Part shown: one piece after another, positions 1-64,000 of the stretch | How positions within the stretch are numbered: position 1 is the stretch's first letter | How the letters are laid out: the number at the start of each line of letters is the position of its first letter | Assembly (NCBI GenBank): GCA_963719405.1 | Contig: OY970381.1 | Coordinates: forward strand, 3,454,163 to 3,518,162 | Origin: an uncultured Acidobacteriaceae bacterium | GTDB lineage: Bacteria; Acidobacteriota; Terriglobia; Terriglobales; Acidobacteriaceae | Direction: 5' to 3' | Length of the DNA: 64,000 nt | Made by a program: the position numbers and the translations under genes | The notes under the pieces: model-generated | What the model saw: the letters and a program-made list of their open reading frames with translations, nothing else | Database searches by the model: none | Told to the model about the DNA's origin: nothing

Positions 1-468
1 CTCTCACGCATAACGCGTGCGGAGATCACAAGGGAGAATGTAGATCTTTCTGAACTTGCCGAGTCGGTTGCGGCGAACCTCCGCGAAGAGAACCCGGATT
101 GCAATATCACCTTCAACATAGAAGGGCGTCTGGAGGCTGACGGCGATCCCAAGCTCCTTCGTGTCGCACTCGAGAACCTCCTCGGCAACGCCGTCAAGTT
201 CTCATCCAAGAAGGCGGATCCGGTCGTCGAGTTTGGATGGGACGACGCTCACAACGCCTGGTTCGTTCGCGATAATGGCGCCGGCTTTGACATGTATTAC
301 GCGGATAAGCTCTTCAACGCTTTCAACCGGCTGCACGGCGATAAAGACTTCAAGGGCTCTGGAATCGGCCTCGCGACCGTTGCCCGGGTGGTTCGACGGC
401 ATCACGGTCGCATATGGGCCGACAGCACCGTCGATCATGGCGCGACATTTTGGTTTACGTTAGGATAA
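1..468 (+). CDS. Sensor histidine kinase, C-terminal catalytic (HATPase_c) fragment; 5' end outside the window
   Basis: Frame 1 is open from base 1 to TAA at 466-468. It is missing from the ORF track because it has no in-window start. My translation shows N-box LENLLGNAVKF, G1 RDNGAGF and G2 GSGIGLATV. The listed ORF 161..463 is the wrong frame. Confidence 0.85.
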   Translation, partial: LSRITRAEITRENVDLSELAESVAANLREENPDCNITFNIEGRLEADGDPKLLRVALENLLGNAVKFSSKKADPVVEFGWDDAHNAWFVRDNGAGFDMYYADKLFNAFNRLHGDKDFKGSGIGLATVARVVRRHHGRIWADSTVDHGATFWFTLG

Positions 469-473
469 GTCGC

Positions 474-899
474 ATGGCTGAAGCTGGACGTCTTATCCTC
501 CTTGTCGAAGACGACCCGGATCACGAACTCCTTACTATCCGCGCTCTCAAGAAGTCGAACATCGTCAACGATGTCCGCGTGGCTCGGGATGGGGAGGAGG
601 CAATCGAATTCCTATTTGGTCCGAACGCCGTCCGTCCACAGGTAATCCTGCTCGATCTCAAGCTTCCCAAGGTAGATGGTCTCGAGGTTCTCCGTCGCAT
701 ACGCGAGAGCGACACTACGCGTATGCTTCCGGTAGTTGTCCTGACCTCTTCCGATGAAGAGCGCGATGTCGTTCGGAGCTATCAGCTAGGGGTCAACAGT
801 TACATCCGCAAGCCGGTCAACTTCAACGACTTCGCGGAAGCGACAAGACAGCTTGGAATGTACTGGCTGGTGCTGAACGAATGCCCCCCGCAGAGCTAG
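474..899 (+). CDS. Stand-alone response regulator (receiver domain only)
   Basis: MAEAGRLILLVEDDPDHELL...VILLDLKLPKVDG...VVVLTSS...YIRKP is a CheY-like receiver domain. ATG 474 sits 6 nt after the upstream kinase stop, and the longer track ORF (414) overlaps that kinase. Confidence 0.9.
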   Translation: MAEAGRLILLVEDDPDHELLTIRALKKSNIVNDVRVARDGEEAIEFLFGPNAVRPQVILLDLKLPKVDGLEVLRRIRESDTTRMLPVVVLTSSDEERDVVRSYQLGVNSYIRKPVNFNDFAEATRQLGMYWLVLNECPPQS

Positions 900-2425
900 A
901 AGCGAGACCACTGCGCGTTCTCCTCGTCGAAGACAATCCCGACGACGCGTTTCTGCTCGAACGTCATCTTCGCCGCAACGGCTTTATTCCCGCGATCACG
1001 CGAGTGGAGACCTCAGCGGAGATGGCCCTGGCTCTTGGTGGCGAAGACCCGCCAGACGTCGTTCTCGCCGATTACAATCTGCCTAATTTCAGCGGTCCGG
1101 CAGCGCTTCAGGTTCTCCACTCTACGTCGCTGGACATCCCGTTCATCATGCTCTCCGGCGCAGTCTCGGAAGAGATGGCGGTTGAGTCCATGCGGGCGGG
1201 AGCCCATGATTACGTCACGAAACAGAACCTCGCCCGACTTGTTCCCGCTCTCGAACGCGAGCTGAAGGAAGCCTCTGCCCGGGAGAAGAAACTCGCGGCC
1301 GAACAAGCTCTCCGCGCCAGCGAAGCTCGCTTTCATCGTCTTGTCGAAGCCATGCCTCTCGGACTCACCATCTGCGATGCCTCGGGGCTGATCACCTACG
1401 CCAACGGAGCGATCGAGCGGCTCCTCGGATACCTGCCGGGCGAGATCACCTCCGGTAACGTGGTTCTGGGGGCGATCTTTCCAGCCATAACGAACCTCAC
1501 CGCCGGCATCGTCAACGCGGACCCATTTGAAGCGATCTGTATCACCACCTCCGGGCGGTCCGTTGACGTTCTGCTGGGTATCGCCGTTCTCAATCCCGAG
1601 CAGACATCCGAGCAGCGCCAGATCGCCGCCTTCGTCGCGGACCTCACGCTGCAGAAGCAGAGCGAAGAGGTTCTCCGCCGGACGGAGAAGCTGGCGGTTG
1701 CAGGCCGCTTCGCTGCATCCATTGCCCATGAGATTAACAATCCGCTCGAAGCCATTACAAACTGCCTGTACCTTGTCGGCCAGACGGCCCTCACACCTGA
1801 CGGAGTCAACTATCTCGATCTTGCCCAGAAAGAGCTGGATCGCGTAGCGCAGATCACGATGCAGACACTGCGCTTTTATCGGCGTTCCACCCGCCCGGGG
1901 TTCACAGACGTTCACGAACTCATCGACACCGTTCTCGCCATCTTCGATGCACGGCTCCGCAGGGCGCACATCCAGATTGTCCGAAGATTCCGTCCCGTCC
2001 CGGCCGTGTTCGCACACGACGGCGAGATCCGGCAGGTCCTCGCCAACCTGGTTGGCAACGCCATCGATGCTTTGTCCGAGGGCGGCATTATCCATCTGCG
2101 CACTGCGCCCGCTGTCCAACCCGCCTCTGGCGTACCTGGCATCGTGCTTACCGTTGCCGATAACGGCACGGGGATGGAGCCGGCGACGCTGAAGCGGGTC
2201 TTTGAACCCTTCTTCTCCACTAAGGGCATAACCGGAACCGGTCTCGGTCTATGGATTTCGCAGGAGATTGTCCAACGCCACAATGGTTCGGTTCAGGTCC
2301 GCAGCCGCGCGTCCGGAGGTGCCCGGGCGGGGGGCACAGTGTTCCGCGTCTTTATCCCAACCGAGAGCGCACCGTCTCCTCCAGTGCAGGCACCGCATTT
2401 AGCGGCTTATGAGCAAAGCCGATAA
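881..2425 (+). CDS. Hybrid response regulator / PAS / histidine kinase
   Basis: N-terminal receiver (LRVLLVEDNPDD...LADYNLPNFSG), a PAS-like middle region, H-box FAASIAHEINNPLE, and an HATPase region (NLVGNAIDA, DNGTGM, GTGLGLWIS). It overlaps the upstream RR gene by 19 nt. Confidence 0.9.
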   Translation: MPPAELEARPLRVLLVEDNPDDAFLLERHLRRNGFIPAITRVETSAEMALALGGEDPPDVVLADYNLPNFSGPAALQVLHSTSLDIPFIMLSGAVSEEMAVESMRAGAHDYVTKQNLARLVPALERELKEASAREKKLAAEQALRASEARFHRLVEAMPLGLTICDASGLITYANGAIERLLGYLPGEITSGNVVLGAIFPAITNLTAGIVNADPFEAICITTSGRSVDVLLGIAVLNPEQTSEQRQIAAFVADLTLQKQSEEVLRRTEKLAVAGRFAASIAHEINNPLEAITNCLYLVGQTALTPDGVNYLDLAQKELDRVAQITMQTLRFYRRSTRPGFTDVHELIDTVLAIFDARLRRAHIQIVRRFRPVPAVFAHDGEIRQVLANLVGNAIDALSEGGIIHLRTAPAVQPASGVPGIVLTVADNGTGMEPATLKRVFEPFFSTKGITGTGLGLWISQEIVQRHNGSVQVRSRASGGARAGGTVFRVFIPTESAPSPPVQAPHLAAYEQSR

Positions 2426-2532
2426 TGACGCCGAACAGGAGCGCTTCGCGAGATTGATCCATCCGTATTCGCGAATCCTTGATGTCGGCGATTCGACGCT
2501 GCTCTGACTCTAGGTTGAGCGCATTTAAACGA

Positions 2533-2570
2533 AGATCAGCTCCTGCCTGGTGACGGGCAGGAGCTGATCT
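2533..2570. terminator. Bidirectional stem-loop between convergent kinase and gap genes
   Basis: AGATCAGCTCCTGCC (2533-2547) pairs perfectly with GGCAGGAGCTGATCT (2556-2570) across an 8-nt loop. The flanks are moderately T-rich on both strands. Confidence 0.6.
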
Positions 2571-2599
2571 TGTCTTCCAGTTTTACGGAAGGGATCTGG

Positions 2600-3604
<1,005 letters not shown>

Positions 3605-3781
3605 ACTTGCGTTTGCTCCTAACGGTAAGTGCGTGTGTGCTCAGATTCCATTGTAAAGGGGTGAGCGAAGGAAGCGGGGGTTGATGGATGCCGAAGGTGG
3701 TCGGGAGGTCTGCCGGACCTGTTATTAGCCGCTGTGGTCCGGATGTTTGCGGGTGATGTGGGGGGGTGTTACAAGTGAGGG

Positions 3782-4687
3782 ATGCGCGACCTGCGCGAAT
3801 GGATCAGGGAAAAGATGAGACGACGAAGCAGACGTGGACCAAACGAATCGGAGTCCACCGGCAAGATCGGTCAGGAGTTGCCGGCGAACCAGCTGGCTCC
3901 GTTGAGGCCTTCCTACCCCGATCCCGTGCCAGCGCGGGTTGCCGAACCGGAGGCGACTTCGGTGAGCGAGACGCCGCTGGCGGGAAGCGGAACGGCCTCG
4001 GTGCTGAATGCGGGTGACCGGGAGCAGGCGCCGGCAAACGAAGCTCCCCCCAAGGAGCCTGTTGCTCAGGAGCCTGCGCCTGAGAGGAAGATCGAAGTAG
4101 AGACGCAGCCGGAGAGCCTGGGTACACCGCCAGCGGAGCTGACGGCGGCGAAGTCTCCAAAGGGATATGTGGTGCTTGCGATCGGTTTGCCCGGCTCGGG
4201 TAAGACCACATGGTACAAGCGCCGTGGTGTGACTCCGCTCTCAAGTGACCTGCTGCGAACCCTGCTGTTCGACGACATCACCGACCAGCGGTACCAAGGC
4301 CTGGTCTTCTCCACGCTGCGGAGCCTTTTGCGGGCGCGACTGATCGCGAAGATGCCCTGGAACTACGTGGATGCGACGAATTTGAGCCCACACGAACGTC
4401 GCCAATGGATCAAGATGGCGAAGAGCTTCGGGTACGAGGTGCAGGCGGTGTTCTTCGATGTGCCGCTGGCGGTCTGTATGGAACGGAACTCGAAGCGGGA
4501 TCGTGTGGTGACGGACGAGGTGATGCAGAAGATGGCGGAGAGGCTGCGGCCTCCGACCTTCAAGGAAGGCTTCGACAAGATCACGGTGGTGCGGGTGAAG
4601 GGCGCTCCAGGAACGGAGCCGGCAGCTGGTCTGCCGGACGCGAGCGCTGCTGCGATTCTACCGAGCGATGGACCGGGCGACGAGTAG
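3782..4687 (+). CDS. P-loop kinase-like ATP-binding protein (AAA_33 / polynucleotide-kinase-like) with a long Pro/Glu/Ala-rich N-terminal region
   Basis: Walker A GLPGSGKTT is followed by a roughly 150-aa kinase-like core. The first roughly 115 aa are low complexity, so the true start is uncertain. Confidence 0.7.
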   Translation: MRDLREWIREKMRRRSRRGPNESESTGKIGQELPANQLAPLRPSYPDPVPARVAEPEATSVSETPLAGSGTASVLNAGDREQAPANEAPPKEPVAQEPAPERKIEVETQPESLGTPPAELTAAKSPKGYVVLAIGLPGSGKTTWYKRRGVTPLSSDLLRTLLFDDITDQRYQGLVFSTLRSLLRARLIAKMPWNYVDATNLSPHERRQWIKMAKSFGYEVQAVFFDVPLAVCMERNSKRDRVVTDEVMQKMAERLRPPTFKEGFDKITVVRVKGAPGTEPAAGLPDASAAAILPSDGPGDE

Positions 4688-4713
4688 GGCCTGCTGCGGT
4701 TTAGGGTTGGACG

Positions 4714-5493
4714 GTGAGCAGTATGGCTAATGCCGGGGTCGTCTTTTCGGAGGTGCGATTCCGGTTGCCGGACGGGCGGGAGCTGCTGCGCGGAGTGTCT
4801 CTTGAGATAGGCAAGGGAACGACTACCGCACTGCTGGGCAGAAGCGGGTCTGGAAAGACGACGCTGCTGCGAACGGTAAATGCTTTGGTGCTTCCGAGCT
4901 CGGGTGAGGTGCGCGTGGCGGGCAGGCGCAGCGGTGGGGGGGACCTGGTGGGTCTTAGACGGAGCATTGGCTATGTGATCCAGGAGACTGGCCTGTTTCC
5001 GCATATGACGATTGATCGCAATGTGGGACTGGCACTGGAGCTGGCGGGGCAGAGCAGGGGTGAGCGACGGGGGCGGGTCGATGAGCTGCTGGCTCTGGTT
5101 GGTCTGGACGCGGAGGAGTTTCGGGAGCGGTATCCATGGCAGCTCTCGGGCGGGCAACGGCAGCGGGTCGGGCTGGCGAGGGCGCTGGCGACGGATCCTG
5201 AGGTGTTGTTGATGGACGAGCCATTCGGGGCGCTCGATCCGATCACGCGGGCGGAGATGCAGACGATGCTGCGGGAGCTGTTGCGGCGGGTCCAGAAGAC
5301 GGTGTTGATTGTGACGCACGATCTCGATGAGGCGCTCTTCCTGGCGGAGAGAGTTGTGTTTTTCGCGGAGGGGAAGGTCGCGGCCGATATCGCGGCTGCT
5401 GAGGTGGGGCGCAGCGAGATCCCGGCGGTGCAGGAGTATGTGCGGGCTGTACACCGGAGCGGCGGTGTTGGTGGGCCGGTGAGTGTGGCGTGA
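4714..5493 (+). CDS. ABC transporter ATP-binding protein (osmoprotectant/glycine-betaine type)
   Basis: Walker A GRSGSGKTT, signature LSGGQRQRV, Walker B LLMDEPFGALD. It overlaps the permease gene by 4 nt. Confidence 0.9.
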   Translation: MSSMANAGVVFSEVRFRLPDGRELLRGVSLEIGKGTTTALLGRSGSGKTTLLRTVNALVLPSSGEVRVAGRRSGGGDLVGLRRSIGYVIQETGLFPHMTIDRNVGLALELAGQSRGERRGRVDELLALVGLDAEEFRERYPWQLSGGQRQRVGLARALATDPEVLLMDEPFGALDPITRAEMQTMLRELLRRVQKTVLIVTHDLDEALFLAERVVFFAEGKVAADIAAAEVGRSEIPAVQEYVRAVHRSGGVGGPVSVA

Positions 5494-6122
5494 CTGAATT
5501 TCTGCACAGGCACGGATGGGAGATCGTGCGGCTGACCTTTGAACACCTGTGGCTGACTGGTTTTGCGATGCTGCTGGCGGCGGCGATTGCGCTGCCGATG
5601 GGTGTTTTGCTGACCAGAAGGCGCGCGCTGGCGAAGCCGGTGATTGCGTTTGCAAACGTGGTGCAGGTGGTGCCGAGCCTGGCGCTGTTCGGGTTGCTGC
5701 TTCCGGTGCCCTGGCTGGGAGAGAACGCGGCACGATTGTCCATACTGGCTCTGACGGGGTACGCGCTTTTGCCGATTCTGCGGAATACGTACGCGGGGAT
5801 CGGGAGTGTGGATCCGGCGCTGCGCGATGTGGCGGACGCGCTGGGAATGACGGGGTGGCAGCGGCTGTGGAAGGTAGAGTTGCCGCTGGCCGCGAGTGTG
5901 ATTCTGGCCGGACTGCGCACGGCGACAGTGACGTGCGTGGGTGTGGCAACGATTGCGGCGGCTATCGGAGCGGGTGGGCTTGGGGAGCTGATCTTTCGAG
6001 GCGTAGCTTCCGTTGACAATGGACTGGTGCTCGCGGGCGCAGTTCCGGCAGCTTTGTTGGCCCTGGTGGCAGATGGCGGACTGGGGCTGCTGGAGAGGCG
6101 GTTTGCGGTGCGGGAGCGGTAA
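5490..6122 (+). CDS. ABC transporter permease (OpuCB/OsmW-like)
   Basis: 210-aa polytopic protein with a BPD_transp_1-like EAA region (ALGMTGWQRLWKVELPLA). It lies in an operon with the ATPase. Confidence 0.9.
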   Translation: MTEFLHRHGWEIVRLTFEHLWLTGFAMLLAAAIALPMGVLLTRRRALAKPVIAFANVVQVVPSLALFGLLLPVPWLGENAARLSILALTGYALLPILRNTYAGIGSVDPALRDVADALGMTGWQRLWKVELPLAASVILAGLRTATVTCVGVATIAAAIGAGGLGELIFRGVASVDNGLVLAGAVPAALLALVADGGLGLLERRFAVRER

Positions 6123-6300
6123 TGGTGGATCTGGCCAAGAAAAGGATGCTGTTTCGGGCGCATGGGCCGGCGGTGCGGAGCTATGTGAGAGGCGCACCGC
6201 GAACGCGACGGGTTGCGGAGGTGCGCTTCGGCGAAGCTCTGATGGCGACCGGGGATTTGGAAGTTGGTGCGAGATCGTTCTTCGACATGGAGCTGGAGTG

Positions 6301-7203
6301 ATGTGGGCTCGGGAGAACCGGAGGCGTTCCGTGGGGCCGACGCTGGTTCTGGTCGCGCTCGCGGCGCTTGCAGGGTGTGCACCACCGCGTGGATCGCGGA
6401 TCACGATTGGCGCAAAGAACTTCACGGAGCAGGTGATTGCGGGGGAGCTGCTGGCGCAGGAGATCGAGGCGGTCGGGCACCGGCGTGTGGAGAGGAGGTT
6501 CTATCTGGCGGGGAGCTATATCTGCCAGCAGGCGCTGGTGGGTGGGCGCATTGATGCCTATGTGGAGTACACGGGAACGGCGTTGACCGCGATTCTGAAG
6601 CAGCCTGTGGACCGGAATGCAGCTCGGGTGCTGGCCAGGGTTCGCGACTTATATGCGAGCCGGTATCAGGTCCGGGTAGAGGCTCCGCTGGGGTTTGAGG
6701 ATACGTTTGCGATGGTGGTGCGAGGGAGCGACGCGCGAAGGCTGAACCTGCGCACGTTGAGTGACGCTGTACCGGATGCGGCGGGTTGGAGGCTGGGCGT
6801 CGGGTATGAGTTTGAGGAGAGACCGGACGGTCTGCGGGGAATGACGGCGGCATATGGTTTGAAGTTCGCAGGGTCTCCGCGGGTGATGGACCTGGGTCTG
6901 CTCTACCGGTCGCTATCGGCCGGGCAGGTGGACATCGTTGCGGGAAACTCGACGGACGGGCCGATCCAGGCGCTGGGCTTTGCCGTACTGGCGGATGACC
7001 GTCACTACTTTCCTCCGTACGAGGCGGTGCCGCTGGTACGGGAGCAGTCGCTGAGGACGCATCCTGAGATTCAAGTCGCGATGGATCGACTGGCAGGCAA
7101 GGTCAGCGCAGAGGAGATGCGGTCGATGAACGAGGCGGTGGATGGGCAGCACAGGGATGCCGCGGATGTGGTGAGGGAGTTTCGGGCGAAGAATGACCTT
7201 TGA
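6301..7203 (+). CDS. Glycine-betaine-family substrate-binding lipoprotein (OpuBC/OsmF-like)
   Basis: Starting at ATG 6301 gives a signal peptide with lipobox LAGC, then ITIGAKNFTEQVIAGELLAQ...IDAYVEYTGT, typical of the family. The track ORF start at 6013 overlaps the permease and is Trp/Gly/Cys-rich. Confidence 0.85.
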   Translation: MWARENRRRSVGPTLVLVALAALAGCAPPRGSRITIGAKNFTEQVIAGELLAQEIEAVGHRRVERRFYLAGSYICQQALVGGRIDAYVEYTGTALTAILKQPVDRNAARVLARVRDLYASRYQVRVEAPLGFEDTFAMVVRGSDARRLNLRTLSDAVPDAAGWRLGVGYEFEERPDGLRGMTAAYGLKFAGSPRVMDLGLLYRSLSAGQVDIVAGNSTDGPIQALGFAVLADDRHYFPPYEAVPLVREQSLRTHPEIQVAMDRLAGKVSAEEMRSMNEAVDGQHRDAADVVREFRAKNDL

Positions 7204-7239
7204 GGTTGAGCTGCCGGAGCTTAGAAGAGGAGGTTCGAG

Positions 7240-7764
7240 ATGAGTGTGGAGCCTTGGCTTCGGGGTACGTTGACCGAGGTGGATGCGGTGCGGCGACAGG
7301 TGCTGCACGCGCTGGAGCTGGGGGGCGAGGATGTAGAGACGTGGTGCAGCGAGCTGGGGGATGAGGGTATGCATGCCCGGCCGTTTGATCTACCGTCGGT
7401 CGCTTACCAGATGCGGCATATGGCGCGGTCACTCGACCGGCTGCTTACGTATGCGGAGGGCCGGCCGCTTTCGGACGGGCAGATTGCAGCACTTGCAGGG
7501 GAGATGAATGAACCGGGCACGGTTGCGGAGCTGTTTGCCGAGTTCCGCACGGGCCTGGAGGAGGCACGGCGGCGGGTACTGGCGTTTTCCGCGCAGAGCT
7601 ATGAGGTGAAGCGAGGTGTGGGAAGGAAGATGCTGCCGACCACCGTGGGTGGACTGCTGGTGCACTGCGCGGAGCATACGCAAAGGCATGTGGGCCAAGC
7701 GGTGACTACGGCGAAGATCGTGGCGATGATGCGGTTGCAATCAAGCAGCGGCGACGAAGTGTGA
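7240..7764 (+). CDS. DinB-superfamily protein
   Basis: 174 aa with a four-helix-bundle-type pattern and His motifs (QMRHMARSLDRLL, LLVHCAEHTQRHVGQ). Confidence 0.75.
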   Translation: MSVEPWLRGTLTEVDAVRRQVLHALELGGEDVETWCSELGDEGMHARPFDLPSVAYQMRHMARSLDRLLTYAEGRPLSDGQIAALAGEMNEPGTVAELFAEFRTGLEEARRRVLAFSAQSYEVKRGVGRKMLPTTVGGLLVHCAEHTQRHVGQAVTTAKIVAMMRLQSSSGDEV

Positions 7765-7886
7765 TGATGGGCGGATTTCAGACGTGGTGGGCTGATGGAG
7801 ATCAGGCCTGCCGTGAGAGCGGTGGTGCGGGGTACGGGCGGCGTGTTGGTTGAAAAGGGGATGTACGTGATTGTGCCGTGCTGGCT

Positions 7887-8525
7887 TTAGCTGACGAGAT
7901 GCCCCATCTTTTCGCGCTTCGTTTCGAGATAGCGGGCATTCTCGTCTGACTCGGGTACAAGTGCGGAGATCCTTTCGACCACCTGGATGCCTGCCTGCTC
8001 TAGGGCATCTACCTTTTCAGGGTTGTTGGTGATGAGGCGCACAGCGGAGACGCCAAGTTGCTTGAGCATCTCGGCGGGAAGCTCGAAGACTCGGCAGTCG
8101 GCCTTGTAGCCGAGTTCGAGGTTGGCCTCGATTGTATCCATGCCTTGATCCTGTAGTTCGTAGGCGCGGAGCTTCGCCATTAGGCCGATGCCCCGGCCCT
8201 CCTGCTGCTCGTAGAGGAGGATCCCGGCGCCGGCATCGGAGATGGTGGCGAGCGCGAGCTCGAGCTGCTGTCGACAATCGCACCGAAGAGAGTGGAAGAC
8301 GTCTCCCGTGAGGCACTGCGAGTGGATGCGAACGATGGGAGGCGCGGCGTGGATGTCGCCCATGACGAGGGCAACGGCGGACTCGACACGGCGGACGGGA
8401 GCCGGGATGGCCTCGTTGCAGGGCTCGGGATTGTCGATGACGCCTTCGAAGCCGAGAATTCGAAACTGGCCCCAGCGTGTCGGAAAGCTGGCATCGGCGA
8501 CTTTGGTGACGCTGGTGAAGGGCAT
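7887..8525 (-). CDS. ribA: GTP cyclohydrolase II
   Basis: RIHSQCLTGDVFHSLRCDCRQQL (Zn-binding Cys triad), YEQQEGRGIGL, and ANLELGYKADCR. Confidence 0.9.
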   Translation of the reverse strand: MPFTSVTKVADASFPTRWGQFRILGFEGVIDNPEPCNEAIPAPVRRVESAVALVMGDIHAAPPIVRIHSQCLTGDVFHSLRCDCRQQLELALATISDAGAGILLYEQQEGRGIGLMAKLRAYELQDQGMDTIEANLELGYKADCRVFELPAEMLKQLGVSAVRLITNNPEKVDALEQAGIQVVERISALVPESDENARYLETKREKMGHLVS

Positions 8526-8699
8526 AGCTGGATTATATGATTCACCGTTCGTCGGAAGGGTTCGGATGGAGGACGCTGTGAGTGGGAGGGAAGAATCGAG
8601 GTCCGATTTGTAGGCGACGATACAGGTTGCGGGCTCGGCGGCGGCGAACGGAATCGGGGCGCCCGTTCCGGAGAGCTTTGGGCGGCGTAGACTCGTGGG

Positions 8700-10109
8700 G
8701 TGACGCAGCCTGATCCCAAGCTGATCTTCATAACGCTGCTGGTGGAGCTGGGAGTGGCGGCGGCCTTCTCGAGTTCGCTGGCGCGATCGAAGACATTCAA
8801 GAACCTCCTGCTCAAGCCGTTCCGGAGCCCTGGCGAGACGGTCGGTTTGCTGGCGATGATCTGCGTTCCGATGACGCTGGGAGTTTGGATACGGGTTTCC
8901 GTGCCGAACTTCCTGGCGGCGGATCTCTCGTTTGAGACGACGATCCTGCTGGGTATCCTGGTTGGTCCGCTGGCCGCGATGTGCGGCGGAGCGGTATTGG
9001 CGATACCGGCGCTACTGCACCATGAGTTCTGGGCTCTACCGGTGAATCTGATCGTGGCCGGCGTGGCGAGCATGTTTGGGCGGTTTGCGGACGTCGAGGA
9101 CGTGTGGTCTTTTTCGCCGATGATCGACCTGAGTATCTACCGGTGGGTGACCCGCAACCTGAGGCGACCGCATCTCGACCGGCAGATCCTGCTTCTGGTG
9201 CTTATTACAGCGATGCAGTTCGGGACAAGTTCTCTTGCCAAGCTTTACCCTCGACGGCTGTTTGAGCTGCGTTCCGACTCGTGGCTGGTGGAGCTCGCCA
9301 TATGCGCGTGTGCGCCGGTTGTGGTCGGGATTCCGCTGAAGATCTGGAATGCGATTCGAATCGAACGGAAGCTTGAGGAACAGGGACGGCTGTTGCTCGA
9401 AGCGCGGCTGGATGCGCTGCAGCGTCAGATCAACCCGCACTTCCTGTTCAACACCTTGAACTCGATCACATCGCTGATTCGATCGAAGCCGGAGCTGGCG
9501 CGCGAGATGATCGGGAAGCTCGCGAGCATTCTGCGGGTGCTGCTGAAGGACAGGGATGCCTTTGTGCCGTTCCGAGACGAGCTGGAGTTTACGGACGACT
9601 ACCTGGCGATCGAGGTGGTGCGGTTCGGAGACAAGTTGCGGGTGGTGAAGCAGATCTCTGAGGAGACGCTGGGGATTGTCGTGCCGAGCATGCTGTTGCA
9701 GCCGCTGATCGAGAACAGCATCAAGCACGGTTTGGAGCCGAGGATCAGCGGCGGCACGGTGACGCTGCGGAGCCGCATTACACCCGAAGGCCAGTTGATG
9801 CTGGAGGTGGAGGACGACGGTGTGGGGATGCCGCCGGACATGGCTCCAGACCGGGATTCGGCGCTGGCGACGAGTGGACTGGTGCGATCGGGTACGGGAA
9901 TTGGTATGCGCAACGTGCGTGAGCGCATGAAGGTTTTGTATGGCGATCTGGCTTCGGTCGAGATCAATAGCCGACCGGGCCGGGGCACCCAGGTGCGGCT
10001 GCTGATGCCGGTGCTGGAGACGGGCGCCAAGACATGGTCGAGCTCCTCAAACGGCGGCGCTGCCGGTTATGCGGGTGTTGCTGCCGCGCGAGCGATGACG
10101 CGCTCGTAG
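8700..10109 (+). CDS. LytS/YehU-family sensor histidine kinase
   Basis: Multi-TM N-terminus, His_kinase motif INPHFLFNTLNSI, and an HATPase region (LIENSIKHG, EDDGVGM, GTGIGMRNV). It has a GTG start and no adjacent LytTR regulator. Its 3' end overlaps convergent bshA by 43 nt. Confidence 0.85.
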   Translation: MTQPDPKLIFITLLVELGVAAAFSSSLARSKTFKNLLLKPFRSPGETVGLLAMICVPMTLGVWIRVSVPNFLAADLSFETTILLGILVGPLAAMCGGAVLAIPALLHHEFWALPVNLIVAGVASMFGRFADVEDVWSFSPMIDLSIYRWVTRNLRRPHLDRQILLLVLITAMQFGTSSLAKLYPRRLFELRSDSWLVELAICACAPVVVGIPLKIWNAIRIERKLEEQGRLLLEARLDALQRQINPHFLFNTLNSITSLIRSKPELAREMIGKLASILRVLLKDRDAFVPFRDELEFTDDYLAIEVVRFGDKLRVVKQISEETLGIVVPSMLLQPLIENSIKHGLEPRISGGTVTLRSRITPEGQLMLEVEDDGVGMPPDMAPDRDSALATSGLVRSGTGIGMRNVRERMKVLYGDLASVEINSRPGRGTQVRLLMPVLETGAKTWSSSSNGGAAGYAGVAAARAMTRS

Positions 10110-11251
10110 TAGCTCTCGTAGAGGGGGATGATGCGAGAGGCGCAGAACTGATCCTGGGCGGTTTTGCGGGCGGCTTTGGCCATTGCCGTCAGTCGATCGG
10201 GATCGGCGAGCAGGCTGATGGCTGCAGAGCTCATGGCTTCAACATCGCCTACGTTGAAGAGGAGGCCGTTCTCGCCGTCGTTGACGAGCTCGGGAACGCC
10301 GCCGACGCGTGTGGCGATGGTAGGGACGCTGCAGGCCATGGCTTCAAGAGCGGCGAGGCCGAACGACTCCATCTCGCTGGGCATGAGCATTAGATCCGCG
10401 AGCGGAAGAAGCTCATTGACGTTGTCCTGTTTGCCGAGGAAATGGATGCGGTCCTGGACGCCGTGGCGTGCCGCGAGGTACTCGGCGGAGGAGCGATCAG
10501 GGCCATCGCCGATGAGCAGAAGGCGGGCGGGCATGGCTTTGGCTACGCGTGCGAAGATCTCGACGACGTCGGTGACGCGCTTGACTGGGCGGAAGTTCGA
10601 AAGGTGCACAAGGAGGCGCTCGGCAGGGCGGGTCGCGGTGGCAGGCTTTGCGAAGCGGGGCCGCATGGAGGCGACGAGCTCCGGGTTTCGTACATAGACG
10701 TCGCAGTTGACGAAGTTGCGGATTACCTCGATCTCGGAGGTGATGCTGAAGGCCTGGCGGGTGCGCTCGCGCAGATAGCTTGAGATGGCGGTAACGCCGT
10801 CGGACTCTTCGATGCCGAAGCGTGTAATGGGCAGGTAAGAGCGATCGAGACCGACGAGGGTGATGTCGGTGCCGTGGAGGGTGGTGATGAAGGGGAGATG
10901 GCGACCCCGGGCGGCGAGGCTTTGGCTTTCCACCATCTTTTGCGCAAGGTAGGCGCTGACGGAGTGGGGGATGGCGTAGTGAACGTGGAGGAGATCGAGC
11001 GAGTAGAACTCTGCAACCTCCGCCATGCGGGTGGCGAGCGCGAGGTCATACGGTGGATGTTCAAAGAGCGGGTAGTTCGAGACAGCCACCTCGTGGAAGT
11101 GAATGTTGGCTTCGCGACCGGTGAGACGGAATGGCTGGGAGTAGGTGATGAAGTGTATGTCGTGGCCACGGGCGGCGAGCTCGATGCCGAGCTCGGTGGC
11201 GACGACTCCGCTGCCGCCATAGGTGGGATAGCACGTGATGCCGATCTTCAT
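10067..11251 (-). CDS. bshA: N-acetyl-alpha-D-glucosaminyl L-malate synthase (GT4 glycosyltransferase)
   Basis: MKIGITCYPTYGGSGVVATELGIELAARGHDIHFITYSQPFRL is the characteristic BshA N-terminus. The C-terminal GT1 region has EPSESFGLAALEAMACSVP-type sequence. Confidence 0.85.
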   Translation of the reverse strand: MKIGITCYPTYGGSGVVATELGIELAARGHDIHFITYSQPFRLTGREANIHFHEVAVSNYPLFEHPPYDLALATRMAEVAEFYSLDLLHVHYAIPHSVSAYLAQKMVESQSLAARGRHLPFITTLHGTDITLVGLDRSYLPITRFGIEESDGVTAISSYLRERTRQAFSITSEIEVIRNFVNCDVYVRNPELVASMRPRFAKPATATRPAERLLVHLSNFRPVKRVTDVVEIFARVAKAMPARLLLIGDGPDRSSAEYLAARHGVQDRIHFLGKQDNVNELLPLADLMLMPSEMESFGLAALEAMACSVPTIATRVGGVPELVNDGENGLLFNVGDVEAMSSAAISLLADPDRLTAMAKAARKTAQDQFCASRIIPLYESYYERVIARAAATPA

Positions 11252-12177
11252 GGGAGCCTTTCGTGCTTCCGCGCCGGATTGGATGAGTTGTGCGAAGCGG
11301 ACGTGTGTATTCCACCTGCGAGGTCTCCGTAGTGGATGAGCGCAGGCGCACCGGGTTGCGAAAGTATCTGCGGAACGATTTCGAGCAGGGCTGTGCGTTC
11401 GATGTCGCGGTGAGCGCGAAGGCGGGTCGCGACATTATCGAGGTCCTCGTCGATGTAGCCGGGGTGGCAGACGAGCTCCCAGGTGCCGGCAGGAAGTTGC
11501 TGGAGGAGATCTCGGAGGGTGGTCCTATCGAGGAATCCGGTAGCAGCTATACCGGCGCTCCCGTCCGTGGTTGCGACGGAGCCTTCGCGGAGGATGGGAT
11601 TGGATGTGAAGTGGTGCTCGAAGCTGTTCAGCATGTGGATCTGAAGGCTGCGGAGGCGGGTGCCGTGGCCGAGATCCAGACTCCACGGCTGCTCGAATGG
11701 ATTACGGATGGCGCGCACGGAGGCTTGGCAGGCGACCTCCAGGAGGGGACGGCTGACGGAAGGGAAGAGGTGAGCGTGCTTGTGGGTGTCAAGGTGAGTG
11801 ACCTGGATGCCAGAGCGTTGAAGCAGGCGGATCTGAGCCAGGGCTTCGGAGCGGATGTCCTGCTCGCGGAGTTGCCCAGTGAGGGCGGCGGTTGCGAAGG
11901 CGAGAAGCGACGGACGGAAGCTCTTCCCATCGGGACCGATGAGTGAGGGGATCGATTCGGGTCGTGAGATGGGTATGCCGTCGGTCAGGACGATATGACA
12001 ACCGACACCGAGCGAGGGGCTCCGATGCGCGACTGCAATTGCATCCTGAAAGGCGGGACCGCCCGCCATGAGGGTAGCGGATGTAAGAGCGCCTGCCCGA
12101 TGAAGATCTTCAACAGAACGGTTGATGCCCGGCGTCAGGCCGAAGTCGTCCGCATTGATGATCAGCCGAGCGGGCAT
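11248..12177 (-). CDS. ChbG/HpnK/YdjC-family carbohydrate deacetylase
   Basis: MPARLIINADDFGLTPGINRSV... is the YdjC-family signature. I moved the start to ATG 12177 because the track ORF start (12249) runs into tRNA-Val. Its stop overlaps the bshA start (ATGA). Confidence 0.8.
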   Translation of the reverse strand: MPARLIINADDFGLTPGINRSVEDLHRAGALTSATLMAGGPAFQDAIAVAHRSPSLGVGCHIVLTDGIPISRPESIPSLIGPDGKSFRPSLLAFATAALTGQLREQDIRSEALAQIRLLQRSGIQVTHLDTHKHAHLFPSVSRPLLEVACQASVRAIRNPFEQPWSLDLGHGTRLRSLQIHMLNSFEHHFTSNPILREGSVATTDGSAGIAATGFLDRTTLRDLLQQLPAGTWELVCHPGYIDEDLDNVATRLRAHRDIERTALLEIVPQILSQPGAPALIHYGDLAGGIHTSASHNSSNPARKHERLP

Positions 12178-12216
12178 GTCTGATTGATTTCTGGCGTTGA
12201 GGTCGGCTATGCGAAG

Positions 12217-12293
<77 letters not shown>

Positions 12294-12579
12294 ACGCTGT
12301 TCATGACAGACCTCAGTCTATGGGACGCGTGGCTCCGTTGCAATGACGCGTTCAGGAGCGAGGCGCTCCAACGGCAGGTCGTTCGAGGAACCTAGGCCAT
12401 CGGGAGTTCGTGCTAGATTGCGCTAGGCGGGGCAGAGCGCCAGAGCGCAGTTCATTCTTTCGCGTTAACTTCTGGTAGACTTTGCATACGCGTCGTCGAG
12501 CAGAGATAGCCCTTTCAGGTTCAAGTTCTGCGAGTTGGCGGCGGGTTCCGGCAAGATGGCATTACCGGGAGTATCAAGT

Positions 12580-12657
<78 letters not shown>

Positions 12658-12748
12658 TAAACCGAGTAGAATGAATGGTTTATGGCTTACCAAATGTGAC
12701 AGCACTAAAGCTCTACGGTACGCAACGGTACGGAACGGTTTTCCGCCG

Positions 12749-13903
12749 TCACGATCCCCCCATCAACATCTCTACCTGCCTCTTACTCGCGCACCGCTTT
12801 TCCGCCGAGACGGCGTGCGTGTAGAGGTCCATTGTCGTTCGTGAGTTTGCGTGCCGCAGAAGCTCCTGGGCCGTCTTGACGTCCACACCCAAGCTGCGGA
12901 GGTTGGTTGCCAGAGAGTGCCGGAAGGAATGCCATCCGATCACCTTGCCGGTGATGTTCGCTCGCTTCAGCGCGGGTCGAATGATCTTCTTGAGAACCAT
13001 GTCCGGCGTGAGCGGTTGGGTTCCGTTCTTCCGCACGGAGGGAAACAGAAAATCCGTATCCGCACTGTAGGGAGACAGGCTTCGCCATCTCATCAACGCC
13101 TCTCTGACGGCGTCGTGCAAGGGAACTGGCTTGCCGCTGGCTTCCGTCTTCACTTCACCGAACCTGCCGCGAACGCAAGACCGGGAGACCGCAACCTCCA
13201 TGGTCAGGAAGTTCACGTCACTCCAGCGAAGCGCGAACAGTTCCGAACGGCGAAGTCCTGTCGAGCCAGCAAGCATGACCATCGCTTGCTCACGAACGGG
13301 AAGGACCTCGACCAGCGCGCTGAACTCCGCCGGCGTCAGCACATCAGGCTCTCGGAGGCGCTTGGAGGAACAGCGCACCTTCGAGATGGGGTTGAAAGTG
13401 ATCCACTCATGCCGGATCCCGTGATTGAAGATTGCCGAGAAGATATTGCGGATCTTCGTTCGTGAACCCGGCGCGAGAGGTAGGGAATCGAGCCACTGCT
13501 CTACCGCGACAGTTCTGACTTCCGTGATTCTGCATTGTCCCCACTTTGGCAGGATGTGCAGTTTCAAGTAGGAGGCATGGGAGTCGACCGTGGCGAATGC
13601 CTTCCTCGCAAGGGTCAGTTCGTGTTTCGAGTAGTGGGCGGCGAGGTCGCTGACCTTCTCGGGTAAGCGGACCTCTGAGTTGATCTTTGTGCGAAGAGAC
13701 ATGACAGCTTTCTCAGCGTCGCGGCGGCGCGGCAGTTCCCTCACCGTCCCTATCCGCTGATTTCGATGAAGGCGCTTTCCGCCTACATCCTCGTAAAAGC
13801 GAAAGAACCAGCTATCATCCGTTGTCTTGTTCTTCACAAGCATCAGGCTTCCGTTCTGAAAACGATTGCTACCAATCACAGAGACTCTCCTGGATTGGAG
13901 CAT
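12749..13903 (-). CDS. Tyrosine-type site-specific integrase
   Basis: C-terminal catalytic region GLRRSELFALRW...WHSFRHSLATNL...LLRHANSRTTMDLYTH (R..HxxR..Y). It lies 92 nt from the 3' end of tRNA-Asp, reading toward it. Confidence 0.9.
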   Translation of the reverse strand: MLQSRRVSVIGSNRFQNGSLMLVKNKTTDDSWFFRFYEDVGGKRLHRNQRIGTVRELPRRRDAEKAVMSLRTKINSEVRLPEKVSDLAAHYSKHELTLARKAFATVDSHASYLKLHILPKWGQCRITEVRTVAVEQWLDSLPLAPGSRTKIRNIFSAIFNHGIRHEWITFNPISKVRCSSKRLREPDVLTPAEFSALVEVLPVREQAMVMLAGSTGLRRSELFALRWSDVNFLTMEVAVSRSCVRGRFGEVKTEASGKPVPLHDAVREALMRWRSLSPYSADTDFLFPSVRKNGTQPLTPDMVLKKIIRPALKRANITGKVIGWHSFRHSLATNLRSLGVDVKTAQELLRHANSRTTMDLYTHAVSAEKRCASKRQVEMLMGGS

Positions 13904-14265
13904 CGGTGGCTAGCAGCAGTGTAGTCGCGGGACCCTGGACCTGCTGGCATCAGACCCTGCTGTCTCCGTGCGAGCATCCAGATGTGTAGATCCTGCTCCA
14001 GAAAGCGCCATAGCCTGCGACGGCCCTCGCCCATCGGAATCGCCGGGAGATAGCCTTCTTGTGCCCAACGGGTGACGGTGCGGTGGTTTAGACCACCGAG
14101 GTATGTGGCTGCTTCGTCCGGGGTCAAGAACCGTTCCGCAGATCCCGTTGAAGACCAAAGTTGCCCGTCTACCCGAAAGCCTGCCGGACGAACGGATCCT
14201 CTGCATCGCCTATCGCTACGCTGTTGCGACGCGTCGGCCATCGCTGCTTCCATTACTTCAATCAT
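13876..14265 (-). CDS. Excisionase-family helix-turn-helix DNA-binding protein
   Basis: FLTPDEAATYLGGLNHRTVTRWAQEGYLPAIPMGEGRRRLWRFLEQDLHIWM is a typical Xis/AlpA-like HTH. It overlaps the integrase start. The exact start is uncertain. Confidence 0.65.
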   Translation of the reverse strand: MIEVMEAAMADASQQRSDRRCRGSVRPAGFRVDGQLWSSTGSAERFLTPDEAATYLGGLNHRTVTRWAQEGYLPAIPMGEGRRRLWRFLEQDLHIWMLARRQQGLMPAGPGSRDYTAASHRCSNPGESL

Positions 14266-15155
14266 TGCGGTCTCTTTCTTTCGTCATGCGCCCCCTCGGG
14301 GGCTGGTTGAGCAGTCGTTCAACGTGCAAAAGCTATCTGGGACGGGACCTGCCTGCTGTCTGCCGTTGTTCAGAGTGGGTTGGGATGGCACGAATCGCGG
14401 GGTGTTGAAGCGAGTGCGATTCAGGTAACGGTTCGCTGTAGACGGAAGAGGGTAGGTGATGGCCCGCGTTATGGGAGCGTGGCTCGGTTCAACTGCTCTC
14501 TTCCGTTCTGATCCAAAGGTGCGCCCCCATCCTGCATTTACCAAAATGAGGCTGAATCTTCCGGAAATTACGCGTGTTGTGGCGTGAGCTGCACTTGAAC
14601 GGCACACAAGATTGCCGGAGCCACTGGCCTCAGAAGATTCCGCTTTGTTAATTGGTCTTCTTACGCTCGCGAACGGTGAGGGCGGATCTCCCGGCAGAAT
14701 CTTAGATCGCACCCTCGGGTGAACCCGCCACGGATCAGCAAGCTCATGGGTAAGCTCATCAGGTATGAGTTCCTAAAGATCGAGAGGCGAGACCGGACGC
14801 GGCGACTATCGTGTGATTTTGGCTATCTGCATATCCAGAGGTAAGGCGTAACAACGGCTTTCGATCGTGTCGGTGATTATTCCTGAAGCTGGGTGCGCTG
14901 CTCCTGCCAAACGCATCGTCTGAGGCTGGAGTATCTCCAGAACGCTGCGGGAATCCTTTGTGGTTTTCCAGGCGGCCTTCTGGTGATCGCCACTGCAGCG
15001 ATAAAGAATCGGATGGAGCATGCCTCCTGAACCCCTAACAAAAAAGTCAAACTGCAGAAGACAGGGCAGGAAGCACCGTCTCCAGTCATTCTCGAGCGGG
15101 CCTGGGGCGGCAACTAAGTGGTTGTGAATCAAAAAACTTTTTACCTGCAGCACAT

Positions 15156-16004
15156 TTGCTTGGTACAGCGGCTCCAGTGGGGACTGGAGCTGTCATGTTG
15201 TTTCGAAGCACAAGTCTGTCCTCTTCCCACTACGCGGGGAAGTGGGTTATATCGCTTGAGGCGCAGCACCATGACCTCAAGCTGGTCAATCAGCTCGGTT
15301 ACGAGTATGCGACGGCTCCGGATTCTCCTGCCAAGGAAGAGTTGCTGCTGAAGCTGCTGGAGCTGTTTCACGCGTATCTGATGAAGTATGCCGTCATGAT
15401 TATCCGTGGAACGATTCCGCCGCTCCATTCGCCGGCCGGTCGCGACGCCAAGGAGATGCTACGGACGCTGGCGCCGCGCGGCGCCAAGCCGTCCAAGGAG
15501 CTCACGCTGAGCGTCTGCAAGATGCTCCACCTGAGCTTCAAGAACATGACGACTGAAGAGATTTACGACACGCTGGTGTTTTGCCTGATCCGTGCGATGC
15601 GGCAGTACGACCCGCTCTATTCGGACAAAACGCGGCAGGTTTGTGAGGTTATCGATCAGCTACCGACGAAGTTCAATGAGTCCGATTTCAGTGGTCGAGT
15701 TCCTTTTGATTGCGTTCGGATTCTGCGTTCTCTTGCTCGCAAGGGGTTTCTTGCCAGCGTTACAGGGAAGAAGAAGAAGGTGGTAGGGTACCAGCGCGGT
15801 GCAGCCTGGCCGCCTCCGCCGGAGTTCTTCGAGTCCGGTCCGATCGGCTTCGTGTACGTGATACAGATGTGGTTTCGTTACTACCTGGAGCACTACATCT
15901 CGAGCCGGATGTCCGAGGTCGAGTCAAAGCAGGGAAGCATTCGCTACCTGAAACATCCGTTCACGCCTCAGAGCGGTCTGTTTCATGCCGCATCGGTCTC
16001 GTAG
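15156..16004 (+). CDS. Hypothetical island protein with sigma-70 region-2-like segments
   Basis: LLELFHAYLMKYAVMI, EEIYDTLVFCLIRAMRQYDP and GFVYVIQMWFRYYLEHYISSRM resemble sigma regions 2.1, 2.2 and 2.3/2.4. I see no region 4. The start is uncertain (alternative M at 15195). Confidence 0.45.
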   Translation: MLGTAAPVGTGAVMLFRSTSLSSSHYAGKWVISLEAQHHDLKLVNQLGYEYATAPDSPAKEELLLKLLELFHAYLMKYAVMIIRGTIPPLHSPAGRDAKEMLRTLAPRGAKPSKELTLSVCKMLHLSFKNMTTEEIYDTLVFCLIRAMRQYDPLYSDKTRQVCEVIDQLPTKFNESDFSGRVPFDCVRILRSLARKGFLASVTGKKKKVVGYQRGAAWPPPPEFFESGPIGFVYVIQMWFRYYLEHYISSRMSEVESKQGSIRYLKHPFTPQSGLFHAASVS

Positions 16005-17581
16005 TGGATCCATCCGATCCTCGATCCGCCGCTTTTCTTTTCATATGGCCACGGTAGAGCACAGGTTGAAGACATTTGAAATGGAACAGGTTCGGAGTCG
16101 GACCGCTTTGGGTCGTTTCGTTCTCGACCGAGCTGAAGGTCGGCGGGTTCCGGCCAGCCTCGATCCGTGCACACACCTGATAGCTCCGCAAAGCTGCACC
16201 ATGTGAGCCTACTTGCTGGCAGTCTGCCTTATCCCCCCGCTTGCAATAGTGCCCAACGCATTTTGGGCAAAGCGCGGCTTATGCCCTGGGATGTATTAGA
16301 ACGGGCGCACTGCCCCGCCTCCACCCCAGCTCAATGTCCCTGTCGTCTCAACCGAGGTAGACCTGTATGAGGGCCCCTGCGAGGGCCCCCTTTCATCGAC
16401 CAGCCAGCCTTATACCACCCGCCTGAGCGGGCATCCCTTTGGCCCATGTCGTCGCCGCGATGACGTTGCATGGCTTCGCGCTGACTGCTTTGGGTCTGCC
16501 CTGGTCGACCGATCGCCAATGAATGGCTTCGGACGCCTTTGCAGCCATTCCTGGACTGCGGACCCGTCGAACCCGGCGGTGCATGCCGGTAATCCTTCGT
16601 AAGCGGGCCGTTCTTCCGGGCCGTCCCGCGACGCCCCCCGACCACGTGGGCCGGTCCTCGGTTGATGCACACCTTTCATCGATGAGGCTGCCATCTCTGC
16701 GGGTGCGTACCAAAGTCGGATCCAATAAGGCCCAGTCCGCGGGGCCGACAAGATGATGTCTGCTCTTTGAAGAGAGAGATGGGGCCGTGCAGAACACGGA
16801 CGCTCTTTCGACAACGCGCCGACCAGGTGTTGCTCCCAAACAGACGTCCCGGGACCGTGTTTACGGACGTAAACGACCCTGACTGCTGTTGTTGTGCGTC
16901 AATAGGGTTCGTCCCCTTGCATAGCGAGAGAACAACTTGCCCATACGCCCGAGCGAAACTGGCGATGCATGAACTGGTGTTCGTAGCTCCTTCTCAACCG
17001 CCCGCGTCGCCTTGACGTGATTGCCTGACTTCCTCTGCTGCGTCAGGCACTTTTGCTGCCGTTCACGACGCTTTGCATTGTGTTCAGGCAGGCCGCGATG
17101 AATTGTTCTCCGATGGTGCCGAAGCAGACGGGCATCACATCCGACGCATCGAGCGCAGAGGATCCATGACTCCCTTTAGCCGCGTGTCTCCGGGCCGGGG
17201 CTCAGAGCACCTTGTGGGCCTCGTGGCGGCCCTGATGACGTGCAAGGCTTGCCCGGTTGCTCTCTCCAGGCTTCAGAGGCTAACCTGCCTCGCTTTGCAC
17301 ACAGGTGTTTCGGCACCAAACCCCACGACCTGGGAATCCCTGGACCGAACCAAACGGGTCAACGGAGCCCAGCCCCCTTTTACCCACATGGATTCCTTCG
17401 CAGAAGCCTGCCGACTTTGGTACACCTGCCTCCGCGGTGCAGAGTGAAGGCTGGACGAAAAAGCTTGTCCCCGGCGCTTGCAGAACGCCGGAAGTGATCC
17501 ACCGCCGGAATGCGGGGATCAGGTCGTCGCGCGGCTGTGAAGCTGTCGTAGGACCCGGTGTGTCCAATACAGGAGATAGAG

Positions 17582-18214
17582 ATGAGCGGCAGCATTTCAG
17601 ACAGCAGGAACCCCGAGGACGACCGAAGCCATGCATCGGTCGTGCGTAAACATCGGCAGAGCCTCGGAGCATGGCTCCAGACCTTCCGGTGGAACTGGTA
17701 CGTGACCCTGACCTTCAGCCACGACATATCGAGCGAGACGGCGAGCGCGGTGTTGGAGAGCTATATCTCCGAGCTCGAAGCCACCCATAAAGACACGCTG
17801 TCCTGCCTGATCGCTACTGAGCAGAAGACTGTCTCTGGTCTGGGGAAGCCGGCTGGAAGGGTGCACTTCCACCTACTGGTCGGCTGCGCCGTGCGCCTGA
17901 CAAAGAGAGCATTCAGCGATCTCTGGGAGCAGCCCCGTTTTGGTGGTACTCGGGTATCTGGAACAGCCGCAGAGGTCAGAGCCTATGACCCGCGAGGCGA
18001 TGCTACCTTCTACCTGCTGAAGTTCATGAAGGATCCGGAATGGGATCCGATCCTTCGGAATCTGGAGCTGGTGAGTCCGGTCGCTCCCGCCTGCGCTGCA
18101 CATTGCACGAGGACAAGGAGAAAGCTTCGTCGCCACGCGGAACGCCGCGCACGAGCTGCTGCGGACCCAAGTCTGACAACCCAGCCATTCGAGATTCGAA
18201 AGCGCCTGGGCTAA
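17582..18214 (+). CDS. HUH-superfamily rolling-circle Rep/relaxase-like protein
   Basis: AGGAGA sits 5 nt upstream of ATG 17582. Motif I-like YVTLTF, motif II-like HFHLLV (HUH) and motif III-like FYLLKF (Y-x-x-K) occur in the canonical order. Confidence 0.55.
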   Translation: MSGSISDSRNPEDDRSHASVVRKHRQSLGAWLQTFRWNWYVTLTFSHDISSETASAVLESYISELEATHKDTLSCLIATEQKTVSGLGKPAGRVHFHLLVGCAVRLTKRAFSDLWEQPRFGGTRVSGTAAEVRAYDPRGDATFYLLKFMKDPEWDPILRNLELVSPVAPACAAHCTRTRRKLRRHAERRARAAADPSLTTQPFEIRKRLG

Positions 18215-18395
18215 AGCCCACGTGCGTTGGAACGACGGATAACGTCGCCGCGCAGCAGGATTACGGGCTGGAGCTCTCTCCTACCGCGGAGTCTCAGCCA
18301 CCCTCCCTGAGCTTCTCAGCCCCATCTCACTTCGGCTGCACTCTGAGACCAGACTCGCTGTCGGGCGGCTCCTAAGGGATCTCCGGTACCGGCCG

Positions 18396-18842
18396 GTGAG
18401 TCCAGAGTGTCTCGCCCGCGAGACACTCAAATTCTCTCCTCCGCCGCGAAGCACCTGGTTCCTTCTGCCCAACAACCAGGGAAATGAGGTCTATATACGG
18501 GCTTGGTCCAAACCGACCATTGCCACACGGCTCCATCCAGCTGAGATCGAAGAGATCGACGCCGCTGCTGTGGCTACTGGTACAGACCGAGCCGGATGGC
18601 TCCGTGATGCTGCTCTCGCTCGGCTCAGGCAGCCTCTTCCCCCAATGCATCGAGCAGTGGAGGAAATGATACTGGCCGAGATCCTGGCCTTGAAGCTGAT
18701 GCTCGTGAACCTCTTTATACAGTTGGGCGTACCTATCGCGACCACGCAATTTGTCCAAACCCTTGCTGATTCCATCAAGGATTGCGAGGCGTCCAAGCAA
18801 CTCCGTCGCTTGCCAAACGGGCGTAATTGGGGATCTCATTAG
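18396..18842 (+). CDS. Ribbon-helix-helix (MobC/CopG-like) protein
   Basis: TIATRLHPAEIEEIDAAAVATGTDRAGWLRDAALARL matches the beta-strand/helix/helix pattern of RHH relaxosome accessory proteins. The N-terminal limit is uncertain (GTG start in the track). Confidence 0.45.
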   Translation: MSPECLARETLKFSPPPRSTWFLLPNNQGNEVYIRAWSKPTIATRLHPAEIEEIDAAAVATGTDRAGWLRDAALARLRQPLPPMHRAVEEMILAEILALKLMLVNLFIQLGVPIATTQFVQTLADSIKDCEASKQLRRLPNGRNWGSH

Positions 18843-20083
18843 AACTCTCCGTTTGCGGGGAGGCCGAGCATGACCATCTCGCCAAATCCACCTCGAGGTC
18901 TTCTGAGCCTCGGACGCGATGGGAAGGATGTCGAAGCTGGTGCTGACGTTAGGTGTGGCGCTCCAAACACGCTTGGAGCCACCCTGAGACACGGAAGGCC
19001 CAACTAACTCCGTCACAGGCCCAAACGCGTACCGTACCAACCCTACACCGCACGCCGACCGTGCGGGATTTCCACTCCTCCACAATCGAGCAGCCTGCCC
19101 GAATGTCATGTTCCTAGCTGTTGAAGCCGTTCGGGCGCATTGGTCGAATAATTCATTCCTTCGGCAGACCGATGTATGGTCCGGGTCAACTCGCCGTGCT
19201 ACCGTGGCTGACCGTGAGCGGGACTAAGTCAGGGTGAGACCAGAGGTTTCGAGGCAGGGACGAGGACGCCGGAACACGCCTAAGCCCTTGGTGCATTTTC
19301 CGTAGAGCGCCAGTTCGTCCGAATCAGGGTTAGGCAGGCTCGAGGTAGAGGTCCACGGACTGGTGTGGGTCAGCACCAGAAATAAAAGGAGGCCCGAAAG
19401 GAAACCCATGGGAGAAGGTATGCAGGCGAAAACGCCCCTAATGGTGAAAGTGGAACAGGAGAACGAGCGCAAGAACCTTGATGCGCTGGACATGGCGCTT
19501 CTATGCCTACTCCAAGGGTCTATCGCGAGTACAAGAACCTACGCGAGCTGAATATTGGAGGAATGAGGCACCAGAAGCTGCTTCACCGCCAGTTCAGCGA
19601 AGAGGAGCGGCGGGGGATTGTCATCATGGACCTGACCTCGGGTCTCGTGACGCAAACGACCATTCTCGACACGGTAGGGATCGCAGACTTTCAATGCGTC
19701 GTTGGTTACTTTGCCCACAGGTTATTAGGACCTCCGTCTAGTCAGCGGGTACGACGTCCTCTGTGGCAAAGTGAAGGCGTTCGTCCGGGACGAGCTGTTT
19801 CGACCGGACTGTTGAGTTGGAAGACCCCAATACGCGGAGGAATCTGTCCGAGATCGCGGAGACACGGACCGTCCTGGAGAGCTTCAAGAAGGCAGTCAAT
19901 GCGCTCACCGTGCGGGAGAAGGGTGACGCGGAGATCCGAGATCGGATCAAGCAACTTGACTCTTTCCCGCTTGAAAATTCGAGATTTCTGATCCTCCGCT
20001 CGGCGTCCACCAAGCTGATTCTGCTTTGTTTTACCTACGACAATGCCGATTGGAGAAGCCAACTTCCGTGCTAGCCTGAATGC

Positions 20084-21168
20084 GTGAAAAGTGAGCTTTC
20101 GAAGCAGGGAAGGGCAGTGCCGGACATCTCGCAGGAGCCGGAAAGGCTGCTCGACGAAGCCCGTCGCCTGATCGGAGCGGCTCGGCAGCAGGCAACGGCA
20201 GCCGTGAACGCCAGCCTGACCCTGCTGTACTGGCGACTTGGCGAGCGCATTCAGCGCGAGGTTCTCGGAAGCGAGCGGGCGGGGTACGGCGACGAGATTG
20301 TCGTGACACTGTCGCGAGAATTGGTCCGGGAGTTCGGCCGCGGGTACTCGGAGAAGAATCTTCGCCGCATGGTCCAGTTTGCCGAGGCTTTTCCCGAGGA
20401 AGAGATTGTCGTGACGCTGTCACGACAATTGAGCTGGTCGCACTTCAGCGCGCTCCTGCCCCTCAAGCGTCCTTGCAGCGCGAGTTTTATGCCGAGATGA
20501 GCCATATAGAGGGATGGAGCGTCCGCACCCTGCGCGAACGCATCGATTCCATGCTCTACGAGCGGACTGCCTTATCCAAGCTGCCCGATGCCCTGATCCG
20601 CCAGGAGTTGGCGGCTCTGCGCGCCAAGGGCGACGTCACCCCCGCCCTGGTGCTCAAGGATCCCTACGTGCTCGACTTTCTCGGCATCGCAGATCGGTAC
20701 GTCGAACGCGACCTCGAGGATGCCATACTGCGGGAACTCGAGAGCTTCCTGTTGGAGCTCGGTGCCGGATTCTCCTTTGTCGCACGGCAGAAACGTATCC
20801 AACTCGACGGAGACGATTTCTACATCGATCTCCTCTTCTACAACCGCAAGCTGAAGCGCCTGGTCGTGGTCGAGCTGAAGCAGGGCAGCTTCAAACCCGA
20901 ATACAAGGGACAGATGGAACTGTATCTGCGATGGCTGGCCCGCTACGAGAGAGAGGGAGGGGAAGAGCTGCCGCTAGGGATCATTCTTTGTGCCGGCAAG
21001 AACACGGAACAGATTGAACTGCTGGAGCTTGACGCCTCGGGTATCCACGTCGCTGACTATCTGACGGTCCTCCCGTCGCGGGAGGATCTCCAGCGAAAAC
21101 TGCACGAGGCGGCGGTGACGGCTCGGCGGCGATTCGACGCAAAGGACCTCAAGGAAGACGCTCCATGA
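20084..21168 (+). pseudogene. YhcG-type PDDEXK nuclease (DUF1016 family), disrupted by a 1-nt frameshift
   Basis: Track ORFs 20084..20500 and 20473..21168 are the N- and C-halves of one protein (...SRQLSWSHFSALLPLKRP | LQREFYAEM...DLLFYNRKLKRLVVVELK). They join if one T is restored in CGT CCT TTG at 20468-20475. Confidence 0.85.
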
Positions 21169-22097
21169 GCACCGCGCTGGTTCACATTCCATCGCAGCCA
21201 GATGTGCCTACCGTCTCGGGACGGTTTCACCGACTAAAGGAGACGGTTCTGCGCAGTGTCGTCTCCGTTCATTCCAAGCGGAACTATGCGAAGGCGCTCG
21301 ACGAGCTGCAGGCCTTTTGCCTGGACCGGGAAGTGCCCCTGTCGCGCGCCCTGCTCCTGGAGTTCCGGGCGGCGATGCTGGAGCGGAACCTGAGCCCTTC
21401 GACGATCAACGTGAAGCTGTCGGCGATCCGGAGCTTGATCGGCGAAGCTCGACGTGCGGGCGTTCTGGAAGCCGAGGAGGCGTCCCAGATGACAGACATC
21501 CCCAATGTCCGGCAGCAGGGAACCCGTCTTGGGAACTGGCTGACCCGGGAGCAAGCAAAGGAGCTGCTCGCGGTTCCTGATCGCTCCACACTGAAAGGGA
21601 AGCGGGATTACGTGATCTTGTCGCTACTGGTAGGCTGCGCCCTGCGCAGAAGAGAACTGGCCTCCTTATATATAGAAGACATCCAGATGCGCGAGGGCCG
21701 CTGGGTGATGGCTGATCTCCGCGGCAAAGGCAATCGCATCCGGACTGTGGCCGTACCCGTCTGGGTCAAGCAAGGCGTCAATGCTTGGCTCATAGCCGCA
21801 AAGATTGAAGAGGGACGGCTTCTACGGGCAGTCTCGAAGGGCGGAAAGCTGAAGGGGGAGGGCCTGAGCGACTGGGCTATCTGGTCTGTCGTCGAGCAGT
21901 CTGCCAAACAGATCGGGATCGAGCGGTTTGGCGCCCATGACCTCCGCCGCACCTGCGCCAAGCTGTGCCGCAAGGCTGGCGGCGACCTCGAACAGATCAA
22001 GTTCCTGCTGGGACACTCCTCGATTCAGACCACCGAGCGTTATCTTGGGTCCGAGCAGGAGATAGCTGTAGCTGTAAACGACAACTTGGGCTTTTGA
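20990..22097 (+). repeat. Module copy A: 3' end of YhcG gene + recombinase
   Basis: It is collinear with 46504..47633. By eye about three quarters of nucleotides are identical, the recombinase length is identical (933 nt), and the same ATGA-type junction is present. Confidence 0.8.
21165..22097 (+). CDS. Tyrosine recombinase (XerD-like phage-integrase family)
   Basis: Core-binding domain (NYAKALDELQAFC...STINVKLSAIRSL) and catalytic domain (RRRELASL...AHDLRRTCAKL...LLGHSSIQTTERYL). A 4-nt overlap links it to the upstream YhcG gene. Confidence 0.9.
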   Translation: MSTALVHIPSQPDVPTVSGRFHRLKETVLRSVVSVHSKRNYAKALDELQAFCLDREVPLSRALLLEFRAAMLERNLSPSTINVKLSAIRSLIGEARRAGVLEAEEASQMTDIPNVRQQGTRLGNWLTREQAKELLAVPDRSTLKGKRDYVILSLLVGCALRRRELASLYIEDIQMREGRWVMADLRGKGNRIRTVAVPVWVKQGVNAWLIAAKIEEGRLLRAVSKGGKLKGEGLSDWAIWSVVEQSAKQIGIERFGAHDLRRTCAKLCRKAGGDLEQIKFLLGHSSIQTTERYLGSEQEIAVAVNDNLGF

Positions 22098-22729
22098 AAA
22101 TGCCGGTTAGCCAGGTGACGCAGCCGGCCCTCTCGGGCGTACAACGATCGGTCCCTGACACCCTTGAACGCAGTGCTCCCGACTTGAGTGGTAGACGGAG
22201 GAACCCGCCGGACGATTCGCCGACGTAAAAATGATGTAACTAGGTTAGATCCTGGAGCACACCCGCGTTGCTGCCGGAAGGTCGCTTTCCGAGCTCTGCT
22301 GCAGGAGTGGAGGTCGTCGATGAATTCACTGGCTCCATCGCCTATTGACGTCCGGCTCTCGGCTGCCCTCAGCTGGTTGAAATGAGCCGGCTTCAAGGGA
22401 ATGCAAGGGCGGAGCATCGGCCGGTCTCACGAAGGCCATCTGTCCTTGGAGGTCCCTGACGCCTCTCGATATTTAGCCCATATTAAACACTCACCAGTTG
22501 GTCATCTAAACTGCTGGCGAACAACTACTGCTCGGTCTCTGGGACACTCGTGCCTGACAAGAACGGCAGTAATGCCTGCTGTACAAAGATGCCGTTTAGC
22601 GCACGCTCGACTTGACACTCCACGCAGCTCAGAGATTTTAAAGCGACGCAAGCGCTGGTGCCATAAAGGTTCAATGTATTCACCCTTCGCCCAAGTGGCC
22701 AATAAGAGCGAAGCTGGTGCGGACATTGT

Positions 22730-25420
22730 TTAGGAGAAGGTGGCGACGAGGAGGGTCATGTCGTCGTGCTGGGGGGCTCCGGCGGTGAATGTGTCTGCTG
22801 CGGTGAGGATGCAGGTGAGCAGTTCGTGCGCCGTAGCGGTGGAGCCGCGGTGGTGGAGTGCGTGGCGGGCGCACTCAATCATGCGCGGTTCGCCCCATTC
22901 TTCTTCGTCGGCTGTCATCGCTTCAGAGATGCCGTCCGTGAAGGCGAGGAGAACGTCGCCCGGGTGGAGCAGGATGACGGCCTGTTCGTAGTCAGCGTCG
23001 GGCAGGAGGCCGATGACCGTGCCGGTGGCTTCGAGCGGTATGGCCTGGCCTTGGCGAAGGATGACCGGAGGATTGTGGCCGGCGTTGATGTAGGTAAGGA
23101 GGCGTGTCGATGGATCATACTCGGCATAGAAGAAAGTGGCGTAGCGGTTCGCGGCAGAAGCCTCGTAGACGAGACGGTTGACGTGGCGCATGAGGGCAGC
23201 GAGGTCACCAGTCTGGAGCATGGCGATGGCGCGGAGACTGGCGCGGAGCGAGGCCATAAGTAGGGCGGCGGAGATGCCTTTACCGGAGATATCGCCGATA
23301 GCAAGCGCGAGGCGTGGAGGTTCGGCGGGGTCGGGGGAACTCAGGGTGAAGAGGTCGTAGTAGTCGCCGCCCACGGCGTGGGCCGAACGACAGAAGCCGA
23401 AAAGGCCGACGCCGGGGATCTGCGGGTAGGACTGCGGAAAGAGACGCTGCTGGACTTCGCGAGCAATCTCGATCTCACGGGAGACACGCTCGCGTTGGGA
23501 GATTTCAGCAGTAAGGTTTTCGAGGAGTTCGGCGTTTTCTAGGGCAAGACCGGTCTGGGAGGCGACGGTTTGGAGAAGCTGGCGATCGCTGCGGGAATAG
23601 GGCTCCTCGGAGCGTTTGGGGCCGAGGGCCATTACGCCGATGAGCCGGTTGCGGCCGGGGAGGGGGACGAGCAGCTCGGTGGAAAGGTCGGCGAGTGCGG
23701 TGCGTTCAAGATCCGTAGCATCGACGAGCCAGGATGAAGGGTCGTCGCGGTAGACGTTGGCGGGGGCCTTTTCGCGGGTGAGGGTGGTGATCGTGGTGGA
23801 GGAGGCAGGCAGGGAGGGTACGTGGGTGCCGTTGGGATGCGTCGGCATGCCGGTGGAGAGTTGAAGGCGGAAGGTGTCGCCCATACGTAGGAAAACGGCC
23901 ATGCGTTCGACGTGGAGGGTCTGACCAATGCGCCCGGTGATGGTCTCCAGAAGGGGTTGGGTTTCGGTGAAGTTGCGGGCCTGGTCGGAGAGCTCGGAGA
24001 GAACCTGTTCGGAGGAGTACGCCTCGCGGAAGAAGCGCTCGTCGATTCGCTGCTGGAGACGTTTGGAAAGAATAAAGCGAAAAGCGAAAACGATACCAAC
24101 GAGGCCGAAGATGCGGACAACGTCGACGCGGCGCTGGTGTCCGGGGTGGGCGAAAAACTGGTTCAGCGAGTAGCCTACGAGACCACCGAGAATGATACGT
24201 AACACGAGCACGGACTGTCGGGCGAAGAAGTATTTGGTGCCTTGGCGGAGGAGCAGTCGGACGTCCATGGCGCGCTGGACGATAACGACATAGGCGAGGG
24301 AGAGGGGAAAGAGCAGGAGGATAAGAAAGATCGGGATGGTAATCCATTGCGGGATGTCCTGGCCCACATCTTTTCCGCGGATTAGCGAAATAACCACGAG
24401 AACAAATAAGGGACTGAGACCGATGGTAGCTCCGAAATAGAGGACGCGGAGGCGACGGCGGGCATCGGGCGTGCTGTCGGCGATCTTGGCAAAGAGATTG
24501 GGGAAAAAGTAACCGATCGCACAGGCGCTGATGATGTTTTCGAAGACACTGAAGCGCGCCAGCCAGGGGCTGAGGATAGCGACGGCACTGAAGCGGTAGG
24601 TATGACCGAGCCCAAAGAGAAGATCGATCGGCAGGAAAAGAAGAACGGGGATAAGCAGCAGCCACTTGAGCCACGGCAGGCGGATGTCGATCTTAGAGCG
24701 GTGGGGGAAGTAAATGCCGAAGAGCATGAGGCAGACAGGCATGGCGGTCATCGCGACGGTGGACCAGACGAGCGCGAGGGGCAACAAGGGGCTGTAGATC
24801 AGTGTGGCCGGGATGAAAATGACGTCGAAGTTGGCGAGGATGCCGAGGATGAGCCAGGCGTGGGGGCTGCGCGGGCGGGCAAAGACGACATAAAGACCGA
24901 TGAGCAGGCAGAAGAAGGGTAGGAAGAGAAAGGCGCATTGGAGGGTCGAGGTCCACAGGGGTGGGGTGACGCTGCGCTCCGCTGCTAGCTTGACGGTTGC
25001 CAGAGACGGAACAGCTTGTGCGGGGGAGTGAAGAAAAGTAACGACCATGAACTGGCCGGGACGGCTGTGACGCAGCTGGTCCAGCAGAACGAAAGTGCCG
25101 GTGAAAGGCCGGCCGTTGATCGCTATGACGGCGTCGTTGACATGTAGCCCGGCCTGCTTTGCTTCGGGAAGTACTAAGGTGATGGCAGGGACAGCGGCGC
25201 CCGTACGGAGCCCTGCGGCGCGGGCCTGATTGTCAGAAAGGTAGAACTCGTGAGCGCCGGTTCCGTTGTAAAAGGGATAACGCGAACGACTTGTGCCCTG
25301 GCCGAGGTTCTGGAAGTTGACAACCGCGCCGAGATAGAAGTGGGTAAGCGCCAGAAGCGCGACCAGGGTAAGCAGGGCATATTGAAGAGCGGCACGTTTC
25401 TGGAGCATGGCTGGCTGCAT
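22730..25420 (-). CDS. Membrane-bound PP2C/SpoIIE-family serine phosphatase with PDZ-like, polytopic and GAF-like regions
   Basis: C-terminal GGDYYDLF...IGDISGKGISAALLMASLRA...INAGHNPP...AFTDGISEA. The middle has about 10 TM segments, and the N-terminus has PDZ-like AGLHVNDAVIAINGRPF. Confidence 0.9.
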   Translation of the reverse strand: MQPAMLQKRAALQYALLTLVALLALTHFYLGAVVNFQNLGQGTSRSRYPFYNGTGAHEFYLSDNQARAAGLRTGAAVPAITLVLPEAKQAGLHVNDAVIAINGRPFTGTFVLLDQLRHSRPGQFMVVTFLHSPAQAVPSLATVKLAAERSVTPPLWTSTLQCAFLFLPFFCLLIGLYVVFARPRSPHAWLILGILANFDVIFIPATLIYSPLLPLALVWSTVAMTAMPVCLMLFGIYFPHRSKIDIRLPWLKWLLLIPVLLFLPIDLLFGLGHTYRFSAVAILSPWLARFSVFENIISACAIGYFFPNLFAKIADSTPDARRRLRVLYFGATIGLSPLFVLVVISLIRGKDVGQDIPQWITIPIFLILLLFPLSLAYVVIVQRAMDVRLLLRQGTKYFFARQSVLVLRIILGGLVGYSLNQFFAHPGHQRRVDVVRIFGLVGIVFAFRFILSKRLQQRIDERFFREAYSSEQVLSELSDQARNFTETQPLLETITGRIGQTLHVERMAVFLRMGDTFRLQLSTGMPTHPNGTHVPSLPASSTTITTLTREKAPANVYRDDPSSWLVDATDLERTALADLSTELLVPLPGRNRLIGVMALGPKRSEEPYSRSDRQLLQTVASQTGLALENAELLENLTAEISQRERVSREIEIAREVQQRLFPQSYPQIPGVGLFGFCRSAHAVGGDYYDLFTLSSPDPAEPPRLALAIGDISGKGISAALLMASLRASLRAIAMLQTGDLAALMRHVNRLVYEASAANRYATFFYAEYDPSTRLLTYINAGHNPPVILRQGQAIPLEATGTVIGLLPDADYEQAVILLHPGDVLLAFTDGISEAMTADEEEWGEPRMIECARHALHHRGSTATAHELLTCILTAADTFTAGAPQHDDMTLLVATFS

Positions 25421-25500
25421 GTTAGCAGCCAGCCACTTCGCTAGTTTGGCTCTGTTGCATCAAGTAGCTGGAGCGCAGTACGCCCCCATCCGGCCAAGTG

Positions 25501-25760
25501 TCAGGCGGCAATGTGGAAGGGCTGATCTACGAACCGGATCTCATCGCCCACTCGTGGTTTGCACGTGAGGCATTGTCCGCGATGGATCATTCGCATCATC
25601 GCGAAACCCTTGATTGTGGCGGTCGCACTCTTCATGCGTTGGAAAGCCTCACATTGTACTCCAAGACGAACGGTTTTCTTTCTTCTCATCTGCAGAGCAC
25701 GTTCGTCTACAAAACCCGGCCGACGCCACCTCGTGCTCGGGTAGGGCGCTAACACCTCAG
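25501..25760 (-). pseudogene. Remnant of an IS6-like (DDE) transposase C-terminus
   Basis: ...AFQRMKSATATIKGFAMMRMIHRGQC... resembles the conserved C-terminal FKS..SA..TI.G.E.M.MI.KGQ block of IS6-family transposases. No DDE core or inverted repeats are visible. Confidence 0.45.
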
Positions 25761-26019
25761 CAGCATTCCCACCTGTACGGTATCCACAGAAAGAATCGTC
25801 GCACGAGCGAGAGCTATAAAGACGCTCAGCTGACCGGTCGATCTTCTCGGCTTCGGAACGCAAGCAGGATCAGGACGAAGATTAGCTTGGGATCTCTGAT
25901 CGATTCGATGCAGCCCCACTTAGACATACCCGGTCAAAGATTCCCTTGACAACTGAGGGAGCACAGAACTAAACCCGTTGTCACCATCGATTCCTCAAAT
26001 CTCTTCGCGCGAGCCGCCA

Positions 26020-26430
26020 ATGCTTGGAACCCTTCGCTTCCGCCTGCTGATTCTACTTCTGTGTGTTCTGTTACTCGGTTTTTCCGTCCCGGCACGCGCT
26101 CAGACCCCCATCTCCGGCGGGCAGGCAGCCGGTATCTTGGCCATCCTGATCGGTGTCGGCGTGGGAGTCGGGATCGGAATCTACTACCTCGTCCGCCCCT
26201 CCCCCTCACTTAGTGGTTGTGTCAATTCGAGTGCCTCGGGTCTCCAGCTTGAAAACGAGAGCGACCATCAGACATACGCTCTCTCGGGAGACCTGGCCGC
26301 CCTGAAGGTGGGCACACGCGTTCGCCTCCAGGGAAAGAAGGGCAGGGACGCGGCGAAGAGTAGGACGTTCGTGGTCGGAAAGGTGTCGAAGGATCTTGGA
26401 CCCTGCAGAGCTGCTAAGGCAACACCCTGA
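26020..26430 (+). CDS. Hypothetical secreted/membrane protein
   Basis: MLGTLRFRLLILLLCVLLLGFSVPARAQ is a signal peptide, followed by a Gly/Val/Ile TM segment. I recognise no family. Confidence 0.5.
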   Translation: MLGTLRFRLLILLLCVLLLGFSVPARAQTPISGGQAAGILAILIGVGVGVGIGIYYLVRPSPSLSGCVNSSASGLQLENESDHQTYALSGDLAALKVGTRVRLQGKKGRDAAKSRTFVVGKVSKDLGPCRAAKATP

Positions 26431-26736
26431 TTTTCACGTAGATGTCCGCGTTCGATCATTCACGTCCTGCGTGTAATGGGTATCAACGGGTCAGCGTGTG
26501 GTCGTTCTCGTTGCGGCTCTTCAGCACTTCGGATGCCTTCGAAGATTGACGAACCATAATGGATGCCGTGGCTTAGGACGTGTATGTTGGGGTCGTCCGA
26601 AGGAATCAAACGTCCGTTGTGCCGATTGTTTTTGGTAGTTTCCAGTTTGATACCAGTGTCTCAGTGTCTGCTCGGTGTTCACCGAGGGGTATACATAGAG
26701 CTGCAAGGAAGCCTTTGCGTTTCGTGCCGCGTACCT

Positions 26737-27807
26737 TCAGTCTGACTTCAATCCCGCGTCGCGCAATGCCCGCGCAGGATCAGAAAGCGCTCGCTCTCGG
26801 GCTCGATCCAGGCGTGGCTCAGACACAGCAGGTTGGGCGGCTTTCAGAGCTCGGGTGTAGGCCTCAAGCAGTGCGTCGGCGAAATTGGACTCGACATCGG
26901 GTTGAACTCCAACCCCTTCCCAATTTGTTTTGGTAATTGGATTGAATGCGCGACCGGTCGGGATGAAGGCATCGAAACCCGGACCTAGGCGTTGCGTCGC
27001 AGCAGCGGGATTAGCGCCGCCACCGGTTGCATGTCCAATAAGGGTTGCTCGATGAAGGGTTTGAAGATCGTATGCGAGTTGTTCGCCGGCGGAGAAGGTG
27101 CCTGCACTGGTCAAGACAAAGACTGGTGTGCTGACAAACCTTTCGCCCGGAACGTAGGTGAGTGTCCACTGTTCATCGGTGCGTTCCTTTCCTGATTCAC
27201 GCCACACAATCGAGGTAAGTTGTTTTTGGCCGGCGAACAAGTACGTCAACAGACGCTCGACCATCTCCGGGTGACCACCCATATTGCGCCGTAAATCGAT
27301 GATTAAGGCGTCGGAACCGTGGAGAAGGCCCATGGCCCCATCCATTGCCGCAAACGCTTCCGGATCATCGGAGAAGTATCTGATGTTGATCAATCCAACG
27401 TTTCCAGGGAGACGAGCAACGGATTGGATACCGAAGCCTCTTGCCTCCTCAACTTGGTGCATTTTTTGATTGTCTGGTTGACTTGGCGATGCCGCGCTTG
27501 GTGAGGGCTGAGGGTTGTAGAACACCGCAAGATGTTTGTCCTCCGCAACAGTGCGCATGTCGGCGGTGAGCTTTGCAGCCAAGGCCTCCGGGGTGGTGAT
27601 TGCTCGGTAGGAATCCACGTGTTGAAAAAGGTAAGCCTTGAGGGCATCGGCTTTCTCAGGAAAGATGTATTTGTCCAAATCGGCAATCAATTGGTGAACG
27701 ATGGAATCAGTGTTAGGAGGCTCCAGTATTTTCTGCGTCTGTGCTGCGCAGGTCATCGTGCTCAAGAGGAACGCGGTAATCGGAATTACGGTTCTCATAA
27801 TGTTCAC
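26737..27807 (-). CDS. S41-family peptidase (IRBP/tail-specific protease-like)
   Basis: Signal peptide, then LIIDLRRNMGGHPEMV and VLTSAGTFSAGEQLAYDLQ, which are S41 catalytic-domain blocks. Confidence 0.8.
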   Translation of the reverse strand: MNIMRTVIPITAFLLSTMTCAAQTQKILEPPNTDSIVHQLIADLDKYIFPEKADALKAYLFQHVDSYRAITTPEALAAKLTADMRTVAEDKHLAVFYNPQPSPSAASPSQPDNQKMHQVEEARGFGIQSVARLPGNVGLINIRYFSDDPEAFAAMDGAMGLLHGSDALIIDLRRNMGGHPEMVERLLTYLFAGQKQLTSIVWRESGKERTDEQWTLTYVPGERFVSTPVFVLTSAGTFSAGEQLAYDLQTLHRATLIGHATGGGANPAAATQRLGPGFDAFIPTGRAFNPITKTNWEGVGVQPDVESNFADALLEAYTRALKAAQPAVSEPRLDRARERALSDPARALRDAGLKSD

Positions 27808-27978
27808 TCGGTGAAGTCACTCAGAGACTAGGGGCTGCTCGTTCAGATTTTATGAAGATCTGTTATAGCGCGTATCTGAGCGACCGACTTAGCAACTAGG
27901 GAATGCCATCATTGCGATTCCCTCTCCTTCATAATTCCTTAGTACCAGACACATAGCCTTCCATCAGGAAAAACTGCT

Positions 27979-29312
27979 ATGAGTCGTCTCGTTCGCTGGC
28001 GTGCCGCTTTAGTCGCTTCGATTGTGGTGTTCGGATCGTTTGCCCACGGGCAGCAAGTGCTGATGGGGGGCCACCACCGGAAATCAAAAGCCATATCGAT
28101 TCATTGGTGAAAGCGCTCAACAGTGCCGAACCTGGAGCGTGGGAGAGAATGGCTCAGGAGCATTCCACGGCCAGCCAACTGAAGCGGCAGACGGCCGAAG
28201 AGCGCAAGCAGGCACACGAAAATATTCGACGTGACTTCGGAACGATCACCCTTGGCCGCGTCGAGGGTCCCGATCAGCCCCTCAGGCTCCACATTATGGG
28301 GTCAACCGGTGCCAGCGGCGTGATCGAACTAACGTTAGAAGACGATCCTCCGTGCAAGATTGAAAAGATCGGCGTCCGAATCGGGGGACCGTCCGGAAAC
28401 GGCCCCGAAGCGAGTGTCGATCCCCCGCAGGTAAATGGCACAATGTCGGGGACGCAACTGACCGCGGTACTAAACGATTATCTTCGCGAGTTGGCGGCGA
28501 GGGACGTGTTTTCAGGCGACGTGCTGATCGGGAAAGACGGAAAGACCGTCTACGCCGGTTCAGCCGGCTTCGCCGACCGATCAAACAGATTGCAGAATGG
28601 ACCCTCGACGCGCTTCAATGTTGGCTCCATCGATAAGGCGTTTACGAAAACAGCTATTGAGCAACTAGTGGCGCGAGGAAAGCTTTCGCTATCGGACACG
28701 ATAGGAAAGCTGTTACCGGACTATCCGCAGCCGGAGAGCAAGACAGCCACCGTTGATCAGTTGTTGCATCACTCTGCGGGCATCGCTGATGTGTTTGGAG
28801 ACGACTTCTACCAGGCATCGAAAGCTCGCTTTCGTTCTAACGATGATTACTACAGGTTTGTTTCGGGTGCCAAGCGGATGTTTGCGCCCGGTGCACGAAC
28901 TCAGTATTGCAATGGATGTTATGTGGTCTTGGGAGCCATTATCGAGCGCATCTCTTCGATGCCGTATGAGCGGTACGTGGAGCAAAACATCTTCAAACCG
29001 GCAGGCATGAACTCGACGGGGTTTCTTCAGGCGGACGGTATCAATCCGGACGTGGCAGTGGGTTATGCCCGTCCGGAACACGGCGGTGCGTTACAAAGCA
29101 ATGTGCTTATGAATGGGGCCTCGGGCTGTGCCGCAGGCGGAGGCTACTCCTCGACTGAAGACCTCTTCCGCTACTCCGAGGCGCTCCGGACCAAGGCGAT
29201 TCCGGACGTGGCTTCGTCAAACAGCTTGAACATTGGCGGTGGTGCACCGGGGATCAATGCGGTTGTGCAGCAAAGCGGCGGTTGGACAGTGGTCGTGATG
29301 GCCAATCTTTGA
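27979..29312 (+). pseudogene. Beta-lactamase-family serine hydrolase; signal peptide out of frame with the mature domain as sequenced
   Basis: ATG 27979 encodes MSRLVRWRAALVASIVVFGSFAHGQQ (signal peptide), and this frame stops at 28105-28107. The catalytic domain (SxxK = FNVGSIDKAFT) is in another frame that is open from 27957. The two frames cross at a G6 run (28065-28070). Confidence 0.6.
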
Positions 29313-29382
29313 CCCGCCGGCCGCTGAGATAATCGGATCAGCCTTGACGCGTTCGCTTTCTCGCTGAGGTCGGAGGAGTGGT

Positions 29383-30057
29383 ATGCGTATCGTGATTGTC
29401 GAGGACGATGCAGTTGTTTCTACGACGCTCAGCCTCTATCTGACAAGGGCCGGGTACGAGACGGTGGTTGCCAGGCACGGCGTCCTGGGATTGGAGCTCG
29501 CATCTGGCGAAGGTGTGGCCCTTCTGATCTTGGATCTGATGGTCCCGGGTATTCCCGGTCAGGAAATCCGCAAGCGTCTTCGTCAGACCTCCACCTTACC
29601 CATAATGATGCTTACCGCCCGAACTTCAGAAGCCGATCAGCTGGCAGGATTCGACCTCGGCGCCGACGATTATGTTCCCAAGCCGTTTCGACCGCGCGAG
29701 GTTGTCGCCAGGGTTCAGGCGCTCCTACGTAGAACGTCGCTACAACCAACAGAACCGCCTCCACCCATTGTGGTTGGCGCCCTAGAGATCAACTGCTGGG
29801 GTCGCAGTGTTCGAATCCGCGGAGAGAGCGTCGCGCTCACACGAACCGAGTTCCGCCTGCTGGAAGTGTTTGCAAAATCTTTGGGACGTGCCTTTACACG
29901 CGAAGAACTCTTATCCCGCGCGTTCGATCCCGACTTCGACGGCGTTGACCGCACCGTCGATGTACACATAACCAACCTCCGGAAAAAGATCGAACGGCAT
30001 GGTGAGCATTACATCCTCACCGTTCACGGGGTTGGCTACCGCATGGGGGCGAAGTGA
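29383..30057 (+). CDS. OmpR-family response regulator
   Basis: Receiver domain (MRIVIVEDD...LLILDLMVPG) plus a winged-helix domain (LTRTEFRLLEVF...VDVHITNLRKKIE...TVHGVGYR). Confidence 0.92.
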   Translation: MRIVIVEDDAVVSTTLSLYLTRAGYETVVARHGVLGLELASGEGVALLILDLMVPGIPGQEIRKRLRQTSTLPIMMLTARTSEADQLAGFDLGADDYVPKPFRPREVVARVQALLRRTSLQPTEPPPPIVVGALEINCWGRSVRIRGESVALTRTEFRLLEVFAKSLGRAFTREELLSRAFDPDFDGVDRTVDVHITNLRKKIERHGEHYILTVHGVGYRMGAK

Positions 30058-31483
30058 TTTCCAGTTTGCGCATTCGCATGATGATGGCGGTCGGCACGCT
30101 GGCGATAGCGGCCATCGTTGCTGTTGCCCTGACGGCACGCCAACGCACGCGAACCGAGTTTCGCCGATTTCGAGCACTGACGAAGATTGCGACTCCAGCA
30201 AATGGTGATGACGGTAGTGCAGCCAGAGTGGCCGCCGCTCTCGACAGGCATTGTTGCGACTCAGCATCTTTGAAGGCTGCTGCAGCCGCGCTATCTCCAA
30301 GAGACGTGTTTATCCTCGCGGACTCCCTCAATCGGATTATCGCGAAGTCCGGTAAGCCACTGGAAGGGGTGTCCGACGTTCGATTGTCTCCCACTGGCGG
30401 GGGAGTGACCATCTACCTGACCCAGAGCTTACACGGCAAAACCACTGTGCAAGCCACCTTGATGATCCATATGCAAGGTACGCCCATTAGCTACCACGTG
30501 GGTGAATCAGCGACTCTATACGTATTCCCGATACCAGATGGGGAGCTTGAACATCCCGACACGATCTTCCTGGATCGGTCGATCGCTCACTGCTGCTCGT
30601 CACCGGACTGGTCGCCGTGGCCGCCTTGCTTGCCACTTGGACACTGACCCAAAGGGTTGTCGGACCGGTCGAGGAACTTCGCAAGGCGGCGCGCGAGCTT
30701 GCCATGGGTAACTTAACCAGAAGGGTAAGCATTGCGGGTTCGGACGAAATTGCCGAGTTGAGCAAGAGCTTCAACGCGATGGCGTCAGAGCTCGAAAATC
30801 AGCAGCGGCTGCGGCGAAACCTTGTACACGACGTAGTGCATGAGCTGAGGACTCCGCTGACCGCTCTACGGTGTCGGCTCGATTCAATCTCCGATGGCAT
30901 CTCTAAAGACCCACGAAGCGAAATCGAAGGAGCTAACGACGAAATAGCTCACCTTACAAGTTTGGTTGAGGACTTACATGAAGTGGCGCTCGCTGAAGCG
31001 CGTGAATTGCGGCTGAACATTACCGTCGAACAACTCGAGCCGATCATGGCGTCAGCTATTCGCGCGGCGGGATTAGAAGGCGACTCTAGGCTCCACGTCA
31101 TGGTTGCGGCTGGTACGGCTCTTCAAGCTGATCCAGTGCGATTGCGCCAGGTCCTGCTGAACATACTTACTAACGCTTCGCGGCATACTCCGCCCGACGG
31201 AACTGTAACCCTTAATGCACGTGAAGTTGATAGTGAAGTGATCGTCGAAGTCCGTAATACAGGCAGTCAACTCAGTAGTTATGAGATAACGCACGTGTTC
31301 GACTGGTTTTATCGGGCGGACCCATCACGAGAACGGTCTACTGGCGGTACAGGCCTTGGCCTGGCAATCGTCAAGAACATTATTGAAGCGCACGGCGGAC
31401 GCGTATGGGCATCCAGCGATGATCGTGGAGTGTCCTTCGGTTTCGCAATGCCGTCAACAAACGAAAAAGCGAGGATCCTATGA
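30054..31483 (+). pseudogene. Sensor histidine kinase (TM-HAMP-HisKA-HATPase), frameshifted
   Basis: Track ORFs 30054..30647 and 30617..31483 are two halves. TM2 (SLLLVTGLVAVAALLATW) and HAMP are read in a frame that is -1 relative to the N-terminal half, and the switch lies around 30573-30590. H-box VHELRTPLT; G boxes NTGSQL and GTGLGLAIV. Confidence 0.8.
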
Positions 31484-31776
31484 CGAGAATTTCTATCGCT
31501 TCAGTCGGTCTGGGTGTTGTGCTTCTGTCGGCTCACGTGAAGGCTCAGGATGATCTCAACTCGGTGCTTGCGAAGGCCATGAAAGATAGTCCTGTGCCCG
31601 CAATGGCGGTCGTCAGAATTCAGCACGGCAAAATCACGGGGGAGGCGGTAAGGGGTGTTCGTTCAGTCGATGCGCCCGACATGGTGACAACAACGGACGT
31701 CTGGCATATCGGTTCTGATGGCAAAGCGATGACCGAACCGTTTCACGAAAAGTTCCGTTCCGGTACTACGTCATAA
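31480..31776 (+). pseudogene. N-terminal fragment of a second beta-lactamase-family serine hydrolase
   Basis: A signal peptide plus WHIGSDGKAMT (SxxK-type motif), then the frame ends after 98 aa, whereas the family is normally over 350 aa. It has an ATGA overlap with the kinase stop. Confidence 0.55.
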
Positions 31777-31921
31777 GAATGCTGGGCACAACATGTGGAT
31801 AGATGATCCTAATGCCTTCCGAGATGCGCTTAGAAAAGATCTCCATGGGTAGTCCCACGGTCACGCGCGCATCGCAGGTGTTCCACTCGTAGCAACCCCA
31901 TTCTTTGCGACAGGAGACAAA

Positions 31922-33739
31922 ATGCAATTTCGGTCAAGTCAGTTGTCACTGCGGCTGTTGTCAAGAACTGCCGTTTTTGTTGCCACGGTCGTGCCCGCTT
32001 TCGGCGGGAGCTCTTGCACTGCCGTCGCCGCGCGCTCGTCTCTGCCGGTTGGATACGGGTTTACGGTGGTTCCGGCGCCCCACGTTGCCAGTTTGCGAGA
32101 ACGCCTAGGAACTCAAGACGAGCTCTTCGCGCAGCAGTACAAGGACGACCTGCGTATCTCACCTGAAGGAGAAACCGCCGTCGGCGACTACCGCGACAAC
32201 GCTAAACTCGATGACTATTCCATCCGTGGCAGCGCTCGGCAGAACGCGGTTGATCGGGCGTACCTCGCTAAGATCAAAGCCATTCCCACGAATGATTTTC
32301 CGGAGCAGGACCGCATCTCCCACCAACTCTTCATCGCGCTACTGGAAGGTCGCATCGCCGATTATGAACTGAAGAATTACGAGATGCCCGTGACGCAGAT
32401 GAACGGCGTGCAGAACAGCCTTGCAGATCTACCGAACAGCGTTCCGCTGGATACCGTGCAGCACTACGAGGATTACGTCGCCCGGTTGCAACAGATTCCG
32501 CGCGTATTCCAGCAGACGATAGACGTGCTGCGTCAGGGAGAAAAGGATGGTCTAATGCCGCCGCGTGTGCTGCTGGAGCAGGTTCCGGCGCAGTGCCAGG
32601 GGGTCCTCACGGACAATTCGTTCTTGCAGCCGACGAAGAAGTTTCCAGGCTCCATTGGAGACGCCGACCAGAAGCGTTTGACGGCTGAGATCACGGAAGC
32701 GGTGAACACCAAAGTGCTGCCCGCCTACCGGCAATTCTCCGAGTTCATCATCAAAGAGTACGCCCCCCATGGCCGCACCACCCTCGGCTTGAGCAGCCTG
32801 CCTGACGGCGCGCGGCGCTACGAGCAGGCGATTAGGGAACAAACCTCAACCGCCATGAGTGCCAGAGACATTCACACGCTGGGATTGAGCGAGGTCGAGC
32901 GCATCACCGGCCTGCTTACAGAGCTAGCCCACAAGCAGGGCTATGCCGACCTCAGCAGCTTCCGGGCAGCTCTCAATAGCGATCCCAAGTACATTCCAAA
33001 GTCGGCGGACCAGATTCTGGAGGATTTCCGCGGGTATGTGACGAAGATGCAGCCAAAGCTACACGAGCTGTTTAATGCCTATCCTACGAAGCCGCTCACC
33101 GTGGAAGCCGTGCCGTCGTCCCAGCCGGGCAATGCCACCCATTATCTCGGCGGCACACCCAATGGATCCCGTCCGGCACGGGTAGTAGTCGCCACCTCCA
33201 ACTTCACGCAACGGAGGTTGCTGACCGACGAGACTATTGCGTATCACGAGGGTATTCCCGGACACCATCTGCAGATATCCACTCAGGAGCAATTGAAGGG
33301 GCTGCCAGAGTTTCGCCGGCATCTCTTCAGCGCGGCGTATGCGGAGGGCTGGGCCGTCTACGCGGAAGCTTTAGGCAAGGAGATCGGTTTCTTTCAAGAC
33401 CCCGGTTCCGATTACGGGCGGCTCAATACGGAGCTGATGCGGGCCGTGCGGCTGGTGGTTGATACCGGCATCCATGCGCAAGGTTGGAGCCGAGACGAGG
33501 CCGTCGCATACTTCAGGCGAACCGGAGCTGCGGACGAGCCCGTCCTTCAGGCCGAGGTGGACCGCTACGTCGCATGGCCCGCGCAGGGACTCAGCTACAA
33601 AATTGGCCAACTCAAGATTCTAGAGCTACGTGGCCGTGCTCAGCGAGAGCTGGGGTCTCGCTTCAACATCCGCGATTTTCATGGGGAGATATTGAGCGCC
33701 GGAAATCTGCCATTGGACATTTTAGATGTTCTACCCTGA
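31922..33739 (+). CDS. DUF885-family (putative metallopeptidase) protein
   Basis: 605 aa with the characteristic YHEGIPGHHLQ block and WAVYAE, and an N-terminal signal-like segment. Confidence 0.85.
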   Translation: MQFRSSQLSLRLLSRTAVFVATVVPAFGGSSCTAVAARSSLPVGYGFTVVPAPHVASLRERLGTQDELFAQQYKDDLRISPEGETAVGDYRDNAKLDDYSIRGSARQNAVDRAYLAKIKAIPTNDFPEQDRISHQLFIALLEGRIADYELKNYEMPVTQMNGVQNSLADLPNSVPLDTVQHYEDYVARLQQIPRVFQQTIDVLRQGEKDGLMPPRVLLEQVPAQCQGVLTDNSFLQPTKKFPGSIGDADQKRLTAEITEAVNTKVLPAYRQFSEFIIKEYAPHGRTTLGLSSLPDGARRYEQAIREQTSTAMSARDIHTLGLSEVERITGLLTELAHKQGYADLSSFRAALNSDPKYIPKSADQILEDFRGYVTKMQPKLHELFNAYPTKPLTVEAVPSSQPGNATHYLGGTPNGSRPARVVVATSNFTQRRLLTDETIAYHEGIPGHHLQISTQEQLKGLPEFRRHLFSAAYAEGWAVYAEALGKEIGFFQDPGSDYGRLNTELMRAVRLVVDTGIHAQGWSRDEAVAYFRRTGAADEPVLQAEVDRYVAWPAQGLSYKIGQLKILELRGRAQRELGSRFNIRDFHGEILSAGNLPLDILDVLP

Positions 33740-34135
33740 GTATTTCTTCAATGAGCCACGGATGTGGATGGGTAAGAAGGGAACGGTGACTGCCCTGCAC
33801 AAGGATATCCCGGACAGCTTCTCGTTCGCATACTTCAGTGCCAAAGAATGGCTCCTCTATCCGCCAGCCGATTTCCTTATCTCTCCATAATTCATCCGAA
33901 CCCGAATGCACTTCCAGAGTTCGCGGTCAGCATGGTTATCGTAAAGTCTCCGGATGCGACACGCTTCCCGGAGTTCTCGAAGGCTACACCGATCTCCATC
34001 ACGCAGCGTGCGGGTGATCTGCTCTATGTGCCCGCGGGGTGGAGTCATTTCGTGGAGAATCACGAAGACTGTCTGATGGTCAATTTCTGGTTAAGACGCG
34101 GGAGATCCCCTGCGGTGTTAGGCAGGGACCGATGA
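33738..34135 (+). pseudogene. JmjC/cupin_8-like fragment, 5'-truncated and frameshifted
   Basis: Frame a reads EYFFNEPRMWMGKKGTVTALHKDIPDSF...LLYPPADF and stops at 33888. Frame b continues FPYLSIIHPNPN...AGDLLYVPAGWSHFVENHEDCLMVNFW. It has no start and begins at the DUF885 stop codon. Confidence 0.6.
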
Positions 34136-34482
34136 CAGGGGTTCACTCCAGTATCCTGTCCCTGTTTCTTCACATGTGCCAGGGCTAAAGCTTATTTCTC
34201 GAAAAATCCACTTCTTCGTGTGGCGATTGCTGGCCATAAGCCGACTTATAAAGACTAATTGTTGCTACGGAACGCTTGAGAGCACACCCTTTCATCACGG
34301 CACTCTTGGTCGTTGCATGCGCAGATTTCATCCATGCACGAGGTCATAATCACCGCTAGACTGTTTGGAAGCCTCTCCGTTGGGAACGATGAGGGCGGTA
34401 TAGCCTTACAGGAGGAGCCTTGTTTCAACTTAGCGAGCAGTCCCTCCAGCGAGGCTTCGAAACGATCCAGCACCACGGGTAA

Positions 34483-35250
34483 AGTGATTTCTTCCCCTCG
34501 CCGCCAGAATGGGCTGCGGTCGAGGCGGGCTGGCAGGAGCTGAAACCCATGCTTGCGGAGCTTGACCTGCAGAAGAAGGCGCTGGCGGAACCCGCATGGC
34601 GACTGACGGCGGAACTCAACCTGATGATTCGAGGTTGGGCGATGTATCACCGATATGCGAAGAGCAAGCGCATCTTCAGCAGCGTCGATTGCGCCATCTT
34701 CAAAGCGCTCTGGCGTTGGGCTAGAAAGCGGCATTCACGAAAGGGAAAGCGCTGGGTCGCGCGAAAGTATTTCGCACGGCGCGGTGGCCGCTCGTGGTGT
34801 TTCTTCGGCGTGAACCGGAAGCGGGATGGAACCAAAGATATCGTGTGGCTGTTTCACGTAACGTCTTTGCCCTCCCACATGTACACCAAGGTAAAGCGCG
34901 CTGCTAACCCATATCACCCGGCATGGGAGATGTACTTCGAGGAGCGCGAAAGCAGATACATGGCCCAAACCCTCGTCGGCCGTGGAATCCTGCTCTACCT
35001 GTGGCGGACTCAGGGCGGAAAGTGCCCTGCGTGTGGTCTCCCGATCTCTCGGGAGACTGGGTGGCATAGCCACCACGTCGTCCCAAAGGTCCTCGGCGGG
35101 CACGACGGCGCGACGAACCGTCAGCTTCTACATCCAGAGTGTCATCGTCAAGTACACAGCCGACTCGGCCGTCTCCACCGCTGCGTCTCTCAAGAGGCGT
35201 TTGGAAGGCTTGAGCCGTGTGAGCTGGAAACTCTCACGCACGGTTCTTAG
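34483..35250 (+). pseudogene. Group II intron reverse transcriptase/maturase, C-terminal fragment (X/thumb + HNH endonuclease domains)
   Basis: AELNLMIRGWAMYHRY (maturase X-domain motif) and CPACGLPI...HHVVPKVLGGHDGATNRQLLHPECHRQVH (HNH). The frame is open only back to 34483, and no RT palm motifs are present. Confidence 0.8.
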
Positions 35251-35287
35251 AGGGGTGGTCGGCGGTAACGCCGACCGCCTACTCGAC
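35212..35287 (+). ncRNA. Group II intron domains V and VI
   Basis: DV is GAGCCGTGTGAGCTGGAAACTCTCACGCACGGTTC (35212-35246), with the AGC triad, a 9-bp lower helix, an AC bulge and a GAAA-containing loop. DVI is GAGGGGTGGTCGGCG-GTAA-CGCCGACCGCCT[A]CTC, with a bulged A 7 nt before the ...GAC end at 35287. Confidence 0.7.
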
Positions 35288-35289
35288 CC

Positions 35290-35719
35290 GAAAGCAGGGA
35301 AGCCGCCGAAGCAGCCCTACTCCTTCGAGCTGGCGAACGGAAACCTGATGGGTTTCGCAGGCCTCTGGGACGCCTAGAAGGACACGCAAGGGCACTGGCT
35401 CCAGTCCTTTGCCATCCTGACAACCGAAGCAAACGAGCTGATGGCGCCGATCCACCCTCGTATGCCGGTCGTCCTGCACTCACGCGACTACGACCGCTGG
35501 CTGGATCGGGAAGAGACGGAACGCCTTCCGCTGGACCTGCTGCGCCCTTACGGGTCGGAAGAGATGGAAGTGCAGGAAGCCAATCCGAAGGTGGGCAACA
35601 TTCGGAATAACGGGCCAGAGATGATGCGGGCAGCGGCGAGCTTCCGTTGTAGCGCTCCTGCTGCTCCGGGCTGTCACCATTGGTGGCATTCCGGGCGGCA
35701 GCCGGAGCAGGTAGCCTGA
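35290..35719 (+). pseudogene. SOS-response-associated peptidase (SRAP/YedK family), 5'-truncated with an in-frame TAG
   Basis: KQPYSFELANGNLMGFAGLWDA*KDTQGHWLQSFAILTTEANELMAPIHPRMPVVLHSRDYDRWL. The catalytic N-terminus (MCGR..) is missing. TAG at 35375-35377 replaces the Trp seen in the paralog at 44.6 kb. Confidence 0.75.
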
Positions 35720-35723
35720 CCTG

Positions 35724-36251
35724 ATGGGAAGCGTGACCTACGCTCTCGTTGCTCTTGTGCTGACCGCCGCTTCTGTCGGGGCGCAGACAGAAACTCATCT
35801 CTACTCGCCTGGGACAAATCTGGAACGAAGCGAACTGGCCCAGCTCGAGGCCGCGGCGCACAGTGTCGATGTGGCGATGTACAGCTTCACGGACCGGGAG
35901 CTCGCCGAAGAGCTGGCGACACTCGCTCGCAAGGGTGTGCGGGTTCGTGTCTACCGTGACCGCGAACAGTTCACCCAGGAGATGCAGTTGGGTGGTGTCA
36001 CCACCACGAGCATTCTGCTGGCGGGGGGTGTAGAGGTTCGGGTGAAAGGTGCGAGAGACCTCATGCACCTGAAGAGCTACGCCATCGACGGGCGTCTCCT
36101 GCGATCTGGCTCAGCCAACTGGTCGCCTACGGGACTCAAACGCCAGGACAACGATGTGCTGTACGAGGTCTTGCCAGAGGCCGTGGGATGGTTTGAGGCC
36201 AAGTTTGAGGAGATGTGGGCCAAACCCACGAACACCGCTCCTGCAATCTAG
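35724..36251 (+). CDS. Secreted single-HKD phospholipase-D-family endonuclease (Nuc-like)
   Basis: Signal peptide MGSVTYALVALVLTAASVGAQT and HKD motif LMHLKSYAIDGRLLRSGSANWS; 175 aa. Confidence 0.85.
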   Translation: MGSVTYALVALVLTAASVGAQTETHLYSPGTNLERSELAQLEAAAHSVDVAMYSFTDRELAEELATLARKGVRVRVYRDREQFTQEMQLGGVTTTSILLAGGVEVRVKGARDLMHLKSYAIDGRLLRSGSANWSPTGLKRQDNDVLYEVLPEAVGWFEAKFEEMWAKPTNTAPAI

Positions 36252-36376
36252 CTTTCTACCTTGCCAGCTTTCTACCTCGCCAGCACACTACAATACGGGA
36301 CCCTCCCTCAACGTCCACCCAGCGCGTTGGTAAGCTCTACGAACGGCAGCTTCTGCAAAGGCGAGAAGCAAGTCTT

Positions 36377-36406
36377 GTATCCCGCCTGACTAGTTAGGCG
36401 GGATAC
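36377..36406. terminator. Stem-loop between convergent nuc-like and hydrolase genes
   Basis: GTATCCCGCC (36377-36386) pairs with GGCGGGATAC (36397-36406) across a 10-nt loop. Confidence 0.5.
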
Positions 36407-36446
36407 GTGTCGCAACGATCGGTCGGTCAAGCGGTCGGTCAGTGAA

Positions 36447-37271
36447 TCAACTCTTCAAGAATGCGAGAAGATCCGCGTTGATCCTTTCCGCGTGTGTGGT
36501 GGGCATACCGTGCGGGTAATCCTTGTAAGTGATGAGTTTCCCGTTCTGCAGCAGCTCTGCTGATTTCGGCCCCGCCGCGACATACGGAACGATCTGATCG
36601 TCTTCACTGTGCATCACCAGCACGGGAATGCTGATCTTCTTCAGATCTTCCGTGAAGTCTGTCTGCGAGAACGCCACAATCCCGTCGTAGTGTGCTTTTG
36701 CGCCGCCGATCATCCCCTGGCGCCACCAGTTTCCGATGACAGCTTCCGACGGCTTGGCGCCGGGCCTGTTGAAGCCGTAGAAAGGCCCTTCGGGCAGATC
36801 GCGATAGAACTTCGACCGGCTGGCTGCAAGCTGCGCCTGCAGATCATCAAACACTGACTTGGGCAGGCCTTCCGGATTCGCTTCGGTCTTCAGCATCAAT
36901 GGCGGAACGGCACTGATGATTGCAGCTTTGACCACATCCTGTTGGCCACGCCGAGCCAGGTAACGCACCACCTCACCGCCGCCAGTCGAGTGCCCCACGT
37001 GGATGGCGTCTTTCAAGTTGAGATGTGCCGTAAGTGCTGCCAGGTCATCCGCGTAGTGATCCAAGTCGTGCCCATCCCCTACTTGTGTGGAGCGCCCATG
37101 TCCTCGTCGGTCATGCGCGATCACTCGATAACCTTGACTAAGGAAGAACAGCATCTGGTTGTCCCAGTCGTCAGAGGAAAGCGGCCACCCATGGCTAAAT
37201 ACGATTGGCTGGCCGGAACCCCAGTCCTTGTAAAAGATGTCGACTCCGTCTTTCGTTGATACGTATGGCAT
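36447..37271 (-). CDS. Alpha/beta hydrolase (non-heme chloroperoxidase/arylesterase-like)
   Basis: MPYVSTKDGVDIFYKDWGSGQPIVFSHGWPLSSDDWDNQ..., nucleophile elbow GHSTGG. The start is set at the internal ATG 37271. Confidence 0.85.
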   Translation of the reverse strand: MPYVSTKDGVDIFYKDWGSGQPIVFSHGWPLSSDDWDNQMLFFLSQGYRVIAHDRRGHGRSTQVGDGHDLDHYADDLAALTAHLNLKDAIHVGHSTGGGEVVRYLARRGQQDVVKAAIISAVPPLMLKTEANPEGLPKSVFDDLQAQLAASRSKFYRDLPEGPFYGFNRPGAKPSEAVIGNWWRQGMIGGAKAHYDGIVAFSQTDFTEDLKKISIPVLVMHSEDDQIVPYVAAGPKSAELLQNGKLITYKDYPHGMPTTHAERINADLLAFLKS

Positions 37272-37431
37272 AAAGGCTCCTTGAGGATAGGTTCGCGGGA
37301 ATGAGATCATTCCCAGATTTCTTTGGCCCGGTGATTTCTACTGCCATGTTCGAGGCGGTTCGACAACTTGCCGCCTTGTACGTCAGCTGCTCAGGAGCTA
37401 CTTGCGTAGCGTCTGTCTCCTGAGAAAACGC

Positions 37432-38391
37432 CTAGACACCCTGGTATACAAGGGCGACGAAGTCACTTCTGCTCTGGAAGAGGTTACCCCACACCTCGTC
37501 GTATCGTGCGCCGGGCTTCGCCGCCACCGTTTCGGACAAAGACCTTCCCTGCTTTTTGAGGGCTGCAACCTTATCGCGGATGTCGACCATTACATCTCGA
37601 AAAAGCACCAAATCAGCTTTGGTGCCCACAGGCCCATGCCCGGGAATTACGATCGTCTTATCCGTGACCATTGCAACATTTGCCTCTGCCGCGCGTATCT
37701 GCCCGTCGATACTCCCCCCTGTCCAATAGTCAATGAATGGGTAATCGCGGTTCCAGAAGGTGTCTCCGGTGTGGAGAATGTCCGCCTCTACAAAGTGGAC
37801 CGAAGTGTCAGAGTCCGTATGGGCGGGCTGGTAATGCTTAAGCATCAGCGTGGTGTTGTTGGTGTGAAGCGTGTGCTCTTCACTGAAGACGGTGGAGGGA
37901 AGCGCGGTGGAAGGTGAAGCCGGGAACGTGTAGTTGAAGTTCCCTCCGACCCGCGTGTCCCTTGAAAGATGTTTGAGTGTGTTCTCGTGAGCGAGGATAC
38001 TACCTCCCGCCCGATGAACCCACTCATTGCCTCCGGCATGGTCGAAGTGCCAATGGGTATTGATCAGCTGCTTGATAGGATCCGCGTTGATGCTCGCGAG
38101 AGCTTCCATAACGTGGGGACGTGCAGTTACGATCTCCGCGTCCACCATGAGCTTTCCGTCAGGACCGGTAAGGACTGCAATGTTTCCGCCCGGACCAAGG
38201 AGCACACTGATGTTGCGCCGGAGGCTCTGAACGGTAATCTTCGCCACTGTCGCCTCTTTGAAGGCTCCCGGAACGATGCTTTGTGTCTCGGCTGTCAGAT
38301 AGCCTGGAGAGAAGCAGGCCGCCGCAATCGTCAGGGCACCATTAGAGAGGAACTGACGGCGTGAGATGTCAATCGAAGCCACGGTATTCAT
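37432..38391 (-). CDS. MBL-fold metallo-hydrolase with a TAT-type signal
   Basis: SRRQFLSNGALTIAAA (twin-arginine signal) and HWHFDHAGGN (HxHxDH). Confidence 0.85.
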   Translation of the reverse strand: MNTVASIDISRRQFLSNGALTIAAACFSPGYLTAETQSIVPGAFKEATVAKITVQSLRRNISVLLGPGGNIAVLTGPDGKLMVDAEIVTARPHVMEALASINADPIKQLINTHWHFDHAGGNEWVHRAGGSILAHENTLKHLSRDTRVGGNFNYTFPASPSTALPSTVFSEEHTLHTNNTTLMLKHYQPAHTDSDTSVHFVEADILHTGDTFWNRDYPFIDYWTGGSIDGQIRAAEANVAMVTDKTIVIPGHGPVGTKADLVLFRDVMVDIRDKVAALKKQGRSLSETVAAKPGARYDEVWGNLFQSRSDFVALVYQGV

Positions 38392-38487
38392 TCAAAACTC
38401 TCCTGTCAGGGTTGTCGGTCAAAGCTAGGCGCAAACCGTTGATGTGAACGTCGCTCCCTACTCTCCGGAACACGGATTTGCATCTCT

Positions 38488-39240
38488 CTACACCTGTACG
38501 GAACCGCCATCGACGAACAACTCGACGCCCGCGACGAAGCTCGCGTCATCCGATGCGAGAAAGACTGCGACTTTGGCGATCTCGTCCGGTTGCCCGAGCC
38601 TTCCCAAGGGAACGGTCGAAGCAAGGTAGTCGTAGAGGCCTTGTTTCTGCTCCTCCGTTTCGGCAAGTCCACTCAGCCCCGGAGTGTCAATGGGGCCGGG
38701 ACTCACGACGTTCACGCGAATCTTCCGGTCTTTCAGGTCTGTGGTCCAGCCTCTCGCGAAGGAACGTACTGCCGCTTTTGTGGCTGAGTAGACACTGAAG
38801 GCCGGGCCGCCTTTTACAGAAACCTGTGACGCGTTCAGAACGATGGCGCTGCCGTCCGGCATAAGCGGGAGAGCTTTCTGGACAGTGAACAACACGCCCT
38901 TCACATTGACGTTGAAGGTGTCGTCGAAGTGCTGCTCTGTGATGGAACCTAGCGGCGCTGTAGAGCCGCCTCCCGCATTCACGAACAGGACATCCAACCG
39001 GCCTTTATCTCTCTTGAGCTGTTCGTAGAGTGCATCAAGGTCGGCTAGCTTGGTGGCGTCAGCCCGAATCCCGATAACCTGCCGGCCGATCTCATGAACG
39101 GCCGCGTCCAGTTCCGCCTGTCGCCGGCCAGTGATGAAGACGAAGGCACCCTCCTGAACAAAACGCTTTGCCGTCGCAAGTCCGATTCCGGAGCTTCCGC
39201 CAGTCACAAGCGCGATCTTTCCATCGAGCTTTCCTGCCAT
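38488..39240 (-). CDS. SDR-family oxidoreductase
   Basis: [27 protein letters not shown] (TGxxxGxG) and a YSATKAA catalytic block. The start is set at ATG 39240 rather than the track start 39417. Confidence 0.88.
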
Positions 39241-39438
39241 AGTGCCTCCTGGTCGTTCCGCTTCGCCGAAACTTTGTCGGTTCGCTGTCTCAAGACATTG
39301 TTCCCACGGTGTACCTCGTATGCGCCTGCAAAGCCCGCTTGAACGCAGAGCCTGACACCGTGTTGCAACGTGATCATGTACGCTGAGCTCACACCGGAAT
39401 GCACTCAGAGTACCCAAGGTTTACCTAGGAGTATCTGA

Positions 39439-40299
39439 ATGGATCGACTCTCGATCTTCTTTTCACACTTCACTCTGTCCGCGAGGGTCTTTCTTGCAGG
39501 GACGCTTTGCGGTACGTCAAGCGATCATGCGACAGAGACGGCAGGACACCTTCATCTTCTCCGTCGCGGTAAGTTGACGATCTTCGAAGCTGGTGAGCCT
39601 CCTGTTGAGGTCGAGGGACCATGTGTTCTGCTTTATATCCGCCCTGGAGAGCACCTTTTCCACTCCGATGGTGCGGACATCGTATGTGCCTTTGTGGAGT
39701 TCGGGGCTGGAATGCTCAACCCACTCGCGTCCGCCCTGCCAAAGCGTTTGGTCGTTCCGCTCACCGCCGATTCCAGCCTTGTTCCCGTAGCAGAGTGTCT
39801 GTTTGCGGAGGCATTCGGGAAAAGAGACGGTCGCCAGGTAGCCGTTGACCGCCTGGCGGAGGTCTTCCTGGTGCTGCTGCTTCGCTTCGCCATTGACTCC
39901 CATGCGATGCATAGCGGCATACTCACTGCTCTTGCCGATCATCACCTTTCGAGGGTCCTTGAGACGCTCCAACGCGAGCCTGAGAAGACCTGGACTCTGG
40001 AGGAATTGGCACACCTAGGTGGGATGTCCCGGGCACGCTTTGCAGCCCATTTCTTGCGCATCATGGGCCAGACTCCCTTCGAATACCTGACCTGTTGGCG
40101 CATCGGTGTCGCGCAATCGCTCCTCAAAAAAGGAGAGCCACTGAAGATGGTAGCGCCTGCAGTTGGATACAGCAGCACAGGAGCGCTTACTCGAACCTTT
40201 ACTCAGATCGTCGGTAAGCCGCCCATGTTGTGGTTGGCCGCACAAAGACCGAAGGACAGCGGAAAGTCGGTCTGTTACTCCGTCTCTCCTCCAGAGTGA
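39439..40299 (+). CDS. AraC-family transcriptional regulator (cupin + HTH)
   Basis: C-terminal ELAHLGGMSRARFAAHFLRIMGQTPFEYLTCWRIGVAQSLL...VGYSSTGALTRTF. It is divergent from the SDR gene. Confidence 0.85.
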   Translation: MDRLSIFFSHFTLSARVFLAGTLCGTSSDHATETAGHLHLLRRGKLTIFEAGEPPVEVEGPCVLLYIRPGEHLFHSDGADIVCAFVEFGAGMLNPLASALPKRLVVPLTADSSLVPVAECLFAEAFGKRDGRQVAVDRLAEVFLVLLLRFAIDSHAMHSGILTALADHHLSRVLETLQREPEKTWTLEELAHLGGMSRARFAAHFLRIMGQTPFEYLTCWRIGVAQSLLKKGEPLKMVAPAVGYSSTGALTRTFTQIVGKPPMLWLAAQRPKDSGKSVCYSVSPPE

Positions 40300-40517
40300 G
40301 ACGGCCTGTGAAGATCCTGGTACTGGTAGTGACTGCTCTCTCCGTGATTAAGGCAACGATGGGGCAGTAGGGGATGGTGTTCTGCTGTTGTGTTCAACGG
40401 TTCTGATTTCCGCAACCGCCGTGCGGAGTCTTATCTGGGCCGCTGCGCTCCCGTGCCAGAGGGCACAGCAGAAAAGCATCGCTCGAACAAATCCACTGAG
40501 GTCAAGAAAGCACAAAG

Positions 40518-41918
40518 ATGTCCATCCCCGAGTCCACTGCAGAAATCTTCGACGCCCTGGTACTTGGAAGCGGAGAGGCCGGAAAGTATCTCAGCTGGTC
40601 TCTCGGAGCAGAGGGCAAGAGGGTGGCACTAATCGAGCGCCGGTACATCGGTGGCTCATGCCCGAATATCGCCTGCTTGCCGAGCAAGCATATCGTGCAT
40701 TCGGCCAAGGTCGCCTGGTATGCGCAAAGGCTTGACACCTTTGGCTTGCACAGGCCCGAACCGGGCATCGACAAGACGGTCGTGCGTGAGCGGAAACGCG
40801 CGATGGTCAGGGGTCTGATGGAGGTGCACGAGAAGCGCTTCGCTGCCAGCCACGTCGAACTCATCCGTGGACAAGGCATCTTTACTGGGTCGCGAACCCT
40901 GCTTGTCGAGCTGGAGGAGGGCGGCACGCGGCTGGTCTCAGCAGGGCTCGTGATCGTGAGCACCGGTTCGCGGGCAGCGATCCCCGACCTCCCGGGCCTG
41001 CGTGCGTCACAACCGCTAACGCACGTAGAAGAACTAGAACTCGACAGGCTGCCAGAACATCTGGTCATCCTGGGCGGGGGCTACGTGGGACTTGAATTTG
41101 CGCAAGCGATGGTGCGCTTCGGGTCTCGCGTGACAATCATCGATCAGCATAAGCGCCTGCTTCCGTACGAGGATGAGGATGTCGCCGTCGCACTGCAGGA
41201 CCTCCTTGCGGCGGAGGGCATCCAGTTCCGATTGGGCACTGTGGTCCACTCAGTGAGTGGACGTTCCGGCGATCTGGTTTCGCTGCGGCTCCGTTCTGAT
41301 ATGGCCGAGGAAGTCATCGCTGGAACGCACATCCTTGTCGCTGCCGGCCGTTTCCCCAACACAGATGAGATCGGACTCGAGAGGGCCGGCATTGAACTGG
41401 ATTCCTCGGGTCACATCAAGGTCAATGCTTATCTAAAAACCACGGCAGAAGGCGTGTACGCAGTCGGGGATTGCGCTGGCAGCCCACACTTCACGCACAT
41501 CGCTTATGACGACTTCCGAATTGTCGAGCGGGTGCTGAGGGGCCAGGATGCGTCGACCACGGGTCGGCAAGTGCCGTACACCCTCTTTACCGATCCCGAA
41601 CTTGCCCACGTCGGTTTACACGAAGACGAGGCAAGGCGCCAGGGCCTTGCGTACCGCTTGCTGAAGCTTCCGATGGCCGCAGTGCTACGAACCCGCACAC
41701 TTGGCGAGACCGCAGGGTTCCTGAAGGCTCTCGTCGCTGACGACGATCGCATTCTTGGCTTCACGGCTTTGGGAGTCGGTGCAGGTGAGCTACTTGCACC
41801 GGTTCAGCTGGCTATGACTGCGGGGCTGCCCTACACGGCGATACGAGACCTCATCGTAACCCACCCAACCATGACCGAGGGTTTGATGTACCTGTTCTCT
41901 TCCAAGCCCACAGCGTGA
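40518..41918 (+). CDS. Class I pyridine-nucleotide-disulfide (FAD) oxidoreductase, MerA/Lpd-like
   Basis: Dinucleotide fold DALVLGSGEAGKY, redox CxxxxC GGSCPNIACLPSK, a second GG motif ILGGGYVGLEFA, and a C-terminal dimerisation region (HPTMTEG). Confidence 0.85.
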   Translation: MSIPESTAEIFDALVLGSGEAGKYLSWSLGAEGKRVALIERRYIGGSCPNIACLPSKHIVHSAKVAWYAQRLDTFGLHRPEPGIDKTVVRERKRAMVRGLMEVHEKRFAASHVELIRGQGIFTGSRTLLVELEEGGTRLVSAGLVIVSTGSRAAIPDLPGLRASQPLTHVEELELDRLPEHLVILGGGYVGLEFAQAMVRFGSRVTIIDQHKRLLPYEDEDVAVALQDLLAAEGIQFRLGTVVHSVSGRSGDLVSLRLRSDMAEEVIAGTHILVAAGRFPNTDEIGLERAGIELDSSGHIKVNAYLKTTAEGVYAVGDCAGSPHFTHIAYDDFRIVERVLRGQDASTTGRQVPYTLFTDPELAHVGLHEDEARRQGLAYRLLKLPMAAVLRTRTLGETAGFLKALVADDDRILGFTALGVGAGELLAPVQLAMTAGLPYTAIRDLIVTHPTMTEGLMYLFSSKPTA

Positions 41919-42309
41919 TCCGGGTTGGCGTAATGGGCGGACCGCTGCGAAAGATTACCTGGAATGCCCGCTCGATCTAACGAGCACCTGATGGAGAAGA
42001 AGGCCTCGACGTTCAATGATCCGGTGTAGCTTGAGAGATTATCTGGTGCAGAAATTGTGGCGGTGTTTGTCGTAAGCGTTGAACTCAGCCCAGACGACAG
42101 CCGGATCGTCATGCGCTGGTTACCGGCCGACTCCAGCCAAATAGCAGGGAACTGCCCTCTTTGAGCGCAGGTCGACGATCACTTGGTTTTTTGTGCACGG
42201 GGCCCGTTAGCGACAGATGCACCACAAAAGCTACGACAGATGTTTCCTCGAATCACACTCTGTCCCTAAAAGCAATCGTATGAGCGAACAAGTGCATCAG
42301 ATCCGCGGT

Positions 42310-43194
42310 TTACCGTATGCGCCGTAGACTCTCCGTCGAAGGGACGAAGTAGTAGGAACCCGTTAACGGCTGTGTATAGCGAGTCAGCGCATCCCGCGTG
42401 CCGTTGACCAGACCGGCCATACTCTCAAGCATCTTCACGAGCCGCCGCTGTTCTGCGGTGAAACCAACAAACATCGTTCCATGGTCGTCTACGTTTCCAT
42501 AGGGCATGTTGCGACGAAAAATGTTTCCGAACTCATCCTGATCTGTCCGGGCCACGTGAGAATCCGCTGGCTTGTTCTCAAGCTCCATGCTCTCAGCCTT
42601 CGTTCTCCCCATCACAAGTTCCTGCTTCGCCACGGGTAGGGCTTCCCATTCCTCGGTTCTGTGTTTCCATTTCTGCAGCAGCAACACGGAGCCGCCAGCG
42701 CCTGGAACACCATCGGGAAGCAGCGCATCCGAACTTGCATCCAGCAGCGTGGGGTTCTCGGATCCGTCCACAAAGCCTGTCAGATCGCGATCGTGCCGGT
42801 ACGACCAACTTGACGTTTCTTCCTTGAGCTTTGCGAAACCTGCAAGATCGTTGATCACACTTCGCGCCATATCGAATATCACGTCATAAGCGCTGCCCGA
42901 CATCCAGACCAGCGCATCGTGCTGTGTGGCCGGCATCACGAACCCCTCCACACCCTCGATATGGTTGTTGAACCCCTCGACCTGTGCTGGCGCTTCCTGC
43001 GGAGCCAACTTATGCCACAACTCGGGTCGGAAGCCGATGACGAAGTTCACGCCGCCGGTCGTAGTGCGTGGTTCACGGATCGCTGTGATACTGGCTCCGA
43101 AGCTATTCAGGTTCTGGAGGTCTATAAGATCAAACTCCAGGTAAACGTGTGAAGACGTTCCAAGAGCAAAGATGCCAGCTTGGGGTGTGTTCAT
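42310..43194 (-). CDS. Dye-decolorizing (DyP-type) peroxidase
   Basis: MNTPQAGIFALGT... and GFVDGSENP (GxxDG motif); 294 aa. Confidence 0.85.
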   Translation of the reverse strand: MNTPQAGIFALGTSSHVYLEFDLIDLQNLNSFGASITAIREPRTTTGGVNFVIGFRPELWHKLAPQEAPAQVEGFNNHIEGVEGFVMPATQHDALVWMSGSAYDVIFDMARSVINDLAGFAKLKEETSSWSYRHDRDLTGFVDGSENPTLLDASSDALLPDGVPGAGGSVLLLQKWKHRTEEWEALPVAKQELVMGRTKAESMELENKPADSHVARTDQDEFGNIFRRNMPYGNVDDHGTMFVGFTAEQRRLVKMLESMAGLVNGTRDALTRYTQPLTGSYYFVPSTESLRRIR

Positions 43195-43685
43195 GGAGGG
43201 AAGTGTATCCGGCCCGGTCAGTACATGGATTTCACGCGGCGCCTTGTGGCCTTCCCACGCTAATGCCGTTTGTCGGAGGTAATCCAGAGCCGCTCGAACG
43301 TTTAAAGCTTGCGGGCGAAGCGCAGGGAAGATTACTCAAAAGGGGCTCTGCCTCAGGTTGTGACCGAGAACGGCGTGGGCAGGTCCACCCAGCCTGCTCA
43401 GCGCCCATCTCGTGGCTCGTTGTTTGAAGTGACTGCCAAGTTCGAAATCGCAACAAATCCGTCCACAACCGTCGATGAGTGCTTTGGCATGTTCTCGCTA
43501 TTCGAAACTCAATTCCTTTCATCAGCGACTCCTTCATCGGGAATCCGACTGACCGGGGCTTCGGATGGGAACGAGTGAAAGAGCAGCGAACGACTACGAA
43601 ACCAGCTGCGTTAATGGCAATCCCACCCAGACCGGCGCGCAGTCGGAACCCACTTCGCTTAGAAGATCTTGCATTTCTAACGTGA

Positions 43686-44267
43686 TCAGCCCTCGATGAT
43701 CAGTGGCGGTCCGATCCACTCCATGCCATAACTCCGCATTGCTTCTTTTTCCTGGGGTGTCGAGGAGTAGGCTCCTTTCTTGATGCCGAGCTTCTCGCGG
43801 TCGTTGAAGAACTGTTCCATCTTTCCTGCGGGCGAATAGGAGAGCAAGAGCTTGCCAGTGGATTCGCCGACGAAAGCCCAGGCGTGTGGGACTTCGCGCG
43901 GACCCAGAACACAGTCTCCTGCTTTCAGATGGAACCGGTCCGAGCCGATTTCAACGATGTATTCGCCCTCGATCACATAGAACAACTCGTCCTGACCATG
44001 ATGCAAATGTCGGTTGGGCCCTCCCTTCTTAGCATTCGCCTGTTCCATGACAAACATAGCGCCCGCGGTCTCGGCAGTCAGCACCTTGTAGGTCGTGTGG
44101 CTTACCCCCACTGCGTGCTCCTTGCCTTCGCGATCCTTCCCGGCGAGAACGAGGACGCCCGTACCGATTGAGCCATTGGCTGAACTCTGCCCACGCAAAT
44201 ATTCTTCCGGCACCGCAAGGACAGCTGCAACGATCTGAAGAAAATTTCGACGAAGAATCCGACTCAT
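43686..44267 (-). CDS. Cupin-domain protein with a TAT-like signal
   Basis: MSRILRRNFLQIVAAVLAVP, then a cupin core NRHLHHGQDELFYVIEGEY...GPREVPHAW. Confidence 0.75.
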   Translation of the reverse strand: MSRILRRNFLQIVAAVLAVPEEYLRGQSSANGSIGTGVLVLAGKDREGKEHAVGVSHTTYKVLTAETAGAMFVMEQANAKKGGPNRHLHHGQDELFYVIEGEYIVEIGSDRFHLKAGDCVLGPREVPHAWAFVGESTGKLLLSYSPAGKMEQFFNDREKLGIKKGAYSSTPQEKEAMRSYGMEWIGPPLIIEG

Positions 44268-44369
44268 CTTCTGCCTCCATGGAGCTGCTTTAGCGTCGTC
44301 CGATGTTTAGCAAAAGTAAAGGGCAATTGTGGGTCGAAAGTTCTCTTTGACAATTCGGTATGCAAGGTT

Positions 44370-44918
44370 TTGAAGATGCGCCCGATGTTCCACTCACAAG
44401 ATCAAGACCCGAAAATGCTTCGATCAAATGATCGGCGAGACCTTGAACTGTTTAGAAGGACGCAGAATCGCCAATGCACCCGTCGAGCGTTGCGGCGTCC
44501 GGGAGATTGCGGCTTCTGTTCGGATCACGCGCAAGCCGGCAGCTGCGGGCACTTGAAGAGCGAGCACGCCGCCGCTCTTGGAAACAGCAGCCTCTTCGCA
44601 TTCGCTGGGCTGTGGGACGCCTGGAAAGACAAGGACGGCCACTGGCTGCAGTCCTACGCCATCGTGACGACGGAAGCCAACGAGCTGATGACGAAGATCC
44701 ACCCTCGTATGCCTGTCATTCTTCACACCCGAGACTATGACCGCTGGCTGGACAGGGAAGAGACAGAGCGCTTGCCAATTGATCTGCTCAGACCATTCGA
44801 ATCCGAAGAGATGGAAGTCTACGAGGCGAATCCGAAAGTCGGTAACGTCCGGAACAACGGTCCCGAGATGATGCGTGTTGCGGCGAAAGCAGCCGAGGCC
44901 GGCGATCTACCCTTGTAA
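44370..44918 (+). pseudogene. SRAP/YedK-family protein lacking the catalytic N-terminus (second copy)
   Basis: The C-terminal 110 aa (FAFAGLWDAWKDKDGHWLQSYAIVTTEANELMTKIHPRMPVILHTRDYDRWL...) are clearly SRAP and paralogous to 35290..35719. The N-terminal 70 aa are degenerate, with no MCGR. Confidence 0.6.
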
Positions 44919-45509
44919 GGTGCGACTTTCGGCTCATTCCCGTGGAATGAACAAAGCAGGTAGGCTGGCACGATGGTAAGAGCGGCTCACCTTATGCTTG
45001 GCCTTCTGCTGGCCGCTGTTCCAGGAACGGCGCAGACCGCAGAACACGTGTATTCCCCGGGGACGAATCTGGAGCAGAGCGAGCTGGCTCAACTGGAGAC
45101 TGCGACCCATACCGTGGATGTGGCGATGTACAGCTTCACCGACCGGTACCTCGCGGAGGAACTGGCTGCGCTCGCTCGCAAGGGCGTCAGAATCCGGGTT
45201 TACAGGGATCGCGAGCAGTTCTCTCAGGAGACACAGTGGTGCGGCATCACGACCACCGGCATCCTGCTCGCGGCAGGCATCGAGGTCCGGGTCAAAGGCG
45301 CGAAAGATCTTATGCACCTCAAAAATTACGCGATCGATGGACGGCTCCTGCGTACAGGCTCCGCGAACTAGTCGCCGACCGGCCTGAAGCGTCAGGACAA
45401 CGATGTTCTGTACGAGTCGTCACCTGTGGCGGTCGAGCGGTTTGAGAGGAAGTTTGAGGAGATGTGGGGCAGGGCAGGCAACACAGAAGTTGCCCTTCCT
45501 CAGCCCTAG
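44560..45509 (+). repeat. Module copy B: SRAP remnant + Nuc-like PLD pseudogene
   Basis: See copy A. The orientation is the same, about 9 kb downstream. Confidence 0.8.
44973..45509 (+). pseudogene. Nuc-like PLD-family endonuclease (second copy) with an in-frame TAG
   Basis: It is collinear with 35724..36251. SAN-TAG-SPTGLKRQDNDVLYE: TAG at 45369-45371 replaces TGG (Trp), and the frame stays open and conserved to TAG 45507-45509. Confidence 0.85.
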
Positions 45510-45586
45510 CGCTCTATCTTCGCTTTGCCTTCGCCACTTCTGCTATACGTGAAGTAGGGGAAAACGATGAGCCTGGTAGAGGTCGA

Positions 45587-45991
45587 GTGTCGTGTACGTG
45601 GCCTTTAGTCCTTCCATATTTCGAGGGAAGGGTGCCCGCGGGCTTTCCTTCCCCGGCTGAAGACTACCTGGAGACTCCGCTCGATCTCTCCGAGTACCTC
45701 GTCGAGAACAAGGCGGCGACGTTCATGATGCGCGTTGATGGGGACTCGATGAAAGACGCCGGCATCCTCAATGGCGATCTGCTGGTCGTAGACCGGGCGG
45801 CAAAGCCGACTAACGGCTCCGTCGTGGTGGTCGCCGTCAATGGCGAGTACACGGTGAAGCGCCTGCGTCGCTGTCCTGACTGCGTGTGGCTCGAACCGGC
45901 GAACCCACGCTATCAAGCCATCCGCGTTGGAATCGGTGAAGACCTGCATGTCTTCGGGGTTGTGAGACACGCCATCCATACCTTGCGATGA
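45587..45991 (+). CDS. umuD: UmuD-like S24 peptidase (translesion-synthesis accessory protein)
   Basis: VPAGFPSPAEDYLE..., RVDGDSMKDAGILNGDLLVVD (catalytic Ser), and EYTVKRL (Lys), with no LexA DNA-binding domain. GTG 45587 is preceded by GAGG. The track start 45464 lies inside the upstream pseudogene. Confidence 0.85.
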   Translation: MSCTWPLVLPYFEGRVPAGFPSPAEDYLETPLDLSEYLVENKAATFMMRVDGDSMKDAGILNGDLLVVDRAAKPTNGSVVVVAVNGEYTVKRLRRCPDCVWLEPANPRYQAIRVGIGEDLHVFGVVRHAIHTLR

Positions 45992-46320
45992 GCCGGTATC
46001 CCGTCACACCGGATGGCCGGTACTTCGTGGTGCGCGGTCGCCTGTGGCGCTGCAGCAACCCTCAGCTCCCCGAGGAAGAAAGACAGCGCCTGACCGCGGT
46101 GCTGATGGCTGCGCGGCGTGCGAAGGGGATTGCGATGCGAGCTGGCGACGAACAGGGCAGGGAACTGGCCAGGCAACAGATCGATGCTGCGAAGATCGCT
46201 CTGGGCGAGCGTGGAGCTGTGTGGTGGAATGACGGCGTACCGGACGTGAACCGTCACATGGTGAAGAATACTTCCTATGCCGCGTGGTTCGCTGCGCTGG
46301 AGCACGGTGAGCATGGATGA
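45988..46320 (+). CDS. Conserved hypothetical protein inserted between umuD and umuC
   Basis: 110 aa, [35 protein letters not shown]...[19 protein letters not shown]. An ATGA overlap links it to the umuD stop, and its own stop overlaps the umuC ATG. Confidence 0.7.
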
Positions 46321-46440
46321 AGTCTTCGGCCTCATCGATTGCAACAACTTCTATGTGAGCTGTGAGCGTGTCTTCCGGCCGGACCTTGAAGGCAAGCCGG
46401 TCATCGTGCTCTCGAATAACGATGGTTGCTGCGTGGCAAG
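46313..46440 (+). pseudogene. umuC: Y-family DNA polymerase (UmuC/Pol V) - first ~43 codons only
   Basis: [43 protein letters not shown] matches the UmuC N-terminus. Similarity ends near 46440, and the frame stops at 46507. Confidence 0.75.
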
Positions 46441-46503
46441 GAGGGCGCGCCTTCCGCCTGCGGGGTTCGTTGGTTTGCGTCGATGCGCAGTGCATGAGCT
46501 GCT

Positions 46504-46704
46504 TTGAGGGCTGATGCTTCTGTCGGTACCGGAGCGAACTCGAAGCAAATCGAGCTTCTCGAGCTTGATGCGGCGGGCATACACGTTGCGGAGTACCTGA
46601 CGGTTCTCCCATCGCGGGAGGTCCTCGAGCGCAAGCTGCACGATGCAATTGCGACAGCCCGAGCGCGTTTTGAAGCCAAGGAACTTGAAGTGGACGCCCT
46701 ATGA
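46504..46704 (+). pseudogene. C-terminal ~60 codons of a second YhcG-type PDDEXK nuclease
   Basis: GANSKQIELLELDAAGIHVAEYLTVLPSREVLERKLHDAI aligns with the end of 20084..21168 (GKNTEQIELLELDASGIHVADYLTVLPSREDLQRKLHEA). Confidence 0.7.
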
Positions 46705-47633
46705 GCACCGCACTCGTTCACGTTCCGCTGCGGCCAGACGTGCCTACCGTCAACGGGCGGTTCGAGAACTTGAAGGACATAGTCCTCAAGGGTGTCACAT
46801 CCGTCCACTCCAAGCGCAACTATGGCAAGGCGCTCGACGAGCTGCAGGCCTTCTGTGTGGACCGGCAAGCGGTGCTGTCGCGTTCGCTGCTCCTCGACTT
46901 CCGTTCCGCGATGATCGAGCGCGAGCTGAGCCCATCGACGATCAACGTCAAGCTATCCGCGATCCGGAGCCTGGTGGGCGAAGCTCGGCGGGCAGGTGTT
47001 CTGGGCGCAGAAGACGCCTCGCAGATGACGGACATCCCCAATGTCGAGCAGCAGGGAACCCATCTCGGGAACTGGCTGACCCAGGAGCAGGCGAAAGAAT
47101 TGCTGGCGGTTCCTGATCGCTCCACGCTGAAAGGAAAGCGGGACTACGTGATCCTGTCGCTCTTGGTCGGCTGTGCGCTACGCAGAAGGGAACTGGCCTC
47201 CCTATATACAGAGGACATCCAGATGCGTGAGGGTCGCTGGGTCATCGCTGATCTCCGCGGGAAGGGTAATCGCATCAGAACCGTGGCAGTACCGGTCTGG
47301 GTCAAGCAAGGCGTGAACGCCTGGCTTATAGCCGCGAAGCTCGAAGAAGGACGGCTTCTACGGGCAGTCTCGAAGGGCGGAAAGTTGAAGGGAGAGGGTC
47401 TGAGCGACTGGGCGATCTGGTCGGTGGTCGAGCAGTCTGCCAAGCAGATCGGCATCGAACGGTTTGGTGCCCATGACCTCCGCCGCACGTGCGCCAAACT
47501 GTGCCGCAAGGCGGGCGGCGACCTCGAATAAATCAAGTTCCTCCTCGGGCACTCCTCCATCCAGACTACCGAACGGTATCTTGGCTCAGAACAGGAGATC
47601 GCCATCGCTGTAAACGATAACCTCGATTTATAG
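46701..47633 (+). pseudogene. Second copy of the XerD-like tyrosine recombinase, nonsense-mutated before the catalytic His/Tyr
   Basis: It has the same length (933 nt) and is collinear with 21165..22097. TAA at 47529-47531 replaces CAG, and the downstream frame still reads IKFLLGHSSIQTTERYLGSEQEIAIAVNDNL. Confidence 0.85.
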
Positions 47634-48060
47634 GTCCATACGGAAGAACTTGTAAATGCCTCCGCGTTGGATGCCGCTAGCGGGGAGATCCCAGCTGCCG
47701 TAAGAAGTGCAGGCATGATGAACTGTCGGCTCTGTTCGGATGACTTGGGAAGAAGTTCCTTCACATCCGTTATTCTGACGGACGCCGGCGGTGCCGTTGC
47801 CGCCAGAGATTACCTCTGAGAGCTTGCTGAGGCTGTCATCCTTTCCGAGCCGGAAAAATATACGTGGCACATACCGGTCCTCACGCCCATCGGTCAACCA
47901 GAATGGCGCGCCTAGGGCAGGTGCTCTTTACATCGAGACGAGTGAATGGCCCCGTCTACACCTGACGCGTAACCTTGCAGACGAATGAGGCAGGTAGCCT
48001 CCCTTTACTTCCGGCCGATAGTCTAGTCGCGGGGTCATCGCATCCCTAGTCTTGGCAGAC

Positions 48061-49080
48061 TCAGGTCACCTGGTGCGGGAGCAGCACCGGAGATCCAGTT
48101 ATGGTCTCATCTCTAACTGCCTGAAGCGCGTCCGCTGCTTGATCCAGCCGAAACGTTTTCATTGCAGGCGTGATCCCTATCTCTTCTGCAATTTTCAGGA
48201 AGTCCGTCGCATCCTGGCGCGTCATATTCGCGACGCTGCGTATCTGGCGCTCGTGCCACAAGAGCGAATCGTAATCAAAGGCTGGGACCAGATCCATGTG
48301 GATCGCGTTGATTGCAACGATTCCGCCCTTGTCCAGAGCTTTCAGTGCGGCCAACAGCACTGCGCCCGCTGGAGCGAACGTTACCGCGGCGTCCAGCCGG
48401 GCGGGCGGCTGATCGAGTGCGTCCCCAACCCATGTAGCACCGAGTTCACCAGCCTCCCGTCGATGTTGTGCACCGCGCGTTGAGACGTAGACCTCGCAAC
48501 CCCAGGCCTGAAGCACGGGCATCACGAGACGCGCTGATGCGCCAAATCCGAATAAGCCCACACGGTGCCCGGGTTTGACCCCCGCCAGCCGCACACTGCG
48601 AAAGCCGATCGTCCCAGCGCAAAGGAGAGGTGCAGTTGTCACTGGCGAGAGCTTACCTGAGAGGGGGATTAGAAAATCTGTCCTCGCAACCGCAAATTCG
48701 GCATACCCGCCGTCGCGCGTGTATCCCGTAAAGACCGCTTCATCGCACAGATTCTCCCTGCCGCTCCAGCAGAACTTGCATGTGCCATCGGCACCTCCCA
48801 TCCACGAGACGCCAACCAGGCTCCCCACCCGGAAATTACCAGATGTGCAAAGAACAACTTCACCCACGATCTGATGACCCAGGATCAAAGGCTCCTTTTT
48901 CAAGGGGAGATCGCCATCCACAATGTGAAGGTCTGTCCGGCAAACCCCACACGCAAGCACTTTCAGCAGAGATTCCCCTGCCCGGGGTTGCGGAATTGGC
49001 ACCTCCTCAATGCTCAGGTGTAACTCACCACCCGGTCCAGCCACTTGGAGCACCGCCGCCTGCATCGATGGTGGATTCAT
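48061..49080 (-). CDS. Zinc-dependent alcohol dehydrogenase family protein
   Basis: ACGVCRTDLHIVDG, GHQIVGEV, and the NAD fold GLFGFGASA; 339 aa. Confidence 0.9.
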   Translation of the reverse strand: MNPPSMQAAVLQVAGPGGELHLSIEEVPIPQPRAGESLLKVLACGVCRTDLHIVDGDLPLKKEPLILGHQIVGEVVLCTSGNFRVGSLVGVSWMGGADGTCKFCWSGRENLCDEAVFTGYTRDGGYAEFAVARTDFLIPLSGKLSPVTTAPLLCAGTIGFRSVRLAGVKPGHRVGLFGFGASARLVMPVLQAWGCEVYVSTRGAQHRREAGELGATWVGDALDQPPARLDAAVTFAPAGAVLLAALKALDKGGIVAINAIHMDLVPAFDYDSLLWHERQIRSVANMTRQDATDFLKIAEEIGITPAMKTFRLDQAADALQAVRDETITGSPVLLPHQVT

Positions 49081-49244
49081 TCTGGCAAGCCCGCCGGGTG
49101 ATCAAGGTAAGCCACGACTCTAATCGATGAGATGCAGTAAAGCGAAGCCAACGCTCATCTTCAAGTACGCAGACCTGGGTCGGCCTGGGTGTCATAAGTC
49201 TGCGTATCGGACATGAACGCGTGGGATGATATCGAAAGGCCTAA

Positions 49245-49272
49245 CATCCCGGCCAGGTTGCAGGCCGGGATG
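49245..49272 (-). terminator. GC-rich hairpin in the ADH leader (possible attenuator/terminator)
   Basis: CATCCCGGCC (49245-49254) pairs with GGCCGGGATG (49263-49272) across an 8-nt loop. On the minus strand it is followed by TTAGGCCTTTCG. Its function is not established. Confidence 0.3.
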
Positions 49273-49337
49273 AGATGTCACAGCAGTTAATCCTCGACTC
49301 GCAGCGAAGCGACATAACGATGGAGATTTCACTATCC

Positions 49338-49353
49338 CGTGATTGACTTCACA
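49338..49353. promoter_or_regulatory. Crp/Fnr-type palindrome CGTGA-TTGACT-TCACA
   Basis: One mismatch to TGTGA-N6-TCACA. It sits 2 bp from the next site, in the ADH/csp divergent intergenic region. Confidence 0.5.
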
Positions 49354-49355
49354 TT

Positions 49356-49371
49356 TGTGATAACGATCACA
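49356..49371. promoter_or_regulatory. Crp/Fnr-type palindrome TGTGA-TAACGA-TCACA (perfect half-sites)
   Basis: Read directly from the sequence; intergenic. Confidence 0.6.
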
Positions 49372-49689
49372 GCATTTACACGCCCGAAAAGCAATCATCT
49401 ATATGATCGATTAATCTCTTCAATACAGCTTGGTCACTAAGACCTGTTCCAGCACTGCACCCCTTAGATGTTATTTTCGAGCGTGAGCTGCTGGGAACAA
49501 GCTCATTTAGCTGTGGCCTGAGATGCTCTAGGAATTTCAAGCGGTACCGACCTGGCGCGAGCATGGACATATCCTGGATGAAACCATAGTCCCTACCCGA
49601 TCTATCGTTCTCCATCAAAATGAAGGAGGACCATCTAGAGACCCATTCGCAATGAGGGATCCAGCTAGAATCTTCAATGGAGGTGTCAT

Positions 49690-49944
49690 ATGTCCAACTA
49701 CAAGGGTACCGTGCTTTGGTTGAACGCATCGGGCGGATACGGCTTTCTTCGTCCCATCCACGGCGGAGATGTCTTCGTGCATTTCGACGAGGAGGAGCTT
49801 CGCCGCCTTCGGAACTTGAGAGAAGGCGATCCGGTCGAATTCGACATAAAGGACAGTGAGAGTGGACCGCAGGCCCAACATGTTGTGGCCGGCACACCGA
49901 GTCATCAAGAGCACAGCGGGGACACGGCTCAACGTCAAGAGTGA
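49690..49944 (+). CDS. Cold-shock-domain protein with a short acidic/polar C-terminal tail
   Basis: KGTVLWLNASGGYGFL...DVFVHF...GDPVEFDI...GPQAQHV is a CSD pattern. GGAGG sits 5 nt upstream of the ATG. Confidence 0.85.
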   Translation: MSNYKGTVLWLNASGGYGFLRPIHGGDVFVHFDEEELRRLRNLREGDPVEFDIKDSESGPQAQHVVAGTPSHQEHSGDTAQRQE

Positions 49945-49991
49945 CCTGACATGGCGTGGGAGATTTTGGGTGGATGTCGGAGCCGGACCTG

Positions 49992-50020
49992 CTTTTAGAT
50001 CCGAACAGAGGATCTAAAAG
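49992..50020 (+). terminator. Rho-independent terminator after csp
   Basis: CTTTTAGATCC (49992-50002) pairs with GGATCTAAAAG (50010-50020) across a 7-nt loop. GTCGGTTTT follows within a few nt. Confidence 0.6.
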
Positions 50021-50090
50021 AAGTCGGTTTTGAATCAACTCTGGCCGATTACAACGACACTAGCGCACCTCCGCAAGGGGAGACAAGACA

Positions 50091-50560
50091 ATGGCTCGAG
50101 TCGCAGTGTTGTCGGTCGTGCCCGTCGCGCAACGCTTTGTGAGGCACTCGGACACGCCTATGTAGCAGGGGTGTTGCAGGGGGCCACTCAGCGGAGCTCT
50201 TCGTTACCAGTAAGATGGCGTTTGATCCCATACTGCACGAGGGCTTCGCGCGCGTGCAGCCCCTCGAACCAGACCTCCACGAGCGCACGATTCCATATTG
50301 AGCGCGGATCATCTCGTGCTCATTTTGCTCTCTGGCTGGGCAGTATGCCGGCGATCCTCAAAGGCTTTCTTGAGCGAGTCTTCCAACCTGATTTGGTCCC
50401 GGCGTCGAAGGATGGTCGATCATTAAACTCCTCAAGGGAAAATCCGCTCGCATTGTCATCACCATGGGCATGCCGGCGGTTGTGTATCGTCTCTGGTTCC
50501 GGGCTCACGGGGTCGGGCCAAGTGGATCGCTAAGATGGAGCGGGTAGGCAGAGTCGCTCG
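50091..50560 (+). pseudogene. Flavodoxin-like-fold NAD(P)H dehydrogenase (quinone), multiply frameshifted
   Basis: Family blocks are spread over three frames: RRATLCEALGHAYVAGVLQG / MAFDPILHEGFARVQPLEPDL / FALWLGSMPAILKGFLERVFQP / LLKGKSARIVITMGMPAVVYRLWFRAH. Stops lie between the blocks. Confidence 0.7.
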
Positions 50561-50623
50561 TTGAGCTAGAGTTGGACGCCATCCCGACTAATTTGGGCAT
50601 CCCGCAGGAGCGGCATCTTCCAG

Positions 50624-51580
50624 TCAGGAGAGGTCATCCCGAACGGCCAAGATGCCGCAACGCGCTTCCCGGATGACGTGAGACAGCGTCGACCAAGGCG
50701 CGTGCTCTGCAAGGACCGACCGCGGGCGAAGACCGACGACAATTATTGTGGCGCCTTGGTCCCGAGCCACCCGCGAGATTGCCTCGGCGGGGGAGCCATG
50801 TAAAAGACGAGCTTCGGGGTTGTAGGAAAGGTTTGCGTCAGGTGGGATGAGTTCATAGAGCCGCTGTTGCAGGCGTTGCTCAATGGCCTCTACCTGGTAA
50901 CTAGGAGTGCGGGAATCCCGATATACGACATGTATGAGAGTCAGACGACCGTGCCCACGTTCAGCGGCGCGGGCTGCATAGAGCGCTGGCCGGGTTCCGG
51001 TAGTCAGCAGATCCGTGGCAAACACGACCGATCGCAAGGGATGTTGCACGACCTGGCAGTTAGGTCCGATCACGAGTACAGGAGTCTTGGTTTTGCGGAG
51101 CACCGTTTCTGCAACGGATCCGAGCACGAGTCGCTCCAGGCCGCTGGCACCGTGGGAGCCGACCACGATAAGATCTGACTTCTCTGTCTCTGCGGTTTGC
51201 AGAATGAGGTCGACGGGCTCGGCCAGGGCTACTGTGGTGCGGACCGTGACGAAGTCAGGAATGAACTCATTGGCAAGTATCTGATCAACACTTCTTTGCG
51301 CCGCGCGCACGTCGCGATCGAAGACATCAGGCGGGATGAACATCCCATCCACAGAGTTGACGGTCAGTGGGACCGCATGCACAACCCTGACCTTAGAACG
51401 ACAATAGCGAGCAAGGGCAAGGCCGGCGCTCAGAGCCCGCTGCCCGTGCACAGAGAAGTCCGTGGCGATCAGGATGCGTTTCCCTGCAAGCAGATCGGAC
51501 GCATCTTCTTCGCCGGCTTGGGGAGACACTGTTGGAGATTGGATCGGCGTCAGCAAACTCATAGACCACCTCGCTACCAA
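50624..51580 (-). CDS. Tandem universal stress protein (2 x UspA domain)
   Basis: KRILIATDFS...DLIVVGSHGASGLERLVLGSVAETVLRKTKTPVLVIG, repeated in the second half. Confidence 0.85.
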   Translation of the reverse strand: MVARWSMSLLTPIQSPTVSPQAGEEDASDLLAGKRILIATDFSVHGQRALSAGLALARYCRSKVRVVHAVPLTVNSVDGMFIPPDVFDRDVRAAQRSVDQILANEFIPDFVTVRTTVALAEPVDLILQTAETEKSDLIVVGSHGASGLERLVLGSVAETVLRKTKTPVLVIGPNCQVVQHPLRSVVFATDLLTTGTRPALYAARAAERGHGRLTLIHVVYRDSRTPSYQVEAIEQRLQQRLYELIPPDANLSYNPEARLLHGSPAEAISRVARDQGATIIVVGLRPRSVLAEHAPWSTLSHVIREARCGILAVRDDLS

Positions 51581-51629
51581 GGCCGCTTGGGGGATCCTCT
51601 GAAGGGTATAGCTGCGCCGATAGTCTTGC

Positions 51630-51645
51630 TGTGACAGGGGTCACA
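51630..51645. promoter_or_regulatory. Crp/Fnr-type palindrome TGTGA-CAGGGG-TCACA (perfect half-sites)
   Basis: Its centre is about 57 bp upstream of the USP start at 51580. Confidence 0.6.
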
Positions 51646-51775
51646 GGACCTGTCGGTACGGTGTCGAGACAAGTCCCTGATGCTTCCATTGCATCGGAAC
51701 GCATGTGGCAGGTGCTTATGCAATGCTGTTAAATCGTCTATTCACTCATCCCAGCGACTTGAGAGCGCGAACACG

Positions 51776-52516
51776 TTAGGCCGATAGCTTTTCCAGCAGC
51801 GCCGGTTGGAGCACCGTGAGTGCGATTCCATGAGTGGAGATGACCTTATCCTTACGGAATCGGCTCAAAGTGCGTGTTATCGTCTCCCGGCTAGTCCCCG
51901 TCATGGAGGCGAGTTCTTCGTGTGTGAGAGCCATCGAAATCGTGGAAGGCCGTCCGGGGAGACTCGATTCCCCTAGCCACCCCAGCAGCAATCGGGCTAG
52001 GCGACCTGCGGGCGCCGCGGTAAGTCCGAAAAGCTTGGCTTCCGCGAAAGCGCAGCGGTAATCGTCCGCCAGCGACTTAGCGGCCGCCATCGTTGTTTCC
52101 GAGTGTTGGGCCAACATGCTCATCAAAGCGGGCCTTCGCAGAACACGGATGCGACTACGATCGAGTACCTCGGCAGTGACTTCGTAGGGTGTTTCCGCGA
52201 TGGCTGCGCCGATCCCGAGAGCATCTCCGGGCTTGGCGATCCGCAGAATCATCGTCCTTCCTTCGCGAGAGGTGGTCGATAACTTCACTCTGCCGGAACA
52301 GACGACGAACACCGTGCTGCAACGATCTCCCTCATGGAAAAGGATGCTGCCAGACGGGTAGTCCATATCTATGGCGTTGGCGTCCAGAAAGGAGCGGGCC
52401 TCCTCGCTGAGAGCGCAGAAAGAGTGCTTTCCGAACTCGGGGCAGTTCTGGCAATTGGACATGACCGAATCTCCTTGGGCGTAGATACCCGACCTGTAGA
52501 GCAATCCGTGCGCCAA
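51776..52516 (-). CDS. Crp/Fnr-family transcriptional regulator
   Basis: cNMP-binding-like beta-roll (LFHEGDRCSTVFVVCSGRVKL...REGRTMIL) and C-terminal HTH LTHEELASMTGTSRETITRTLSRF. N-terminal Cys cluster NCQNCPEFGKHSFC. The start is possibly ATG 52462 (MSNCQ...). Confidence 0.85.
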   Translation of the reverse strand: MAHGLLYRSGIYAQGDSVMSNCQNCPEFGKHSFCALSEEARSFLDANAIDMDYPSGSILFHEGDRCSTVFVVCSGRVKLSTTSREGRTMILRIAKPGDALGIGAAIAETPYEVTAEVLDRSRIRVLRRPALMSMLAQHSETTMAAAKSLADDYRCAFAEAKLFGLTAAPAGRLARLLLGWLGESSLPGRPSTISMALTHEELASMTGTSRETITRTLSRFRKDKVISTHGIALTVLQPALLEKLSA

Positions 52517-52675
52517 CTCGCAAATCCTCCATTTTCTATGCCTCTTGAGTGTTTAGCAGATTGGGAATGCGGCTACCTGGGTGTAAAGACACAACGATGC
52601 GTGAAATGACCCACCGGAACCTGAGTGCGAGGTATGATTCTGCGCAGGCCCAACCCTTTTTCAAGGTAGGCGATT

Positions 52676-54031
52676 GTGGTCGAACCTCTTCCTATCCTCA
52701 TTGTCGACGACAGCCTCGGCAGCCTTGAGTTGCTGTCTACTGCTCTCAAGCGGACCGACGTCCGGGTTTACACGGCCGCCAGCCCATCGGAGGGGTTGGA
52801 ACTGATTCGAAAAATCCGTCCGCGTCTCGTCATTACGGATCTCGTGATGCCAGGGATGAGCGGGCTTGATCTGCTACAGCAGATCATGGCCTTTGATCCG
52901 TCCATCGATGTCGTTCTGATGACCGCCTATTACACGAGCGAAACGGCTGTGGAGGCCATTCAACTCGGAGCTTCTGACTATCTCGAGAAACCTCTGAAGA
53001 TGTCTGTTCTCCGCCATCGTGTCTCAGAGTTGGTTGCATCTGCCGAAGGCAGACTCAGGGCCTTTTCGGAATCGTCCTCAGACTCGCCTCCCTTCCAGTT
53101 TGAAGGCCTGATTACCCGCAGCCCTGCCATGGGCCGCCTGCTGGCGATGGTTCAGCGGGTCGCGCCTCACTTCCGATCCGTTCTCATACAGGGGCCGACC
53201 GGTGCAGGGAAGGACCTGGTGGCCAGGGCTCTTCACCAGGCCAGCGGAGTTCAAGGCAAGTTTGTTGTCCTGAATTGCTCCGCAATCGTCGAGACTTTAT
53301 TCGAAAGCGAGCTCTTTGGCCATGTGAGGGGGGCATTCACTGATGCCGATCGGGACAAATCTGGCTTCTTTGAACTTGCGGATCGAGGCACATTGTTCCT
53401 TGATGAGATAGGGGACATGCCTCTCTCAACGCAGGCGAAGCTACTTCGCGCGGTTGAAAATCAGGAAGTTCTTCCGGTTGGGGCTCTCAGTGCTCGGAAG
53501 GTAAACGTGCGGATCATCGCGGCTACGCATCGCGATCTGCGCAGCGCCTGCGCAGACCGAACGTTTAGAGATGATCTCTTCTACCGGCTTTCCATGGTGG
53601 AGTTGACCGTGCCCGCGCTAAAAGAACGGAAAGAGGATATCGCAGTGTTGGCTCGTCACTTCGTTCAGAGGTTCGCCTCGGAGTACAGCAAGCTTATAGA
53701 TGGAGTCACGCCAAGAGCTCTGATTGTGCTCCATGCATACCATTGGCCGGGTAACGTCCGAGAGTTGGAACACGTCGTTGGTCGAGCCTGCATGATGACG
53801 GAGAACCGGATGATCGATGTCGCGGATCTTCCGGCACATCTTCTATCCGAAACTTCGATTGAGGATGGTGGATTGTCACAGAAAGGCTCGCTTCTATCAC
53901 AGCAGGAACGAGAGATGGTTGAGCGTGCTTTGCGAGACTCGCACGGGAATCAGTCTGAGACCGCGCGGCGGTTGGGGATTGGGAGGGACGCTCTACGATA
54001 TAAGCTCAAGAAATATGAACTGATCGCCTGA
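52676..54031 (+). CDS. Sigma-54-dependent response regulator (NtrC family)
   Basis: Receiver domain, AAA+ domain (GPTGAGKDLVARALH, ESELFGHVRGAFTDA, RIIAAT), and a C-terminal Fis-type HTH (NQSETARRLGIGRDALRYKLKKY). Confidence 0.9.
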   Translation: MVEPLPILIVDDSLGSLELLSTALKRTDVRVYTAASPSEGLELIRKIRPRLVITDLVMPGMSGLDLLQQIMAFDPSIDVVLMTAYYTSETAVEAIQLGASDYLEKPLKMSVLRHRVSELVASAEGRLRAFSESSSDSPPFQFEGLITRSPAMGRLLAMVQRVAPHFRSVLIQGPTGAGKDLVARALHQASGVQGKFVVLNCSAIVETLFESELFGHVRGAFTDADRDKSGFFELADRGTLFLDEIGDMPLSTQAKLLRAVENQEVLPVGALSARKVNVRIIAATHRDLRSACADRTFRDDLFYRLSMVELTVPALKERKEDIAVLARHFVQRFASEYSKLIDGVTPRALIVLHAYHWPGNVRELEHVVGRACMMTENRMIDVADLPAHLLSETSIEDGGLSQKGSLLSQQEREMVERALRDSHGNQSETARRLGIGRDALRYKLKKYELIA

Positions 54032-54081
54032 CCGAAGAGCTCCGCATCGATGTGGCGTCATCCGGACCCGCTGGGTGACGC

Positions 54082-55794
54082 CTACTCCGGAGTTCTGTTT
54101 ACGCCTTGCGACTCGAATGTCGTTTCACTTTGTTGGAGGGTGAAGTGGAATTGACTCCCATTCCCTGGCTCACTTTCGACCCATACTGACCCGCCGTGCT
54201 TTTGTACCAACTGCTTACAGATTGCCAGCCCTAGCCCGGTTCCTTCTCGCACGCCCACTGAAGTGAATCCCACCTGGTAGAACTTGTCGAAGATCCTGGA
54301 TTGCTCCTCAGGCTGGATCCCGATCCCTGTGTCGGCGACCGTGAGCTGAATCCAGCCAATCTTAGGACTCTGTTGCACCCGGACGGCGACTTCGCCGCCA
54401 GGCTCCGTGAACTTCACTGCATTGCTTAGCAGGTTGTAGAAGATCTGACGGAGCCGCACGGGGTCAGCCCAGACATGAACTCCCGAAGGGTCCATACCTC
54501 GTATCGCGACCGACCGAGCGTCAGCATAGGGGCGAATCGAGGTTAGCGCCTCGCAGATTGCTTGATCAAGCAGAACCGATCCAGCGCGTAGCTTTAGTCC
54601 ACCGACGTCAAGATGACTGAAGTCGAGGAGATCGTTGATCATGCTGAGCAAATGCTGGGAGTCTCGACGGATGTGTTCCACGAAGCGCCTTTGTTGCGGG
54701 CTAAGCGGAGCGTCAGTCTCTTCGTGGAGCAGATCGGAAAAACCAATAATTGTGTGCAGCGGAGTTCGCAGTTCGTGACTAACGCTAGCGAGGAATTCGC
54801 TCTTTAGCCGGTTCAGGCGCTCGGCCTCATGGTGCCGCGCCTCCAGTTCACGGAGATAACCTTCCTGTAGTTCGCGAACCTCTTGCTCAGAGCGCCGCCG
54901 CTCGCTCACGTCCCGAATCACTGCTGTCACAAGCCCGCGACTAGCTGTCTTCACGGGGCTGAGGCTGATCTCGACGCAGACCTCAGAACCATTCTTTCTA
55001 CGCGCATAGAGATAGCTCTCTCCGTGGCCCATCGGTCGCGACATCGCAGACCCAGGGAGGGACTTGCGCTCTTCAGGAACTCTTTTTCGGCGCGCTTCAG
55101 GAACCAGTAGATCGATATTGCAAGTTAGCATCTCCTCGCGGCTGTATCCGAGCATCTCTTCGGCTGTGCGGTTCGCAAGGACCACGCTTCCATCGGCGGT
55201 CACCTGGAGAATTGCGTCCGGAGCATACTCAATCAGCTCTCGAAATTTCCGTTCGGCCAGCATCTCTGCGCGCGTTTGTGCCTCTTGAAGAAGCATCTCC
55301 TGAAGGTGCGCTTCGCTCGCGGCTAAAGCCTCCACAGCTGTGTTCCGTTCGGTAACATCACGGGCGATCTTCGCGATACCGACAATTCTTCCCTCGGCAT
55401 CAATGATCGGCGACATGCTGAGTGACACAAAGATCTTTCTCCCATCCTTATGCCTTCTGGCGGTCTCAAAGTGGTCAACGCGCTCTCCGCGCCTAAGCCT
55501 CTGAAGAAGGAGCTCAATCTTCCCCTCTTCGCCAGGCCACGCCAAACGGCGTACAGGGGTTCCTAGTACCTCGGCCGCCGTATAACCGAGAACACGAGTG
55601 GCGCCGGCGTTCCAACTGGTAATGATTCCGTCAAGGGACTCCCCGATGATCGCGTCGTCTGAGGATTCAACGATCGCTGCGAGCCACCGCTCCGCGTCCA
55701 TCTTCGCAGGGCTGCCCGCGGATGCCAACGTTGAACTTCCATCTCGGCAAGCCTCATCTTCCATGAGCACCTTCCCTTCTTCCCGGAAATACAA
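54082..55794 (-). CDS. Multi-PAS sensor histidine kinase
   Basis: Two PAS modules (IIGESLDGIITSWNAGA...; ILQVTADGSVVLANRTAEE...), H-box ASVSHELRTPLHTI, and G boxes DTGIGI and GTGLGLAICK. Confidence 0.9.
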   Translation of the reverse strand: MYFREEGKVLMEDEACRDGSSTLASAGSPAKMDAERWLAAIVESSDDAIIGESLDGIITSWNAGATRVLGYTAAEVLGTPVRRLAWPGEEGKIELLLQRLRRGERVDHFETARRHKDGRKIFVSLSMSPIIDAEGRIVGIAKIARDVTERNTAVEALAASEAHLQEMLLQEAQTRAEMLAERKFRELIEYAPDAILQVTADGSVVLANRTAEEMLGYSREEMLTCNIDLLVPEARRKRVPEERKSLPGSAMSRPMGHGESYLYARRKNGSEVCVEISLSPVKTASRGLVTAVIRDVSERRRSEQEVRELQEGYLRELEARHHEAERLNRLKSEFLASVSHELRTPLHTIIGFSDLLHEETDAPLSPQQRRFVEHIRRDSQHLLSMINDLLDFSHLDVGGLKLRAGSVLLDQAICEALTSIRPYADARSVAIRGMDPSGVHVWADPVRLRQIFYNLLSNAVKFTEPGGEVAVRVQQSPKIGWIQLTVADTGIGIQPEEQSRIFDKFYQVGFTSVGVREGTGLGLAICKQLVQKHGGSVWVESEPGNGSQFHFTLQQSETTFESQGVNRTPE

Positions 55795-56050
55795 GACTCG
55801 ATCCTGTTCACTCTCCGCGTGTGAGGTACGAACGAGCTAGCGATGCGGGAACCGGCCTGATGATCTTTCCTGAAGCCATTCCCTCCGTGCAACATGGAAT
55901 CGCGACCAAAGGTTACGCGCTTTTGGTGTGCAACGACCTTGTAGCCCTGAGCAGAACGCGGGATCGTGTTCCCTTTGTACACCGCATGAGGCTTCCGATC
56001 GAGCTTTAGAATCTGGTACACGTCCGATCTGCTCCAAGGAAAGAACACGC

Positions 56051-56980
56051 TCACACCCGGGAGGTCACTAGCAGGTGCGGGGCAACGGAGGCGTGGTTCA
56101 CCGTGAGCACAGGGCAGGGCGCCTGGGCGATGACTTGGGATGTGATGTTGTCAGAAAGGTGGGCGGCGATGGTTGTAGCTTGTTGTACTCCAAGGACGAT
56201 CACTGACGCCTTCTGACTTCGGGCATACGATACGATTCCTTGCGATACCTCATCCGCGTAGGTCACCATGAATACAGGAGCCTTCCCATAGGAGATCTGG
56301 CTCGTCACAACGCGTTTCAATGCTTCCAATATGATCTGCAGAATGATCTGACACTTGGGACCGCCTTCAACCGATGGCGGAAGGACGTGCAAGCAATGGA
56401 GAGGTCCATCTGTGAACACGGAGATCGCGCTAGCATACCTCACTGCCGAGTTGGTTGATGTTCCAAAGTCCGTCGCGAAGACAACGGGTCCTGTCCACAT
56501 CTGTTCCCCGATATCGTCAGCCGATCGTGGACCCACGATCAGAACCGGGCAACGCGCCTTTCGCAATAACGTCTCAGCAGTGGAGCCAGCGATCAGACGG
56601 CCTACGCCGTGCGGAGCACCCGTCCCCATAATGACCAGATCAACCTGTTGCGCCTCAATCGTGTCGAGAATGGCTGATGATGTTAGCCCGATGTCTATCG
56701 TTGACTCGCAGACGATTGCCTTGGACCGGGCAATCTGCACGAGATCGTCCAGCCTATCCAGCGTGGCATGGAGGACGGGATCGGAAGGGAAATGCGGTTC
56801 CCCAACTTGGGACGGCAAGGCTTCCGCATACCCGATCACATGCAAAATGAGAAGTTCTGCACGTAATCGTTCACAGATCCCCACCGCGCACCGGAAAGCG
56901 GCTTCTGAGTGCGGAGAGAGGTCTGTGGCGAAGAGTAGTTTGCGGAGTACGGGGACGGCCTGAGGCTCGACTGTCTGCAT
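56051..56980 (-). CDS. Tandem universal stress protein
   Basis: RKLLFATDLS...DLVIMGTGAPHGVGRLIAGSTAETLLRKARCPVLIVGP, plus a second Usp domain. Confidence 0.85.
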   Translation of the reverse strand: MQTVEPQAVPVLRKLLFATDLSPHSEAAFRCAVGICERLRAELLILHVIGYAEALPSQVGEPHFPSDPVLHATLDRLDDLVQIARSKAIVCESTIDIGLTSSAILDTIEAQQVDLVIMGTGAPHGVGRLIAGSTAETLLRKARCPVLIVGPRSADDIGEQMWTGPVVFATDFGTSTNSAVRYASAISVFTDGPLHCLHVLPPSVEGGPKCQIILQIILEALKRVVTSQISYGKAPVFMVTYADEVSQGIVSYARSQKASVIVLGVQQATTIAAHLSDNITSQVIAQAPCPVLTVNHASVAPHLLVTSRV

Positions 56981-57096
56981 GATCGCTGCTCGCTTTCTGG
57001 TCGGCGCCGCCTCAGACCCGCAGGCCTGAGGTACAGCAGTCCACTAGGCAATCTGTGCCCTACAGCTCAACCATATGTGAGCGTCGCGCACTGTCC

Positions 57097-57112
57097 TGTG
57101 ACGCAGATCACG
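57097..57112. promoter_or_regulatory. Crp/Fnr-type palindrome TGTGA-CGCAGA-TCACG
   Basis: One mismatch. It lies about 124 bp upstream of the USP start at 56980, in the intergenic region between two USP genes. Confidence 0.5.
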
Positions 57113-57186
57113 CTTGGTGCAACGAGAGTTCCGGAACACCCCCACGCCCTCCCAACGTTGCACAGATGGTCTCCAACAGGGAAGCA

Positions 57187-58092
57187 TTATGGGTGATCCT
57201 TGCCGCCAGACAAGATCGTTAGAACCGGGCACTCGGTCTCTGACAACACATGACCTACAACTCCGGCCAAAAGATGTGTTGAGAACCAGGTACCGCGCCT
57301 TGCACCCAGCACGATCAGGTCTGCCCCTGTCTTGCGTGCCATGGACAGCAGATGGGGAGCGACTTCGCCCTGCTCTACCCAGCACTCCGTACTGCATCGC
57401 TCGTATGCCGCTGGCGGAATCAGCTTCTCAAGTGCCGACTCAACCTGCAGCAGAAGCGTGAGGGTCTCGGAGATGCTGCTTCCATCAGGCCTCATTGTGT
57501 GGCAAAGGTAGATCTTTCCTTTTCCCTCCTGTGCAAATGAGAAAGCAACGCGCGCCTGGCGAGCAACATCGCCCTGAAGATCTGTCGCAAACAGAATGTT
57601 GTCGAAGACGAGTGGCCCACAGAGCTTCTTCACGTTTGGCCCGATAGTCAGGACCGGGCACTCCGACTGGCGGATCACGCCCTCCGCGACCGAGCCCTCG
57701 ATCGCCCTCTCAAAACCTCGTCGGGCGTGCGTTCCCAGAACAATGAGGTCCGTTCCTTCCTTCTTCGCAAGTTCCACTATCGCCTTTGCACGATCGTGAG
57801 ACTCGGGCACGTGAGTCTTCACCTTGAGTCCTTCCAGAGTCCATTCACTGGAAAGACGGTCCACATTGTCCCCGCTTCGGTGACGCAACTCATCCGCTGG
57901 TACACCGATAACCGCGCCATCTGCACGGGCCGAGAGGGAGAGGTCAACGACGCTGACGATCGTTACCACAGAAGAGAAGCGCTTTGCGGCCGCATGTGCG
58001 TAAGTCGCTGCAACGTCGGACGGGCGCGAGAAGTCTGTCGCGAAAGAGATGTTGTCGAGAGTGAGTCCGACCTGGTCAGCAATGATGGGCAT
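57187..58092 (-). CDS. Tandem universal stress protein
   Basis: ISFATDFS...DLIVLGTHARRGFERAIEGSVAEGVIRQSECPVLTIGP, plus a second domain ending in ECPVLTI. Confidence 0.85.
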   Translation of the reverse strand: MPIIADQVGLTLDNISFATDFSRPSDVAATYAHAAAKRFSSVVTIVSVVDLSLSARADGAVIGVPADELRHRSGDNVDRLSSEWTLEGLKVKTHVPESHDRAKAIVELAKKEGTDLIVLGTHARRGFERAIEGSVAEGVIRQSECPVLTIGPNVKKLCGPLVFDNILFATDLQGDVARQARVAFSFAQEGKGKIYLCHTMRPDGSSISETLTLLLQVESALEKLIPPAAYERCSTECWVEQGEVAPHLLSMARKTGADLIVLGARRGTWFSTHLLAGVVGHVLSETECPVLTILSGGKDHP

Positions 58093-58168
58093 GAGAGCTC
58101 TCCTGTATCAGCTACTCAACAAGTAACGCCGAGTTGCAGATCCTGCGGTCCCCGCGATCACTCTCCGC

Positions 58169-58184
58169 TGTGATCGGGATCACA
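58169..58184. promoter_or_regulatory. Crp/Fnr-type palindrome TGTGA-TCGGGA-TCACA (perfect half-sites)
   Basis: It is centred about 84 bp from both divergent starts (USP at 58092 and the membrane protein at 58261). Confidence 0.6.
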
Positions 58185-58260
58185 CATCCCCTGGGCCCGC
58201 GTCACGGTCGGGCCCCTTCACTAGCGGCACACTTATGAGTGTGACTGCAGGAGTGAGACG

Positions 58261-58866
58261 ATGAAACGGTACAACGCATTCTGGACGACGACAATGATCC
58301 GGGGAGCCCTCGCGATCTTTACGGGAAGCGCCATCATCGTCATGCCCGACATGGCACGAACAATCCTTCTGCTTCCATTTGCGCTGGCCTTCTCTATCCT
58401 TTGCCTTGTTGCCTACGGTGTTATCGATAGCGGCCTCGTGCTTGTCACGAGTTTCATGACCCCGCTGCGACCCGCTCGTTGGATTTTGCGAGCCCAGGGC
58501 GTGGCCGGGATCTCCCTCGGTGCGCTTCTGTTCTTCCTCTTGTATGAAAAGGTGCGTTTGCACCTGTTTTTTTATCTTATTGCTTTGCAGGCTCTGCTTA
58601 CCGCGTGGGCGGAGTTCGTTGTTGCGCGTCATACTTCGCAACGGCACGGCTCTCGCCTGAGTTATGCTGCGGCCGCCGCAGCAACGATTTGCGCCGCAGG
58701 ATATGCGGTCAGTGCCTGGTCCGCAGAACTGAGCCTGTCGCCGCATCAGATCGCATGGCTCATCTATGCGTATCTTGGCGCATTCGGCGTTGCGCAAACC
58801 GTGAACGCCGCGCGCATGCTTTATCTCGCCCGTCACCGCTCCACGAATATGGCTGAAGCTCACTAG
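58261..58866 (+). CDS. Polytopic membrane protein, HdeD/DUF308-like
   Basis: 201 aa, 6 predicted TM helices in a repeated pattern (IRGALAIFTGSAIIV...). The family assignment is by pattern only. Confidence 0.6.
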   Translation: MKRYNAFWTTTMIRGALAIFTGSAIIVMPDMARTILLLPFALAFSILCLVAYGVIDSGLVLVTSFMTPLRPARWILRAQGVAGISLGALLFFLLYEKVRLHLFFYLIALQALLTAWAEFVVARHTSQRHGSRLSYAAAAAATICAAGYAVSAWSAELSLSPHQIAWLIYAYLGAFGVAQTVNAARMLYLARHRSTNMAEAH

Positions 58867-58880
58867 CCTAAGGGGGACAC

Positions 58881-59081
58881 ATGTCAACCACGACAGTCGC
58901 TCCCTTCCAACAGGTCCCAGCCCGGCCTTGGCGTTCCGCGCCGCCCGTATGGCCGTCTGGGCGTCAACTTGTAAGAATTGCTGGCCGCTTTTCGGCGGCG
59001 GTGCGGCAGATCGGCTGGAGACTTCTGCAACTCTCTGTTTTCCTGGCGGTCGTGCTCTGGCCATGGGAGATAGCAGAATAA
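58881..59081 (+). CDS. Possible small membrane protein
   Basis: AAGGGGGA sits 5 nt upstream of ATG 58881. It is 66 aa with a C-terminal hydrophobic segment LLQLSVFLAVVLWPW. I recognise no homology. Confidence 0.3.
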   Translation: MSTTTVAPFQQVPARPWRSAPPVWPSGRQLVRIAGRFSAAVRQIGWRLLQLSVFLAVVLWPWEIAE

Positions 59082-59243
59082 CTATAGTGTGTGTGGCAGT
59101 TCAGAGGTTTTGGGCAGAGGGAAGACAGTTACGGATTTCCGACCTCCTCAAACGGCGCGTCCACCCGCCGGGTTCGTGATCGGCGAGTCTTTGCTGCCAT
59201 ACAGGCGAGTATCCCGGTTCTATCTTGATCGAACGCCACCCGT

Positions 59244-59846
59244 CTATGTTGCAGAAAGGCTCGGTCGTTTGTTAGTCGGACGCTCACGCGGGACCCTCTT
59301 GTACATGAGAAATCCGATAAGCTGAAATGCTGTTACTGCGGCGACGTAGCCCAGGAACCCAGCGGCAGCGGAATCGGATACTCGCGAAACCGCAATCAGT
59401 CCGAACCCCATAAGGATCTCGGATAATCCGCACACCTGTAGAGCCCTCTTTTGGGTTGGGTGGTGCCCCATATGCTGAGACGCACGTATCTGAGCTGCCC
59501 CAAAGAGAAGCGCATGGGGGGAAACAACCAGCGCAATCGTCCTGAGAGAGGAACTCTCGGTCATCGAAAGGTACAGGGCGCAAGCGATCGAAAGAGCACT
59601 AAGCACAAGGTAGCTCATGATTTCTCGCTTATGCCTCTTTTCGAACTGAAAAGCCACTACGACCTCAGCGCTCCCAATGGAGATGAGGCCTGTGGTGACT
59701 ACAACCTCCATCGCAAGAGCCACACTTCCCTCCATCCACACATCGGAGGCACGATGATCGAGATATACGAAAAGCAGAACGAACCCGATTAGTACAGCGG
59801 CCAGCATCGCAGCGAGCAATCTATGAAGCCGACGTTCACATCGCAT
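59244..59846 (-). CDS. Polytopic membrane protein (DUF308-like)
   Basis: 200 aa with 6 hydrophobic segments. It is divergent from the P-type ATPase. Confidence 0.55.
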   Translation of the reverse strand: MRCERRLHRLLAAMLAAVLIGFVLLFVYLDHRASDVWMEGSVALAMEVVVTTGLISIGSAEVVVAFQFEKRHKREIMSYLVLSALSIACALYLSMTESSSLRTIALVVSPHALLFGAAQIRASQHMGHHPTQKRALQVCGLSEILMGFGLIAVSRVSDSAAAGFLGYVAAVTAFQLIGFLMYKRVPRERPTNKRPSLSAT

Positions 59847-60009
59847 GAGTCAGTTCCTCGTTTGTGGAACTCTCGTAAGCTCTTCGACGCCGTTCCGCCA
59901 CACCGCTTTTTGGAGCAATGGTGACGGACATACATGAGATACGTGTGTGAACGCGATTGTTGTAAATCGCTCACTTGCTGAGTGTAGGCCTTGTTGTCGC
60001 ACAACCATT

Positions 60010-60025
60010 TGTGACAAGCATCACC
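60010..60025. promoter_or_regulatory. Crp/Fnr-type palindrome TGTGA-CAAGCA-TCACC
   Basis: One mismatch. Its centre is about 61 bp upstream of the ATPase GTG at 60079. Confidence 0.5.
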
Positions 60026-60078
60026 AAGGTGCTGGGCCGCCCACGAGCCTTCACTGTTAATGATCGAGGCGCGGGAGA

Positions 60079-62007
60079 GTGCATTTGACGCAGCGCAATA
60101 TGTTCCGCAAATCGGTAGAGAGGCCAGTGACCCACATCGCCGCTGCGGCATTCATTGCTGCGGGCATGCTGGGCGCTATGGGTTTGCGGGTCCTTGTGCA
60201 CAATCCACAGATCTTGAACGTTGTCCTGCTCACTGCCATTGCTGGTGCCAGCATTCCGTTAGTGATCTCGCTCATCCAGCAGGTCCTCCGGCGCAATTTC
60301 AGCGTTGACATCCTCGCTTTCATGTCAATCATCACGTCATTGGTTCTTGGCCAATATTGGGTCGCGGCGCTCGTTGTCTTGATGCTCTCCGGCGGACAGG
60401 CGCTCGAAGCATATGCCACGCGGCGTGCGTCATCCGTGCTCAGCGCTCTCGCCAAAAGAATGCCTCAAACTGTCCATAAAACCGGTGAGGGGATTGTTGA
60501 CGTAGCCATAAGCGCTATCAAAGTTGGAGACGAATTGCTGATCTATCCGCATGAGATTTGCCCAGTGGACGGAGTGGTTGTGAGCGGGGAAGGGAGCATG
60601 GATGAATCCTACTTGACGGGGGAACCTTTTCTGGTAGCAAAGGCACCGGGAACAACCGTCCTCTCGGGTGCGATCAACGGTGACGTCGCACTCACAATTC
60701 GCGCGACCATGATTGCCAGCGACTCGCGCTACGCAAAGATTGTCAAAGTGCTCCATGCTTCGGAAGAGAACCGGCCGCAGATCAGACGGCTCGGAGATAG
60801 GCTCGGATCCTGGTATACGCCAATCGCTATCGCGATCGCGCTGGCAAGCTGGTTCCTGAGCGGTCACTCAGAGCGATTCCTGGCGGTCTTGGTGATTGCG
60901 ACACCATGTCCCCTTTTGATCTCGATCCCTGTCGCAATCATTGGCGCCATTTCAGTCAGCGCAAAGCTGGGCATTATCGTCAAAGACCCCTCAATCCTCG
61001 AAAAGATTGAGACCTGCCGTGTGCTGATCGTTGATAAGACAGGGACTCTCACCTACGGGAGACCTAGCCTAACCTCAATTGACTGCTTCGGAGGCACCTC
61101 TCGGAGCAAAGCTCTTCAATACGCCGCAAGTCTGGAACGCTACTCGAAGCATCCGCTCGCGAGTGCTGTCATTGCCGCAGCGGATAAGGAGGGATTGCTG
61201 CTCCTCAAGGTCGAAGATGTCTCCGAGCTCCCGGGCGCGGGCCTGAGGGGTGACGTAGCAGGAAAGCTCGTAACAATAACGGGACGTGGCAAACTCGCCA
61301 CCGAGATCCTGTCGGCCATGCCGCCAGTTGCACCCGGCCTCGAATGTGTTTTGCTTGTCGACGAGGAGCTTGCAGGGGTAATCCACTTCGAGGATGAGCC
61401 ACGTCATGAGAGCAAGTCCTTTCTTGGGCACCTGAATTCGATGCACCAAATCTCGCGAGTCATCCTCCTTTCTGGTGATCGTCCCGCGGAGGTCGCATCG
61501 TTTGCGTCAGGGATGGGTATCACGGAAGCCTACGGCGGCAAGAGTCCTGAACAGAAGGTTGAGTTCGTCCGCGAGACCACGTTGAAGGGCCGAACCCTTT
61601 ACCTCGGAGACGGCATCAACGACGCTCCCGCAATGATGGCAGCCACTGCGGGCATCGCGCTGGGTGTCAACAGCGACATCACTTCGGAGGCGGCCGGTGC
61701 GGTGATCCTTCAGTCTTCGCTCGTCAGCGTTGACAAGTTGATACACGTAGGTCGACGTATGCGTCGGATCGCTCTGACCAGCGCCATCGGCGGCATGAGC
61801 CTCAGCCTCCTTGGGATGGCTGCTGCGTCATTGGGCTTCCTGAGCCCGATTGGTGGAGCCATCGCGCAGGAGGTCATTGACCTGCTCTCCATCCTCAACT
61901 CACTGCGGGTGATACTTCCTACGGGTTCCTTAACCGATTTCGAACCGGGTGCTCCCGCGCCCACCGGGGCGTCCCCTGATATCCCGAGATCCTCCGGGCG
62001 GAACTGA
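60079..62007 (+). CDS. P1B-type (heavy-metal) P-type ATPase with a TPCP transmembrane motif and no N-terminal metal-binding domain
   Basis: TGEP actuator motif (LTGEPFLV), VIATPCPLLIS, phosphorylation site DKTGTLT, and hinge GDGINDAPAM. The start could instead be ATG 60100. Confidence 0.9.
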   Translation: MHLTQRNMFRKSVERPVTHIAAAAFIAAGMLGAMGLRVLVHNPQILNVVLLTAIAGASIPLVISLIQQVLRRNFSVDILAFMSIITSLVLGQYWVAALVVLMLSGGQALEAYATRRASSVLSALAKRMPQTVHKTGEGIVDVAISAIKVGDELLIYPHEICPVDGVVVSGEGSMDESYLTGEPFLVAKAPGTTVLSGAINGDVALTIRATMIASDSRYAKIVKVLHASEENRPQIRRLGDRLGSWYTPIAIAIALASWFLSGHSERFLAVLVIATPCPLLISIPVAIIGAISVSAKLGIIVKDPSILEKIETCRVLIVDKTGTLTYGRPSLTSIDCFGGTSRSKALQYAASLERYSKHPLASAVIAAADKEGLLLLKVEDVSELPGAGLRGDVAGKLVTITGRGKLATEILSAMPPVAPGLECVLLVDEELAGVIHFEDEPRHESKSFLGHLNSMHQISRVILLSGDRPAEVASFASGMGITEAYGGKSPEQKVEFVRETTLKGRTLYLGDGINDAPAMMAATAGIALGVNSDITSEAAGAVILQSSLVSVDKLIHVGRRMRRIALTSAIGGMSLSLLGMAAASLGFLSPIGGAIAQEVIDLLSILNSLRVILPTGSLTDFEPGAPAPTGASPDIPRSSGRN

Positions 62008-62048
62008 CTCGATCCCGATGAACCTTCGACTGAGCTGAAGGTCCGGCC

Positions 62049-64000
62049 TTAATCATTTCGCCAACTCAGGCAAACCACGATGGAACGAGGCAGGGTCTCA
62101 ACACACTCCGAAGCAAGAGGGAGTGCTTCTTCCAGTTCGCTAATGCCATGAAGGCCCTGAATGGATGTGTCGATCATCCGTCGCCAGCCGTTTGCTCTAT
62201 GTTCCTGAATGACAAACTCGATAGGCTGATCCGAAGCGTTGATCATCACGTACAGATCGTCGTCATCCTCCGAGTCCCCGCGCAAGCAGTACGCAAGTGT
62301 TCGAGAGCTCCTGGACAGATCGACATGAGGACCGATCCCATACCAGCTGATATCTCCACGCCAGAAGTGTGATCGACCGAGCGACGGATGAGCTTTCCGG
62401 AAAGCGATCATCTTTTTCCAAAAGCAAAACACATCCGCATTCCCTTCCCTACGACTCCAATCCAGCCAACTCTTTTCACTGTCGATCTGAAAGGGGTTAT
62501 CACATCCAAATTGGGTCTGCAAAAACTCATCGCCTGCCCGCAACATCGGTGTTCCGTTTGCTAAGAACAGCAAGCAACAGAAGTTTCTTACCTGCTGGCG
62601 CCGTAGGTTTACTGTCTCGTTTGGAACGTCAACGTCTCCGTCCGGTCCGCCGCAGTTCCAACTCTCAGGGGAGTCATACGATACAAGGTCATAGAGGGTC
62701 AAACCGTCATGGGAACTGATGTAATTCAGGCTTTGCCAGGGGCGGTATGCTTCTCGTGCCGAGTCAGGGAAAACGTCCGCACTGCCGTACAGACGCGTCA
62801 TCAGGTCAGGGATCATGCCGGCGTCACCCTTCACGACCCTTCTGATGGTCGACCTGAACTTGTCATTCCACTGACGCCATCCCACGCCAGGGAAACTTCT
62901 CTGTAACGCGTTTGCGGACGAGACGCTTCCAGAGATGTGCACGTCCGTTCCTAGCTGGTAGTTGACGAAGCAAGCATTGCCCTCCCAAGGTTCCGCAATC
63001 AAGCGAAGGCGGCCGAGATCATGATTGCCCGCGATTTCACCGAATATAGGAGGATCGGAAAAGTTGATGGAACCATCAGTGTTGCGCGAGAAAACAGATG
63101 CGAGATCGAACCGATATCCATCGACTCCCATTTCCGTTGCCCAATACGTGAGGCTGTCCACGATGAGCTGCCTCACTGCTCGGTTCGCACAATGTAGGGT
63201 GTTCCCAGCTCCCGTAAAATCAGCGTACGGATGTGTGGGGTCGTCCGATGCCATGTAGTACGTGCTGTTATCGATGCCTTTTAAGGAGTACACGGGACCA
63301 TATTCATTGGCTTCGCCAGTGTGGTTGTAGACGACGTCTAAAAGGACTTCGATACCAGCGGCATGAAGAGCTTTCACCATCTCTTTGAACTCGCGCGGTC
63401 CGCTTCCTGGAACCTGATCCCGCAAATATCTGTCGTGCGGCGCGAAGAAATTGATCGGCATGTATCCCCAATAATTGGGTTCGGATGCATCGAATTGGAA
63501 GACTGGCATCAGCTCCAAGGCCGTCACGCCAAGATCACACAGGTAAGGAATCTTTTCGATGATGCCAGCGAATGTGCCTCGGCTTTCGGCGCTGATGCCG
63601 GAGTTCGGGTTCATCGTGAAGCCACGCACATGCAACTCATAGATGATCAGGTCGCTATCGTGTTCGGGTCTGCGATCATCCTGCCATCGAAATGGGGGGC
63701 TGACCATGTCTGGAAGCACACCGAGGGGAGCTTTTCCCACGTTGCTTTCTAATCCGATTGCCGCCGTGCGATCGAAAGAGGGAGGGAAGAAGACGCCCGT
63801 CGTGTATGGGTCGAGCAAGACCTTCTCACGTTGGAAGGCGTGTCTCTCGAATCGATCACCGGTCGCTGGCGGACCGTCGATCGAATATGCGTAATACATT
63901 GCCCCTTCCATCCGGGTTTCAGGAATGCGTGCATGCCATACACGTCCCGTCTTATTCCTGAGCAAGTCGAAAACATACTCGAAGATAGGTACTGCATGGT
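62049..64000 (-). CDS. glgX: Glycogen debranching enzyme (GH13 isoamylase, GlgX); N-terminus outside the window
   Basis: YELHVRGFT, LGVTALELMPV, DVVYNHT, GYRFDLAS, and EPWE blocks. The frame stays open upstream of the track start to base 64000. Confidence 0.9.
   Translation of the reverse strand, partial: HAVPIFEYVFDLLRNKTGRVWHARIPETRMEGAMYYAYSIDGPPATGDRFERHAFQREKVLLDPYTTGVFFPPSFDRTAAIGLESNVGKAPLGVLPDMVSPPFRWQDDRRPEHDSDLIIYELHVRGFTMNPNSGISAESRGTFAGIIEKIPYLCDLGVTALELMPVFQFDASEPNYWGYMPINFFAPHDRYLRDQVPGSGPREFKEMVKALHAAGIEVLLDVVYNHTGEANEYGPVYSLKGIDNSTYYMASDDPTHPYADFTGAGNTLHCANRAVRQLIVDSLTYWATEMGVDGYRFDLASVFSRNTDGSINFSDPPIFGEIAGNHDLGRLRLIAEPWEGNACFVNYQLGTDVHISGSVSSANALQRSFPGVGWRQWNDKFRSTIRRVVKGDAGMIPDLMTRLYGSADVFPDSAREAYRPWQSLNYISSHDGLTLYDLVSYDSPESWNCGGPDGDVDVPNETVNLRRQQVRNFCCLLFLANGTPMLRAGDEFLQTQFGCDNPFQIDSEKSWLDWSRREGNADVFCFWKKMIAFRKAHPSLGRSHFWRGDISWYGIGPHVDLSRSSRTLAYCLRGDSEDDDDLYVMINASDQPIEFVIQEHRANGWRRMIDTSIQGLHGISELEEALPLASECVETLPRSIVVCLSWRND

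Follow-up and report, generated by a model that had tools for sequence, protein, structure and literature searches.

Six intergenic CRP-type palindromes around a CRP/FNR-family regulator gene mark a candidate local stress regulon in an uncultured Acidobacteriaceae bacterium

A stretch of 64,000 nt of the genome of an uncultured Acidobacteriaceae bacterium from soil (contig OY970381.1 of assembly GCA_963719405.1, positions 3,454,163-3,518,162 of the forward strand; hereafter the window) contains six palindromes of the form TGTGA-N6-TCACA or close to it, in the neighbourhood of a gene encoding a CRP/FNR-family regulator. The question raised by this arrangement is whether the palindromes are the operators of the adjacent regulator, and if so, which genes they serve and to what signal the regulator responds. 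Having compared the window with 1.39 Mb of sequence around 79 homologous regulators in the Acidobacteriaceae, we consider it likely that the six sites are bound by the dimer of this regulator and define a local stress regulon, with the regulator gene itself lying under a two-tier cascade. The members of the regulon would be three tandem USP genes and two genes for small membrane proteins, while the P1B-type ATPase gene and either the alcohol dehydrogenase (ADH) or the cold-shock-domain (csp) gene would be probable further members (Table 1). Such a regulon probably controls a low-oxygen survival response of these bacteria.

Table 1. Predicted regulatory sites and genes of the cluster in the window
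Feature	Coordinates	Strand	Basis and remarks
ADH, Zn-dependent (possible target)	48061..49080	-	Pfam ADH_N / ADH_zinc_N
Weak CRP-type box CGTGATTGACTTCACA	49338..49353	.	ADH/csp spacer; one mismatch; PWM 12.8 bits
Perfect box TGTGATAACGATCACA	49356..49371	.	609-nt ADH/csp spacer; PWM 20.0 bits
csp, cold-shock-domain protein (possible target)	49690..49944	+	Pfam CSD
Tandem USP 1 (predicted target)	50624..51562	-	Pfam Usp x2; 312-aa public gene call, ATG 51562
Perfect box TGTGACAGGGGTCACA	51630..51645	.	Between regulator stop codon and USP1; PWM 19.8 bits
CRP/FNR-family regulator	51776..52462	-	228 aa; Pfam cNMP_binding, HTH_Crp_2, Crp
Predicted σ54-type -24/-12 promoter TGGCGCACGGATTGCT of regulator gene	52500..52515	-	16-mer begins 53 nt upstream of ATG
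Decayed autoregulatory box AGGCATAGAAAATGGA	52528..52543	-	Position of aGTGAyTGAAATCACA in ~35 relatives
Two candidate activator (bEBP) binding units	52578..52613	.	TGGGTCATTTCACGCA 52598-52613(-); TGGGTGTAAAGACACA 52578-52593(+)
NtrC-type σ54 activator	52676..54031	+	Pfam; receiver, AAA+, HTH_8; divergent from regulator
PAS-PAS histidine kinase	54082..55701	-	Pfam; 539-aa public form
Tandem USP 2 (predicted target)	56051..56980	-	Pfam Usp x2; box at 57097
Box TGTGACGCAGATCACG	57097..57112	.	Upstream of USP2; single mismatch; PWM 16.2 bits
Tandem USP 3 (predicted target)	57187..58092	-	Pfam Usp x2; box at 58169
Perfect box TGTGATCGGGATCACA	58169..58184	.	Between divergent USP3 and membrane-protein gene; PWM 21.4 bits, best of window
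Multi-pass membrane protein, conserved (predicted target)	58261..58866	+	Box-preceded homologs in 10 loci
Membrane protein (likely target of box 60010)	59244..59846	-	Sub-threshold DUF308, 20.5 bits vs cut-off 25
Box TGTGACAAGCATCACC	60010..60025	.	Between 59244-59846(-) and P1B ATPase; single mismatch; PWM 15.2 bits
P1B-type heavy-metal ATPase (possible target)	60079..62007	+	TIGR01525, 478.7 bits; 'ATPCPLL' in translation = TPCP transmembrane motif

The palindromes and their conservation

All six palindromes were recovered with the coordinates, sequences and mismatches of the original prediction, and the gene calls of the window place each of them in intergenic DNA. The window holds three perfect copies against 0.03 expected, and none of 100 dinucleotide shuffles of it contained three or more. 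When one mismatch is allowed, there are eight matches against 1.48 expected, the two additional ones (238-253 and 4228-4243) being low-scoring, internal to ORFs and compatible with chance. The six sites take the top six scores of a position weight matrix (PWM) that had been trained exclusively on sites from other genomes and was then run over the window. All lower PWM matches are within the range of the shuffles, whose top score averaged 11.7 with a maximum of 16.8, and they are internal to coding sequences except for three very weak ones (4.4 bits or less) at 4974, 40229 and 40328. The score of site 49338 is within the shuffle range as well, and taken alone this site does not reach significance; it departs from the motif at positions 1 and 11, the latter being a purine in ~95% of the sites, and would be at most a possible operator. 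Its centre and that of the perfect site 49356 lie 18 bp apart.

The motif of the family, TGTGAY-N4-RTCACA, is highly specific around the homologous regulators. Perfect TGTGA-N6-TCACA occurs 82 times in the 1.39 Mb, as against 0.84 expected, while each of the other 29 half-site permutations is found at most three times, other spacings give zero or one copy, and the FNR box TTGAT-N4-ATCAA, with two copies, is not enriched. If a duplicate locus (L026) is included, the perfect sites number 85, and 73 of these lie in intergenic DNA, which makes up 16% of the sequence; hence the motif around the homologs is not equally frequent in coding DNA, a possibility that the original prediction had raised against itself. 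Boxes are densest in the few kb around the regulator gene. Conservation upstream of orthologous targets, on which the original prediction likewise depended, was found for the tandem USPs (34 loci), for the protein of the 58261 type (10 of 10) and for an ATPase homolog (locus L042), and further genes preceded by sites in relatives encode a CheY-like response regulator, multihaem cytochromes, BON proteins, Pta, phosphoketolase, NMO and cytochrome bd. The order regulator, box, next gene, as seen at site 51630, recurs in loci L031, L035, L041, L046, L051, L063 and L064, where the box is followed by a gene for a USP homolog in L064 and by that for the small Cys-rich protein in both L046 and L051. 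As judged from these comparisons, the layout of boxes and stress genes around the regulator is conserved across the Acidobacteriaceae, and the interpretation that the six palindromes mark a Crp/Fnr-type regulon is supported.

Predicted promoter geometry and target genes

In 45 of 193 site-gene pairs, a TANNNT hexamer begins at +29.5 or +30.5 from the centre of the site, the background being about one per offset. With a -10-like hexamer at this distance, the dimer would sit at about -41.5, from where it could act on σ70-RNA polymerase as a class II activator. A canonical -10 of this kind is present at two of the six sites in the window, beginning exactly +29.5 from the centre in both cases, i.e. 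TACCCT (51608→51603) at site 51630 and TATGGT (57075→57070) at site 57097, so that class II activation would apply to USP1 and USP2.

The geometry of the remaining sites is different. The centre of site 58169 is 84.5 nt from each of the two divergent start codons (USP3, 58092; membrane protein, 58261), and no TANNNT is found at +29.5 in either direction. In other loci, each of the 10 homologs of this protein is preceded by a box at a distance of 73.5-81.5 nt, and none of the 12 boxes upstream of genes of this type in relatives has a class II -10. The protein had been labelled DUF308-like, but it has no Pfam match whatsoever; the other gene identities proposed originally, namely three tandem-USP genes, the Zn-ADH, csp, the P1B ATPase with its TPCP motif and the Crp/Fnr regulator, agree with the matches to Pfam/TIGRFAM-type profiles. 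The direction served by site 60010 is ambiguous: TACACT is located at +31.5 toward the minus-strand membrane-protein gene (59986→59981) and no -10 was seen toward the ATPase, so the better -10 belongs to the former, a homolog of which is preceded by a box at 55.5 nt in L041. In L042, a perfect box precedes the ATPase homolog at a distance of 149 nt. Site 49356 has TATGAT at +38.5 toward csp (49402-49407) and no -10 toward ADH, and site 49338 has, by eye, TATGTC at +29.5 toward ADH; either ADH or csp is a possible target of site 49356. Only one of eight ADH homologs elsewhere has an upstream box, thus ADH is not a conserved target, and no csp was found near the regulator in the other loci examined.

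The regulator and its predicted upstream layer

The regulator was originally thought to start at 52516; the public gene call gives ATG 52462 as the real start. Its recognition helix reads S-R-E-T-I-T-R, and R-E-T-[VI]-T-R is invariant among the homologs. A CRP-type helix of the form R-E-x-x-x-R is that expected for TGTGA half-sites, and we therefore predict that the regulator fits, and would read, the boxes next to its gene through R-E-T-x-T-R. The nearest solved structures include those of E. coli CRP and Mycobacterium CRP. When the family consensus is aligned with M. tuberculosis CRP, it has hydrophobic and Tyr positions opposite the Glu and Arg in GEL…PRTSS, which we take to be the cAMP-contacting residues. 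Because these phosphate-binding residues are absent, the protein would not bind cAMP, and with an NCBIfam CRP score of 52 against a cut-off of 266 its identification as a cAMP-CRP was rejected. A canonical FNR was rejected too, since the spacing of the cysteines and the helix are different and the NCBIfam Fnr score of 38.9 falls short of the cut-off of 228. The cysteines in question are C4, C7 and C16 (C-x2-C-x8-C) plus C55 in the β-roll, each of which is present in 96-98% of 83 homologs. Through these four near-invariant residues the regulator is probably an Fe-S or redox sensor, which might respond to O2 or redox state by means of a metal or Fe-S centre held by them; that it binds a cluster and senses O2 is a conjecture, the arrangement being unlike that of every characterised Fe-S FNR.

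In the clade with 48-60% identity, 37 of the 42 scored loci have the σ54-type element upstream of the regulator gene, always between -47 and -57, and it is absent in loci at 46% identity or below. The two candidate bEBP units begin at -151 and -131 from the ATG, and matching units were found in all 41 intergenic regions between regulator and response-regulator genes, against a background of 0.25 per 200 bp. Most of them form pairs with a spacing of ~19-23 bp in the region from about -120 to -177 relative to the ATG, and the consensus of the paired unit, TGsGy-N6-rsCsCA, occupies the canonical UAS position. The NtrC-type activator is co-located with the regulator in 43 of 80 loci and the PAS histidine kinase in 39 of 80. 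The σ54 promoter and the two upstream activator sites, newly identified here, are predicted to link the regulator gene to the adjacent kinase/activator pair, in that the PAS kinase would presumably act on the divergent NtrC-type response regulator, which in turn would drive σ54 transcription of the regulator gene. In relatives, an autoregulatory box is centred 33.5 nt upstream of the -12 GC; in the window, PWM scores stay below zero throughout this region, and the activator has GAFTDA (53330-53347) instead of the G[A/S]FTGA of 35 of 35 orthologs. Given the decayed box and the GAFTDA, the upstream layer may work differently here, or not at all.

Alternative explanations and related systems

It is conceivable, though we think it unlikely, that the regulon exists as described and answers to a signal other than oxygen limitation, such as NO, a metal (for example one connected with the P1B ATPase), thiol or disulfide stress or general stationary-phase stress, with repression being possible at the tandem 49338/49356 and at 58169. 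The unusual cysteine pattern, the metal ATPase within the cluster, the several sites with non-class II geometry and the fact that USPs respond to many stresses (reviews) would all suit such a signal, but the targets in relatives are typical of low-O2 or fermentative life, i.e. cytochrome bd, Pta, phosphoketolase, ADH and multihaem cytochromes. Moreover, in A. capsulatum at nanomolar O2, usp genes are induced up to 56-fold, a sensor kinase 84-fold and adhP 15-fold (PMC11636273), which bears on the window by analogy only, and the gene content of the cluster closely parallels that of the low-oxygen-activated lxa locus (PMC3721108).

We regard as improbable the view that the boxes are real CRP-type operators bound mainly by another CRP/FNR paralog elsewhere in the genome, responsive to cAMP or another ligand, with the adjacent regulator being a co-located target or playing a minor part. 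In loci L003, L007 and L038, second paralogs with an identical recognition helix (R-E-T-V-T-R) do occur, so cross-regulation is possible, and family members at 35-37% identity keep the helix without a perfect intergenic box nearby, which indicates that the helix does not strictly go together with local sites. On the other hand, no second paralog is present in the 64-kb window, the box density in the 79 loci is highest in the few kb around the regulator gene, and conservation extends to the order of regulator, box and next gene as well as to the box at the promoter of the regulator gene itself.

That the palindromes are instead the UAS of the adjacent NtrC-type activator, with σ54-dependent targets, is very improbable. 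NifA recognizes a UAS of the pattern TGT-N10-ACA, which TGTGA-N6-TCACA formally fits, the activator gene is frequently co-located and, in relatives, a box does lie upstream of the σ54 promoter of the regulator gene. Yet 20 perfect intergenic boxes were found in the 37 loci without the activator, σ54-like matches in the intergenic DNA of these loci are few besides the regulator's promoter and no labelled USP or DUF308 target has one, a σ70-type -10 is located at +29.5, and at the sole σ54 promoter the canonical UAS position is held by the different paired element. Finally, chance or a repeated mobile/REP-like element without regulatory role, for which nothing but the weak score of 49338 speaks, is effectively refuted by the shuffles, by the PWM ranking, by the unrelated flanks and spacers of the six sites with no larger repeat around them, and by the half-site- and spacing-specific conservation in 79 loci.

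Understood as the operators of the adjacent regulator, the boxes define a cluster that is analogous to the lxa locus of Burkholderia cenocepacia, which has 17 intergenic FNR/Anr-like repeats and Anr-like CRP-family regulators (Sass et al. 2013, PMC3721108). Both are single clusters with many intergenic FNR/CRP-type repeats, multiple USPs, a Zn-ADH, a cation-transporting ATPase, CRP-family regulator genes and a two-component system, in an aerobe that has to persist without O2, and Pta and nitronate monooxygenase are targets in lxa and in the relatives of the window. The lxa locus belongs to another phylum and comprises 50 genes, whereas the cluster in the window spans ~11 kb; the lxa motif shares TGA-N6-TCA with Anr/FNR boxes, whereas the box here is of the CRP type; the regulator in the window has its own cysteine pattern and σ54 promoter; and lxa induction was measured, while the present regulon is predicted from sequence. 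USP genes are also under Anr control in P. aeruginosa (Trunk et al. 2010, as cited in PMC3721108). With the [4Fe-4S] O2 sensors E. coli FNR and P. aeruginosa Anr, the regulator shares the fold, an N-terminal cysteine cluster, the lack of a cAMP pocket, predicted class II activation from about -41.5 and USP genes among the targets, but FNR and Anr have C-x2-C-x5-C plus C122 and the helix E--SR, and their box is not enriched around the homologs. With E. coli and Mycobacterium CRP it shares an identical DNA site, the R-E…R recognition helix and class II geometry; the cAMP-contacting Glu and Arg are not conserved in its family, which has four conserved cysteines, and the regulon is local instead of global. 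Fnr of Bacillus subtilis is an Fe-S O2 sensor that binds TGTGA-N6-TCACA, and thus combines the type of sensing proposed here with a CRP-type box; its cluster is C-terminal, held by three Cys plus an Asp, and σ54 control is not known in Bacillus, while the regulator in the window has three N-terminal Cys, one β-roll Cys and a predicted σ54 promoter. In the rhizobial FixL-FixJ/FxkR → FixK cascade (e.g. PMC7888657), a PAS kinase and a response regulator likewise switch on a CRP/FNR gene, whose product activates a low-O2 regulon via palindromic boxes. The response regulator in the window differs in belonging to the σ54-dependent AAA+ activators and would work on a predicted -24/-12 promoter, the box is of the CRP type and the putative sensor cysteines have no equivalent in FixK. 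[quoted passage not shown] If the proposed explanation is true, the regulon would correspond, in acidobacteria, to the USP genes under Anr/FNR control, to the lxa locus of Burkholderia and to the DosR regulon of mycobacteria.

CRP-type palindromes in the window and around homologous regulators

A pattern scan of the 64-kb window located perfect copies of the palindrome TGTGA-N6-TCACA at 49356, 51630 and 58169 (16-bp sites, start coordinates), where 0.03 would be expected, and three perfect copies were reached in none of 100 dinucleotide-preserving shuffles of the window. Together with one-mismatch copies at 49338, 57097 and 60010, these are the six palindromes on which the original prediction of a compact Crp/Fnr regulon was based; all six are found at the predicted positions, and chance is excluded as their explanation. 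When at most one mismatch is allowed, the window contains eight matches against 1.48 expected, i.e. the six boxes and sites at 238 and 4228. A position weight matrix (PWM) trained on 187 intergenic sites, all from other genomes, and then applied to the window gave the six boxes, all of which are intergenic, as the top six scores of the whole 64 kb (21.4 to 12.8 bits). The lower-ranking PWM matches all fall inside the range of shuffled sequence; apart from three very weak matches that score no more than 4.4 bits, they lie within open reading frames (ORFs). Box 49338, which departs from the consensus at positions 1 and 11, is the weakest of the six (12.8 bits versus a shuffle maximum of 16.8) and is not convincing on its own. 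The extended consensus of the boxes is TGTGAY-N4-RTCACA. A repeat search around the sites revealed neither a larger repeat nor shared flanks, and an origin of the boxes in a mobile element or a REP/MITE-type repeat was therefore rejected.

The CRP/FNR-family regulator encoded within the cluster is a member of a large family sharing 55-62% identity. Scanning one genome per species yielded 80 loci around homologous regulators, nearly all labelled Acidobacteriaceae or other Acidobacteriota, including Granulicella, Terriglobus, Edaphobacter, Acidipila and Silvibacterium as well as many metagenome-assembled genomes. In these 1.39 Mb the perfect palindrome occurs 82 times, compared with 0.84 expected from composition, while the other 29 half-site permutations occur at most three times each, half-site spacings of 4, 5, 7 and 8 give zero or one copy, and the FNR box TTGAT-N4-ATCAA is present in two copies. 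If the duplicate locus L026 is included, the perfect sites total 85, of which 73 lie in the intergenic DNA that makes up 16% of the sequence according to a crude ORF caller; the equal frequency in coding DNA that the original prediction had named as speaking against a regulon is thus not seen in these loci. Boxes are densest in the few kb nearest to the regulator gene. Locus L026 and its counterpart L025, both from Terriglobus roseus DSM 18391 (NC_018014.1: 3056630-3077307 and 2596111-2616788, respectively), are 20,678 bp each and 100% identical, and T. roseus therefore carries a recently duplicated segment of 20.7 kb or more that comprises the whole regulator/USP/kinase cluster, USP denoting a universal stress protein.

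Genes of the box cluster and their coordinates in the window
Feature	Coordinates	Strand	Remark
Zn-dependent alcohol dehydrogenase (ADH)	48061-49080	-	
Cold-shock-domain protein (csp)	49690-49944	+	
Tandem USP1	50624-51562	-	
CRP/FNR-family regulator, 228 aa	51776-52462	-	Public gene call
NtrC-type σ54 activator	52676-54031	+	Sigma54_activat domain
PAS-PAS histidine kinase	54082-55701	-	
Tandem USP2	56051-56980	-	
Tandem USP3	57187-58092	-	
Multi-pass membrane protein	58261-58866	+	No Pfam family
Second membrane protein	59244-59846	-	Sub-threshold DUF308 match
P1B ATPase with TPCP motif	60079-62007	+	
GlgX	62049-63965	-	

Two annotations of the original prediction have to be revised: the longer start of the regulator (a 246-aa ORF) is not borne out by the public gene call, and the DUF308-like label of the multi-pass membrane protein falls away, as this protein has no Pfam match at E ≤ 0.05. 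It is the second membrane protein that matches DUF308 (PF03729), at 20.5 bits and below the gathering score of 25, and the two membrane proteins are scarcely alike (E = 0.011). The ATPase is a P1B-type heavy-metal ATPase (TIGR01525, 478.7 bits versus a cut-off of 346) of 642 aa without an N-terminal metal-binding domain; its translation contains the transmembrane motif TPCP, which we take to be the mark of the little-studied P1B-5 subgroup. The spacers 49081-49689 (609 nt) and 49945-50623 (about 680 nt) are unusually long. The former, between ADH and csp, contains the tandem boxes 49338 and 49356; it matches no Rfam RNA family, and scans of it for small ORFs, promoters and terminators gave nothing convincing; the latter holds just a doubtful ORF (50030-50533) with a flavodoxin-like-fold match below threshold. 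Just upstream of the cluster lie a short HKD/PLD-like ORF recognized by eye (44973-45371), a UmuD-like autoproteolytic subunit (45464-45991; 149 bits versus a cut-off of 110) and a Xer-type tyrosine recombinase far under the Xer cut-offs (46701-47531). The region 44973-47531 possibly marks the border of an integrated element; no break in base composition was found there. Elsewhere in the window, a match to the Rfam group II catalytic intron domain (35210-35287, plus strand; 54.3 bits versus a gathering score of 40) adjoins ORFs 34549-35250 and 35724-36251 and is probably a mobile intron, two divergent tRNA genes occupy 12220-12293 (minus strand) and 12581-12654 (plus strand), and the GC skew is strongly positive at about 2-12 kb and then flat.

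The regulator protein and its putative signal

The regulator belongs to the CRP/FNR superfamily, having an N-terminal β-roll of the cNMP-binding type and a C-terminal HTH of the Crp type, with matches over the cut-offs to PF00027 (67.8 bits), PF13545 (68.8 bits) and PF00325 (35.7 bits), and its profile matches in the PDB are CRP, FNR, NtcA and DNR structures. It has no NCBIfam equivalog (CRP, 52 bits versus a cut-off of 266; Fnr, 38.9 versus 228), and a PDB sequence search returned no close solved relative, only generic CRP/FNR proteins with a best E-value of about 1e-21. The recognition helix S/T-R-E-T-[VI]-T-R is invariant across the family; its counterpart in E. coli CRP is R180-E181…R185, a match that suits TGTGA half-sites. 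With regard to the R-E-x-x-x-R helix and the TGTGA-N6-TCACA operator, the protein thus agrees with CRP. The cAMP-contacting residues, on the other hand, do not. In an HMMER alignment with M. tuberculosis CRP, the Glu of the GEL motif is hydrophobic and the Arg of the PRTSS motif is Tyr in the family consensus, and the invariant residues at the cAMP-cassette positions are E-V-T. The aligned Glu and Arg are residues that contact cAMP (E72 and R82/S83 in E. coli numbering), and with both replaced cAMP is unlikely to be the ligand.

Four cysteines are conserved in 96-98% of 83 homologs (35-100% identity): C4, C7 and C16, which form a C-x2-C-x8-C motif, and C55 in the β-roll. This N-terminal cluster resembles that of FNR, but FNR has another spacing, C-x2-C-x5-C, and its fourth ligand lies elsewhere, at C122 at the start of the dimerisation helix. 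A Cys near the region of FNR-C122 is present in 51% of family members and absent from the window protein. The cysteine pattern is therefore not that of FNR sensu stricto; nor is the operator, the FNR box occurring just twice in 1.39 Mb, nor the helix, which reads R-E-T-x-T-R instead of E--SR. On the most economical reading of the conserved cysteines, the regulator would be a metal or Fe-S sensor; its signal may be O2 or something else. The protein would represent a distinct four-cysteine CRP/FNR sensor subfamily with CRP-type DNA specificity. In a more distant clade (L071-L080; 35-37% identity to the regulator), the R-E-T-V-T-R helix is retained together with the C-x2-C-x8-C motif. Perfect intergenic boxes are lacking there over ±10 kb, as is the σ54 promoter, and one-mismatch boxes lie upstream of multihaem cytochrome c genes.

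Another paralog with the same helix might bind the boxes instead, as such paralogs do co-occur in three loci (L003, L007 and L038). This possibility is disfavoured by the tight co-location of the boxes with the regulator gene; the 64-kb window encodes no other CRP/FNR paralog.

Target genes and promoter geometry

If a target is defined as a gene starting within 300 nt of a site, the targets in the homolog loci include 54 tandem USP genes at 34 loci, so the conservation of boxes upstream of USP homologs that the original prediction had proposed as a check is indeed seen. The regulator and the divergent σ54 activator neighbour a site in about 36 loci. Homologs of the multi-pass membrane protein have a box in 10 of 10 cases, 73.5-81.5 nt upstream (84.5 nt in the window), a homolog of the ATPase has a perfect box 149 nt upstream (L042), and one of the second membrane protein has a box 55.5 nt upstream (L041). 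Of the predicted target list, then, the USPs and the multi-pass membrane protein are conserved together with their boxes, while ADH and csp are not: ADH homologs have a box in only one of eight loci, and csp was not found near the regulator in the other loci. Further neighbours of boxes are multihaem cytochromes c, a small Cys-rich protein, BON-domain proteins, phosphate acetyl/butyryltransferase, phosphoketolase, nitronate monooxygenase, cytochrome bd subunit I, and a CheY-like single-domain response regulator encoded just after the PAS kinase. In relatives, a perfect box lies 3 nt past the kinase stop codon (for example L005:7935-7950, L015:7957-7972 and L018:7954-7969), followed by a textbook −10 hexamer TAAGCT at +29.5 and then the CheY-like gene (about 135 aa). 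The window lacks this gene; its kinase and activator stand tail to tail, only 50 nt apart.

At class II promoters of E. coli CRP and FNR, the operator is centred at −41.5 and the −10 element spans −12 to −7. For 45 of the 193 site-gene pairs of the homolog loci, the distance from the site centre to the start of a TANNNT hexamer is 29.5 or 30.5 nt, compared with about one pair at each other offset, and this peak places the operator near −41.5. The hexamer is found in 18/22 pairs for the CheY-like response regulator, 5/6 for the small Cys protein, 12/18 for multihaem cytochromes and 11/61 for USPs, and in none for the σ54 activator (0/27), the regulator (0/44) and the multi-pass membrane protein (0/12). 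In the window, box 51630 has TACCCT at exactly +29.5 on the USP1 side and box 57097 has TATGGT at exactly +29.5 on the USP2 side; class II activation of USP1 and USP2 is therefore well supported as a prediction. Box 60010 has a borderline TACACT at +31.5 on the side of the minus-strand membrane-protein gene; no similar hexamer lies on the ATPase side. The class II geometry is not seen at 58169, where neither direction has the hexamer, at 49356, where TATGAT lies at +38.5 on the csp side, or at 49338. For the remaining window targets other than the ADH/csp pair, we infer class II activation.

Taken together, the conservation of the boxes around homologous regulators and the targets that they share support the predicted Crp/Fnr regulon, and the cluster can be read as an undescribed but conventional CRP/FNR-type local regulon.

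A probable σ54 layer above the regulator gene and parallels with known systems

The regulator gene is preceded by a σ54-type −24/−12 element, TGGCGCACGGATTGCT (52515→52500), which starts 53 nt upstream of the ATG. In the clade with 48-60% identity, 37 of the 42 loci scored carry the same element between −47 and −57 (scores 12-15, compared with a shuffle 99th percentile of 13). More distant clades do not have it, and in most of them the neighbouring σ54 activator is missing as well. Furthermore, 16-bp units of the form TGsGy-N6-rsCsCA occur in all 41 intergenic regions between regulator and activator, against a background of 0.25 per 200 bp, mostly in pairs about 19-23 bp apart and about 120-180 nt upstream of the ATG. 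The two units of the window, 52598-52613 and 52578-52593, are at −151 and −131 relative to the ATG, or about −117 and −97 from the predicted transcription start. A candidate degenerate CRP box in this spacer, CGTGAAATGACCCACC (52597-52612), was rejected, since it is one of these conserved activator units; a σ54-like match beside box 57097 (57118-57133), with two mismatches and no conservation, was treated as chance. The GG-N10-GC element, the paired upstream activating sequence (UAS) and the divergent AAA+ activator form the canonical layout of an enhancer-dependent promoter, and it is thus most likely that the PAS kinase and the NtrC-type activator control the synthesis of the regulator. Such a cascade recalls FixLJ→FixK, but would be σ54-dependent. 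The six boxes themselves might be taken as enhancers of the σ54 activator, in that they fit the NifA-type TGT-N10-ACA. This is contradicted by 20 perfect intergenic boxes in 37 loci without the activator, by the scarcity of σ54-type promoters in the loci's intergenic DNA beyond that of the regulator, by the σ70-type −10 at +29.5 from the boxes, and by the separate conserved UAS that holds the enhancer position.

Between the σ54 promoter and the activator sites, about 35 relatives carry a CRP-type box (aGTGAyTGAAATCACA), centred exactly 33.5 nt upstream of the −12 GC, i.e. at about −46.5. At σ54 promoters this is the usual position of the IHF site, and the presence of the box there suggests feedback of the regulator on its own promoter. 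The counterpart in the window is decayed (AGGCATAGAAAATGGA, 52543→52528), and this genome seems to have lost the autoregulatory box. The window activator also reads GAFTDA (53330-53347, codon GAT at 53342-53344), compared with G[A/S]FTGA in 35 of 35 orthologs. In E. coli NorR, this substitution (G266D) renders the protein constitutively active and still able to form open complexes, whereas NtrC G219K is unable to activate (PMC2941729). The decayed box and the altered motif thus raise the possibility that the upstream layer may be rewired or impaired in this genome, where the regulator ORF and the six target boxes are intact.

These features could be combined into an Acidobacteriaceae-specific two-sensor circuit, a joint reading that we regard as improbable. 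The PAS kinase and σ54 activator would drive transcription of a new class of sensor, marked by C-x2-C-x8-C and the β-roll Cys, which in the roughly 35 relatives would act at −46.5 of its own σ54 promoter as a DNA-bending co-activator and thereby close a positive feedback loop. In the window, the decay of the box and GAFTDA, as a natural equivalent of the signal-independent NorR G266D, would amount to a compensatory shift to constitutive regulator synthesis, leaving O2 control to the cysteine centre alone. DNA-bending co-activation of this kind by an FNR-type protein is, to our knowledge, undescribed.

The Acidobacteriaceae, which rank with the most abundant bacteria of soil, are formally aerobes but have to outlast frequent anoxia in soil aggregates. 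No account of an acidobacterial CRP/FNR regulon turned up in our literature searches. The basic finding would be expected rather than surprising to CRP/FNR specialists; the added interest lies in the putative four-cysteine sensor subfamily and in the conserved σ54/two-component control predicted for its gene, an upstream layer found in dozens of genomes. The regulator and the operator TGTGAY-N4-RTCACA form a concrete candidate pair with a conserved target set, through which the low-oxygen persistence of a poorly tractable phylum becomes open to testing. The target set consists of USPs, ADH and a cation ATPase, joined in relatives by Pta, phosphoketolase, cytochrome bd and nitronate monooxygenase, and it is probably a low-oxygen, fermentative persistence set. 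In Acidobacterium capsulatum, a shift to nanomolar O2 induces adhP 15-fold, a sensor kinase 84-fold and usp genes as much as 56-fold, and no regulator or motif was proposed in that study (PMC11636273). A. capsulatum ACP_1638 was not recognised among the best 120 PAS-kinase matches, nor was an A. capsulatum homolog among the top regulator matches; the box regulon may be likened by analogy to these nanoxia-induced genes, among them ACP_1576, ACP_1638 and adhP. The target set also closely parallels, in gene content, the lxa locus of Burkholderia cenocepacia, whose 50 genes are accompanied by 17 intergenic FNR/Anr-like inverted repeats and include six USPs, a Zn-ADH, Pta, a cation ATPase, CRP-family regulators and a two-component system (PMC3721108).
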